This document shows, piece by piece, positions 1 to 64,000 of a DNA stretch of 64,000 bases. The notes beneath the pieces were generated by a model, which saw nothing but the letters and a program-made list of their open reading frames with translations, did no database searches and had not been told where the DNA came from. Position 1 is the first letter of the stretch, and each line of letters starts with the position of its first letter. Position numbers and translations under genes: made by a program. Source of the stretch: Ylistrum balloti (taxonomy: Eukaryota); NCBI RefSeq assembly GCF_031769215.1, contig NW_026782089.1, positions 248,001 through 312,000 of the forward strand, written 5' to 3'.

Positions 1-297
1 TAAGAAGTGTTTTGGGGTTTACCGCAACTGACGGTAAATTCTAATTACTGAAAAGTGAATAGAGAAATGATAGAAATGTAGTTTATATAACCTCGATGTA
101 TATAATGGACAATTATTTACAATTTCTTAACTTGGTATTGAATACGTATTCCGCTACACTCTAACTACATCACGTGATACCGACATGTAACGAACAAGAC
201 CACGTGATACCGACATGTTATGCAATACACTTTATAAAAATATTTAATTGATTTCAAATTTTTTTTATTTTAATACATGTATTAAGTAAACAATTAA

Positions 298-395
298 GGT
301 TCGACTCCCGAAACGGGCGTGAAAAGGATGGGGACATCTGCCCGACCACGTGGGCTTTCCCCAGGGTACTCCGGTTTCCTTCCACAGTAAGACCC
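298..395 (+). mobile_element. 5'-truncated tRNA-derived SINE fragment with a V-domain-like core
   Basis: GGTTCGACTCC (Pol III B-box-like) at 298-308 is followed by GGGCTTTCCCCAGGGTACTCCGGTTTCCTTCCACA, which resembles the V-SINE core GGGTTTCCTCCGGGTACTCCGGTTTCCTCCCAC (recalled consensus). No A-box is seen upstream. Confidence 0.55.
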
Positions 396-514
396 TTCTA
401 TATTTATAGCTATAAGGTTCAATAACTTGTCTGGCGATTGTTGCAAGATAAAAAGTTTGGAGGGTTTTTAACACCCCTTTGATCATTCACGTGAAAAAAA
501 AACAACCAGTTAAC

Positions 515-1272
515 NNNNNNNNNNNNNNNNNNNNNNNNNNNNNNNNNNNNNNNNNNNNNNNNNNNNNNNNNNNNNNNNNNNNNNNNNNNNNNNNNNNNNN
601 NNNNNNNNNNNNNNNNNNNNNNNNNNNNNNNNNNNNNNNNNNNNNNNNNNNNNNNNNNNNNNNNNNNNNNNNNNNNNNNNNNNNNNNNNNNNNNNNNNNN
701 NNNNNNNNNNNNNNNNNNNNNNNNNNNNNNNNNNNNNNNNNNNNNNNNNNNNNNNNNNNNNNNNNNNNNNNNNNNNNNNNNNNNNNNNNNNNNNNNNNNN
801 NNNNNNNNNNNNNNNNNNNNNNNNNNNNNNNNNNNNNNNNNNNNNNNNNNNNNNNNNNNNNNNNNNNNNNNNNNNNNNNNNNNNNNNNNNNNNNNNNNNN
901 NNNNNNNNNNNNNNNNNNNNNNNNNNNNNNNNNNNNNNNNNNNNNNNNNNNNNNNNNNNNNNNNNNNNNNNNNNNNNNNNNNNNNNNNNNNNNNNNNNNN
1001 NNNNNNNNNNNNNNNNNNNNNNNNNNNNNNNNNNNNNNNNNNNNNNNNNNNNNNNNNNNNNNNNNNNNNNNNNNNNNNNNNNNNNNNNNNNNNNNNNNNN
1101 NNNNNNNNNNNNNNNNNNNNNNNNNNNNNNNNNNNNNNNNNNNNNNNNNNNNNNNNNNNNNNNNNNNNNNNNNNNNNNNNNNNNNNNNNNNNNNNNNNNN
1201 NNNNNNNNNNNNNNNNNNNNNNNNNNNNNNNNNNNNNNNNNNNNNNNNNNNNNNNNNNNNNNNNNNNNNNNN
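515..1272. other. Assembly gap (758 N)
   Basis: Run of N. The ORFs spanning it in the track are artefacts. Confidence 1.
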
Positions 1273-2749
1273 TAGACAGCACATCGCCATTTTGAATCAA
1301 TCAGTAAAGGGATTTTCCCTCAAAGGACAAAGAATGCCAAACTTTTGGTTATTGAAACAGAAAAAAATCTTAACTCAATTGATTTAAAAAAGAAAAAAAA
1401 ACCTTTTTCTCTAATGAAATAACAAACGGGTATAAATACTACACATTATATATATATAAGTTAATAACGGATTTACTTACTATATCCAGCAGAAGTTGTT
1501 CGAGTGACTGTCGTCTGCTCGTTTCTATTCACGAGTATATTTGATACTGTAAGTATTTTGTACTGTTCCTCTCGTGTATATATATGCCTTTCCACTTGAC
1601 AATAAGGATGTAATTAAGAACAATGTGCTGCCAAATCGATGTAAAGACCATGTGATAATTATCACAACAGAGAATTTAACGTCATCGTCAGAGGGAAATA
1701 ATTCGTGCGAAATTCGTTGATAGTATCATGATGTGATCGGTTTCACCTGACACGAAATATCACCGAGATTATTCGTTTTTCACGTTTTCAAGTATGCAGC
1801 ACTTACCTAAAGGTCAAGAGATTTGTTTTTATTACTAATGTTTTGATGAGACAGTAAGAAGATAATTCAATTAATATGGTGGCGGATTTCTGCCATTACG
1901 TTTTGTCCTCCGATAGAGCGATAATCTTCGTCTGGTCGCAGTGACTAATTATCGTCATTTCGCAGCGACACAAATGAGAAAAAAGACTATTACTCAACTC
2001 AAAATAACGGGAAAGTGAGGTCACGAAATTGTAAGGCGAATTAATATTCGCAGCGACAAAATACCAAATATGGTAAAGTCGCCTCGGTAAGTATCATCTC
2101 TTCACCGTGTCAAAACGAAACAACGAAATGATAGAAATCAGCGATCAGAATGGTCTGTGGTTCTGGAGTCAGCTGGAATGAATACATCTTTGTATTCTTT
2201 AGAAAGATAATTATTTCTATGCACACAGGTACCAGCCTCCTCTGTCGGTAAATGAGGTAAAGCGGTAACTAAGCTGGCCTTACCAAAACGACTCATTTTC
2301 GAGAAAGATGTGTTGGTCACGAAACCATCGCAGCTATCTTGCTTGGAGTGGTCAGAATCGACAGATAAATAATTTTTCAGAGACATCTTGCTGGGAGTGG
2401 TCAGAATCGACAGATAAATGATTTTTTTCTAATTTGGTATAGGATTCACTCTATATCGTGCTCGAAAACTGTCAGACTTCAAACATTGTTAAATTGTCAG
2501 ATTTCAGTTAGTCGAACACTCCTCTAGCGGCGAAATCAGACACTGAATTCTTATAAACTATCTTCAAAAACATCTTTACATATCATGTGATTATATTATA
2601 ATGACGTTTTAAATCTGATGTTGACGGAATAACGTAAATCACACACACAAGTCAATAAATGATCATCTCGACAAACAGGTATAAACTGTATATATTACCG
2701 AAATACGTACATTCGATAATTTAAATCCATTGTAAATATTTGACTCTAA

Positions 2750-5700
2750 AACCCCGGTGCTCACAACCACGATGTCCACAGCCATCCAGTCCCTGGTGCC
2801 AACAACCGTCTATCCCCCTGTGTCGACAGCCGTCCAGCCCCACGGTGTCCACAGCCGTCCAGTCCACGATGTCCACAGCCATCCACTCCCTGGTGCCAAC
2901 AACCGTCTATCCCCCAGTGTCCAAAGCCGTCCACTCCCCGATGTCCAAAGCCGTCCAGCCCACGGTGTCCACAACTGTCTATCCCCCGGTGCCCACAGCC
3001 GTCCAGCACCGGTGTCCACAGCCGTCTATCCCCCGGTGTCCACAACCGTCTATACCCCGGTGTCCACAGCCGTCCAGCCCACGGTGTCCACAGTCGTCCA
3101 GCACCGGTGTCCACAAGCGTCTATCTCCCGGTGTTCACAGCCGTCCAGCACCCGGTGTCCATGGCCGTCCAGCCCACGGTGTCCACAGCCGTCTATCCCC
3201 CGGTGTCCACAGCCGTCCAGCACAAGGTGTCCACAGCCGTCCAGCCCTAGGTGTCCACAGTCGTCCAGTCCCCGGTGTCCACAAGCCTCTATCTCCCGGT
3301 GTCCACAGCCGTCCAGCACCCGGTGTCCATGGCCGTCCAGCCCCACGGTGTCCACAGCCGTCTATCCCCCGGTGTCCACAGCCGTCCAGCACAAGGTGTC
3401 CACAGCCGTCCAGCCCTAGGTGTCCACAGTCGTCCAGTCCCCGGTGTCCACAAGCCTCTATCTCCCGGTGTCCACAGCCGTCCAGCACCCGGTGTCCATG
3501 GCCGTCCAGCCCCACGGTGTCCACAGCCGTCCAGTCCGCGGTGTCCACAGCCGTTTATCCCCCGGTGTCCACAGCCATCCAGCCCCCGGTGTCCACAGCT
3601 GTCCAGACCGGGTGTCCACAACCGTCCAGTCCCCGGTGTCCACAGCCGTCGAGCCCCATGTTTCCACAGCCGTCCAGCCCCCGGTGTCCACAGCCGTCCA
3701 GCCCCAGATGACCACAGCCGTCCAGCCCTCGATGTCCACAGCCGTCCACCCCCGGTGTACACAACCATCCATCCCCCTATGTACACAAGCGTCTATCTCC
3801 AGGTGTCCACAGCCGTCCAGCACCCGGTGTCCATAGCCATCCAGCCCCACGGTGTCCACAGCCGACCAGTCCACGATGTCCACAGCCATCCAGTCCCTGG
3901 TGCCAACAACCGTCTATCCCCCTGTGTCGACAGCCGTCCAGCCCCACGGTGTCCACAGCCGTCCAGTCCACGATGTCCACAGTCATCCACTCCCTGGTGC
4001 CAACAACCGTCCATCCACCAGTGTCCAAAGCCGTCCACTCCCCGATGTCCAAAGCCGTCCAGCCCACGGTGTCCACAACTGTCTATCCCCCGGTGCCCAC
4101 AGCCGTCCAGCACCGGTGTCCACAGCCGTCTATCCCCCGGTGTCCACAACCGTCTATACCCCGGTGTCCACAGCCGTCCAGCCCACGGTGTCCACAGTCG
4201 TCCAGCACCGGTGTCCACAAGCGTCTATCTCCCGGTGTTCACAGCCGTCCAGCACCCGGTGTCCATGGCCGTCCAGCCCACGGTGTCCACAGCCGCCCAG
4301 TCCCCGGTGTCCACAGCCGTCTATCCCCCGGTGTCCATAGCCGTCCAGCCCAAGGTGTCCACAGCCGTCCAGCCCTAGGTGTCCACAAGTCGTCCAGTCC
4401 CCGGTGTCCACAAACCTCTATCTCCCGGTGTCCACAGCCGTCCAGCACCAGGTGTCTATGGCCGTCCAGCCCCACGGTGTCCACAGCCGTCCAGTCGCTG
4501 GTGTCCACAGCCGTTTATCCCCCGGTGTCCACAGCCGTCTATCCCCCGGTGTCCACAACCGTCCAGTCCACGGTGTCCACAGCCGTTCAGCCCCCGGTGT
4601 CCACAGCCGTCCAGTCTCTGGTGTCCACAACCGTCTATCTACCGGTGTCCACAGCCGTCCAGTCCATGGTGTCCACAGTCGTCCAGTCTCTGGTGTCCAC
4701 AGCCGTCCAGCCCCGATGTCCACAGTCGTCCAGCCCCCGGTGGCCACAGCCGTCAATCTACCGGTGTCCACAGTCGTCCAGTCTCTGGTGTCCACAGCCG
4801 TCTATCTACCGGTGTCCACAGCCGTCCAGCACCCGGTGTCCATAGCCATCCAGCCCCACGGTGTCCACAGCCGACCAGTCCACGATGTCCACAGCCATCC
4901 AGTCCCTGGTGCCAACAACCGTCTATCCCCCTGTGTCGACAGCCGTCCAGCCCCACGGTGTCCACAGCCGTCCAGTCCACGATGTCCACAATCATCCACT
5001 CCCTGGTGCCAACAACCGTCTATCCCCCAGTGTCCAAAGCCGTCCACTCCCCGATGTCCAAAGCCGTCCAGCCCACGGTGTCCACAACTGTCTATCCCCC
5101 GGTGCCCACAGCCGTCCAGCACCGGTGTCCACAGCCGTCTATCCCCCGGTGTCCACAACCGTCTATACCCCGGTGTCCACAGCCGTCCAGCCCACGGTGT
5201 CCACAGTCGTCCAGCACCGGTGTCCACAAGCGTCTATCTCCCGGTGTTCACAGCCGTCCAGCACCCGGTGTCCATGGCCGTCCAGCCCACGGTGTCCACA
5301 GCCGCCCAGTCCCCGGTGTCCACAGCCGTCTATCCCCCGGTGTCCACAGCCGTCCAGCCCAAGGTGTCCACAGCCGTCCAGCCCTAGGTGTCCACAAGTC
5401 GTCCAGTCCCCGGTGTCCACAAACCTCTATCTCCCGGTGTCCACAGCCGTCCAGCACCAGGTGTCTATGGCCGTCCAGCCCCACGGTGTCCACAGCCGTC
5501 CAGTCGCTGGTGTCCACAGCCGTTTATCCCCCGGTGTCCACAGCCGTCTATCCCCCGGTGTCCACAACCGTCCAGTCCACGGTGTCCACAGCCGTTCAGC
5601 CCCCGGTGTCCACAGCCGTCCAGCACCCGGTGTCCACAGCCGTCCAGCCCCCGATGTCCACAGCCTTCCAGCCCCCGGTGTCCACAGCCGTCTATCTACT

Positions 5701-8700
5701 GGTGTCCACAGCCTTCCAGCCCCCGATGTCCACAGCCGTCCAGCCCCCGGTGTCCACAGCCTTCCAGCCCCCGGTGTCCACAGCCGTCCAGTCCCCGGTG
5801 TCCACAGCCTTCCAGCCCCCGGTGTCCACAGCCGTCCAGCACCCGGTGTCCATGGCCGTCCAGCCCACGGTGTCCACAGCCGTCTATCCCCCGGTGTCCA
5901 CAGCCGTCCAGCCCAAGGTGTCCACAGCCGTCCAGTCGCTGGTGTCCACAGCCGTTTATCCCCCGGTGTCCACAGCCGTCTATCCCCCGGTGTCCACAAC
6001 CGTCCAGTCCACGGTGTCCACAGCCGTTCAGCCCCCGGTGTCCACAGCCGTCCAGCCCCCGGTGTCCACAGCCGTCCAGCCCCCGATGTCCACAGCCTTC
6101 CAGCCCCCGGTGTCCACAGCCGTCTATCTACTGGTGTCCACAGCCTTCCAGCCCCCGATGTCCACAGCCGTCCAGCCCCCGGTGTCCACAGCCTTCCAGC
6201 CCCCGGTGTCCACAGCCGTCCAGTCCCCGGTGTCCACAGCCTTCCAGCCCCCGGTGTCCACAGCCGTCCAGCACCCGGTGTCCATGGCCGTCCAGCCCAC
6301 GGTGTCCACAGCCGTCTATCCCCCGGTGTCCACAGCCGTCCAGCCCAAGGTGTCCACAGCCGTCCAGTCTCTGGTGTCCACAGCCGTCCAGTCCACGGTG
6401 TCCGCAGCCTTCCAGCCCCCGGTGTCCACAGACGTCCAGTTTATGGTGTCCTCAGCCGTCTATCTACCGGTTTTCACAGCCGTCCAGCCCCCGGTGTCCA
6501 CAGCCGTCCAGTCTCTGGTGTCCACAGCCGTCCAGCCCCGATGTCCACAGTCGTCCAGCCCCCGGTGGCCACAGCCGTCAATCTACCGGTGTCCACAGTC
6601 GTCCAGTCTCTGGTGTCCACAGCCGTCTATCTACCGGTGTCCACAGCCGTCCAGACCCCGGTGTCCACAGTCCAGTCCCCGGTGATCACAGCCGTCTATC
6701 TACCGGTGTCCACAGCCGTCCAGTCTCTGGTGTCCACAGCCGTCTATCTACCGGTGTCCAAAGCCGTCCAGTCTCCGGTGTCCACAGCCGTCTATCCACC
6801 GGTGTCCACAGCCGTCTATCTACCGGTGTCCTCAGCCGTCCAGTCCCCGGTGTCAACAGCCGTGTATCCCCCGTTGTCTACAGCCGTCCAGTCCACGGTG
6901 TCAACAGCCGTCCAGTCTCTGGTGTCCACAGCCGTCCAGTCCACGGTGTCCACAGCAGCCCAGTCCACGGTGTCCACAGCCGTCCAGTCCCCGGTGGCCA
7001 CAGCCGTCTATCTACCGGTGTCCTCAGCCGTCCAGCCCCCGGTGTCCAGAGTCGTCCAGTCTCTGGTGTCCACAACCGTCTATCTACCGGTGTCCACAGC
7101 CGTCCAGTCCACGGTGTCCACAGTCGTCCAGTCTTTGGTGTCCACAGCCGTCCAGCCCCCGATGTCCACAGCCTTCCAGCCCCCGGTGTCCACAGTCATC
7201 CAGTCTCTGGTGTCCACAGCCGTCTATCTACCGGTGTCCACAGCCGTCCAGTCCCCGATGTCCACAGCCTTCCAGCCCCCGGTGTCCACAGTCGTCCAGT
7301 CTCTGGTGTCCACAGCCGTCTATCTACCTGTGTCCACAGCCGTCCAGACCCCGGTGTCCACAGTCGTCCAGTCCCCGGTGGCCACAGCCGTCTATCTACC
7401 GGTGTCCACAGCCGTCCAGTCTCTGGTGTCCACAGCCGTCTATCTACCGGTGTCCAAAGCCGTCCAGTCTCCGGTGTCCACAGCCGTCTATCTACCGGTG
7501 TCCACAGCCGTCCAGTCCACGATGTCCACAGCCGTCTATCCACCGGTGTCCACAGCCGTCTATCTACCGGTGTCCACAGCCGTCCAGTCCCCGGTGTCAA
7601 CAGCCGTGTATCCCCCAATGTCCACAGCCGTCCAGTCCACGGTGTCCACAGCCGTCCAGTCTCTGGTGTCCACAGCCGTCCAGTCCACGGTGTCCACAGC
7701 AGCCCAGTCCACGGTGTCCACAGCCGTCCAGTCCCCGGTGGCCACAGCCGTCAATCTACCGGTGTCCACAGTCGTCCAGTCTCTGGTGTCCACAGCCGTC
7801 TATCTACCGGTGTCCACAGCCGTCCAGACCCCGGTGTCCACAGTCGTCCAGTCCCCGGTGATCACAGCCGTCTATCTACCGGTGTCCACAGCCGTCCAGT
7901 CTCTGGTGTCCACAGCCGTCTATCTACCGGTGTCCAAAGCCGTCCAGTCTCCGGTGTCCACAGCCGTCTATCCACCGGTGTCCACAGCCGTCTATCTACC
8001 GGTGTCCTCAGCCGTCCAGTCCCCGGTGTCAACAGCCGTGTATCCCCCGATGTCTACAGCCGTCCAGTCCACGGTGTCAACAGCCGTCCAGTCTCTGGTG
8101 TCCACAGCCGTCCAGTCCACGGTGTCCACAGCAGCCCAGTCCACGGTGTCCACAGCCGTCCAGTCCCCGGTGGCCACAGCCGTCTATCTACCGGTGTCCT
8201 CAGCCGTCCAGCCCCCGGTGTCCATAGTCGTCCAGTCTCTGGTGTCCACAACCGTCTATCTACCGGTGTCCACAGCCGTCCAGTCCACGGTGTCCACAGT
8301 CGTCCAGTCTTTGGTGTCCACAGCCGTCCAGCCCCCGATGTCCACAGCCTTCCAGCCCCCGGTGTCCACAGTCATCCAGTCTCTGGTGTCCACAGCCGTC
8401 TATCTACCGGTGTCCACAGCCGTCCAGTCCCCGATGTCCACAGCCTTCCAGCCCCCGGTGTCCACAGTCGTCCAGTCTCTGGTGTCCACAGCCGTCTATC
8501 TACCTGTGTCCACAGCCGTCCAGACCCCGGTGTCCACAGTCGTCCAGTCCCCGGTGGCCACAGCCGTCTATCTACCGGTGTCCACAGCCGTCCAGTCTCT
8601 GGTGTCCACAGCCGTCTATCTACCGGTGTCCAAAGCCGTCCAGTCTCCGGTGTCCACAGCCGTCTATCTACCGGTGTCCACAGCCGTCCAGTCCACGATG

Positions 8701-9281
8701 TCCACAGCCGTCTATCCACCGGTGTCCACAGCCGTCTATCTACCGGTGTCCACAGCCGTCCAGTCCCCGGTGTCAACAGCCGTGTATCCCCCAATGTCCA
8801 CAGCCGTCCAGTCCACGGTGTCCACAGCCGTCCAGTCTCTGGTGTCCACAGCCGTCCAGTCCACGGTGTCCACAGCAGCCCAGTCCACGGTGTCCACAGC
8901 CGTCCAGTCCCCGGTGGCCACAGCCGTCAATCTACCGGTGTCCACAGTCGTCCAGTCTCTGGTGTCCACAGCCGTCTATCTACCGGTGTCCACAGCCGTC
9001 CAGCCCCCGATGTCCACAGCCTTCCAGCCCCCGGTGTCCACAGTCGTCCAGTCTCTGGTGTCCACAGCCGTCTATCTACCGGTGTCCTCAGCCGTCCAGC
9101 CCCCGGTGTCCACAGTCGTCCAGTCTCTGGTGTCCACAGCCGTCTATCTAGAGGTGTCTACAGCCGTCCAGACCCCGGTGTCCACAGTCGTCCAGTCTCT
9201 GGTGTCCACAGCCGTCTATCTACCGGTGTCCACAGCCGTCCAGCCCCCGGTGTCCACAGCCGTCCAGTCCCCGGTGTCCAC
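2750..9281 (+). repeat. GC-rich 24-bp minisatellite (consensus CCCCCGGTGTCCACAGCCGTCCAG), ~270 units, with higher-order periods of about 1009, 432 and 1176 bp
   Basis: The unit is read directly. Near-identical ORF pairs give the higher-order periods: 3793/4802 and 4154/5163 (1009 bp), 5692/6124 (432 bp), 6816/7992 and 7196/8372 (1176 bp). Confidence 0.97.
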
Positions 9282-9570
9282 ATCTCCTCTAGTAAATTGA
9301 AATTGATATATTTAAGAAAAAAGTCTTTAATTTGTTAAAAAATTTTGTGACATATATATCAACATAAAGAAATAAAATGCAATGCTTATTTATTTCATAT
9401 ATTTTTAAAAACTGAATAAAACAACTATCATTTAATAGGCTAGATGGCACAGGTGACCATAGGTAAAATACAGGTAAAAACACAGGTAAACACAGATAAA
9501 TGAATAAGAAATAGACTATAATCCTTATCACAACATTCTTCTGTCCATGTTATTTTAGATAGTCGGCAAA

Positions 9571-9972
9571 TCGGGCTAGAGACCCACGGCGGGTGTGTCT
9601 TTAGTCTGGCGATAGACAGTTCGGCTAGAGACCCACGGCGGGTGTGTCTTTAGTCTAGCGATAGACAGTTCGGCTAGAGACCCACGGCGGGTGTGTCTTT
9701 AGTCTAGCGATAGATAGACACGGCGGGTGTGTCTTTAGTCTAGCGATAGACAGAGACCCACGGCGGGTGTGTCTTTAGTCTAGCGATAGACAGTTCGGCT
9801 AGAGACCCACGGCGGGTGTGTCTTTAGTCTAGCGATAGACAGTTCGGCTAGAGACCCACGGCGGGTGTGTCTTTAGTCTAGCGATAGACAGTTCGGCTAG
9901 AGACCCACGGCGGGTGTGTCTTTAGTCTAGCGATAGACAGTTCGGCTAGATACCCACGGCGTGTGTGTCTTT
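9571..9972 (+). repeat. 49-bp tandem repeat, ~8 copies (TCGGCTAGAGACCCACGGCGGGTGTGTCTTTAGTCTAGCGATAGACAGT)
   Basis: GACCCACGGC recurs at 9581 and 9630 and onward. Two internally deleted units lie near 9710-9755. Confidence 0.95.
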
Positions 9973-11577
9973 CACTGTTACTCTTTCCTGTAACAATTAT
10001 GCCCGACTTGTGTGATAAATAAATATACACAATATCATAGCTATCGTCCCATAATTATCTTAAACTATGATTCTACACTCACACATAATAAGCCTATTTC
10101 TATTCATGATACGAGAGTTCAACTCACAACAAAGAATTTAAATCTTTCGAGGAAGGTATATACGTGCGCATATCATGATACCAAGATAATCAAAGATTAT
10201 GCATATTTCGATTAGTTCAGAATATCAACATTTGATGAAAATTAATAAAAAGCAGAGGCGTTTATATTTCCTCAACTAAAGAAAGCAAGTAACAGAACAA
10301 ACAGTTCTAGTGACATCACGCGTCCTTATTTGTCTAACTAACTCTGATAACTTCACGTGCAACTTTCTTGAATATTTTTCCAAATCGATCTAAACTTCAA
10401 ATTTCCATCATGGGGGGGGGGGGGGGGGGGCTTCATTGAGTTCATGGCTCAGTGATAAGTTTCATTGTTTATTTAAGCCTTTCAGCTCATTAGTATAAAA
10501 GTTAAATACGTATAGATACAATGTACGTGTACAATATAAAGCTTTTATAACACATACTAAATATTCAGATATTATATGAAAATTAAGTTACATTGTACAA
10601 GACGAGAAGAAAAAATGATAGACTGACGGACATATGAAAAGTACAAAAGTATAATAGAAGGACAATCATCATTTAATTAGTGCTGAACAATATCATTTTA
10701 TAGGAAGCCATTGGCAGAAGATTCATGATAATTCAACAACACACATAAAACTTGAAATTTTGAGCGTAATTTTAAATTTGGTTGTAAATGTTTGCCTAGA
10801 TAACAGAATTCTGTTGTATTACGTACTGTTAGTAATTTTACCAGTTTGTATGATGACGGACAATTTTACTTATCCCTTTCACTAAACTTTTTACTTAAAT
10901 TTACATACAAATTAAAATAAATATAAAATGGAACTCGTTTTCTTCTAAATTCTAGTTACAATGAATGCAAATTCTATCTTTCCTTTGAATAATTTGGTAT
11001 CTACAGTCTTCTAAATGCGGCTGATGAGAAGAAATTTTACATGATAAGCCGTAGATAATGATCCGAAATAGATTTAGATCAATAGTGCTGTTAAGTAATC
11101 GAGTCTAACATTAATTTGCACACATGATATTTTGACGAATTTTCAACATATAATTAAATGAATTTATGGACAAGGTGCTGTTTGAAAAAGAAAAAGTTAA
11201 AATACGTTTTAGTTATCAGCTCTGATATGATGATTTAACCAAACATCCCCCAACAGCAGATAATAACAATACGTTATTAGCCTGACACTGCCTGGTACAG
11301 ATTCTGTGATTACATTCAATAGAAAGAGCGAATTTCTCTAATGTATGAACTGATTTTCACGATCGTTTACATCCATAGAACAAAGGAAGGGAGATAACCC
11401 TTCACCTTACATCAGGCCTGGTGTGCATGAAAAGAAATCTAACAGCTCCGACCGATTTGTTTCTCACACCTTTAACATTCATTAATGGACTTCGAAATCT
11501 TAAAAAAACTTTCCTCTTACCCCACTTCGATACAATTTCAAAAATAATTTAATTCTGTTCATACTATCAGAGACATA

Positions 11578-11870
11578 TGTAACCCTGGTAAAATACTAGC
11601 CGCAATATACCACTTGGCTAGAGAGAACTTCTCTTTAGCTCGATTGGTTGAGCGTCAGACTAGTAAGCCAGGGGTCCCGAGTACGATTCCTAGCGGAGGC
11701 ATTGAGATGAAAAATGACCTCTGTTACATTGGCGCCCATGTAGGGACCCGGGAATAGTACTTAGCCATGCCCCACCAGTATCGCTGTAACCCCTGGAAAC
11801 TCGAGGACGAGTTATTTACCAGGTTACATACTCCCCGTATGCATTGAGATGAAAAATGACCTCTGTTACA
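11578..11870 (+). mobile_element. TRIM (miniature non-autonomous LTR retrotransposon) with a tRNA-containing LTR, Helenus/TRIMp3-like, with a rearranged 3' LTR
   Basis: 5' LTR 11578-11728 has TGTAAC...GTTACA termini. PBS-like TGGCGCCCATGTAGGGAC at 11730-11747 matches the tRNA-Lys3 complement TGGCGCCCGAACAGGGAC at 14/18. The LTR's last 30 bp (11699-11728) repeat exactly at 11841-11870. A 4-bp TSD CATA lies at 11574-11577 and 11871-11874. Confidence 0.75.
11629..11701 (+). pseudogene. tRNA-Thr(AGT)-like sequence embedded in the TRIM LTR
   Basis: A-box TAGCTCGATTGG (11636-11647), anticodon loop CT-AGT-AA and B-box-like AGTACGATTCC fall at tRNA spacing. The acceptor and anticodon stems pair poorly, so it is not a functional tRNA. 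Confidence 0.7.
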
Positions 11871-12152
11871 CATATATAACTATCGAAAGGCTTGATATGC
11901 CCTGCTTGTACTCTCAACCAGGGACGTATATCTCAACTGGGAAGTGGTGCGAAAGACAAATGAAACAAATTTACTAGAACACTTTCGTCTCCGTCTACGT
12001 TCTACTCATTTGTCGTGAACGTGTTATAACGATATCGCCGCCTACTCACGTATGACATAGTACAAGAAGATGTGATCACATTAGGTTGGTTATGACAGAT
12101 AACGCTGGATGATTTCCCCAATTGACGCCTCTTACGCCGGTCGACCATGTCG

Positions 12153-12178
12153 GTCATATGACTTGAAAATCATATGAC
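12153..12178. promoter_or_regulatory. Two palindromic E-boxes (GTCATATGAC, TCATATGAC) just upstream of the hexosaminidase ATG
   Basis: Motifs are at 12153-12162 and 12170-12178, with the ATG at 12192. Their flanks match the CLEAR element GTCACGTGAC. Function is inferred. Confidence 0.35.
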
Positions 12179-12191
12179 TTCGATCGTAAAG

Positions 12192-15100
12192 ATGGCGGAA
12201 TCAACAAAGCTTGTACTGTTAGTGTGCCTATGCTGCTTTCAATGTATTCTGGGGAATAGCCAGTTGCCTCTCCAAGATGACTATCACGGAGCAAAGCCCA
12301 CGAGAGGGGAGCCATGGCCATTACCTCAGAGTTACTCGCCGAGCGCTGAAACCTTCTACTTGGATCGTATGTCGTTTGAGTTTCGAGCGACCGGTGCGAC
12401 TTGTGACACTCTGAATGCTGCAATACAACGTTACTCCGAGCTCCTTTTCGATGATGCACCGACCGACAAACGGCTGAAATTCTTTCCAAGATTAGACCGT
12501 TTAAGCTCAGCTGATGGAAGTGTGAATACGCTAAGTGTGCACGTTCAGGAAGCTTGTGATACGGCAGGCAACATGTACCCAGCTCTCGAATCCAATGAAG
12601 CTTGTATGTACCGAATGCAACATTCGGTTATTCATTGATTCTTTCTTTGCACATGTGACTTCTTTTCATCACTAGCGATCAAAATCATCAGTTACCTATG
12701 CCAGGGACGTATAATACAAAATCATTAGAAACTGCCTATATCTCTTTGTAACACTGTAGCCAAGATAGAAATCATCCAGAACAGTTTTTTTTAGCCATTT
12801 GTCTTCAAAAGCGCAGATCAAATTTTTTCAAAATATACAGTATTAGAAACTGCATAATTTTTCAACTTAATTTTGCAAACTTTTGTGAAAAATAATTTCT
12901 GTTAACTTTTGATATTTGTAAAGAAAAATGCATTTCAAGCTACTTACATCTTAAATACCATCCTATATTGTATATCTCTTTCTGCCCGAAATATGCACAA
13001 AATTGTTTTAGATATGATGGCCTTAAAAAGCTGAGAAATTTACCAATTGACCTGTGTCAATTTTGTGATAGGTAACTTTAATTTATTTTAGTGTTATCTT
13101 TGTCAGTGTGATGTCCATCATAGGGATATGTAAATAACTTCTGATAACAGGAGTAAGAAGACGTCACTTCATGCACAGCTTTTATCTATGGCACAGTGAA
13201 CAAACATGAAAATTAAATGAGAGAAGTCACCAATGAGCCATGTTTCTTATCCCTCTGTACTGTATGTCCCTGATATGTATATATGGATTTTATTATTTAG
13301 CGAGCAATAAAAAATTCATTGACTGTTGGAAAAATGTGGAATTGAACTGGTGTTTGGCTGATTCGTGGTTTTATGCTAGCATTATTTATAGTGGCCGGTT
13401 ATAGATATATGCATATAGGAATACTCAGTTATCGCATAGCTTATCTCTTGCTACCACTGTTGTAATAGCGAAAAAAATATAAAATTATAAAAAAAATGGA
13501 TCCTGTGTCCTTCAATGGACACCAAAAAAGTAATGAAAGAAAACATTATGAAAAGAAAATAATATTAACAAAATGACAACTTGTATATATTCATACTGGC
13601 TATTTGATACTCGTCCAAAATGTGAGAAGTGTTTATATATTTAGGACTCCTCTTTTATATTTTGAGCTACATTGTTGGAGACTACAGTGAAGTATTGATC
13701 AATAATTTATTTTCCAGATAACTTAACAGTTGAGAGTCCTAATTCCCAGTTATTGGCCAATACAGTATGGGGAGCTTTGCGGGGTTTGGAGACATTCAGT
13801 CAACTGGTTTATGAAGGATCAGAAAGCAAGGTAATACAGGCACTCCAATGAACAATGTTTCACTATGCCTAAAGGTAAAATCGTGTTAACCTCTGCTACA
13901 CTGGAAGTCGTTAATTTGAGATATGACAGATTGATGTTGACATTTTAAGATAAGTTTAATATTAACACATTATCTGATCATCTTTGTTTAAACAAACCAT
14001 TATCCTACAAATTGCTACAAGTGATTAACAACTGAGCTTATTTTGCCCAAATTTGGTTAGAAGCATCCTTTGGGAAAAGGGAATTAGTTTTGTATAAAAG
14101 GTGGGTCTCGGCCTCCTGGGATGGGAGGGACAGGTTGGGGCCCAATATGGGAATTAGTGTAATTTTTTAAAATCCTGTTCCTTTTGTAGGAATGATTGCT
14201 TTGCATTTTGCCCAAATTTGGTGTGAAGCGATTTTTTGGTAAAGAGGAATCAAACCTCACACACTTACAAATGTTCTTTATTGGTGATGAAGCCTCACTT
14301 TAAATTGTCCCATATTATACATATTGAACATGAAGCCTCACTTTAAATTGTCCCATATTATACATATTGAACATGAAGCCTCACTTTAAATTGTCTCATA
14401 TTATACATATTGAACATGAAGCCTCACTTTAAATTGTCCCATATTATACATATTGAACATGAAGCCTCACTTTAAATTGTCCCATATTATACATATTGAA
14501 CATGAAGCCTCACTTTAAATTGTCCCATATTATACATATTGAACATGAAGCCTCACTTTAAATTGTCCCATATTATACATTGGTCATGAAACTGTTTTGT
14601 CAGATTTTCATATCTATTCATTGCATTGTTCCAGTAAAATCACCAAAAATTCAAATTACAAACTAACTGTATAGTTTTTGTTTTTACCTGATGAACACCA
14701 AACAGCACCATCTAAATCATTACAGTGTGGTAGCTAGTTGGAACCAGCAGGGGATAAGCTTTAGCAATATACAGTATGCTTGTGTGTATCCTTGTCAGAA
14801 GTGTCTAGCTAATCACCAACAAGCTCAACTATTGATGAATGCATTTAAGAAGTATTGACTAGTAGATAATCTAGAGGTACTGTGAAGTGTAAAATCAATT
14901 AGTTTTATATTCCTTTAGTAAAGATATAATTCAATCATGTTTATCTTTATCAATTGTAGCTTGAGATCAACAAGACTGTCATTATGGATTTCCCACGATT
15001 CCAATACCGTGGGATTCTTTTGGATTCTTCGCGTCACTTCCTGTCTGTAGACATCATCAAAAAGAACCTGGTAATTTAATTTTGTTATCAATCATAGTAG

Positions 15101-17628
15101 AGGAAGGACACTTTTTATGATTGTCTACCCTGGTAAGAAGATGTCGTGACACATAACAAATTCTTGTTTGTTACCTAGAGGTCATTTTCATAAACTTAAG
15201 GATTTTTTATGGGACCCAAATTTGTACTTTTTAATCAGTTATAGAAGAGGGAAGAAACTTTAAATGATTATTAACTACTATGAGAAACTGAGTCACATAC
15301 TATGTTTTATCCTGAAAGGGTCAAAGTTTAAAACTTGGGGCTTCATTCTGTACCCTATACAAACTACAGAGAGTTGTTTCCAATCTATACATCTGCAGTC
15401 AGATAAACCTTACCATAATGGCTGTATACTTTAGCAATAGTTTTCATCTCAGTGTCTTGTGAAAATCTAGCTGTTCTGTTTTCAAGTAGATTAGGGAATA
15501 TGGGAACAACGACCTATTTTGTTAATTCTTTTGAAAAATATTGAAGTGTATATATCTTTTTAAAAACCCATGATGTATGTATAATGTAGATATGTTAGGA
15601 GAGGGCTTTATAATTTATGAGAACTTGCGACCAATTGCTTTTATCAGTTTCAAGGTAAATCAAATATGTTTAGATTCAATTTGATTCAACATGTCTTCCT
15701 CATTCATTTACTTTGCCTTCATAAGAATGAAATTGGTTTCTTTACTTATGTTACATACATGCAATATTTCTTTATAATTCTAATATTGAGCATGTGTTTC
15801 AGGATGCCATGGCTTATAACAAGTTCAATGTGTTCCACTGGCACATTGTAGATGATCAGTCATTCCCATATGAAAGTATCCATTTCCCTGAGATGAGTGC
15901 TGCGGTAAGGTTTATTACACCCTCGACCTCTGGGTGGGTAGCTAGGCTATGTGAGCTAGCGGCTGAGAAAAGGACCCTTATAGGCCAAAGAATGGATTTT
16001 ATATTTTTGCATCTATTCAAAATATAGACAATAATGATTAAAATGAGGTATTATCAGGATAGAACCATAATTGTCAACACAGTATCAATTTCAATTTGGA
16101 CTATTTTGCATTTGAAGGATTCATTTCTTTGTGAATGTTGAAATGTCATGAAATTTTGACACATCTATTTTATGAAGTGTATGTATCATTGGTTGTCTTT
16201 CCCTTAAGCTCAGACTTTCATTGGTAAGATTTTAAGTACATGTACTAAACACCATTGATAATCCTTTCAGGATGAAGAAAATCTGATCGAGTTCTTTTTC
16301 TGGCTGGTGACATATAGGTGTTACTTAAAGTAAATGAACATTAAAATATAGTGTAAGTGGTTTTGTACATACAGTTATGACACATTTTATTTGCATTATT
16401 ATATTTGATCTGTTTCAGGGATCTTATTTTGGTCTGTCTCACACTTACACTCAAGCCGACATCAGAGATATTGTAGAATATGCAAGGCTGAGGGGGATCA
16501 GGGTGGTCCCTGAGTTTGATACACCAGGTAGTCAAAGTCACATAAAAGTTTTTTTTTTATTTCTCCTTTTTTCAAATATTGATAATTGTAGGGATTTTGA
16601 TTTTTGACAGAAAACATTGTAAACCTTGAAGTAAGCTATGTCCAGGTTAGGAATCTTATCATATATATATTACAGTTCTAATGATGTCATTGGGCCCTTT
16701 CTTATATTTTGTGCATAAGATTTTTTTTTCACTGATTGACTCATAGCAGGCTTAGATATAAATATTAAGTATTTAATATCTATTCTTTAAACTAGATTCC
16801 TGTCTGACTTCAGACATCCATCTCTCAGAAATGTTGTATATCGGGCCATGTCTTGTACATGTACAATGTTATTGTTGCTATGCCCTGGTTTTATTGTTTT
16901 CACTAGGCCACACTCAGTCCTGGGGGAAGGCGATACAAAACTTGCTGACAAAATGTTACTCTTCCGGGAAACTAAATGGTAACTATGGGCCCATTGATCC
17001 CACCCTCAACTCAACATATGCCTTCTTGACCAAATTTTTTGGCGAGGTAGCCGAGGTGTTCCCTGACCACTATATCCACTTGGGTGGGGACGAGGTGTCC
17101 TTCTCCTGCTGGTAGGTGTTCTATAGTACGATTTGTGTTTATCTACAGATTAATGTGAATATTCCTTATGTGTTGAGATAACCACGACATGATGATGTGA
17201 TCAGAGTAGCCTCTGTTTAGCCTGAAATAAGCAGAGGGAACTAACACAGAATGTTTATTTAATCTTGTCGCAGACTTATCATGAATGTGCTACTCATTCC
17301 TATCAAAGCGTGTAATTAATTTCTTATATAGGTTTCAAAAACAAGAATAGCACATAAATGTATATATAGTTTGACTTTGAGAGAAATAGAATATTGCATG
17401 TGAGTTATTAAAGAAATCTCACTAGATTTAGTTCATTTGATTGGATTGTATATTTGTACAGGGTGAACATATTGATTTCAGTTTAATGGTATTAGTAAAG
17501 AACATGTATAATATCATGATATTTATCGATACCTATTTCAGGCAGAGCAATCCCGACATCACAGATTTCATGAAGAAAATGTCCTTTGGTACCAACTATG
17601 CAGAATTGGAGCAGTATTACATGCAGAA
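12192..17628 (+). CDS. HEXB: Beta-hexosaminidase (GH20, HEXA/HEXB-like), 5' seven coding exons only (~380 aa); 3' exons not found
   Basis: Exons 12192-12603, 13718-13830, 14960-15070, 15803-15904, 16419-16527, 16907-17111 and 17542-17628 are all GT-AG with consistent phases. The protein has a signal peptide and the motifs [62 protein letters not shown] and the catalytic HLGGDEV. The symbol denotes the HEXA/HEXB family, not proven orthology. Confidence 0.93.
14287..14590 (+). repeat. 43-bp tandem repeat, 7 copies, in hexosaminidase intron 2
   Basis: ATGAAGCCTCACTTTAAATTGTCCCATATTATACATATTGAAC starts at 14287, 14330 and onward. Confidence 0.95.
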
Positions 17629-17670
17629 GTATGTATTTATAATTTCACATTTGGCATACTCAGTACTGAT

Positions 17671-20600
17671 TCTGTATTGTGTTAGACTTTTAGGATGATT
17701 GTGTACTGTCTGTGTTAGGATGGTTGTGTACTGTCTGTGTTAGACTTTAGGATGATTGTGTACTGTCTGTGTTAGACTTTAGGATGATTGTGTACTGTCT
17801 GTGTTAGACTTTAGGATGATTGTGTACTGTCTGTGTTAGACTTTTAGGATGATTGTGTACTGTCTGTGTTAGACTTTAGGATGATTGTGTATTGTCTGTG
17901 TTAGACTTTAGGATGATTGTGTACTGTCTGTGTGTTATTGTGACTGTGTTAGACTTTAGGATGACTGTCTGTGTTGTGTATTGTCTGTGTTAGACTTTAG
18001 GATGATTGTGTGTTGTCTGTGTTAGACTTTAGGATGATTGTGTACTGTGTTAGACTTTAGGATGATTGTGTACTGTGTTAGACTTTAGGATGATTGTGTA
18101 CTGTCTGTGTTAGACTTTAGGATGATTGTGTACTGTCTGTGTTAGACTTTAGGATGATTGTGTACTGTGTTAGACTTTAGGATGATTGTGTACTGTCTGT
18201 GTTAGACTTTAGGATGATTGTGTACTGTCTGTGTTAGACTTTAGGATGATTGTGTATTGTCTGTGTTAGACTTTAGGATGATTGTGTACTGTCTGTGTTA
18301 GACTTTAGGATGATTGTGTATTGTCTGTGTTAGACTTTAGGATGATTGTGTATTGTCTGTGTTAGACTTTAGGATGATTGTGTACTGTCTGTGTTAGACT
18401 TTAGGATGATTGTGTATTGTCTGTGTTAGACTTTAGGATGATTGTGTATTGTCTGTGTTAGACTTTAGGATGATTGTGTATTGTCTGTGTTAGACTTTAG
18501 GATGATTGTGTACTGTCTGTGTTAGACTTTAGGATGATTGTGTACTGTCTGTGTTAGACTTTAGGATGATTGTGTATTGTCTGTGTTAGACTTTAGGATG
18601 ATTGTGTACTGTCTGTGTTAGACTTTAGGATGATTGTGTACTGTGTTAGACTTTAGGATGATTGTGTACTGTCTGTGTTAGACTTTATGATGATTGTGTA
18701 CTGTCTGTGTTAGACTTTAGGATGATTGTGTACTGTGTTAGACTTTAGGATGATTGTGTACTGTCTGTGTTAGACTTTAGGATGATTGTGTACTGTCTGT
18801 GTTAGACTTTAGGATGATTGTGTACTGTCTGTGTTAGACTTTAGGATGATTGTGTATTGTCTGTGTTAGACTTTTAGGATGATTGTGTATTGTCTGTGTT
18901 AGACTTTAGGATGATTGTATACTGTGTTAGACTTTAGGATGATTGTGTATTGTCTGTGTTAGACTTTAGGATGATTGTGTATTGTCTGTGTTAGACTTTA
19001 GGATGATTGTGTACTGTCTATGTTAGACTTTAGGATGATTGTGTACTGTGTTAGACAGTAGCATGATTGTGCACTGTCTGTGTTAGACTTTTAGGATGAT
19101 TGTGTACTGTGTTAGACTTTAGGATGATTGTGTACTGTCTGTGTTAGACTTTTAGGATGATTGTGTACTGTCTGTGTTAGACTTTAGGATGATTGTGTGT
19201 TGTCTGTGTTAGACTTTAGGATGATTGTGTGTTGTCTGTGTTAGACTTTAGGATGATTGTGTACTGTCTGTGTTAGACTTTAGGATGATTGTGTACTGTC
19301 TGTGTTAGACTTTAGGATGATTGTGTACTGTCTGTGTTAGACTTTATGATGATTGTGTACTGTCTGTGTTAGACTTTAGGATGATTGTGTACTGTCTGTG
19401 TTAGACTTTAGGATGATTGTGTATTGTCTGTGTTAGACTTTTAGGATGATTGTGTATTGTCTGTGTTAGACTTTAGGATGATTGTGTATTGTCTGTGTTA
19501 GACTTTAGGATGATTGTGTACTGTCTGTGTTAGACTTTAGGATGATTGTGTATTGTCTGTGTTAGACTTTAGGATGATTGTGTATTGTCTGTGTTAGACT
19601 TTAGGATGATTGTGTATTGTCTGTGTTAGACTTTTAGGATGATTGTGTATTGTCTGTGTTAGACTTTAGGATGATTGTGTACTGTGTTAGACTTTAGGAT
19701 GATTGTGTACTGTCTGTGTTAGACTTTAGGATGATTGTGTACTGTCTGTGTTAGACTTTAGGATGATTGTGTACTGTCTGTGTGTTAGACTTTAGGATGA
19801 TTGTGTACTGTCTGTGTTAGACTTTAGGATGATTGTGTACTGTGTTGACTTTAGGATGATTGTGTACTGTCTGTGTTAGACTTTAGGATGATTGTGTACT
19901 GTCTGTGTTAGACTTTAGGATGATTGTGTACTGTATTAGACTTTAGGATGATTGTGTGTTGTCTGTGTTAGACTTTAGGATGATTGTGTACTGTCTGTGT
20001 TAGACTTTAGGATGATTGTGTACTGTCTGTGTTAGACTTTAGGATGATTGTATACTGTCTGTGTTAGACTTTAGGATGATTGTATACTGTCTGTGTTAGA
20101 CTTTAGGATGATTGTGTACTGTGTTAGACTTTAGGATGATTGTGTATTGTCTGTGTTAGACTTTAGGATGATTGTGTACTGTCTGTGTTAGACTTTAGGA
20201 TGATTGTGTGTTGTCTGTGTTAGACTTTAGGATGATTGTGTACTGTCTGTGTTAGACTTTAGGATGATTGTGTATTGTCTGTGTTAGACTTTAGGATGAT
20301 TGTGTACTGTCTGTGTTAGACTTTAGGATGATTGTGTACTGTCTGTGTTAGACTTTAGGATGATTGTGTGTTGTCTGTGTTAGACTTTTAGGATGATTGT
20401 GTACTGTCTGTGTTAGACTTTAGGATGATTGTGTACTGTCTGTGTTAGACTTTAGGATGATTGTGTACTGTCTGTGTTAGACTTTAGGATGATTGTGTAC
20501 TGTCTGTGTTAGACTTTATTGTCTGTGGATGATTGTGTACTGTCTGTGTTAGACTGTTAGGATGATTGTGTACTGTCTGTGTTAGACTTTAGGATGATGT

Positions 20601-22400
20601 CTGTGTTAGACTTTAGGATGATTGTGTACTGTCTGTGTTAGACTTTAGGATGATTGTGTACTGTCTGTGTTAGACTTTAGGATGATTGTGTGTTGTCTGT
20701 GATAGACCTTTAGGATGATTGTGTACTGTCTGTGTTAGACTTTAGGATGATTGTGTATTGTCTGTGTTAGACTTTACGATGATTGTGTACTGTCTGTTAG
20801 ACTGTGTTGTACTGTCTGTGTTAGACTTTAGGATGATTGTATACTGTCTGTGTTAGACTTTAGGATGATTGTATACTGTCTGTGTTAGACTTTAGGATGA
20901 TTGTGTACTGTCTGTGTTAGACTTTAGGATGATTGTGTACTGTCTGTGTTAGACTTTAGGATGATTGTGTACTGTCTGTGTTAGACTTTAGGATGATTGT
21001 GTACTGTCTGTGTTAGACTTTAGGATGATTGTGTACTGTCTGTGTTAGACTTTAGGATGATTGTGTACTGTGTTAGACTTTAGGATGATTGTGTGTTGTC
21101 TGTGTTAGACTTTAGGATGATTGTGTACTGTCTGTGTTAGACTTTAGGATGATTGTGTACTGTCTGTGTTAGACTTTAGGATGATTGTGTACTATCACAA
21201 TTAATTACTCCAGACACAGTGTTGTCTCTCGTAGACGTTAGGATGATTGTGTACTGTCTGTGTTACTGTGTTAGAGGATGATTGTGTACTGTGTTAGACT
21301 TTAGGATGATTGTGTATTGTCTGTGTTAGACTTTAGGATGATTGTATACTGTCTGTGTTAGACTTTAGGATGGTTGTGTACTGTCTGTGTTAGACTTTAG
21401 GATGATTGTGTACTGTCTGTGTTAGACTTTAGGATGATTGTGTGTTGTCTGTGTTAGACTTTAGGATGATTGTGTGTTGTCTGTGTTAGACTTTAGGATG
21501 ATTGTGTACTGTCTGTGTTAGACTTTAGGATGATTGTGTACTGTGTTAGACTTTAGGATGATTGTGTATTGTCTGTGTTAGACTTTAGGATGATTGTGTA
21601 CTGTCTGTGTTAGACTTTAGGATGATTGTGTATTGTCTGTGTTAGACTTTAGGATGATTGTGTACTGTCTGTGTTAGACTTTAGGATGATTGTGTACTGT
21701 CTGTGTTAGACTTTAGGATGATTGTGTACTGTCTGTGTTAGACTTTAGGATGATTGTACTTTCTGTGTTAGACTTAAGGACTTTAGGATGATTGTGTACT
21801 GTGTTAGACTTTAGGATGATTGTGTGTTGTCTGTGTTAGACTTTAGGATGATTGTGTACTGTCTGTGTTAGACTTTAGGATGATTGTGTACTGTCTGTGT
21901 TAGACTTTAGGATGATTGTGTACTGTCTGTGTTAGACTTTAGGATGATTGTGTACTGTCTGTGTTAGACTTTGATGATTGTGTACTGTCTGTGTTAGACT
22001 TTAGGATGATTGTGTACTGTCTGTGTTAGACTTTAGGATGATTGTGTACTGTCTGTGTTAGACTTTAGGATGATTGTGTACTGTCTGTGTTAGACTTTAG
22101 GATGATTGTGTATTGTCTGTGTTAGACTTTAGGATGATTGTGTATTGTCTGTGTTAGACTTTATGATGATTGTGTGTTGTCTGTGTTAGACTTTAGGATG
22201 ATTGTGTATTGTCTGTGTTAGACTTTAGGATGATTGTGTGTTGTCTGTGTTAGACTTTAGGATGGTTGTGTACTGTCTGTGTTAGACTTTAGGATGATTG
22301 TATACTGTCTGTGTTAGTGTCTGTCTGTGTTAGACTTTTAGGATGATTGTGTACTGTCTGTGTTAGACTTTAGGATGATTGTGTACTGTCTGTGTTAGAC
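17671..22400 (+). repeat. 32-bp satellite (GACTTTAGGATGATTGTGTACTGTCTGTGTTA), ~150 copies, with 28- and 33-bp variants
   Basis: Read directly. It begins ~45 bp after the exon-7 donor and abuts the transposon TIR. Confidence 0.97.
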
Positions 22401-22401
22401 T

Positions 22402-25400
22402 GCCTTCTGGCGGCCATGGCCGATATTTTTTATTTCTTGTGTAGGAATTCCTTGGGGTTAGGTGGTCATGATATGACATAAAATTAAGGTCAGATCTGAG
22501 CCATTCATTAGTTATGGGGGGGTAAAGTGGGGGGTAAAATTCATAAACAGCTCCATTATGACAAACCTACATTATATTTTTGGATTTTTTCTTCTTAATT
22601 TTCATGTAATAATCCATATCAAAACATTCATTAGTAAAATTGATTGAAAAAAATATTCCATTGTTGAAAAGTAGGTCATGGTAATTAAGCTCATTAATTG
22701 CGAATTATATTAAAGATGAACTTAATTTTCTGCCTTAATGTACATAAAAACAATACCTTTATCATGTACCATGTTTTAATAAGAAATATTTTTGCATACT
22801 TTAAAGAAAACAAAGAAGAGGCGGTGCTTTGAATTTTAGTTCGACAACTTTGACCATATGTCTGTATCTAGTGGTTTTACCGAAGTATTAACACAGAAAT
22901 GGCTAATGAAAGATATCAATCTTAACCTCTAGTGTTGCATTTCACTCCACTATACATACAATGGTCGTACACATAGTTAGTTACTCATTGTCACTGTCAG
23001 ACTCAGACCAGTCCTCAATCATCATTGCGTCATCAGCACAGCTGAGGTAGCTTGATGAGGCAGTTGGGTGTGCTATCCTAGACTGGTGTCGCTCATAAGA
23101 AAGGTACCAGAGAACAGATGCAATATGGGCACAGCAGCCCACTACCCTGGCACCAACCTTACACTGGCAATACCAACCAGATATAGGAGTCAAACCAGGG
23201 GAATACTCAATCCACAGGTTGTACAGTTTCGAAGCAACATGTCTGGAACGAATCTGAACTTTAATTAAGCCAGGCTTTTCCCTGCATGCCATTAATTCAT
23301 ATTGGCCATCTTCAGACAAGTGCTCCATGGTATATGACTTTGCCTGCTTCAACTGATATACTCCCATGGTAAGATCTCTCAACTCCGGTTCTGTCAGCTG
23401 AGGAAAGTCAGGCAAACTGGCCTCATCAAGCTTGACCCATATGGCTCTTTTCCTAGCCAAACCTTCTTTTTCAACTTGAATTTGCAATTTATTGGGACAT
23501 TTTGACAGAGCCAACATTCACTCAGCAATGATGAGGTCATTGGGAGAATCAGAGGCAAGTGGGGGGCGAAAAGCATTACAAATTGCACACACAATTCTCA
23601 CAAAATCACCTACAACTGGAATGAGAGTGTTGGGCAAAACATGCCCAAGGTCTTCCACTGCTTAATCCACCCATTTGCCGACTCCACAACCCACCTTACC
23701 TTTGTTACAAGACGAGATTCGTTTGCCTCAGTATGTGTGTGTTGTTTCTGCCCCTTTGGCAAGAAAAATGGCATTTCTGTTTTGATGCCAGCATCATTCA
23801 ACAGTTCTGTCACATCTTTGAAGCCTCTGTCAACGACAAGAACATCATCATCTTGAAACCAATCCTTGATGTTCTCAGTGTTAGTTTTCAACATGTGTTT
23901 TGTAATGTTGGCGTCATTATTTTGACCGTCTGCTAAATATGGGCCTAGGACAGACAGTATATAGCCATCTGAGGCCACAAGAAGCATTGGTTTCAGGAGA
24001 GGGCGTCCTTTGTGCATGGAAAAAGAGCGTCGTTGGAAAGTATAGTTGCTGGACTTTTCAACATAAATATATGTGCCATCAGCAACAGCTATAGCGACAT
24101 CTTCACCAGAGGCAAACATCTTCCTTGCAAATACCGTTGTATGGTTTTGAATTACTTGTTCTCTAGTGATGTGTTGCAGGCCAAGGTGTGAAGGAACGAA
24201 GTGGGTCATCAATGCTTGGCGAGCTGAATGAATACATTTTCCACATATTCTCTTTGTCATGTTGAACAGAGAAGCTAATATTGATAAAGACATGCCAGTC
24301 CTCAACTTTACAAGCAGGATGGCTAATGCAGTCCTTGCGCTTCTGTTCAGTGTAGAGTAAAGAGAGGGATTAACTGATCGTAAAAGGTCAGAAAATTGAT
24401 TTTTATACAGACCTGTGAGACGGTAGTAATCTTGATCAGTTAATCCATCTGAGGAATCAAAGTCTAAACAACTTTTCTTTGAAGCAGCTGCCCTAAGTGT
24501 CAAAAGGATCTCTGATATTTCAGAAGAATCCAGTTCAGTGTCTTTGCTGGAATATGCGAGTGAAGATAGACTATCAGATGGGAAATCACCATTCACTATG
24601 TGGGAAGAACAACATCTGCAGGTGTTTGGGACAAGGATACCTGTCTTAATAAAAATCTTTACTCGCATTTCTGTTGAGAGCATTACCATTTTACTTTTAC
24701 ATTCCTCTCTTAACATTTTACAAATGAAACATCGAGATTCACCTAATGTAGCCCGTGGAATGTCAAGTTTGATTTTTTTGTTTTCAGGTGACTCAAGCTG
24801 GTGCTCTACATCGCTACTAGGATGTTCAGTAGATGAATGGTGATTGTAGTATCTTCCCCTGCATTTTTTACATACGGGGTCACCAAACCTTAAGGCATCA
24901 TTAATATTTGCTTTCAAGTAAGACAGAATGTCTGTTTTATTCAGACAACAGAGCCTTACTTTATATTGTGCTTTACAACAAGCGCACTGCCTGTGCACTG
25001 GCATATTGATAAAAGAAAAGAAAACAGGGCATAAACTTAGAAAACACTCCTTATTAAAACCTTAATTTGGATGAACAAAATTATGAACAACAGTTGAATT
25101 ACAATTATATGTCTAAATTATATGTACAATATCAGTGACAGTCAAACCAAGAAAGTATACTAAAATCGCTGAGGTTGTGAAGTGTAGTTGCCACGTATTA
25201 ATTGTATATATAAGGGTATATGAACTGTCTGAGACAAGGTGCACATGTATACTCACCGGTAGACACAAAGATCCTTAACAAGGTATATGTCAGGGGATGG
25301 CATTATATCCCGCCATTTTAGCTTAAAGCTCAACCAGCCGTACCAAACTGGTTTAAATATCTCTACATTTATCAAGCAATTTATTTTAAACAGTTCTTAA

Positions 25401-25926
25401 TGCAGTACAATTTAACATTTATTTATTAGATATTTATTATCAAATATAATTACAAAAGACAACTCTGATATCAACCAAAAGTTGTCAAAAGTGTGAACCC
25501 GCCCCCTCCCATTAATTAATTCTCCATTTTCTATAAAGTATTCAAAAATAAATCTTACTAAAGCATGACACATGATAAAGGTATTGTTTTTATGTGCATT
25601 AAGGCAGAAAATTAAGTTCATCTTTAATATAATTAGCAATTAATGAGCTTAATTACCATGACCTACTTTTCAACAATGGAATATTTTTTTCAATCAATTT
25701 TACTAATGAATGTTTTGATATGGATTATTACATGAAAATTAAGAAGAAAAAATCCAAAAATATAATGTAGGTTTGTCATAATGGAGCTGTTTATGAATTT
25801 TACCCCCCACTTTACCCCCCCCCCATAACTAATGAATGGCTTAATTATATGTCATATCATGACCGCCTAACCCCAAGGAATTCCTACACAAGAAATAAAA
25901 AATATCGGTCATGGCCGCCAGAAGGC
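22402..25926 (-). mobile_element. PIF/Harbinger-ISL2EU-type DNA transposon with ~390-bp terminal inverted repeats
   Basis: 22402-~22795 is the reverse complement of ~25543-25926 (GCCTTCTGGCGGCCATG...), with a 12-nt insertion on the left. The interior encodes a DDE_Tnp_4-like transposase. No TSD is recognisable. Confidence 0.88.
22981..25004 (-). pseudogene. Disrupted DDE transposase (Cys-rich N-terminus, HTH, DDE core, C-terminal SWIM-type zinc finger)
   Basis: Catalytic motifs VADGTYIYVEK, VVDRGFKD and RWVVESANGWIK are present, plus HTH-like LAILLVKLRTG and SWIM-like WYCQCKVGARVVGCCAHIASVLWYL. A 1-nt frameshift near 23641 and an in-frame TGA at 23520-23518 split it into the two track ORFs. 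Confidence 0.88.
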
Positions 25927-26864
25927 CCAAATTGGCACTCCTCCTTTATTATAATTTTGCCTTTCCACTAACATTTGTCATAAATGTCTTTTAATATGTA
26001 TTCTTAACATCAACACGAATGACATCAAATGGAAAAAAGGTAACTTTATAGTTTGTAATCGATCAAGACGTCAACAAACCAGGAAGTCCAACAAGGGCAT
26101 ACCATTAATCAATTTGGATCACATTCCTTGAATTTTAGATCAGGATTATTTCACTATTCCCGATTACCCCTGAAAGAGGACACCGATTCCCTTAAATAGA
26201 TAAGATTCAAGACTTTAACATCCGGGTTTCAAGCATTCTCCGTTATGAATACATTATATTCTTCGGAGTATAGCATACCCCAAGGTTCAAAATACAAGGG
26301 GAACACTGATTAATATTTCCGAAAAATGTAAAAATAGCATAAATGAAGTCATTGATCCCCTGTTGTTAGTTGCGAAAATAATTATTAAATCGGCAGGCCT
26401 AAGAAGGTATAAGAAGTACATAGCAAATATTTAATTGGAGCCATTTTTCAAATCTGTCATTTCTGGTTGCTAAGCAACTTTGAGCTCGTAAAAGCAGATG
26501 AAAGTTTAGCAATTTTTTCATTAAAGTTTTTCTTATTTTCTCACCAATGATTTTATCAAATTTTAATGAAAGACGATTGACGATTGTTTGAAGGAAAATA
26601 CGATAGCTCTATCAAATAACAAGGAATGACTGTTATTGATAAAAATATAAGAATAAATTGGAACAATGAATACGTACAGAAACATTGAGCTTTTTAAAAA
26701 ATCACCAACAGAGCAAGGAGTAGTTTAGAAAATTGACGTCCTGACCTGTATACAATTGTTTTGTGCATACGTGTTCAGATTGAACGAAAGACACACAAGT
26801 GAATAACACATTTAAATACAAATTTACAGTAAGATAGAGTAGAACCGAACAATGCATCAAACTG

Positions 26865-26907
26865 CATCATACAGCTGTGTTTCGTCCTTCTAGTCTCATC
26901 AGTGATG
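26865..26907 (-). ncRNA. Minimal type I hammerhead ribozyme with intact catalytic core
   Basis: The minus strand reads CATCA-CTGATGA-GACTAGAAGGAC-GAAAC-ACAGCT-GTA-TGATG. Stem I is CATCA/TGATG, stem III is ACA/TGT within the palindrome ACAGCTGT, and the cleavage triplet is GUA. Stem II has one A-A mismatch. Confidence 0.8.
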
Positions 26908-27217
26908 TTAAGGACTTAAGCCTATGTAGCGAATGATGATAATCCGAAGTGATCGATAAGTCATAATGTAGACGGGGAGATAAAACAGCCCAATAATTAT
27001 ATCAGCTTCCTTATTTTCATATATCACATACTTTTAGAATACCAGAAAGTATAAATGTGTATTCTGAAAAATGCTACGATTCGAATGAATTGAAACATGG
27101 CAACAACAGTGTCTACCACTTGCTATATCAAAGACTGTACACAAGACACACAAGGGAATAGCACCATTTAATACAAATTTAGAGTTAGATACAGTGGAGC
27201 AAAACAATTAATTGAAA

Positions 27218-27254
27218 TGCTGTGTTTCGTCCCCTCTAGGACTCGCCAGTGATG
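27218..27254 (-). ncRNA. Degenerate hammerhead copy
   Basis: CATCA-CTGGCGA-GTCC(TAGAGG)GGAC-GAAAC-ACAGC. Stem II is perfect, the core has an A6>G change, and the cleavage site is lost. Confidence 0.6.
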
Positions 27255-27622
27255 TTCAGCCGTGGAAGCGACTTAGGAAAATCCAACGTGATTGTACAAG
27301 ATCTTTCACTCTTGTTTTAGAAGTATGAAATATTACTCGCTAAATATCATGTTTTGTAACCTCTAAAAACAACTAATTCGAGATAAAGAAATACCATAGA
27401 CATCACCAATATGTTGTGGAACCTCTAATATTTACTCCATTGCAAAAAGATAAATAAATGACACCGTATTCATTCCAATAGTTCTTGAGTTTATTGATTA
27501 ATTTTTATTCACATTTAAAATTTCTAAAAGCATACAGGTAGTTAAGTTAGTCTAAACAATTGATAAACATATTATCCAGTTTGTTGGTTCTCTGAATCTG
27601 TAATCTCACAGTAGTACCCATA

Positions 27623-29143
27623 TTAATCACACGATCCTTCATGTGCGCTAGCTACTCCCCTGAAAATGTAAAATGGCGTATATCAATAATGCAAAGTTTG
27701 AACGCTTTATACAAAATAAATTCCTTAAAGATATTTCTTAGAAACCCGAAAAAGACACATAACTGCATTACGTTTCATGCATTAGAAAGGAATATCATCA
27801 TTTGTCTTTCTCGCTGAATACATTCACCTTTTTTGTATTACAGATATTTATTTTCTCCTGGAAGACATTGGAGCAGATTACTTTAATAGATGGAAAGAAG
27901 AATGCTTCTCAGATATTCATTGTAATCAAAATGAAATGCAGTTTACTGAAGTGACAGGATGACTATACAAAAGAAGACTCAATGTACAGATATCGTATGA
28001 GTAAAACATGTATTAACATACTTGCACTCTCTGCTACAATCGTTGATGTACGTTTCCCCATCATCTCCACACACAGGATTGTAATCCATCGTACAGACAC
28101 ATAGGTCATCTTCACACTTTCCATTGTGGAGCAATCGGACATCACTGAAATGTTCAGTAGAATGGAATATAACGATGAAAGGTCTACCCTGAAATTGTTT
28201 TCTGTTTAACGAGGCTGTAAGCAAGCTGTATCTAGTAAACACAAATGGAATTGTATACGATAATAAAACTCTTTGACTATTTTGAAAATATTCCCATAGC
28301 TTAGCAACATTGTAGTCACATAGAGATTTTTTTTATGAAAATCTATTTATCTACTTAAAAGACATTTAAGTAAAATAAGAACCAGGCGACATGAAGTAAA
28401 ACAATGAATCAAGCTGCATCGTATATCTGTTTCGACCTTCGAAGAGAATAGAGAAAATCCATATTGGTTGAAAGAAATATCGGAAATCAAACGGGGAGGT
28501 ACACTAACAGCAGTATTCAATGATTTTCATAATTTTCAAAATGAATGATAGAACGACAAGTACATGTACATATTCTGAACCATGCCACTATTCGATTGGA
28601 ATTAACGCCCGTCATGTATAAAAGACACATTAGTGAACAACCCATTTCAATACAGATTAGATTACTGGTTACAAAATTACAGAAGAGCCAAATAATAAAG
28701 TAAAGTGAATCATGCAGTTGTATCGTCCTTTTATGACTCGTCACGATGTTATACTAGGGTAATAAATAAAAATCTAAATTACATTTCAAAAAAACCTTTT
28801 ATAACATATAATAGCGCCAGAAATTGAATTCACCTTGATCTTCTGTCCTGATTAATTTCAAGTGTTCAAAGTTTTGATATATCGTTGTTGTGATTAAAAC
28901 AGATTTCTCGAAGATTCTTAAGGGGTTTGTTATACGTTCAACAACCAGATTTCGGTGACCATGAGTACATTTGACTTACTTGCACTTCCTCATACAATCG
29001 TTTCCGTAAGTTACACCGTCTGCACCACATACGGGTTTGTGAATCATTTGACATGCGCATGCTTTTTTGGGAACTGAATTGGTCTCATCTGCCATAATAG
29101 CAGAGAAGCCAATCACCACTAGGAGAACTAATGTCAGCTTCAT
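27623..29143 (-). CDS. Secreted 2-domain Kazal serine protease inhibitor, gene A (107 aa)
   Basis: Coding exons are 29143-28980, 28144-28022 and 27659-27623 (GT-AG, phase 2), giving [113 protein letters not shown] is at 27495-27490. Confidence 0.9.
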
Positions 29144-29354
29144 GATTAGTTGGTATCTTCTAGGATGTACCTGCAAACATTAAAATGTAATACATTCGAG
29201 ATAATTGAATTAAATGTTCAATAACAGATCTTTTTGATAACATTCCACCACAAACTGTTGTTTGAATTAAGAAAGTAACATCGAGTTGATATTCATTGAG
29301 TGAAGTATGTGTTAGTGAATGTAACTGCAGACAATATTGTACAGTTGTACATAC

Positions 29355-29420
29355 CAAAAGTGATATTCTTCAGAGAGCTGGAGTATGGTTACTGGCTATT
29401 GTGAACCTGCACTATATATA
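29355..29420 (-). promoter_or_regulatory. TATA box and non-coding first exon of Kazal gene A
   Basis: TATATATA at 29413-29420, donor TTTTG|GTATGT at 29355/29354 and acceptor at 29170. The same layout is in paralog B. Confidence 0.6.
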
Positions 29421-30210
29421 GGCAATGTGTGTAGGTCATCATTAATTAAGACAAGGTGAATGTACATGGTCACTGGTCATGCATGTAACATGTTGTCAAA
29501 TGCCTCAAGCTTGTAAAATTATTGTTTATCAGAAGCATGTTTAGGTCCGAATGGCATGTAGTCATTTTGGAATATTTTCAGATCGAGGATATGACGTTAA
29601 TCAGGACACAATTATCAAATTTAAGTTCGATGATTAACAGAAGTAGGTCATGTAGGGAAAAAATCTTAATATACCATAGGAAAATTTCTTATTGTTAATT
29701 GTTATACACTTCAGTAAAATTGTCAATTTACATGAACCAGATCCAATGAAGTTGTTGTTTTACAGGATTTACTGTACTCGAAAGAGCCGGGGTCATAAGA
29801 AGACAGGTATCCAATCAATATTATACAGAAAAAAATGAATGAATGAGCTTTAAAACATATATCAAAGTTGGTTTTCGAACATTTGCTTATGTGTATTTCA
29901 AGTGATTTGTATGTCAAAGTTTTGCTGTACGGACAGTTTCAAATTCATGAGCTTGTGATATTAAAGTAACATTTACTTCCCATGGGTTTTCTATTACTAT
30001 CATTTTATAGATTTTATGGGTATTAATGAGTAAGTTATCTCCTCTTTAACATAGTACATTTTGCTAAACATTTAGTAATAACACCTATCACTTTCATTAT
30101 ATGTTTCTTTTAGATTTCTGCTCACCGCACATAAGAAACACAACTGCATAGCCGCTTTTAATACAAAATGTAGTGTTAGATACAATACAGACAAATAACG
30201 AATTAAAAGA

Positions 30211-30252
30211 CACCATACAACTGCTTCGTCCTTCAAGGACTCGACAGTGATA
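30211..30252 (-). ncRNA. Degenerate hammerhead copy (paralog at 41240-41281)
   Basis: TATCA-CTGTCGA-GTCC(TTGAA)GGAC-GAAG-CAGTT-GTA-TGGTG. Stem I pairs with G-U wobbles and the core has substitutions. Confidence 0.6.
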
Positions 30253-30599
30253 TTGATGGGCCTTACTTCTGAAACTTAGGAGGCAACTAAGGAAATTCCA
30301 AAGAGATCAAAGGAAATTTCAAATCAAGATAGAAGATGCACTAGCCCCATAATTAAGTAAACTTAGCAATTCATATATAAATGTAATGTCAGTACAACGT
30401 CAAGGACATGTGTTACCGTGCCACTATTCCAATGAATCAAACCATGACATGAAGGATTGGGCAAACCTCGTCGGTTAGAAATTCACCAGTGATGCTCACC
30501 ACATGCAATCTTGATTATTGTATAAAGACACACACACGAATAACGCCTTCAATACAAATATATAATTAGACACATTACGGTCAAACTATGAAGGTAACG

Positions 30600-30643
30600 G
30601 CACCAATCAGATATTTCATCCTGGTTGGACTCACCAGTGGTGC
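30600..30643 (-). ncRNA. Degenerate hammerhead copy with a covariant stem I
   Basis: GCACCA-CTGGTGA-GTCC(AACCA)GGAT-GAAA-TATCTGAT-TGGTGC. Stem I is a perfect 6 bp but differs in sequence from copy 1. Confidence 0.55.
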
Positions 30644-31249
30644 TACCATATAATTCTATAATTTCCATTTAATCATTTATAATATTGAATGAATTGTGCC
30701 ACTATTTCAGTTGAGTTTAAAAGTGGCAAACTTAAAATATGTCGATCTATTACGATAAATTGATATGACAAATCATTTTGAAATCTCAAAATGTACTGGG
30801 TAACTGTTCAACAAATTAATTTATTTTTTGTACCTGTATTGATTATTCAATAATACATATCTCAAAAGAAACGTATGTCCATGATGAAATTGTAATGCAA
30901 ATTTTCCAAATATATGTGAATGTCAAAGTGTTTTGGTGGTAGACAGACGAAATACTCTCAATTATTATTAACCCGTACATTAATTCAATTCATTCATGTG
31001 ATGTGTTTCATATTTTGACTGTGTTGTACTGAATGATGTATTATCACTAGATTGACCTTTATGTTCTGTTATGTTTCTGTGTGCTGTATTAGTATAATAC
31101 TATCACATAAGTGTAATATGATTTTTTGTGACATCAGCAGATGAAACAAACTTAGACCTAAAATGAAGGATTCAGTGGTTTCGAAGATATGATATTTTTT
31201 GTTGTTTTGTTTTTTTTTTGGCTTGGTAACAGTGGTAAAGTAGATTAGA

Positions 31250-31570
31250 TGTTTTGTTTTGTAAGGAAGGTTAAAACAATTAGATGTTTTGTTGTTAGAT
31301 GAGTGGTTTATAAAATTAGATGTTTTGTTGTTAGAGAGGTTAAGAAGATTAGATGTTTTGTTTTTGTTAGACTGGTTTAGAAAATTAGATGTTTTGTTTA
31401 TGTTAGAGTGGTTTAGAAGATTAGATGGTTTGTTGTTAGAGTGGTTTAGAAGATTAGATGCTTTGTTTTTGCTAGAGTGGTTTTGAAGATTAGATGCTTT
31501 GTTTTTGTAAGATTGGTGTAGGTGTAGAACAGTAGATATGTTGTGTTTGTTAGAGAGGTTTAGAAGAACA
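31250..31570 (+). repeat. Degenerate 33/36-bp tandem repeat (~9 copies), paralog of the 41740-42790 array
   Basis: Units like AGATTAGATGTTTTGTTGTTAGAGTGGTTTAGA. Confidence 0.8.
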
Positions 31571-33435
31571 GATATTTGGTGATTTCGAAGATTTGATGTG
31601 TTGTTTTTATCGCAACGGGATACCATAGGTATGAAAGTGTCCCAGCATATTGAAAGAGTATAGCAAGTCAATTTAAAATTAATTCCAAAGTGCAATGTCG
31701 ATCTTATGTTCCACAAAATTATTTAAGATATTTAATATATCATAATCATATATAACATGATGTCTTCCGAACGACCAAAATTCTTTCCCGCCTGTTCTTT
31801 CAATCAGAGAGCAATATATCTAGATCTCTTTTATGAAAGAGCTCTATGTAATGATGAGAATTATTGTGATATGATCCATCCACTTACCACTAAATTAGGG
31901 TCTTAAATGTAAATAGAAGATAATTTGTAGAAGCATGAATAAACATAGAAGATATACTTAAAAGTCGTGGTAAAATGAAAAATGCATAACATTGAAATTG
32001 ATTAGAAATATTTCGTCTCTGTAAACAGTTTGATAAATAAACAATACATTTGTCTTTTCTACCGAAACCAAACGCTGTCTTAATCGAAATCTTATGATAA
32101 CTAGGGTTTTGTGGGTCAATCCAATCAAGTACAAATGGAAAAGTTTCAGTAATGTTTTTTCCACATTTAAAATCTGTTTGTTTCCATTTGACATGCCACA
32201 CACATTCAGCTTATTATCATTACGCTGGGTTCATTTTGTTGTTCTTTTGGCATGCTTTAGAGATCTGTTTACCATTTTCAATAAAAATTATTCTACGTAT
32301 AATTCTTTTCTATCAATGAAAATCTATTTAGGTAATTAACTATCCTTTTGCCTTACCACTAACATTTGTCATAAATGTCTTGTAATATGTATTCTTAACA
32401 TTAACACGGATAACACAGCTCATAAAATAGAAAAAAGAATGACTTTATAATTTGTAATCGACCAAGAGGTCAACACACCAGGAAGTCCAACAAGGACATA
32501 CCTATAATCACACTCCTTGAATTTTAGATCCCAACTATTTCACTATTCCCGATTATCCCTGAATGAGGACACCGATTCCCTTAAATAGATAAGATTCAAG
32601 ATTTTAACATCCGGGTTTTAAAGCATTCTCTGCTATGAATACATGTATATTCTTCGAAGTATAGCATACCCCAAGGTTCAAAATACAAGGGGAACACTGA
32701 TTAATATTTCCGAAAAATGTAAAAATAGCAGAAATGAAGTCATTGATCCCCTGTTGTTAGTTGCGAAAATAGTTATTAAATCGGCAGGCCTAAGAAGGTA
32801 TAAGAAGTACATAGCAATTATTTAATTGGAGCCATTTTTTAAATCTGTCATTTTCTGGTTGCTAAGCAGCTTTGAGCTCGTAAAAGCAGATTAAACTTTA
32901 GCATTTGTTTAATGTTTTCTTTTTTTCCCACTATGATTTTATCAAATTGTAATGAAAGACGATTGACGATTATTTGAAGGAAAATACGATAGCCCCATCA
33001 AATAACAATAAATGACTGTTATTGACAAAACATATAGGAAGAAATTGTGACAATTAATGCATACCGAAACATTTATATTTTGGCTTTTAAAATGAATTTC
33101 TAATATTGACCTTTTAAAACTCACCATCAGAGCAAAGGTTAAGGTTGGGAAATTGACCTCCTGACCTGTTTACATTCTCAATGAAGTTAATTCTATTTCT
33201 ATTAAATGTTACACATGTAAATCGATCTATGATTCTCATGTTTAATAGTCAGAAGCTTTATACTTAATCTATGAAATGATATATATGTTGCGTCTTCACC
33301 GGCAGATGTATGTGCTCGTTTGTACATGCATAGGAACAACTTTGTAAAGATTTAATAAAAGGCAGACATTCGAATAACCCATTTTAATACAACTTTACAG
33401 TAAGATAAAGTAAAACAGAACAATGGATTAAACTG

Positions 33436-33473
33436 CATCATATAGCTTCGTCCTTCTAGACTCATCAGTGACG
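33436..33473 (-). ncRNA. Hammerhead copy in duplication unit B with a deleted stem III
   Basis: CGTCA-CTGATGA-GTCT(AGAA)GGAC-GAA-GCTATA-TGATG. It is the positional paralog of 26865-26907. Confidence 0.6.
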
Positions 33474-34119
33474 TCAAGAGCCTAAGCCTATGTGGCGAAT
33501 TAGTTTAATTCAAAGTGATCGAAAAGTCATAATCTAGACGGGGAAATAAAACAGCCCAATAATTATATCAGCTTCCTTATTTTCATATATCACATACTTT
33601 TAGAATATCGGAAAGTATATATGTGTATTCAGAACTATGCTACGATTCGAATGAATTGAAACGTGATATGCAGGTTACGGCAAATCTCGGGGACTACTAG
33701 AACTCGCCAGTGATGCTCAGTCGAGGTAGCGACTCAGGAAAATCCGATGTGATCGAAAGAAAAGTTAAAATGTGTACATCTGTACATTATCTTTCACTCT
33801 CTTTATTTTTTAGAAGTATCAAATATCACTCGTTAAACATTGTGTTTTGCAACCCCTGAAAATATTTATTTCGAGATAAAGAAATACCATAGACAACACC
33901 AATTTGTTGTGGAGCCTCTAATATTTACTCCATTGCATGAAGATAAATAAATGACACCGTATTCATTCCAATAGTTCTTGAGTTTATTGATTAATTTTGA
34001 TTCACATTTACAATTTCTGAAACATACAGGTAGTTAGGTCAGTCTAAACTATTGATAAACATATCATCCAGTTTGTTGGTTCTCTGAATCCGTTATGTAA
34101 TATCACAGCAGCCCCCATT

Positions 34120-35443
34120 TTAATCACACGTTCCTTCATGTGCGTTGCCTACTCCTCTGAAAATGTAAAATGGCGTATAGTAATAATCAAAATTTTAACG
34201 ATATATACCAAATAAGTTCCTTAAAGATATTTCTTATGGTTTTAAAAACAGAAACTCTAAAATTACACAGCATTACGCTTCAAGTATTAGAAATGAATAT
34301 CATCATTTTTCTTTCTCGCTGAATACATTCACCTTTATTATATTTCAGATATTTGTTTGCTCCTGGAAGACATTGGAGCAGATTACTTTAATAGATGAAA
34401 AGAAGAATGCTTCTCAGATATTCATTGTAATCAAAATGAAATGCAGTTTACTGAAGTGACAGGATGACTATACAAAAGAAGACTCAATGTACAGATATCG
34501 TATGAATAAAACATGTATTAACATACTTGCACTCTCTGCTACAATCGTTGATGTACGTTTCCCCATCATCTCCACACACAGGATTGTAATCCATCGTACA
34601 GACACACAGGTCATCTTCACACTTTCCATTATGGAGCAATCGAACATCACTGAAATGTTCAGTAAAATGGAATAAAATGGTAGCAGGTCAACCCTAAAGT
34701 TGTTTTCTATTTAACGAGGATGTAGGCAAGCTGTATCTAGTAAACACAATATGTAATTTATACGATAATAAAACTCTTTGACTATTTTGAAAACATTCGC
34801 ATTGCTAAGCAACATCTTAGTCACATTGATATTTTTTATGAAAATCTATTTATCTACTTAAAAGACATTTAAGTAAAGTAGAACCAAACGAAATGAAGTA
34901 AAATAATGAATCAAGCTGCATCGTATATCTGTGTCGACCTACGAGGATACGCAAGGAGTACTTTCTCCTAAATTGTTGAAATCTAGGAGGAGAATTTGAA
35001 AAATCCATATTGGTCGAAAGAAATATATTCGATTGGAACTAATGCCCATCATGTGCAAAAGACACATTTGTGAATAAGTCATTTCAATACAGATTAGATT
35101 ACCGGTTACAAAATTACAGGAGAGACAAATAATAAATTAAACTGAATCATGCAGTTGTATCGTCCTTTTCTGACTCGTCACGATTTTATACTAGGGTAAT
35201 TAATAGAAATCTAAATTTTAAGTGGTTTGTTATACGTTCAACAACCAGATTTCGGTGACTATGAGTACATTTGACTTACTTGCACTTCCTCATACAATCG
35301 TTTCCGTAAGTTACACCGTCTGCACCACATACGGGTTTGTGAATCATTTGACATGCGCATGCTTTTTTGGGAACTGAATTGGTCTCATCTGCCATAATAG
35401 CAGAGAAGCCAATCACCACTAGGAGAACTAATGTCAGCTTCAT
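34120..35443 (-). CDS. Secreted 2-domain Kazal inhibitor, gene B (107 aa), paralog of A
   Basis: Coding exons are 35443-35280, 34649-34527 and 34156-34120. The protein equals A except for the C-terminus [11 protein letters not shown]. Confidence 0.9.
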
Positions 35444-35645
35444 GATTAGTTGGTGTCTTCTAGGATATACCTGGAAACATTAAAATGTAATATATTCGAG
35501 ATAATTGAATTAAATGTTCAATAACAGATCTTTTTGATAACATTCCACCACAAACTGTTATCAAAGTAACATCGAGTTGATATTCATTGAGTGAAGTATG
35601 TGTTAGTGAATATAACTGCAGACAATATTGTACAGTTGTACATAC

Positions 35646-35711
35646 CAAAAGTGATATTCTTCAGAGAGATGGAGTATAGTTATTGGCTATTGTGAACATG
35701 CACTATATATA
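35646..35711 (-). promoter_or_regulatory. TATA box and non-coding first exon of Kazal gene B
   Basis: TATATATA at 35704-35711, donor at 35646/35645 and acceptor at 35470. Confidence 0.6.
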
Positions 35712-36037
35712 GGCAATGAGTATAGGTCATCATTAATTAAGACAAGGTGAATGTACATGGTCACTGGTCATGCATGTAACATGTTGCCAAATGCCTGAAG
35801 CCTGTAAAATTGTTGTTTATCAGAAGCATGTTTAGGTCCGAATGGCATGTAGTCATTTTAGATTATTTTGCAGATCGAGGATATGACATTAATCAGGACA
35901 CAATTATTAAATTTAAGTTCGCCATTCCTAAGTATTAATGTATTTTATTTCTTCTATTTTGTTTTTCTCTTATTCTTTATCTCTCTTTCTCTTTCTGTTG
36001 GGTTTGAGTTGGCATATCAAACTTTGCTGTTGATTGA

Positions 36038-39000
36038 ATGGGGGAGGGTATAAAGATTATCTCGGCCAATGGCCAAGGACTTTCGAACAAAGAAAAGCGT
36101 AAGGATGTTTTCTCTTACTTAAGACATACTAACAAAAATATATACTGTCTACAGGATACGCACTTCACTGATGATAATGAACAGTTGATAAGAAATGAAT
36201 GGGGTTATGAATCATTTTTCTCGTCCTTCCGCGGAAACTCTCGAGGGGTAGCTATTCTTATAGGTAGTAATTTTGAGTGCAAAATTCACAAGGAAAAGAA
36301 GGATTCATCAGGAAATTTCTTAGCACTAGACATAGAAGTAAATGACTCACACATTACACTTGTTAATTTATACGGTCCTAACCAAGATAATCCAGATTTT
36401 TATACAAAGATTTCAGACACCATAGAAGACTTTGAAAATACACACGTTATTATTTGTGGTGATTTTAACCTTGTTTTAAAGCCTATTCTTGATTATGACA
36501 ATACATATAAAAATAACAACAATCCAAAAGCAAGAGACAGGGTATTAGATACCATGGAAAATTTTAGTCTTGTAGATATTTTTAGAGAGCATGACGAAAA
36601 TGTTAGGAGATATACTTGGAGAAGAAAGAACCCAGTGAAACAGGCACGTCTTGACTTTTTCCTTGTATCTGAAAGTTTGCTATCTAGTGTAAACCATACA
36701 GGTGTTGATCCTGGTTATAGGAGTGATCATTCCTTCCCTAATATATCAATGACTTTTAACGAGTTTAAGAGAGGTAAAGGAACATGGAAACTTCTTCATG
36801 ATCTAGAATATTTAAACACTGTAAATACTTGTATCAATACAGTAAAGAAACAATATTGTATACCAGTTTATGATCTTAATAATATTGAAAATATTCCTAA
36901 TTCATTAATACAATTCACTATTAATGATCAATTATTTTTAGAAACTTTACTGATGGAAATTCGAGGGAAATCCATAGCTTATGCATCATACAAGAAAAAA
37001 CAATCTCATTTAAGGGAAGGTAATCTTATGAAAGTAATACAAGAGCTAGAAGCACAGGAAAACATTGATATAGATGAATTGAATGAGAAAATGCAGGATT
37101 TAGTAAAACTAAGAACACATAAGATTAAAGGGAGTATTATTAGATCAAAGACCAAATGGGCGGAAGAGGGGGAAAACCAACCAGTTACTTCTTTAACTTA
37201 GAAAATAGAAACTATATATCTAAAATAATACCAAAATTACAAACCGACAATAATAACATAATAACAAAACAGGAAAGGATATTGGAAAAAGTTTGTTCTT
37301 TTTACAAAAATCTCTATGATGTCTCAGATAGTGGTAATATACAAGACATTGATCTTAATCATTATATCAGTGATGAAGTTCCTAAACATTCTGCACAAGA
37401 GTCTGGAAATCTAGAAGGAGAAATTACCTATACAGAAGCAGGAAATACTTTAAAATTTATGAAAAACAATAAGAGTCCTGGGTCGGATGGGTTTACAACA
37501 GAATTTTTCAAATGTTTCTGGGGGAAAATAGGGGAATTTATTGTTAGGTCTATTAACTTCGGTTATCATACAGGGCAACTATCCATAACACAGAGGCAGG
37601 GCTTAATTACATGCATACCAAAACCAGACAAACCTAAGCATTTCATAAAAAAACTGGAGGCCAATTTCACTGTTAAACACTGTGTATAAAATAGCATCAG
37701 GTACTATAGCACAGAGAATAAAAACTGTCCTAGACAAATTAATTAACAATGACCAAACAGGTTTTTTAGCTGGGCGTTACATAGGGGTTAACACACGATT
37801 GATTTATGACATTATGCAATACACTGAGGAAAAGGATATACCAGGAATGTTATTAATGATTGATTTTCAGAAAGCATTTGATTCTGTGTCTTGGCTATTC
37901 ATAGAAAAAGTTCTACTTCTTTTTGGTTTTGGTAAAAGCATAATTCACTGGTTTAAAACATTACATAATAAAGCACAGTCAGCTGTAAATCAGGGGGGGA
38001 ACCTATTTTCTTTCTTTGATATTAAGAGGGGCTGCCGACAGGGGGACCCGGTCGCGCCGTATATGTTTATTCTTTGTGCTGAGGTTTTGGCAATAAAGTT
38101 AAGAAACAATAGAAATATCATTGCTGTTGAAGTTGAAAACTGTCCTATATTACTATCTCAGTATGCTGATGATACTTCGCTTATCCTCGATGGGTCCGAA
38201 AAATCACTAAAAGAATCCATCAGAGAGCTTAATGAATTTGCAAATATTTCTGGATTAAAAATGAATATTGATAAAACTCAGGTAATATGGATTGGAAGTA
38301 AAAAATATAATGAGGATAAACTTTTACCTGAACTTAACCTACAGTGGGGCAAAGAAAGATTTACATTATTAGGAGTTGATTTTAGTGTGAATCTACATGA
38401 AATACCGAAACTAAACTTTGATAAAAAAAACTCACTAAACTGAAATCGCTAATAAAAATATGGAATAGAAGATCATTAACTCCAATAGGAAAAATAAACA
38501 TTATAAAGTCGTTGCTTATATCACAATTTAATCATCTCTTTATTTCATTACCTAATCCAGATGAGAAGTTTCTGTTTAAACTCAACTCTCTACTTTTTGA
38601 CTTTCTATGGGATGGAAGACCAGATAAAATCAAACGGGATACAATTATGCAAAACTATGCTAATGGTGGTCTTAAGATGGTCAATCTTGTAGCTTTTATA
38701 AATGCATTGAAACTGACTTGGATAAGGAGACTCTATCGCAGTACTGAGAAATGGCAGATAATTCTAAAAACCTATATTGACACTGACCTTCTTGCAAACT
38801 GTGGTAATAATTATATTCATTTATGCATAAAAAAGTGCAAAAACAAATTTTAGTGTGATGTTTTCAAAGCTTGGGGTACACTTAACACAAAATATGAGGA
38901 TAAGCTATTTCAGAGTAATATATTATCTGTCCCAATTTGGTATAACAATAAAATAAAGATAGGAGGTAAAACAGTATTTTATGAGAGTTGGTTTTAGAAG

Positions 39001-39840
39001 AATATAACTATCATAGCTAATTTAATCAAAGATACCAACAGATGTGTTTTCTATGGAAGAGAAGAATTTATTCGAAAATATCAAATAAATACAAATTTTT
39101 TACAATACCAGGGTCTGGTCTCTGCAGTCAAAAAATTTATTGCATCAGATACTATCTCTAACCCCTCTATAATCTATCCTTGCATACCAATCACCTTACG
39201 TATCTTTCTTCAAGACAAAAAAGGGTCAAAAAGGTTTTATAATACTCTAATTAAATGTAACGTGTTACCATCGGGTACCAAAAAATGGAATAGTATATTT
39301 GATAATATAGATAAACAAACTTGGAATAAGTACTATTTAATGCCATTCCATGTAACAAAAAATACGAAGTTCCAGTGGTTCCAGTATAGGGTAATCCACC
39401 ATGCATTAGCAACAAATTCCCTTCTTTTTAAAATTAGATTAGTTATCTCCCCTCTTTGTGTGTTGTGTAACTCTGAGCACGAAACAATCAGTCATCTGCT
39501 GTGGGAATGTCAGGAAGTACAAAGACTATTACAGAGTCTTGATATTTTGTTAGAAGCTCTATTTATCCCTTTCTAAGTAAACAAGCAAACTTTCATTCTT
39601 GGTCTCCTACATCAAAACTTCCTTCCGAGTAACAGAGTAGACAATGAGATTATAATTATTATCAAACAGTATATTTATAAAATGAGATGCTTACACCGTT
39701 CACTAAACTTGCATGCACTAATTAATACAATCAAAGATAATTATATGATACAAAAATATATAGCTAATGGTAAGGATGATAAAGTAAAACGTAAATTTGA
39801 GAATGAATGGAAAAAATGGGAAAAATTAATACAGTTTTGA
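36038..39840 (+). pseudogene. Disrupted ORF2: APE endonuclease, reverse transcriptase and C-terminal Cys/His motif
   Basis: Endonuclease motifs IISANGQGL, CLQDTH, ICGDFN and SDH; RT motifs DFQKAFDSV, GCRQGDP and QYADDT; C-terminal CVLCNSEHETISHLLWEC. Frameshifts near 37190, 37685 and 38435, and in-frame stops at 38853 and 39576. Confidence 0.92.
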
Positions 39841-40352
39841 TCTACACACTTTGATCTATTACTCATCGCATTACTAGTTTTTCTTTTTTTCTATAATTTT
39901 TTATAATTATATACATAACAGTCCTTGACCATACCGAGTAATCAGATATAAAGGAAGAAAAACATTAAAAGATTAAATTACTCTAACCTATTTTACCATC
40001 TCACCCAACAATCCACTTTACTATTTCTTCATTTTCTTCAATTTCTTTCTCTTTAAATTTCTTATCCCTAATAAAGTTCTATTTCATTTTCTCATTTCTG
40101 TATGTTGATGTCAATTTATGGTTGTGTGTGTGTTTATGCATGTGTGCATGGGTGCATTTCAAACAAAAGTTTACTGTGATATTTATGAATCATAATGGTT
40201 ATGAAAGTATGAATCTTGATTTGATGATGATAATGAATTGTTGAATGTGGATGATGATGATGCATTATTTAGTATGTACAATAATCATGATAGTAATATT
40301 GATTGTGATATATATGTTGAAATGGATGGTGAGGAAGATTATCATGTTTTTG

Positions 40353-40354
<2 letters not shown>

Positions 40355-40402
<48 letters not shown>
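40355..40402 (+). repeat. (GAT)16 microsatellite in the LINE 3' UTR
   Basis: Read directly. Confidence 0.95.
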
Positions 40403-40403
<1 letters not shown>

Positions 40404-41739
40404 CATTATTTAGTGTGTAACATAATAATATTGATTGTGATATATGAGGATTATCATGTATGGTGATAATAATAATAATAGTAGTAGTAATGATCACATG
40501 CATTGTTGAATGTTGATGATGATGTTGGTGATTCTTTTGAATGGAGTGTATTTGTTTGACACGCAATGACTATATGTGCACCTGTGGTTGGATGTGTGAG
40601 AGGGTGTGAGTGTATTTGTCCTGTTCAACGTGTAAAATCTTGAAAAATAAAAAAAAATATATAAAAAAAAAATTTAAGTTCGATGATTGAAAGAATTAGG
40701 TCATGCAGGGAAAAAAATCTTAATATACCATGGGAAAGTTTCTTGTTGTTAATTGTTATACACTTCAGTAAAATTGTCAATTTACATGAACCAGATCCAA
40801 TGAAGTTGTTGTTTTACAGGATTTACAGTACCTGAAAGAGCTGGGTTAATAAGAAGACAGGTATCCGATCAATATTATACTTAAAAAATGGATCAATGAG
40901 CTTTAAATCTTATATGTAAATGATGTTTGTCTAAAACAGATCTTCGACATATATCAAAGTTGGTTATCGAACATACGATTATGGGTATTTGAATTGATTC
41001 GTATGTCAAAGTTTTGCTGTACGGGCACTTTTCGCACAAAATATCATGAATTTGTAATATCAAAGTTAAACTTGCATCTCATGGATTCGTTTTCTATGTA
41101 TCATTTCATAGATTCGATGAGCATCTAGATTGTTCTTTTTGTTAAACATGTAGTTATAACACCTATCACGTTCAGTATATGCCGCTTTTACACAAAATGT
41201 AGTGGTAGATACAATACAGACAAATAATAAATAAAAAGACACCATACAACTGCTTCGTTCTTCTAGGACTCGACAGTGATATTGATGGGCCTTACTTCTG
41301 AAACTTAGGAGGCAACTAAGGAAATTCCAAAGAGATCAAAGGAAATTTCAAATCAAGATGGAAGATGTACTAGCCCCATAATTAAGTAAACTTAGCAATT
41401 CATATATAAATGTAATGTCAGTACAACGTCAAGGACATGTGTTACCGTGCCACTATTCCAATGAATCAAACAATGACATGCAGGATTGGGCAAACCTCGT
41501 TGGTTAGAAATCAACCAGTGATGCTCACCACATGCAATCTTGATTATTGTATAAAGACACACAAACGAATAACGTCTTCGATACAAATATATAATTAGAC
41601 ACATTACGGTCAAACTATGAAGGTAACGCCACTAAAGCTATACTGAAAACAAACCTGGACCTAATGTAAAGGTTTCGAAGATTTGATATTTTTTGTTTTG
41701 TTTGTTTTTTTTATGTTGGTTTTAAAGATTTAATGTTTT

Positions 41740-42790
41740 GTTTTTGTAATAGTGGTTAAGAAAATAAGATGTTTTGTTGTTGTTAGATTGGTTATGAAGA
41801 TAAGATGTTTTGTTGTTGTTAGATTGGTTAAGAAGATAAGATGTTTTGTTGTTGTTAGATTGGTTAAGAAGATAAGATGTTTTGTTGTTGTTAGATTGGT
41901 TAAGAAGATAAGATGTTTTGTTGTTGTTAGATTGGTTAAGAAGATAAGATGTTTTGTTGTTGTTAGATTGGTTAAGAAGATAAGATGTTTTGTTGTTGTT
42001 AGATTGGTTAAGAAGATAAGATGTTTTGTTGTTGTTAGATTGGTTAAGAAGATAAGATGTTTTGTTGTTGTTAGATTGGTTAAGAAGATAAGATGTTTTG
42101 TTTTTGTTAGATTGGTTAAGAAGATAAGATGTTTTGTTGTTGTTAGAGTGGTTTAGAAGATTAGATGTTTTGTTGTTGTTAGATTGGTTAAGAAGATAAG
42201 ATGTTTTGTTTTTGTTAGAGTGGTTTAGAAGATAAGATGTTTTGTTGTTGTTAGATTGGTTATGAAGATAAGATGTTTTGTTGTTGTTAGATTGGTTTAG
42301 AAGATTAGATGTTTTGTTGTTGTTAGAGTGGTTAAGAAGATAAGATGTTTTGTTGTTGTTAGATTGGTTATGAAGATAAGATGTTTTGTTGTTGTTAGAT
42401 TGGTTTAGAAGATTAGATGTTTTGTTGTTGTTAGATTGGTTATGAAGATAAGATGTTTTGTTGTTGTTAGATTGGTTAAGAAGATAAGATGTTTTGTTGT
42501 TGTTAGAGTGGTTTAGAAGATTAGATGTTTTGTTTTTGTTAGAGTGGTTAAGAAGATAAGATGTTTTGTTGTTGTTAGATTGGTTAAGAAGATAAGATGT
42601 TTTGTTGTTGTTAGATTGGTTAAGAAGATAAGATGTTTTGTTGTTGTTAGATTGGTTATGAAGATTAGATGTTTTGTTGTTGTTAGATTGGTTTAGAAGA
42701 TTAGATGTTTTGTTTTTGTTAGAGTGGTTTAGAAGACTTAATGTATTGTTTTTGTTAGAGTGGTTTAGAAGACTCAATGTTTTGTTTTAG
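41740..42790 (+). repeat. 36-bp tandem repeat (GATTGGTTAAGAAGATAAGATGTTTTGTTGTTGTTA), ~29 copies
   Basis: Read directly. The minus strand translates as (SYLLNQSNNNKT)n. Confidence 0.95.
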
Positions 42791-43489
42791 TTAGAATGGT
42801 TATCATCAGCAGATGTTAAAGCTTAACTGGAAACAGACCTAGACTGGGGCTTTTTTAAAATGAAAGGTTCATACGACCATTTTGTACATCCTATATAAAA
42901 TGAGAACTCGTGAAAATCCTGCGTGTTTTGCGCCCTTTTTGATTTTCCGTTGATTGTATGTTCAGTCTTTCCAAAGAAAAAATACATACTGATCTTTTAC
43001 AATTCCTATTAATTATAAGGAATCCTTAATTTCACATGAATCCATATAATCATAGTTTTATTGATGACTTGTCTAGTTATTCAACTCAACATATGTCAAA
43101 TCTACAAACCACCATTCTTAGCAGTATCGAATCTGTGTAACAGTCTCATTCTGATACTGTTTTCTTAAGAGGTGGAATTAAGAACTCAAAAGAACCAATC
43201 TTCAACATCCACTTCTAAAACATATCTTCTATAAGAACATTTAATTTTTCCAATTTGTACACCACCATACTTCATTCTAAGCGGAAAGAATGCCTTCTCT
43301 CTTGTTATGAGAGCTTTCTTTTCCAAGAAAGATGAACTGCCTTACAAACATATATAGTTGTAAACTATACTGAAGTGTATTTCTTGAAAAATACGTCCAT
43401 GCCAATAAAGAATTATACGGAGAATGCAGTTTTAGAATTATCGAATTTCTTGTTGATAACATTTTCGTCGAGTTTAGTAGTAACTTCTT

Positions 43490-44010
43490 CAAACAGACTG
43501 CCTATGGAAATTAACTTCCGTTGACTTACTTGTATTTGTTTTCATACGGTGCTGGATTTATCGAAAAGTTTATCATGAAGGATAAAAAGACCTTGCAAAG
43601 TCGTTTAATTTCACTTTCAGATATACTGATGACGTTATGTCATTAAAAAACAAGAAATTTATTTACCATGTCCATCTTATAAAACCACCAGAATTGGAAA
43701 TCAGCGATGAGATAGAACCTTTTGTATATCAGTTTGTTTTGATCTTTTCGTACAACGAAAAAAACATCGACAGCTTTCCATCAAGCTGTATGATAAACGT
43801 AAGAAATTCAATTTCATTATTGTGAATTTTCCATTTCTGGATAAAAATATTACTGCATCCCTAATCTACGTTGTTTACATATAACAGTTGAATCGATATT
43901 CAAGTGCCTTTTCATATTATACTAACTTCCTTGCAATTTTTCAACTGACGGACAAACTCGTTTCACAGGGTTTCAAACGTCATAGTAACCCCATTGAGAT
44001 ATGAAGCTGG
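43490..44010 (+). pseudogene. Highly degenerate reverse transcriptase fragment, Penelope-like (inferred)
   Basis: Frame-broken segments LPMEIN, FRYTDDVMSLKN, PELEISD and LYDKRKKFNFIIVNFPFL...Y*QLNRY resemble recalled invertebrate PLE RT motifs (GIPMGTN, FRYIDDVLS, YDKRDDFNF.IVNFPFL, YISQLIRY). Confidence 0.6.
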
Positions 44011-46672
44011 ATATGTTTGATGTACGTTAGTTTGCATGTTGATTCCTTTGTTGTATACCTTGTTATCATTTGAGAATGTGACATTGCTTACTTGGATTGG
44101 CCAATGTTTACATGACGGGTATCTTCGATGGAGCAAAAAGCGCTTGCTCTCTCGTTACTCATGGTCTTATTTCCCTTGTACTGTGTCAGGAATCACTATG
44201 TAAATATTTCCTTCGTTCGTGATTTGCTGTCTTTTTATTGAATTTGAATATGGATTATCATTGTTGACATGCTGGTATTTTCTTGGTTTTGTTACTAATA
44301 TCTGAAGTTTATAGCTTTTCTCTAGAATCGATGACCGTGCACGTCACACTCATAGCTTCTGCTAAATGTGTTAAAAGAATTTCGAATATACTGACATTAT
44401 CAAGAAAATGTTCCCAAATATAGCTGATCTCTTTTGAAGCCGATTAGGTTCAAGGTTTCATCTTGTACACAATTATATAATTACATAAATGTTAATTAGC
44501 TATTGTTCATTAACTTTATAGTATCCATAAAAGATGTGCTTTTTTGTTACAGATGATGTGAATATTTTGTTACAGATGATGTGAAATCAACAGTCGCACT
44601 CAAGCGATTTTTGCGATTCTTGCTTTATACAAGTAGTTGCATGTTTAGCTGCGTTCATATGCTGTTGATATCGGATACGGACGGTATACCTCTTGAATTA
44701 GGAAAATAAACGAAAAACACCTGCATATCAATGGACTGAAGCGACATTTCGTTAGAATATAGTGTACTGTAACAGTGCAAATGAACGATATATTTCACAA
44801 AAATGGAATGATATCATCCATATAATTTCTACTGTAGTATTTTACATAAATACATTTGGATTTAGTTAAAAACTAAACAATCAAAACAAAAGGCACTGAA
44901 TGCATATTCCTAAAGAAAAATGAACAGAAAAAAGATTATGGAAATATAAAATAAAATCGAGCATATATACACTGGAGCCTTGATCAAAATGTCTTGACAA
45001 TTTAACAGCTTGTTTAGGAATACTCATTAAGGAATTAAATGTAGTTATGGATGTATTGCAATGGATTTATTATTCGACATGTATGAATACATCTGTTTCA
45101 GTCCATATGTCGGTACAAATTACCTACACCTGTAGGCTGCAACAGGCGGACAGCGAGTACAGCGTAATAACTGATCTAGCCTAGCAGGCATTGGTCAACA
45201 GTCAATTAATTTCCGTTATCATTAGTGTCCAGTGTAGCCTCGCAGGCAATGGTCACATTACGTCCACCGATGTTGATTCTGATCAATGGTAGAGCCCTTT
45301 TCAATACAACTAGAAATATGGTATCTATAACGTAGTGATCACACTAATTAAATTCCTTTTAATCCTTTTTTTTCTATTGTTTTTGCCAAGCATGCTTTTT
45401 TATGTAAATCATTTGTAGTTTTGACATTATAAATCACCTTTCGCCTATAGTCTGTACTCTATGCTTCAATATTTTTGCTATACATATATCTCAGATTTGG
45501 AATGAGTTTTTGATAGCTTCAGAATTAGCAACGAAAATGCCGATTTGTCAACACAGTCTTTATTTAACCTTGAAATAGATGAAAAGATCGTCAAATAATA
45601 TTAAAATATCAACACTAACCACTTCTCCTGAAATGTTGCTATCATTGATCATGTTCCGCACTTTCTTCGTTTTTTCAGCCTTTTCTCTTTTTGAAGAAAT
45701 TGGAATAAAAGTAAAGACATCAAGGATTACTTTTCTGTATTATGAGACAAATCATAGTACTGTGTAATAGTATATAATACATATAATTCCAATATACAGT
45801 TCCATACCTTACACAAATTCCAATAATGTATTTTATATAAGAGTTATGAAGGTATGTTTGACATTCTACAACAAGTTCCAATGGAATATCGAAGAATTTC
45901 TTGTTTTTACATACTTAACTTAGTAGTGTTGTACTAATGTAATTCATTTCTGGGACCAAATTATTTAAGTGTATGTCTGATATTCCAGCTGGAGGAAATG
46001 TCTTTCTGGATGAAATTGATAAATATATAGCACAGAGACACCTTATCTTTTAATCATAAACATTTCTACAGGTGGGTTTTAAGTCCCCGATATTCGCCAT
46101 AAGCGTCATATCGATTAGCAGCATGCTTCAGAATATACACCTAAATTTATACTTAAAAAATACGAAGTTTATTCAATTATTGGTCATACCTCCCCGTATG
46201 ATTGTTGACAATTGAGTTTTACATTCAGATCATTGTATTTCTTCAGCCGCCACCTAGGTTCCAAAATAAAGGTCCTTAGCATCCCGGACGAGTCCTTTCA
46301 AAAGAGTTGCATGAACTATTTTTACTTCATAATTTAGCTCTAGTGTATTTAATTCTAAATATGTACTGAGTATGGTTTTTCACTTATGTGTCTTTTGTAC
46401 AATTGGCTTGATGAAAGTTGAACAGTACAGCAACGTATCAATGTTTTGCTTTCAAATTGTTTTCTTGAATCCTTCCTTTCAAAAATCCTTCCATGAAAAA
46501 GTTAATTTCTGACATTTTGCGACCTAATCAGCAATGTACATGTTTGAACAACATATTTCCAGGCCAGACATTGAATTGAACACGTGCTTAATTAGATATT
46601 GTAGATTATACAATGATTAGATTATCCTGATTTAATTAGTCGGAAGGACATCTGTTGGAATCGATATAGGTG

Positions 46673-46745
46673 TATAAAAGTAGATTTTAACAAACAGTGA
46701 ACCTATTTTGTAGTAAAACTAGCGTAAACCAAAGTGAAATTTCAG
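46673..46745 (+). promoter_or_regulatory. TATA box and non-coding first exon of the 8-domain Kazal gene
   Basis: TATAAAAG at 46673-46680, donor TTCAG|GTAATT at 46745/46746 and acceptor CAG|G at 46863/46864, 10 nt before the ATG. Confidence 0.6.
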
Positions 46746-46873
46746 GTAATTACGTAAGTGTGCAAACACTAGTATTAAGCAATTTCATGGAAAAACGTAA
46801 TCTACAGAATGCAGTCCTGCAGAAAAATTAATACTTAAAGTATAACCCTTTAATCTTAAACAGGTATACGAAA

Positions 46874-49469
46874 ATGAAGAGTACAGTGATTGGATTGTTG
46901 TTTGTTGGTGTGCTGATGAATCCGATGTTAGCAGAAGCTAGGGTAAGAAATTAAAATGTTGAGAGAGATACATAACTGAAAAAAACCTTCTTTTATTTAT
47001 TTATTTGTGAAACATTAAAATCATTGATTAATTTGGTACCGTTCAGTACATATCACTATCATTTTCCAGACATTAAACCGCTTTTGCCTTGTAGCTTTGT
47101 GGGTGCCAGAAGATCTACGACCCAGTTTGTGGGATGGATGGTAATTCTTACGACAATGAGTGCACAATGAAATGCGAGTACGTATAATGTAATATAAAAG
47201 AATTGATTGCTTGACTTATAGTAACATTTGTTATCTATTGCTGCGCATCATTTGAAAGAACGGATATGTTCAAAAATGTATATCTAATTTCAGTGTTTTT
47301 CAAATGATTTTCAAATTCATATAAATTAATTATTTTATTGATTCACAACAGTCAAAAACGTTTTGTTGTGAATTCACAATATTAGCGTGTTCACGACATA
47401 ATTATGAATCATAAATTATCTATTTTATAAAAATAAAATATTGTCTCCTCCTAATGACAAACTGTCAATCGTGACATAGTTTAGATGATCGTTAGAATAA
47501 ACTTTCGATAAATACACTACATTTTTGTTTAGCTGAACAACGGATGAAATTTGATTCGTTTATTATTTTAGTTATTATGTTTAATTTACTCCGCTTAATT
47601 TAAGATATAATTCACTTGTAATACAATATTATACAACGACATGATTTTAGATCTCGTCACCCTTAAACATACTTTTTTGATATAGAACATCCTCAATTCA
47701 AAAGGCCGATGAAACACCTGCTAATATAGTCATTGCTCGCCATATCAAAGTTTAGATTTTGAATTGTTGACAATACATATGTTGTTTTCGTTATTCCAGA
47801 GGTGTCTCCTTGGATTATCACGGAGAATGTAAGGTATGTCGTATAAAAACATAAGGTATTTAAGAACATTAGTGTGATTTATGGACTTCGATAATTCAAT
47901 TTATACATTAACAACACATTGTCATGTGACTTATTTCATATAACCTCCTTTTATAAACGGAACCGTTTGCTTTTACCTAAACACATCAAAAAGATGTTAT
48001 ATATATTTTAGCTCTGTGGGTGCCATCTGATTTATGACCCTGTTTGTGGAACAGATGGAATTACCTACGATAACGAATGTGCCATGAAATGCGAGTAAGT
48101 AAAGATGAATCAACTTGTTGATTTAATAGCATAGATTGTAAGCGTAAGTACGCAGTTCAACTGCAATATATGTCCAGTCACTCATTAAACTCTTAATACA
48201 CGGTAAACAACAACGCACTGTCGTTATCCGTTTGTCAGTTAACGCCTTTGTGGAAATGTGTGAAATTCTGTCCCGGAACCAAAATACCTGTATAGCTTTA
48301 CCTGTATATCCTTTATTTTTAATTTTTAAGCAAATTACCCCCTCTCAAGGGAAAAAATTATATCCTGAAGTCATGAATTTCACAATTACAGCAAGCCATA
48401 TTAAGACCCCGAAGAGTCTCAGATGACATGATATCAAACTTAAATTTGGATTTCGTTAACTTGTCGCAGTTTTCTTCTCGTTGCATTATACGATTTCTGG
48501 ATAGTTTGAGGATTTTTTTTGTGTGCCGTTTGAAAGACCATCAATGTATCAATGTATGAGCAACATCATTCATGTACATGTGTTAAAGTTAAAGCGAAAT
48601 GAGTATGAAATTACCATTTACTCTGTGTTCACACTATTTCAGAGGTGTTGATTTGGATTACAGCGGTCTTTGTAACGAGGTAATGGCATACTGGTTGCTT
48701 TTAAGCTATAAATATCCTTGGTCAAACATAAAGGACTTCTGAACATTCCAACAGCATAAATAAATAATTGTAAAGAGAGTCCTATTCGAGTATTTTCCTA
48801 TTATTTTCAAAATTGAATCAAAATTGCTAAAATATAGATTACAATAAGACTTGAAGATAATTAGAATCAAATCAAAAAGAGAAATATCGATGAAATTGAA
48901 TATAGATGAAAAAACTGTTATGGAAATAAAAACTGAAAATGATAATGAGAATTAGGAACGAATTTTAAAAAAGTAAAAAAGTAGAGAAAGCTACGCTCCA
49001 TTTCACGACTTGCGTGATAAATACATGGTGTTTACTTAAAGGTTGTGATAAAATCACAAAAAATTGAACCATCGGAAATTGAGACTTTACAGGTTCTTCG
49101 CCATGAAATTGATAAACTATATCTAATATTCATTATATGAGATTGTGTTATATATAACTTTGAATGCCCTTCTTTCTACATAAAATATATGTTTAGGTTT
49201 GTGCATGCCCAATGATTTTGGACCCTGTCTGCGGAATGGATATGAATACTTATCCTAACGAGTGCGAAATGAACTGCAAGTAAGCACCCACTATTTAGTT
49301 AGTCGTATATCACATACTAATTGATCAATTAACAATTCATACTGTTGAAATGATTACCGTGTAATTGATAAAATATATGGTTGCATTTGGTATTTCAATG
49401 TGTGACAACACAATAAAGTGTAATACGATATCATAACATAAATAATTTAATGGCAAAGGGAAACACTTC

Positions 49470-49519
<50 letters not shown>

Positions 49520-52500
49520 AGTTAAAGTTAAACACTATTTCATCTTTTCTTTCAGAGGAGTGTCCTTTGCCTATCACGGCGAATGTAAAAAGGTATTGTA
49601 GTTTTTTGAGTCTCCATATAAAATATAATAAAGAATTACATAAAATTGTTCATAACTTATTTTCAAAAACTACTTTTTTTTTTTTACATGTTTTACATGT
49701 TTTATAATCAATCATATATTCACTGTATATTACAGTTATGTGGATGTCAAATGATTTATGATCCCGTTTGCGGAAAAGATGGAAATACCTATGATAACGA
49801 GTGTTCAATGAAGTGCGAGTAAGAAAATTATTTACATACATATTTTAATTACTAAACTGGAATCAATATGATTTGATTACTTCAATGTTTCCCATGCGTA
49901 TGTAGAATTGATAAAATAAAAAAATGACCAAAATATGATTACGAAGTGACTTTTAAAAGTAGAGAAATGTATTCCTATGCTATATTTAAACCGATCGTAT
50001 TTATTAATTATTTTTATACTTACATTGGTATTTTTGGTTATAATGACACGATAATAATGACTGAGAGTTGATACAAAACGTATACAATATATATCAGTCT
50101 GACATTTGGAAAACTGAGAATGCTTCGGTCGAAATCGTGGTACTTTCGTCGTAATTAGATTAAAGTTGAAATCTTTGGAAAATGTGTAGAATTAATTTAG
50201 TTTAATCTGGTCTAATTTGAATATTGAAAGCTGCATTTTGTATAGCATATTCCGCAGTTCCAACTGGTTTTGGCGCTAAAGTATTCTTATCATAACAACG
50301 TGTAACCCATAATTTTCATGGATTTCAATATATCATATATTCTGTAAGCAAAATATTTCCTTCGTACACGATCGCAAATGATGTTAATATTGTTCAGCAA
50401 CATAAATTAATTACATTACATATGAATATTTGATTATGCGTATCATGTGATTTTGATAAATTTTCAGAGGAGTATCATTGAATTTTTACGGCACTTGTGA
50501 CAAGGTAATTATCAAAGAGTTTCTATTAAATGACGAACAGTTTAATCTAGGTAAGAAAAGCATTAGCTAATCAGACACACCCAAACTCACGAAACACTAA
50601 GTGCAAAAGTGCATGTATTTATTTATGGTTGTCCTATCTATATATCAGATTCTAGTGGTATAGTATTGAGGATGAGAACATTTCGGTCTCCATTTAGACT
50701 TGTAAATACCATTTTCATGATATGACCAAACAGGCTACTAAGTATTATGCATTACTCAAGGTCATTAATGCTTAAACTGATTAAAAAAGGAAGCATTGTA
50801 CTATGAATTAAACCACCATTTTACGTAGATCCAATTGTGTTATACAGTTTTGTGGAAGGAATACATTTCATTAATATTTTACATGTAGCTTTGTGCTTGC
50901 CCGCTGAATTGGGATCCTGTTTGTGGAATGGATGCGGAGACCTACCCTAACGAGTGTACCATGAACTGCGCGTAAGCACATTGATTATAGTCATTGCGTT
51001 GAGAAAATATCTTTGGTAGAATTTCGTCTCGCCTGTTCAACCAAGAACTACAGTGATCTCTGATCATAATCAGCTGTATTAACATTTTGGTACACTCACA
51101 CATTTAAGCCATATTTATGTGTCTTGCCGTGCTTGCAGCCGTCAGTCTTTTGTGATAGAAAAAATAATGCTCCAGACTATTTTCTATAATATTCCGAGAT
51201 TGAACGTTTATAACTGCAATACATTTTAAAAAATGAACGGTGTATCACGTGTAACAAAAAAGTTTTATACTTAAAATGTGATGGGACGCATCATTAAAAT
51301 GCGTTTTTATGATTTCAGAGGAGGCTCTTTGGACTATTATGGAGAATGTAAAAAGGTATCGTCATGTGAGGTCATTCTATTAACCTTTTCTTACGTCACA
51401 ATGTATCATATAGCTATCTTTACCGAATAGCCTTAAACTCGCATTAAATACTTTGAAAAATGGTAGTCAGTTATTTTTTTAAAAATCTTACATAAAAGTA
51501 CGGGTGAAATATTATCGTCTCCAATCATATACTTAAGATGCTATGGTATATGATTTTAGTTATGTGGGTGCCAGAAGATTTATGCCCCAGTTTGCGGAAC
51601 AGATGGAAATACATACGATAACGAGTGCACAATGAATTGCGAGTAAGTAAAGACGAATTCAAATGTTTCAAGTTATATCATAAATAACGTTTAGATCGAT
51701 GAAATATTAATTCTTGTGATATGAGCTTTTATGGCCCTTTGAAGTGTGTCTTACGAATCAAAGAGCAAACCGTGCCGCTATTTTCTAAATTAAATATTAA
51801 TATGAACTCAATATCTATAATGTATATTAAGCAATATCTATATCATATTCATGTCATGCAATTTTTAATTTCTAATTTCAGAGGAGTTTCCTTGGACTAT
51901 CGTGGAAAATGCAACAAGGTTAAGTTCTAAGTCGACGCATCTTTAAAAAGTTATCGAAATGTGCTCATAGGGATTATGATAATAAATACAATAACATGTT
52001 AAGATGTGTTAATAATGAAATAAAACAATACAAATAGCCCAGCACGTGACAGTTAGGTATGCAAACAGGTATCAGATTAATTGTGAAGGCATATATTAAT
52101 TTTCATGGATTATAGTATTATCGCTACCTGGCAATTTTGGTATTGATATTATAGACCGTTAAGGAATCGTTAATACCACACGTAGAAATATCAAATATAC
52201 GTAAAAGAATTAATGGATAAAGATAGATTTGAAATTCACTAAATATCAGATGAAGTATTTTTGTTGGACGTCGTGAAAAGAAGAGGGTAGGTGCCAGTTT
52301 GAACTATTTTGAGTCATGTTTTGTCTGCAGTAAGGTACTTTAAGATCAACTGCATTCAGTATGCTATTTAAACGTTGTCAGAATTTGTGCGGTCACAACA
52401 CTTCGGTGTTAAGAAGAGTGGTTAGGAATGGGGATATAGGTGTTATGAAGCAAGATTTTTTCTAAATAAAAATTACTCGAATATTTACATTAAGCTATAT

Positions 52501-55495
52501 TAATATATCTAATGTATATAATACAATACAGCATAAAATATATACAATGCTTATCGACACACAAAAATCATTATTGTACTTTGAAAATTGCTGCTCCCAA
52601 AGTTGCTTTAGAAGCATGATTGCGTGGCTCGAAACAAAGTCACAAAGTGCATTTTCAATGTTTAGTATTTTCTAGAAGACTACTTGTCGTATAATTAAGA
52701 TTCTGTTTACATGTTGCTATTTTCCTTGTTGTGTCGGTCAAATATGGTAGAAATGATCACTGGCAAATGAGGATGCGAAGATATACTAGTACCCACCCAA
52801 AGTGCTTGCTAATCCCTTAAACTCTCCCCTTTCTCTACCCTTCATGGTCACCAAGCACTTATTCCAAGGTCGGTTACCGGAAGGTTTGAAGCAATTTAAA
52901 ATTCGTGAAAATAGACGAAGTATACATTGTCTAAGTGTGACCTTTTTCATAGGTGTCTGAAAGTTGTTTTGTACTTGGTTCTTGAAACCTTATATTTATT
53001 CTGCAGAAAACACAAAAACTGCAATTTCACAACATTGAACAGCAGCAATTCCATTTTGACCCGTTCCTCATTTTGGTCCCCTCTCGATTTCGACCCCCAA
53101 ACATATCTTCCTGCAAGGGAAAAATAAGGGTTGTCAAAAGACGTCCACGGAATGGCCCGATTTCAATTCAAATCAATATACTGATTTCGGCCTTCGAGTA
53201 CGTTCTCTCATGTGTAAGAAATGCTTTATAAAATCAATGTTACAACTATGTATAGGTTTGTGCTTGCCCGCTGAATTGGGATCCTGTTTGTGGAATGGAT
53301 GGGAAGACATACCCTAACCAGTGCGCTATGAACTGCGAGTAAGCATAAAATCCGTTTATTGTTGACCATTGAATTATGGAATATTTCATGTAGCCTATCA
53401 TATCCTTTTAGTCCTCTATATTGTACAGAAGACATAGAAGTGAAAAGAATCTTTTAACATATCTTTTAGAATAAGATAAATTAGAGTCAAACAATGAATT
53501 AAACGGTTCATAATATATACATGAACAATGGAGGACGCCTTTTCAAAATGATCAGATATATGAAAAACGCGACTTTTATTGACTAGTATTACACCTCATT
53601 TAGATTTTGATATTCTTTTCTAGATGAACGAAAGACTTGCATGATGCAGTTTTATTCGTCAGTTTTACTGTATCTGATTCTAAATTTGTACTGAAAGGTG
53701 TTATTCACTTTTGTACAATATGTAATATCATCAAAAGAAGTAATTAAGTCATAATGTTCTCAGCAGTCAAGATAATTACAGAAAACGGACCAAAAACGGT
53801 ATTTTAATCGTTACATTCTCACTTTATGATTCTTAACATAATCAAAGGATAGATTCTGTTGATGAACTTAGTTCTTCGAGGTTTGCCATAACCCGCATGC
53901 CACAACTGACCCTTTTTACATCAGCCGTTTACCACGATATTTTCCTACAAGAAAGCCAACAGGGACATGTTTCCACTGATCAATATGACAGGCATTATGA
54001 TTTTGGTTTCTTAATGTGATATTTCCATTTCTAACTCTTAAGATAAGATGCTTGTTAGAATAATTATTGGTTTATTTGTTGTTGTTGTTGAAGACATCTA
54101 ATGATCCTGAACACTTGGCCTTAAATGTTTTCTTGTGAATAATTTGCCCTCGTGTCATCGATCGTGAATTTGAATTAAGATTTTGTTGACAAGTTAGTGT
54201 TTTCATGTTGTTGTACTGTGCTGTCCTGTCATTGCAGAAATGTGTCATGGGATTATGATGGGAAATGCAGAAAGGTATTGTATTGTAAAGTCGTATCGTC
54301 GTAACAGATAATGATATGGAATAGTCGTTGAAAATTTTTATCGCCAAGAAACGTAATACTTAGAAAATATTAAGCCGTATATATCTATAAGCCTTTTGTG
54401 TGCGTGCGTGTGTACTAAGCTTGTGATATTAAATTTCTAGCTATGTGCGTGTCAAAAGATTTATTCTCCTGTTTGTGGAATGGATGGAAATACTTACAAT
54501 AACAAGTGTACAATGAAGTGCGAGTAAGTACAAACTAATAATACATTTAAGTTTTTTAAAGTTATAATTGATATGATTACTTACGATGCGAAACGTTAAG
54601 CATAGTTAGCAATGCGAAACAAAAAGGCGAGATAATACAATTTGTACCAGAAACCCTCTGATCAAGCTTAGACTTAGAAAGAATAGCTTCTAATCAGTTG
54701 ATTTTTCTAAAGAAGCACTAATTATCAAGCATAATTAGTTGTCATAATCAGGCCATTACCATATACATCTTATTTACTATAAAACCAAGTGTTACAACTG
54801 ACAAAGGAAATTCATGATTCTGAAATCATCAATTAATGAATATATATGTGACTACGTATAAAGCATGCATTACAGCTGGATAAAAAAAAACAAAATGGAA
54901 ACAAATAAGCTTAAAAAGATATGAATTGAATTGTTTTCAGAGGAGTGACCTTAGACTATTACGGGCGGTGTTACAAGGTAATATAATTGTCATGAGTAAC
55001 GGTGTTCGACGCTCCATACCCGTAGTGATTTTTGTTTCTCACAAACCTGTGTAATGGGCATCCCGTAGCCTCCAGGGAAATATAATTAGTAAACAAACAA
55101 GCAAACAGACGATCAAAGTTATTTGAATGAACAAATCAAACTTTGTTATTTATCTTAATTCTAGAAAGGATCCAAAATCACTTTAAATATAAGATGCTTA
55201 TTGGAATTTCTGTGGTAACTTTTCCTTGCTTAGTGCAAAGTATTTGTATCCTTTTATCTTCATTTGACAATGATCTGAAATTATTTTTATAACAATAAAG
55301 CATGTGTAGCGAAATTCAATTGCATATTTATGATTTACAAACACACGGCGATGACATATTGTCAATAGGTCAAATGACTTTATTTGAAAATCTCATATTC
55401 ATATAACACGAGTCTAAATGTGCATTAATTTGCTCTCATCAATAATTAATTCTGGAATCTTTCAATTTGTTTTTTTGCTTTATTTCAAACAGTGA
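46874..55495 (+). CDS. Secreted 8-domain Kazal serine protease inhibitor (342 aa)
   Basis: Signal exon 46874-46942. Domain exon pairs: 47095-47177/47800-47833, 48012-48094/48643-48679, 49197-49279/49556-49592, 49736-49818/50468-50504, 50889-50971/51319-51355, 51560-51642/51882-51918, 53256-53338/54238-54274 and 54441-54523/54941-54977. Stop TGA at 55493-55495. All introns are GT-AG and every domain is C-X1-C-X7-C-X10-C-X3-C-X10-C. Confidence 0.92.
49471..49518 (+). repeat. (ATC)16 microsatellite in the intron splitting Kazal domain 3
   Basis: Read directly. Confidence 0.95.
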
Positions 55496-56423
55496 TACCA
55501 CACGAGTTGATCCTGAAACTAAATGTTCGTAGGCAACATAACAGGTAAGTCGTGCCATATATTCTATTTCTATCATATGCAGTTATTTTTCAAACATATT
55601 ATTTAAAATGATACCTTTGGTTAACTTGGTTCAATACATGTTCTCTCACATAATATTCAAAGCGAGTACATGGTGGTTCTCCAAATCTACGTCATATCTT
55701 TAGGACAGTAGCTAGTATTTACTAAAGGGAATTTCATAATTATATAGAAAAGTAAATTTGACTTCGCAAGATCACAACTTTCTTCTTCATTTCATTAGAT
55801 ATTTGATTAAATAAGGTTCACGTGAAAAAAGAGAGTCGGTTAATGAAGGTGTGTTAGTTTGAGGGTGTTGGTGCCGATGGTTGTGGTTGTGGTGGTGGTG
55901 TGTGTATTCACGCTTCAACCAATAATGCTACCATTAATTTAATAGAAATTCATTCAATCAGTGATTTTCAAAATGCAATCCAAAGCATTTTCAAACATTA
56001 TAATTCACGGTCGTTTAAATCATATCATCATTATTTTCATTAAGAATAAAAAAAGAAGTAAGATTTCCTTTGTATTCCAGTTCTTAATTCAATTGCATAG
56101 ATGGCGTATGCTTACCATTCTGGAACATCTGAATTTATAAGCAGTGTAGTTAGCGATTTCCATCGTTTATCCTTTTATTACACCTCCTCTTATCATAGGA
56201 GGTATTCAGCAGTTTCCATTATTTATCCTCCTGAAACACCCTGTCTCATCCTTGGTGTTTAGGGGTTTCATTTGATCATCCTTTGGGAACCCCTGGTCTT
56301 ATCATTGGACGTGCTTAGGGATCTCCAATGTGAATCCATCTCGGACACCTATTCCTATGATTGGGTGTGCTAAGGGGCTTTAATTTATTACCCCCCTGGA
56401 ACAGGGGTTTCGATAATTAATTC

Positions 56424-56632
56424 TTTCCGAACGCCAGGTCTTATCTTTAGTTGTGTGTTAGTGGTATTCAATATTTCTCCTTCCCGAACACCTCGTCTTA
56501 TCTTTGGATATGTTTAGTGGTATTGATTAGTTTTCTTTCCCGAACACCTCGTCTTATCTTTGGATGTGTTTAGTAATATTCATTAGTTATCCTTCCCGAA
56601 CACCTCGTCTTATCTTTTGATGTGTTTAGCGG
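56424..56632 (+). repeat. ~56-bp tandem repeat, 4 copies plus decayed upstream copies, in the 3' UTR intron
   Basis: TTCCCGAACACCTCGTCTTATCTTT at 56481, 56537 and 56593, with a variant at 56424. Confidence 0.85.
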
Positions 56633-56849
56633 TGCTCGTTTTTGACCATATTGATTCCTAGTTTAATTCTTTGTTTACGTGATTGTATTGCCTTTTATTA
56701 CTGTTTCGCAGTTAAAGATTGTCGCTAAGTTTAATAACGCCTATTTTATAATCCTCGTTAAATGACACCTGTTCTATGACACTTACTCTCGGAGGACGTT
56801 TAATCTATAAAAAGATGACGGTTGTTATGAGTATTCTCTTTCATTGCAG

Positions 56850-56913
56850 GTTTCTGCCAGATCAACATCACGTTTGCGTGCATATACGTTTTCAAACTTT
56901 AATGCAGAATAAA
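56850..56913 (+). terminator. Probable non-coding terminal exon and poly(A) signal of the 8-domain Kazal gene
   Basis: Acceptor TCTCTTTCATTGCAG|G at 56849/56850 and AATAAA at 56908-56913. It pairs with the donor ACAG|GTAAGT at 55544. Confidence 0.55.
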
Positions 56914-57548
56914 GCTTTTTTCGTAAATCAAATCAGTTTTGTTTAGATTTATCGCCTGTTCAAAACTATATACACTGTATTGACATGGCGTGCAGACACA
57001 ATAGGAATATAGATTTAGGCATTATACCGACAGAGCAAACTAACACATTTTACATATTCCGTTAAAATATATTGTCTTGCCCAATCGTAAATAAATGAGG
57101 CAACCCAATCGTATAAGTTAAACACAGAAAAAAGTAACTGACCATCTGTTGGTTCAGATAAGATCTGTCTTGTTTGTTGTTTTTTGTACTAAAAATTGTC
57201 ACAAGCGTATTTAGTACCTCATGTCTTTTCTGTTTTTCAAATTTCCCATACAATGTCAGTACATTCTACTGAAAACATGGACTTCTTTGAAAATTATTTG
57301 ACACGTGATGTTGTTATGTTAGTAACTGATTATATTCATGTAATACTTCGGTTTGGCATATAATGACAGTAAAGGCTGACATAATTTGATTAGGTTACAT
57401 AGTATTTATGTGTTATCATGAGGAATAAGTGAAGTCGACGTCATTATCACATTTCATATTGATTTGAATATTTGTTATTTACGTTATAATAACTAACATC
57501 GTAAAAAGTTCACTAACGTGTTGTAAATGTTTTTTAATGATGTTTCGA

Positions 57549-57783
57549 TTCACACGTGACCAAGTCTTGTATTGGTTCACACGTGGCCGTGTCTTGTATT
57601 GGTTCACACGTGACCGTGTCTTGTATTGGTTCACACGTGACCATGTCTTTTATTGGTTCACACGTGGCCATGTCTTGTATTGGTTCACACGTGACCATGT
57701 CTTGTATTGGTTCACACGTGACCATGTCTTGTATTGGTTCACACGTAACCATGTCTTGTATTGATTCACACGTAACCATGTTT
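57549..57783 (+). repeat. 27-bp tandem repeat (TTCACACGTGACCATGTCTTGTATTGG), ~9 copies, most with a CACGTG E-box
   Basis: Read directly. The last two copies read CACGTA. Confidence 0.95.
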
Positions 57784-58017
57784 TGGCGAATTCACATTCT
57801 GTAAATGATCTATATATTCAACCACTCAAAACTAAGTGCCTCACTATTTTGAATGAAGCTTTCTAGTATCATCAGGGATGAGGCATAAAGTTATATATAA
57901 ATAAGAATATTTAGCTCCACAATGAATTTATAGAATTTATATCCTTTTAGAATTTAAGTATAACAAAAAGCTTCGAAACAATTGTGAATTTTAATGCACA
58001 GTCGTCTTTATCAAGAA

Positions 58018-58162
58018 NNNNNNNNNNNNNNNNNNNNNNNNNNNNNNNNNNNNNNNNNNNNNNNNNNNNNNNNNNNNNNNNNNNNNNNNNNNNNNNNNNN
58101 NNNNNNNNNNNNNNNNNNNNNNNNNNNNNNNNNNNNNNNNNNNNNNNNNNNNNNNNNNNNNN
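58018..58162. other. Assembly gap (145 N)
   Basis: Run of N. Confidence 1.
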
Positions 58163-58437
58163 AGAAGATGTAGAAATAGCATTTCATCAAATGAAATCCA
58201 CATGAGCAACGACTCTAAATAAATACAACAGAAAACAAAGGAATTTTCATGTTTAATGCATAAACTATGACATTTGATCTGGTGACATACATGTACATGG
58301 TGACAAAACACAAAGACTTTATTGAATGTAGTGTTTACGCCGTAAAAGACACGTAGTCTCTTCCTTGATGGTGTATTCAATGTCTTATTTCAATTTACAT
58401 TTGATTATTCATAATGTTTCGTCTGTTTTTGTAGTTT

Positions 58438-59617
58438 TTACTTATCGCAGCTTCCGTCGTGGTCAAAATTCACTCCTCTGAAAACAGAGATAAAAGTGAA
58501 GTTAAATCGATGGCTATAGCGTTTTATTTACAATGCATCTAACATCGTATGTCATTTTAGCATACAGCACACACCGACAACTTGTATTTAAAGGAAAAAT
58601 TCAATATTTTGTTCACTGTGTTCTAAAACGAAGTAAAGTGAGAGACCGATAAAACGATATGAAGAGATCAGAAAAAGTTCATAACCCAGAACGTGTCAGA
58701 CGTAAATCAATAGTTGTTTTCGTATTATCCATTCCAATAGTATTCACACATTAAAAAAAGCGGTTTTACAAAATAATCCTCACATTTAATCTATTTACCA
58801 TACGTCATCACCGACGGCGGGTGACTACATCACAGTTACTTACTTGCAGTTCATCTCGCAGTCGTTAGGGTATGTAAGTCCGTCATCACCACACACTGGA
58901 TAGTACCGTCTGCCACAGATACACAAGTCATCCTCACACTCTCCAGTGTGCAGCAGACCAACTTCACTGAAACAGAATGACGTTGATACTGTACTTATGC
59001 CTTCCTTAACACAAATAGATATTAAGAAATTTCGAACCGATCGGCAAAAATCCTAATTCCTGTTTCTGTATCACTTTGCTACAACTTTAGATATATAAGC
59101 TTAAAAGTTTTAGCTAATGTATTCTAATATTTTCCATACAAATAAATATCTATAGCGTACACGTACCATTGATTAATTACAATGTACATCTGTGTTTCAC
59201 CGTGTTAATATCACAAGAAGGAATTCACCATTAATATACAACATTGAACTTTGTTTGGAAAGGGGGTCTTCGACGAAAAACTCTAGGCAGCCATTGATAT
59301 ACTGCCTTGATAACTGAACATTGTTTGGAAAGGGAATCTTCAACGAAAACACTAGGCAACCTTAGCGTTATTCCAGTAACCTCTTGAAAGCATTTTTGTT
59401 CTAAAACTATAGTAGTTTTGATCAATTAAGTACCTCCTATGTATACTTACTTGCACCTTCGTAGACAGTCGTTGTCATAGGTAACGCCATCGTCACCACA
59501 AACTTGATCCATTTCTTTCGTACATTTACATGCTCTGTTAAATTTGCGTGGGGCACTAGTAGTATTTCCCATCGCAACAGCAATGCAAATTGCCAAAACA
59601 AAAAGTGTCAGTTTCAT
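58438..59617 (-). CDS. Secreted 2-domain Kazal inhibitor, gene C (109 aa)
   Basis: Coding exons are 59617-59451, 58966-58844 and 58477-58438, giving [115 protein letters not shown] is near 58320. It is absent from the ORF track. Confidence 0.88.
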
Positions 59618-59889
59618 CGTTGGGTTGAATGTAAACGGGTATACCTGAAGAGTAATGTGTCAATGTATTTACAGCGAAACTGATCATATACTACAGACAT
59701 TTAGAAAAGTAATCGGTCTTTTCTTATCACAATCCATAGAATTTCTATTGGCAATGCATGGGTGTCTTTCGTCTTATCATGACGATAGTTACCATCATAC
59801 TCCAGCGTCACAACGGCAAAGACAATATGCTAACATTACTTAACAACGAAAATAAAAACGTGAGTTACCAGCAGAGTATTTCAAACAAA

Positions 59890-60070
59890 GTGACAACGAG
59901 AGTTACCACAACACTTCTATATAAGTGATAATGAGAGTTACAACACTCCTATATAAGTGACAATGATAGTTACCACAACACTTCTATATAAGTGACAATG
60001 ATAGTTACCACAACACTCCTATATAAGTGACAACGAGAGTTACCACACTCATATATAAAGGACAATAATA
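59890..60070 (+). repeat. 35-bp tandem repeat (~5-6 copies) in intron 1 of gene C
   Basis: GTGACAACGAGAGTTACCACAACACTTCTATATAA units at 59890, 59925 and onward. Confidence 0.85.
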
Positions 60071-60449
60071 GTTGCTAGCACAGTACTCCTATGTATGTGA
60101 CAACAAGAGTTACTTCTACAACTCTCAATGACGACATTTTTACAAATACAATACGCCATTACGTCACAAAGAAAGTTACCATAACTGTCGTGTGTGACAA
60201 CGCGAGTTAATACAGCAATATTCCTACAACATATCACAACAAGATTTACAATAACAGCACCACAACATTTTATCATAACTAGATGTTCCACGGCTGCACT
60301 GTTACAGTTAAATATTCTTCAAAATTATTCAGTAACTGTAAAATTGTCATGCTTTACTAGTATCCTACGTTTATTTTCTGACTTAAAATGCCTTATATGT
60401 TATCACTATTATTTTTGTTTATAGAATAAAGTCCGCAAATAAAACTTAC

Positions 60450-60525
60450 CGACACTGCTGATGTTCTATCTAGAGCGTTGTGATGCTGGTTTATGAGTTA
60501 ACTGACTGTCCTAGTGTTATTTATA
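60450..60525 (-). promoter_or_regulatory. TATA box, initiator-like motif and non-coding first exon of gene C
   Basis: TATAAA at 60525-60520, TCAGTT/TCATAA initiator-like motifs at 60505-60491, donor TCG|GTAAGT at 60450/60449 and acceptor at 59644. Confidence 0.6.
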
Positions 60526-61170
60526 TGCATTGGTTGGTATTTCATCATCAATTAACCGAAAGTTTACGATAATTTTTCTGTTTCCAACGTACAACATGCA
60601 TGCAACATATTGAGGTCAGCCGCTGGCATGTTTTATACACCTGAAGTATGTGTATCTTAAACATTTCTAGGATATTTACAATATGTATTCATATTCAAAT
60701 ATTCAGTAAATTTAATACATCATTGTGAACATATTTTTGGAAATCCATTTGAAATCTATGAGGTTTTAAGGATGTGATATTTAATCAAACGAATTAGATA
60801 TTTTATCAAACATGTGGCTCATTAAAACTGGATTATGTTGTTAAAAACCTAAGTCACAATTTATGTCGCTTTACCTGATAAATATCAAGCAAAAATGCAA
60901 CGATAAAAGAAATATATGCTAAAGGATTTTTAATGATACATACAGAATCGTATCAAATACTGAGCGATTACTATTCTGGTGGTCAACGTTACAACAGCTG
61001 TCTAAAAGTTACGGAAGTTCAACATAACAATTAGTTTTGTTGTTGTGTATATCTGAAATGCCAGTAAATCTATGTCCAAACAACATTTTGTTTTATTTTC
61101 GTTTTCTATGTCAAGCCTTACTTGGTGTCGGTTCAATATCATAACGTTAGACTTGTAACATCTATAAACT

Positions 61171-61313
61171 GACAGACAGAAACAGATTGATCTTTTAGTC
61201 TTTTCTACATCACTTTTATATCATTACGGCTATTTTGGTTTTGGTTGACAGACAGAAACAGATTGATCTTTTAGACTTTTCTACATCACTTTTATATCAT
61301 TACAGCTATTTTG
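61171..61313 (+). repeat. 76-bp direct duplication
   Basis: GACAGACAGAAACAGATTGATCTTTTAG...GCTATTTTGG at 61171 and 61247. Confidence 0.9.
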
Positions 61314-64000
61314 GCTTTATTCGTGATTACAGATAAAGCATATCTGACAGCAGTTACAATTAACGATTTCTGGATTTGTGACAACGAGAAATTTAGAGAA
61401 TCCATTTCAGATGGTTTTCATTGCAGGTCAGACAAGTGTCAGACACTTCATTGTCAAAGAAAATTCGTACTCGTTATTCAAAATCAAAACCAATAAAATT
61501 TACAAAAACTAACGATGGCAATATTCACTTAAGAACCATTAACATTTACGATAAGAACGTGTTTTCTGAGATAATGACGGACTTACCGTTTTCAAATATT
61601 TTTATTTAGTCAACATTGAAAGAGTCTATGTGTTACTAAATCTGACTTCAATCAGTAGTTCTGAACAATGCAATGACATTGAAAATATGGTGAACTTCTC
61701 ATATTATACAGTTCCCATGTGTATTCATTGAGATATTGTTCAATTCAGACTTGCAAATAGCTCAATCCTGAGTAGAAATAACGGCTCCAAATCATCTGTT
61801 TTATTTTATTGTTTACCATATTCTCATTTGAGAACTGACATTAATTACTTGGATTGACCAAGATTTACATGGCGGGTGTAGTCGAAGAAGACGCTTATTC
61901 TTCTAGAGCACTTGGTCTTACTTTCCTTGTACCTTTACATGAGTCACCGGTAGATCTTTCTTTTGTACATATTTTCCCCAGTTTTATTGAATTTGAGTTA
62001 TGATTAGTTGACTTGTTGGTATTTTCTAATGTTTTTCATCGGCCGTAAATATCATTATTAAAATACATTTTTGATATTTCAAAATATCTATTTATCAAAA
62101 TGTTTTCTCTTAAAAACGCAATAAAATCAATATGATCGACATCTGAATTCTGGCGTTAACACATAGAATGACTGGGTTTTAATGCCACATTGATTGGAGT
62201 TCAAAAGGATCGCGAAAGTAGCAAAATATGTAAATGATACGATCCCATATGGCGATAACTTTAAACAAGACAAATTATGCACTCTATCGTGTTCACCGCG
62301 TGGAATGCTAGTTTTCATGGAATGCCCCCGCAGCACGTTTGTGTAACGAGTATAACACAAATGACCACCATTCCGTGATGTCTGTTTTACTTCGTAATAA
62401 TGACATATTTGCCGTTTCCCTGGTCAGGAAAGTGTCTCCTTATCTTTATTGTGTTTACCAACTGATTGTCACGACAAAGAAGCGGTCGTTTAGCATCTTA
62501 CGTAAGGTGTTGTAATTAGAGACCTTAACAGCAGAACTGGTGAAATAGGGAACCCGATTATGTTATAAACAGTCATGATAAACGATAGCGTTCGTCGTCA
62601 AATCCATAAATATCTAATCCTAGATGCCGTCCGCCATCTTGGGAAGGTATTGTACAAGCTGTCAAGTTACTAACATGTACAAATTGATCTACAGAATGTG
62701 TGCCTTATCCGATTTACCTTTGTATGATAGTGCCTATTCATTTTGACTTGTAAACATATATATTGTTTTAAGTAGTAGATGTCATTGTAACAGGCAGTGT
62801 TTCAAGTAATGATGAAAGGGGTTTTTGAAATACTATAATTAAGTATTTGAGCAGCTATACTAAGAGATGGTTCTTTTGTTATTTTGCTGTTACATGCTGT
62901 TGTGCACTGACATGTGTGCAAAGTAGTGTGATTAATTACAGTTACCTTTTGTGTTTAACAGTAGTTTCATTTTGGTCACAAAATAAGCAACTAACCTATA
63001 AATTGTACAATATATACCAAAATCTTGGGCTTATTAGTGATGAATACAGAACATGTAGACAGAAGACATGATTTGTTGACTGGTTTATGGTATCAGTGCT
63101 GCATATGTAGAGAGTGTATACTTTGTAATTGACTGGTGCAATATGGGACTTAAGATAAAGTAGTTTACACTTCAAGCAAGTACACACTGTACTTGTTTTC
63201 ATTACTGTCATGAATGATGTGATTGTCGTTGCATCAATTTTAAACTGTTGTTAGGTGATAGGTTAACCTTCTCTGCACATGTATGTGAGTGTTCAGTGTG
63301 AAGGCAAACAACATGCTGCTTCATTAGAATCGCCCTTAAGCGAGATCCGATTGTATGTTACCTTACATTGTTTTACTGTGGTCTCCTCATTCCTAATGCA
63401 CCAAAAATTCAAGAAAGTAGCCAGTGGGATTATATAATTTATTAATTACTCATATAAATATCAAGGCATACTTTTAATGTGCACCTGATTTTCTTGTGTC
63501 ATTTAGATTCACCCTGTATATTGTTATGTATTAAAATATGAATAAAAATGTCTCTTAGTTTCATGTTTTTACTTAGACTCCCACAGTCACGCTGCACGTG
63601 ACTATATAAATATTATTAATTTGTGCATCTCATGGTCAGAGGGCGTGAGCTGCTGTATTCAAACATATTTTCACTCTTCAAATTAAGTGCGTAAATCCTG
63701 GTGTATATCGTTCCCCCGATCGCACTTTGATATGTAAGCCATTAAAAATAAATTTAATGTTGGGGTGAACACCTATCCAGGGACCAGGTCCATAGATCCA
63801 CATGTTCGCTTCTATATAGCCTTTTTCATTGCCACAATCAAGTTACTTATCACTATTTCAAAAAAGGATAAATTTGAATAAAATGCTATTTATTATTTCT
63901 TAATTGTTCTATTTTATTGGATTTTTTTCCCGCCTTTTTTGGGGGTGGGTGGGTTATTATATGTCAGTTTATTGTTAAAATTACCCTATGCAAAATAACT

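What the first reader, a model, noticed from the sequence alone, without database searches (positions are those of the whole stretch)
26865..26907. Intact minimal type I hammerhead ribozyme ~620 nt downstream of Kazal gene A's poly(A) signal, in the sense orientation
All catalytic elements are in the right order: CUGAUGA, a G-C-closed stem II, GAAA, the A15.1-U16.1 pair, a GUA cleavage triplet and a perfect 5-bp stem I. The 3-bp stem III sits in a palindrome (ACAGCTGT), the hallmark of hammerheads that cleave as dimers in Penelope-like elements and metazoan retrozymes. Predicted cleavage is between 26870 and 26869 on the minus strand. Read-through transcripts of gene A would contain it, so it could cleave co-transcriptionally downstream of the poly(A) site (inference). 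No ORF or standard feature marks it.
Basis: partly seen in the sequence, partly recalled or inferred. Interest (0 to 1): 0.8.

Follow-up and report, generated by a model that had tools for sequence, protein, structure and literature searches.

The report
Decayed hammerhead copy in a retrozyme repeat
The 43-base motif is a real descendant of a self-cutting hammerhead RNA, but it is one worn-out copy of a small mobile repeat found thousands of times in this bivalve genome, and nothing marks it as a device serving the neighbouring Kazal gene.

Summary
It is not a chance motif. It lies in a ~327-nt repeat (27103-26777) of a family with thousands of copies. The family consensus is a canonical type I hammerhead: 3,564 exact hits to a strict pattern, none to the reversed control. 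An intact member reaches Rfam RF00163's gathering score. Tandem units are spaced 347-399 nt, as in the non-LTR retrozymes described in mussels.

"Intact" does not hold for this copy:
- Helix II has a substitution and a deletion (+3.8 versus -3.2 kcal/mol).
- A 2-nt insertion puts the helix III palindrome out of register, so the dimer mode is lost.
- The tandem partner upstream is dead.
- No Rfam hammerhead_1 match appears even at E up to 10.
- In genomic context its helices have pairing probability of about 0, against 0.85-0.97 for an intact member.

The paralogous copy behind Kazal unit B lost core bases, and the motif is no better conserved than its flanks. About a third of dispersed copies (10 of 33) keep the full core anyway. 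No RNA data were available.

Earlier follow-ups of this scan described the same family on other DNA of this genome. This is an ordinary relic of a known kind.

The parts
26864..26908 (-). Hammerhead-derived motif (the finding). The core nucleotides are all kept. Helix II is broken, helix III carries a 2-nt insertion, and helix I has 5 bp. The nominal cleavage site is 26870|26869.
   Evidence: 44.3 bits with family model R1; no RF00163 hit; energies and pair probabilities; 2-nt insertion absent from most family copies.
26777..27103 (-). One ~327-nt copy of the dispersed non-coding retrozyme-like element: head 27103-26909, hammerhead 26908-26864, tail 26863-26777. GC content is 34%.
   Evidence: More than 20 loci match with the same ends at 71-75% identity. 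The first look gave 1613-3384 candidates. GC.
27132..27259 (-). Upstream partial tandem copy (hammerhead plus tail). Its hammerhead (27255-27199) is dead: the core reads CUGGCGA (A6 to G), and helix III and the cleavage site are deleted. It shares the GAAACACAGC variant with the main copy. Spacing to the main copy is 347 nt.
   Evidence: 20.3 bits.
33348..33665 (-). Paralogous element copy behind Kazal unit B, 86% identical to the main copy. Its hammerhead (33474-33435) lost A15.1 and neighbouring bases through a 5-nt deletion, and G16.2 is changed to A.
   Evidence: (37.2 bits).
28707..28749 (-). Decayed family hammerhead lying between the two Kazal-domain ORFs of gene A. C3 is deleted, GAA reads GAU, and U16.1 is changed to C.
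   Evidence: 24.9 bits.
30210..30253 (-). Family hammerhead with good helices but a dead core: CUGUCGA (A6 to U) and A15.1 changed to G.
   Evidence: 51.7 bits, alignment shown.
30600..30643 (-). Decayed family hammerhead. The core reads CUGGUGA and the cleavage triplet is lost.
   Evidence: (29.9 bits).
35144..35186 (-). Decayed family hammerhead, the unit-B paralogue of the 28707-28749 copy.
   Evidence: 24.8 bits.
41239..41282 (-). Family hammerhead with the same dead-core changes as 30210-30253, plus a helix II mismatch.
   Evidence: (50.1 bits).
27490..27509 (-). Two AATAAA hexamers downstream of the last Kazal-coding segment of gene A. This is context, not part of the element.
   Evidence: sequence; Kazal_1 domains in the ORFs at 28976-29176 and 27979-28242.

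Best explanation
The motif is the hammerhead of an old, neutrally decaying copy of a small non-coding mobile repeat, of the non-LTR 'retrozyme' type related to Penelope-like-element hammerheads. By analogy with mussel retrozymes (inference from PMC7229834), intact tandem units would be transcribed, adjacent type I hammerheads would cut the RNA into ~350-400-nt monomers, and these would be circularised and copied back into DNA. Helix III is short and palindromic, so two ribozymes can pair. The window holds about 1.4 tandem units inserted downstream of Kazal gene A before the A/B gene-unit duplication. This copy happens to keep all core nucleotides, as about a third of dispersed copies do. It has lost helix II, the dimer register of helix III and its tandem partner, so it most likely no longer cleaves to any useful extent. 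Its position and sense orientation behind the Kazal gene are incidental. Shown here: homology, family size, consensus structure, the lesions, and the lack of extra conservation. Inferred: the life cycle, and inactivity of this copy.
For: Repeat nature: searches gave 1613-3384 first-look candidates, with dozens of scored matches at 71-85% identity and shared ends. Family hammerhead: 3,564 exact matches to CTGANGAGTCC-N4-6-GGACGAAACAGCTGTH against 0 for the reversed control. In DNA run X1, word depth at the motif is about 44,000 against about 10 for single-copy flanks. Rfam Hammerhead_1 hits the intact member L008 at 34.1 bits, gathering score 34. The consensus dimer's minimum-energy fold is the dimeric hammerhead, -33.3 kcal/mol. 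Tandem spacing is 347-399 nt, GC is 34-39%, and no coding ORF appears in 70 family loci. This matches the Mytilus retrozymes, about 5000 type I hammerheads in 350-390-bp repeats (PMC7229834), and the 'helix I 6 bp, helix II 4 bp, short palindromic helix III' architecture (PMC4209133). Lesions in this copy: alignment to the family; helix II +3.8 versus -3.2 kcal/mol; hammerhead fold +0.7 versus -7.8 kcal/mol; pair probabilities about 0.00 versus 0.85-0.97 with 30-100 nt of flank. The 2-nt insertion is absent from 201,502 of 212,369 depth units of family contigs and from all 33 dispersed copies. No RF00163 hit appears at E up to 10. No selection is visible: the paralogue behind unit B has lost core bases, and A-versus-B identity is 82% in the motif against 82-92% in the flanks. 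10 of 33 dispersed copies keep the full core.
Against: All catalytic core nucleotides and the G10.1-C11.1 pair are intact. Natural hammerheads with a mismatch in helix II still cleave slowly: axolotl HHR_Amex2, with a U.U mismatch, gave 22% cleavage in 1 h (PMC7229834). The insertion gives helix III three pairs and a tetraloop as a monomer, +1.6 versus +2.4 kcal/mol, so weak residual monomeric cleavage cannot be excluded by computation. Family-level cleavage, transcription and circular RNAs were not tested here. The folded units are no more stable than shuffled sequence, z -0.84 and -0.60. Within-family covariation is nil, as expected for young copies 93% alike.
Confidence: 0.88

Rival explanations
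1. One reading: the copy is a working minimal hammerhead that cuts read-through transcripts of Kazal gene A downstream of the poly(A) site, as a monomer or a dimer, and so helps 3'-end formation or termination.
For: The core is complete. It is in sense orientation, about 600 nt past the AATAAA signals. Helix III forms 3 bp as a monomer. Hammerheads with weakened helix II can retain slow activity (PMC7229834).
Against: It is one of 8 family copies in the window and of thousands in the genome. The equivalent copy behind unit B is destroyed, and the motif is not conserved above its flanks. Helix II is unstable and competing hairpins take over in context. The dimer register is broken and the cis partner is dead. 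No RNA evidence exists.
Confidence: 0.05
2. The tandem pair at 27259-26777 is still a live retrozyme unit that yields a ~347-nt circular RNA.
For: The tandem arrangement has 347-nt spacing, as in retrozymes.
Against: The upstream hammerhead has A6 changed to G and lacks helix III and the cleavage site. Releasing a monomer needs two cuts. The copy is only 71-75% identical to other members. The unit fold is no more stable than shuffles, z +0.74.
Confidence: 0.03
3. A chance hammerhead-like pattern unrelated to any ribozyme.
For: A loose descriptor fires about 0.05 times per 64 kb at random. No Rfam hit reaches a gathering score. The minimum-energy fold is not the hammerhead, z +1.08.
Against: There is clear homology to a family whose consensus is a canonical hammerhead (E about 4e-14 with a model that excluded this copy).
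Confidence: 0.01
4. The family motif looks like a hammerhead but does not self-cleave in any copy, and serves another role in the element, for example as a protein or reverse-transcriptase recognition structure.
For: No covariation within the family. Penelope-type minimal hammerheads showed low activity in vitro (PMC4209133). No cleavage or RNA data were obtained here.
Against: The consensus has all 13 core nucleotides, a 6/4-bp helix I/II and a palindromic helix III. It reaches Rfam's curated threshold. The closely similar mussel retrozyme hammerhead cleaves at about 0.1 per min and gives abundant circular RNA (PMC7229834).
Confidence: 0.03

Closest known systems
Metazoan non-LTR retrozymes with type I hammerheads (Cervera and de la Pena 2020, PMC7229834), especially the Mytilus galloprovincialis family
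   Same: The host is a bivalve (as the scan's earlier notes say; I did not verify the species). There are thousands of copies. Units are non-coding, low in GC and ~350-400 nt long, in short tandems plus dispersed copies. Each unit carries one type I hammerhead with a 6-bp helix I, a 4-bp helix II and a 2-bp helix III with a palindromic tetraloop.
   Different: The window copy is a decayed 1.4-unit relic with a broken helix II and a 2-nt insertion in helix III. Expression and circular RNAs are untested here. This genome's family also swells into 45-nt arrays made only of hammerheads. I did not find such arrays described in the papers I read.
Hammerheads in the flanking repeats of Penelope-like elements, which act as dimers (Cervera and de la Pena 2014, PMC4209133)
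   Same: A short, palindromic helix III lets two tandem ribozymes pair. The motifs are massively dispersed in invertebrate genomes.
   Different: The family here has canonical 4-bp helix II and 6-bp helix I, not the 7-8-bp helix II with a bulged base of the minimal Penelope-type motifs. No RT/GIY-YIG ORF lies next to any of the 70 loci examined. A link to the genome's GIY-YIG elements could not be tested.
Rfam RF00163 Hammerhead_1
   Same: The family consensus aligns end to end and reaches the gathering score in member L008, 34.1 bits against 34.
   Different: The window copy gives no RF00163 match at E up to 10. Its only hammerhead-related match is RAGATH-1-hammerhead at 19 bits against a cut-off of 56.3.
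Gene-embedded hammerheads with proposed mRNA-processing roles: the discontinuous hammerhead in rodent Clec2 3'UTRs and intronic hammerheads of amniotes (from my own knowledge, not checked here)
   Same: A sense-oriented hammerhead sits in or just after a transcription unit.
   Different: Those motifs are conserved at orthologous positions across species. This one is a repeat copy no better conserved than its flanks, and its paralogue has been destroyed.

Membership tests
Hammerhead ribozyme, type I (RF00163) | Conserved core: C3 U4 G5 A6 N7 G8 A9, G12 A13 A14, the A15.1-U16.1 pair, H17, and the G10.1-C11.1 pair | tested here: met
   Read directly from the sequence.
Hammerhead ribozyme, type I (RF00163) | Three helices around the core, with helix I open | tested here: inconclusive
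   Helix I has 5 bp and helix III has 3 bp. Helix II has only the closing G-C, then an A.A mismatch, C-G and U.G, at +3.8 kcal/mol. Pair probabilities are about 0 in context.
Hammerhead ribozyme, type I (RF00163) | Score at or above Rfam's gathering threshold | tested here: not met
   The window copy gets no RF00163 hit, either at gathering or at E up to 10. The intact family member L008 meets it, 34.1 against 34 bits.
Hammerhead ribozyme, type I (RF00163) | Site-specific self-cleavage 3' of position 17 | not testable with these tools
   This needs in vitro transcription or RNA end mapping. No RNA runs were available.
Metazoan non-LTR retrozyme | Short tandem repeats of about 150-450 bp, each with one type I hammerhead | tested here: met
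   Hammerhead spacing is 347 nt in the window and 307-399 nt in loci L007, L021, L023 and L028.
Metazoan non-LTR retrozyme | Non-coding, GC below 45%, without LTR, PBS or PPT | tested here: met
   GC is 34-39%. There are no real ORFs in 70 loci; open frames come only from 45-nt arrays. No tRNA-like or other Rfam match appears in 26700-27100. PBS and PPT were not specifically searched.
Metazoan non-LTR retrozyme | Expressed as self-cleaved linear and circular RNAs of unit length | not testable with these tools
   The only run found (X1) is DNA, held as contigs.
Metazoan non-LTR retrozyme | Highly self-paired unit RNA | tested here: inconclusive
   Linear folds of three units give z = -0.84, -0.60 and +0.74 against shuffles. 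These copies are decayed and were folded as linear molecules.
Penelope-like element flanking-repeat hammerhead | Location in the repeats flanking an RT plus GIY-YIG ORF | tested here: not met
   No such ORF lies in 70 family loci of about 3 kb each.
Dimer-acting hammerhead | A15.1 to U16.1 self-complementary, so that two copies form an extended helix III | tested here: not met
   The family consensus ACAGCUGU meets it, and its dimer minimum-energy fold is the dimeric hammerhead. The window copy reads ACACAGCUGU. The palindrome pairs 2 nt out of register, leaving AC between A14 and the helix.

The most novel reading that the evidence does not exclude
Despite its lesions, the copy keeps slow monomeric self-cleavage, because the 2-nt insertion gives helix III three pairs and a tetraloop. 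It then acts on Kazal A read-through transcripts as a domesticated co-transcriptional cleavage element downstream of the poly(A) site.
Probability: 0.03. Interest if true: 0.45.

Novelty: new member of a known kind. Interest (0 to 1): 0.12.

Why it matters
It matters little by itself. It is one more decayed copy of a hammerhead-bearing retrozyme family of a kind already described in mussels, and already reported several times by this scan on other DNA of the same genome. The useful lesson concerns method. In such genomes about a third of decayed copies keep a complete catalytic core. An 'intact core' next to a gene is therefore expected by drift and is no evidence of domestication. Helix integrity, the dimer register and conservation against paralogues must be checked as well. 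If this copy were shown to cleave and to shape Kazal mRNA 3' ends, it would be an example of a retrozyme hammerhead co-opted for gene expression. The evidence here points the other way.

Tried and rejected
- Chance motif: rejected by homology.
- Rfam match for the window copy: none at gathering or at E up to 10 for hammerhead_1. The only matches are RAGATH-1-hammerhead at 19 bits and two snoRNA models at chance level.
- Covariation within the family: none, 1 compensatory cell and no better than shuffles. The copies are too alike for this to be informative.
- Penelope-like element link: no RT/GIY-YIG ORF in 70 loci. I did not try another route.
- RNA evidence: the one run found is DNA contigs. 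It confirmed the copy number and the 2-nt insertion but says nothing about expression.
- Rod-like retrozyme fold: not supported by z-scores.
- A fuzzy-regex census of all hammerhead units timed out. A covariance-model search replaced it.
- A second hammerhead-like string on the opposite strand of the element's head lacks G10.1-C11.1 and a palindromic helix III. I set it aside as a regex artefact carried by a repeat.

Full report
**1. The observation**

On the minus strand, 26907-26865 reads CAUCA CUGAUGA GACUAGAAGGAC GAAA CACAGCUGU A UGAUG.
- Helix I is 5 perfect pairs.
- All hammerhead core nucleotides are present.
- G10.1-C11.1 closes helix II.
- A15.1-U16.1, C-G and A-U form a 3-bp helix III with a CAGC loop.
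- The triplet is GUA, and the nominal cut is 26870|26869.

The Kazal-domain ORFs are on the same strand: 28976-29176 and 27979-28242, Pfam Kazal_1 at E 6e-9 and 3e-8. Two AATAAA hexamers lie at 27509-27504 and 27495-27490.

My own descriptor finds this as the only such motif in the window. A descriptor that loose fires about 0.05 times per 64 kb of composition-matched random sequence, about 750 per Gb. The pattern alone would therefore be weak evidence.

**2. It is not chance: it sits in a repeat**

The window's own genome is 648 Mb in 1372 contigs. Searching it with 26780-26990 and with 26100-27300 gave 1613 and 3384 first-look candidates. Dozens of scored matches were 66-85% identical. Most dispersed copies share the ends 27103 and 26777, giving an element of ~327 nt.

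In the window, a partial copy lies directly upstream at 27259-27132, so the two hammerhead positions are 347 nt apart. Other loci carry two or three units 307-399 nt apart.

The elements are non-coding: 70 family loci hold no real ORFs. GC is 34-39%.

**3. The family's hammerhead is canonical**

Aligned copies give this consensus: GCAUCA CUGACGA GUCC-UAGAA-GGAC GAA ACAGCUGU A UGAUGY.
- A strict pattern for it occurs 3,564 times in the genome. The reversed control occurs 0 times.
- In DNA run X1 the word depth over the motif is about 44,000, against about 10 for single-copy flanks.
- Rfam Hammerhead_1 (RF00163) hits the intact member L008 end to end at 34.1 bits, gathering score 34.
- In the consensus, A15.1 to U16.1 is exactly the palindrome ACAGCUGU. 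The minimum-energy fold of two consensus copies is the dimeric hammerhead, with an 8-bp intermolecular helix III, at -33.3 kcal/mol.

This is the architecture described for metazoan type I hammerheads: helix I 6 bp, helix II 4 bp, and a 1-2-bp helix III with a small palindromic loop (PMC4209133). The repeat structure matches the non-LTR retrozymes of the mussel Mytilus galloprovincialis, which has about 5000 type I hammerheads in 350-390-bp repeats. Those cleave at about 0.1 per min and are expressed as abundant circular RNAs (PMC7229834).

Covariation within the family is nil. That is expected for copies 93% alike and says nothing either way.

**4. The window copy is a worn member**

I built covariance model R1 from 28 other family members, leaving the window copy out of the seed. 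It finds 8 family hammerheads in the window, all on the minus strand. The finding scores 44.3 bits. It ranks third of the 8 and falls in the lower part of the 27-76-bit range of dispersed copies.

Against the consensus it has four lesions:
- **Helix II:** GUCC became GA-C, one substitution and one deletion. This leaves G-C, A.A, C-G, U.G at +3.8 kcal/mol, against -3.2 for the consensus.
- **Helix III:** there is a 2-nt insertion, ACACAGCUGU. It is absent from all 33 dispersed copies examined and from 201,502 of 212,369 depth units of family contigs in run X1.
- **Helix I:** 5 pairs instead of 6.
- **Upstream flank:** it has changed so that it pairs with the 3' strand of helix II.

The insertion slightly helps helix III as a monomer, +1.6 against +2.4 kcal/mol. 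It also shifts the palindrome 2 nt out of register. In a dimer two extra bases would then sit between A14 and helix III.

The hammerhead fold of this copy costs +0.7 kcal/mol, against -7.8 for the consensus. With 30-100 nt of natural flank, the pairing probabilities of its hammerhead helices are about 0.00. The intact member L008 gives 0.85-0.97 for helices I and II.

Rfam gives no Hammerhead_1 match, even at E up to 10 on 401 nt. The only hammerhead-related match is RAGATH-1-hammerhead at 19 bits, against a cut-off of 56.3.

The tandem partner upstream (27255-27199) has A6 changed to G and has lost helix III and the cleavage site. No dimer in cis is possible, and no unit-length RNA can be released.

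**5. No sign of selection for a gene-level role**

- The element was present before the Kazal A/B unit duplication.
- The paralogous copy behind unit B (33474-33435) lost A15.1 and neighbouring bases through a 5-nt deletion and is dead.
- A-versus-B identity is 82% over the motif (gaps counted), 87% over the head and 82% over the tail. The non-repeat flank beyond is 82% with gaps and 92% without.
- Keeping a full core is not special: 10 of 33 dispersed copies do so.
- The other seven copies in the window all carry core mutations.
- A single-copy contig from another DNA data set (X1) carries the same locus with the same insertion. This shows only that the copy is fixed or common.
- No RNA run was found, so transcription and cleavage are untested.

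**6. Verdict**

The motif is truly hammerhead-derived and belongs to a retrozyme-type repeat family of a known kind. 'Intact' is not supported, and the proposed role in cleaving Kazal A read-through transcripts is not supported either.

Residual slow monomeric cleavage cannot be excluded by computation. The core is complete, and natural hammerheads with a helix II mismatch still cut slowly (axolotl HHR_Amex2, PMC7229834).

Earlier follow-ups of this scan reached the same description of the family on other DNA of this genome. I treated those notes as leads and re-derived the family here independently.

**7. Limits**

'Bivalve/scallop' comes from earlier scan notes only.
- The link to autonomous Penelope-like elements could not be tested.

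Noticed in passing
G000 contigs, e.g. C4:395616-395737, C18:481790-481911, C21:270390-270601; locus L027:2873-3170: Many exact family hammerheads lie in head-to-tail arrays with a 45-nt period, so the repeat unit is the ribozyme alone. One array on C19:1174834-1175945 has a 180-nt period. Earlier scan notes describe these arrays as swellings inside the ~400-nt element.
   Followed up: partly
window 26864-41282, minus strand: All 8 family hammerheads in the window are on the minus strand, the sense strand of the Kazal genes. One lies between the two Kazal-domain ORFs of gene A (28707-28749). Every copy except the finding has a mutated core. Several are duplicates from the A/B unit duplication, so only about 4-5 insertions are independent, too few to call an orientation bias.
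   Followed up: partly
window 23610-25004 (-) and 22981-23517 (-): A 464-aa ORF carries a PIF/Harbinger-type DDE transposase domain (DDE_Tnp_4, E 4.8e-12). It is followed by a 178-aa ORF with no Pfam hit. This looks like a DNA transposon about 1.9 kb downstream of the motif.
   Followed up: partly
G000:C507:243028-253603 (loci L001, L004, L012, L014, L016): Contig C507 holds a 99.6-100% identical copy of the region, with the same arrangement of A and B element copies. It is probably the other haplotype or a very recent segmental duplication.
   Followed up: no
G000:C422:240415-261997 and C129:50248-67783: GIY-YIG domain hits lie inside 755-aa open frames that repeat every ~5.3 kb in tandem. 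These are candidate autonomous Penelope-like elements that might mobilise the retrozyme family. Their DNA could not be fetched.
   Followed up: no
L021:1482-1527 (-), L027:1646-1690 (+), L039:1653-1698 (+), L059:1608-1653 (+); the window equivalent is about 26925-26965 (+): A recurrent string on the opposite strand of the element's head, CUGAGGA...CGAAAG...GUC, matched my loose hammerhead regex. It lacks the G10.1-C11.1 pair and any palindromic helix III, so it is probably a coincidence carried along by the repeat.
   Followed up: partly
window 31069-31716 (-): A 215-aa open frame consists of an imperfect peptide repeat (..NKTSNLLNHSN..). It is also present in the C507 copy. It may be a coding or a non-coding minisatellite.
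   Followed up: no
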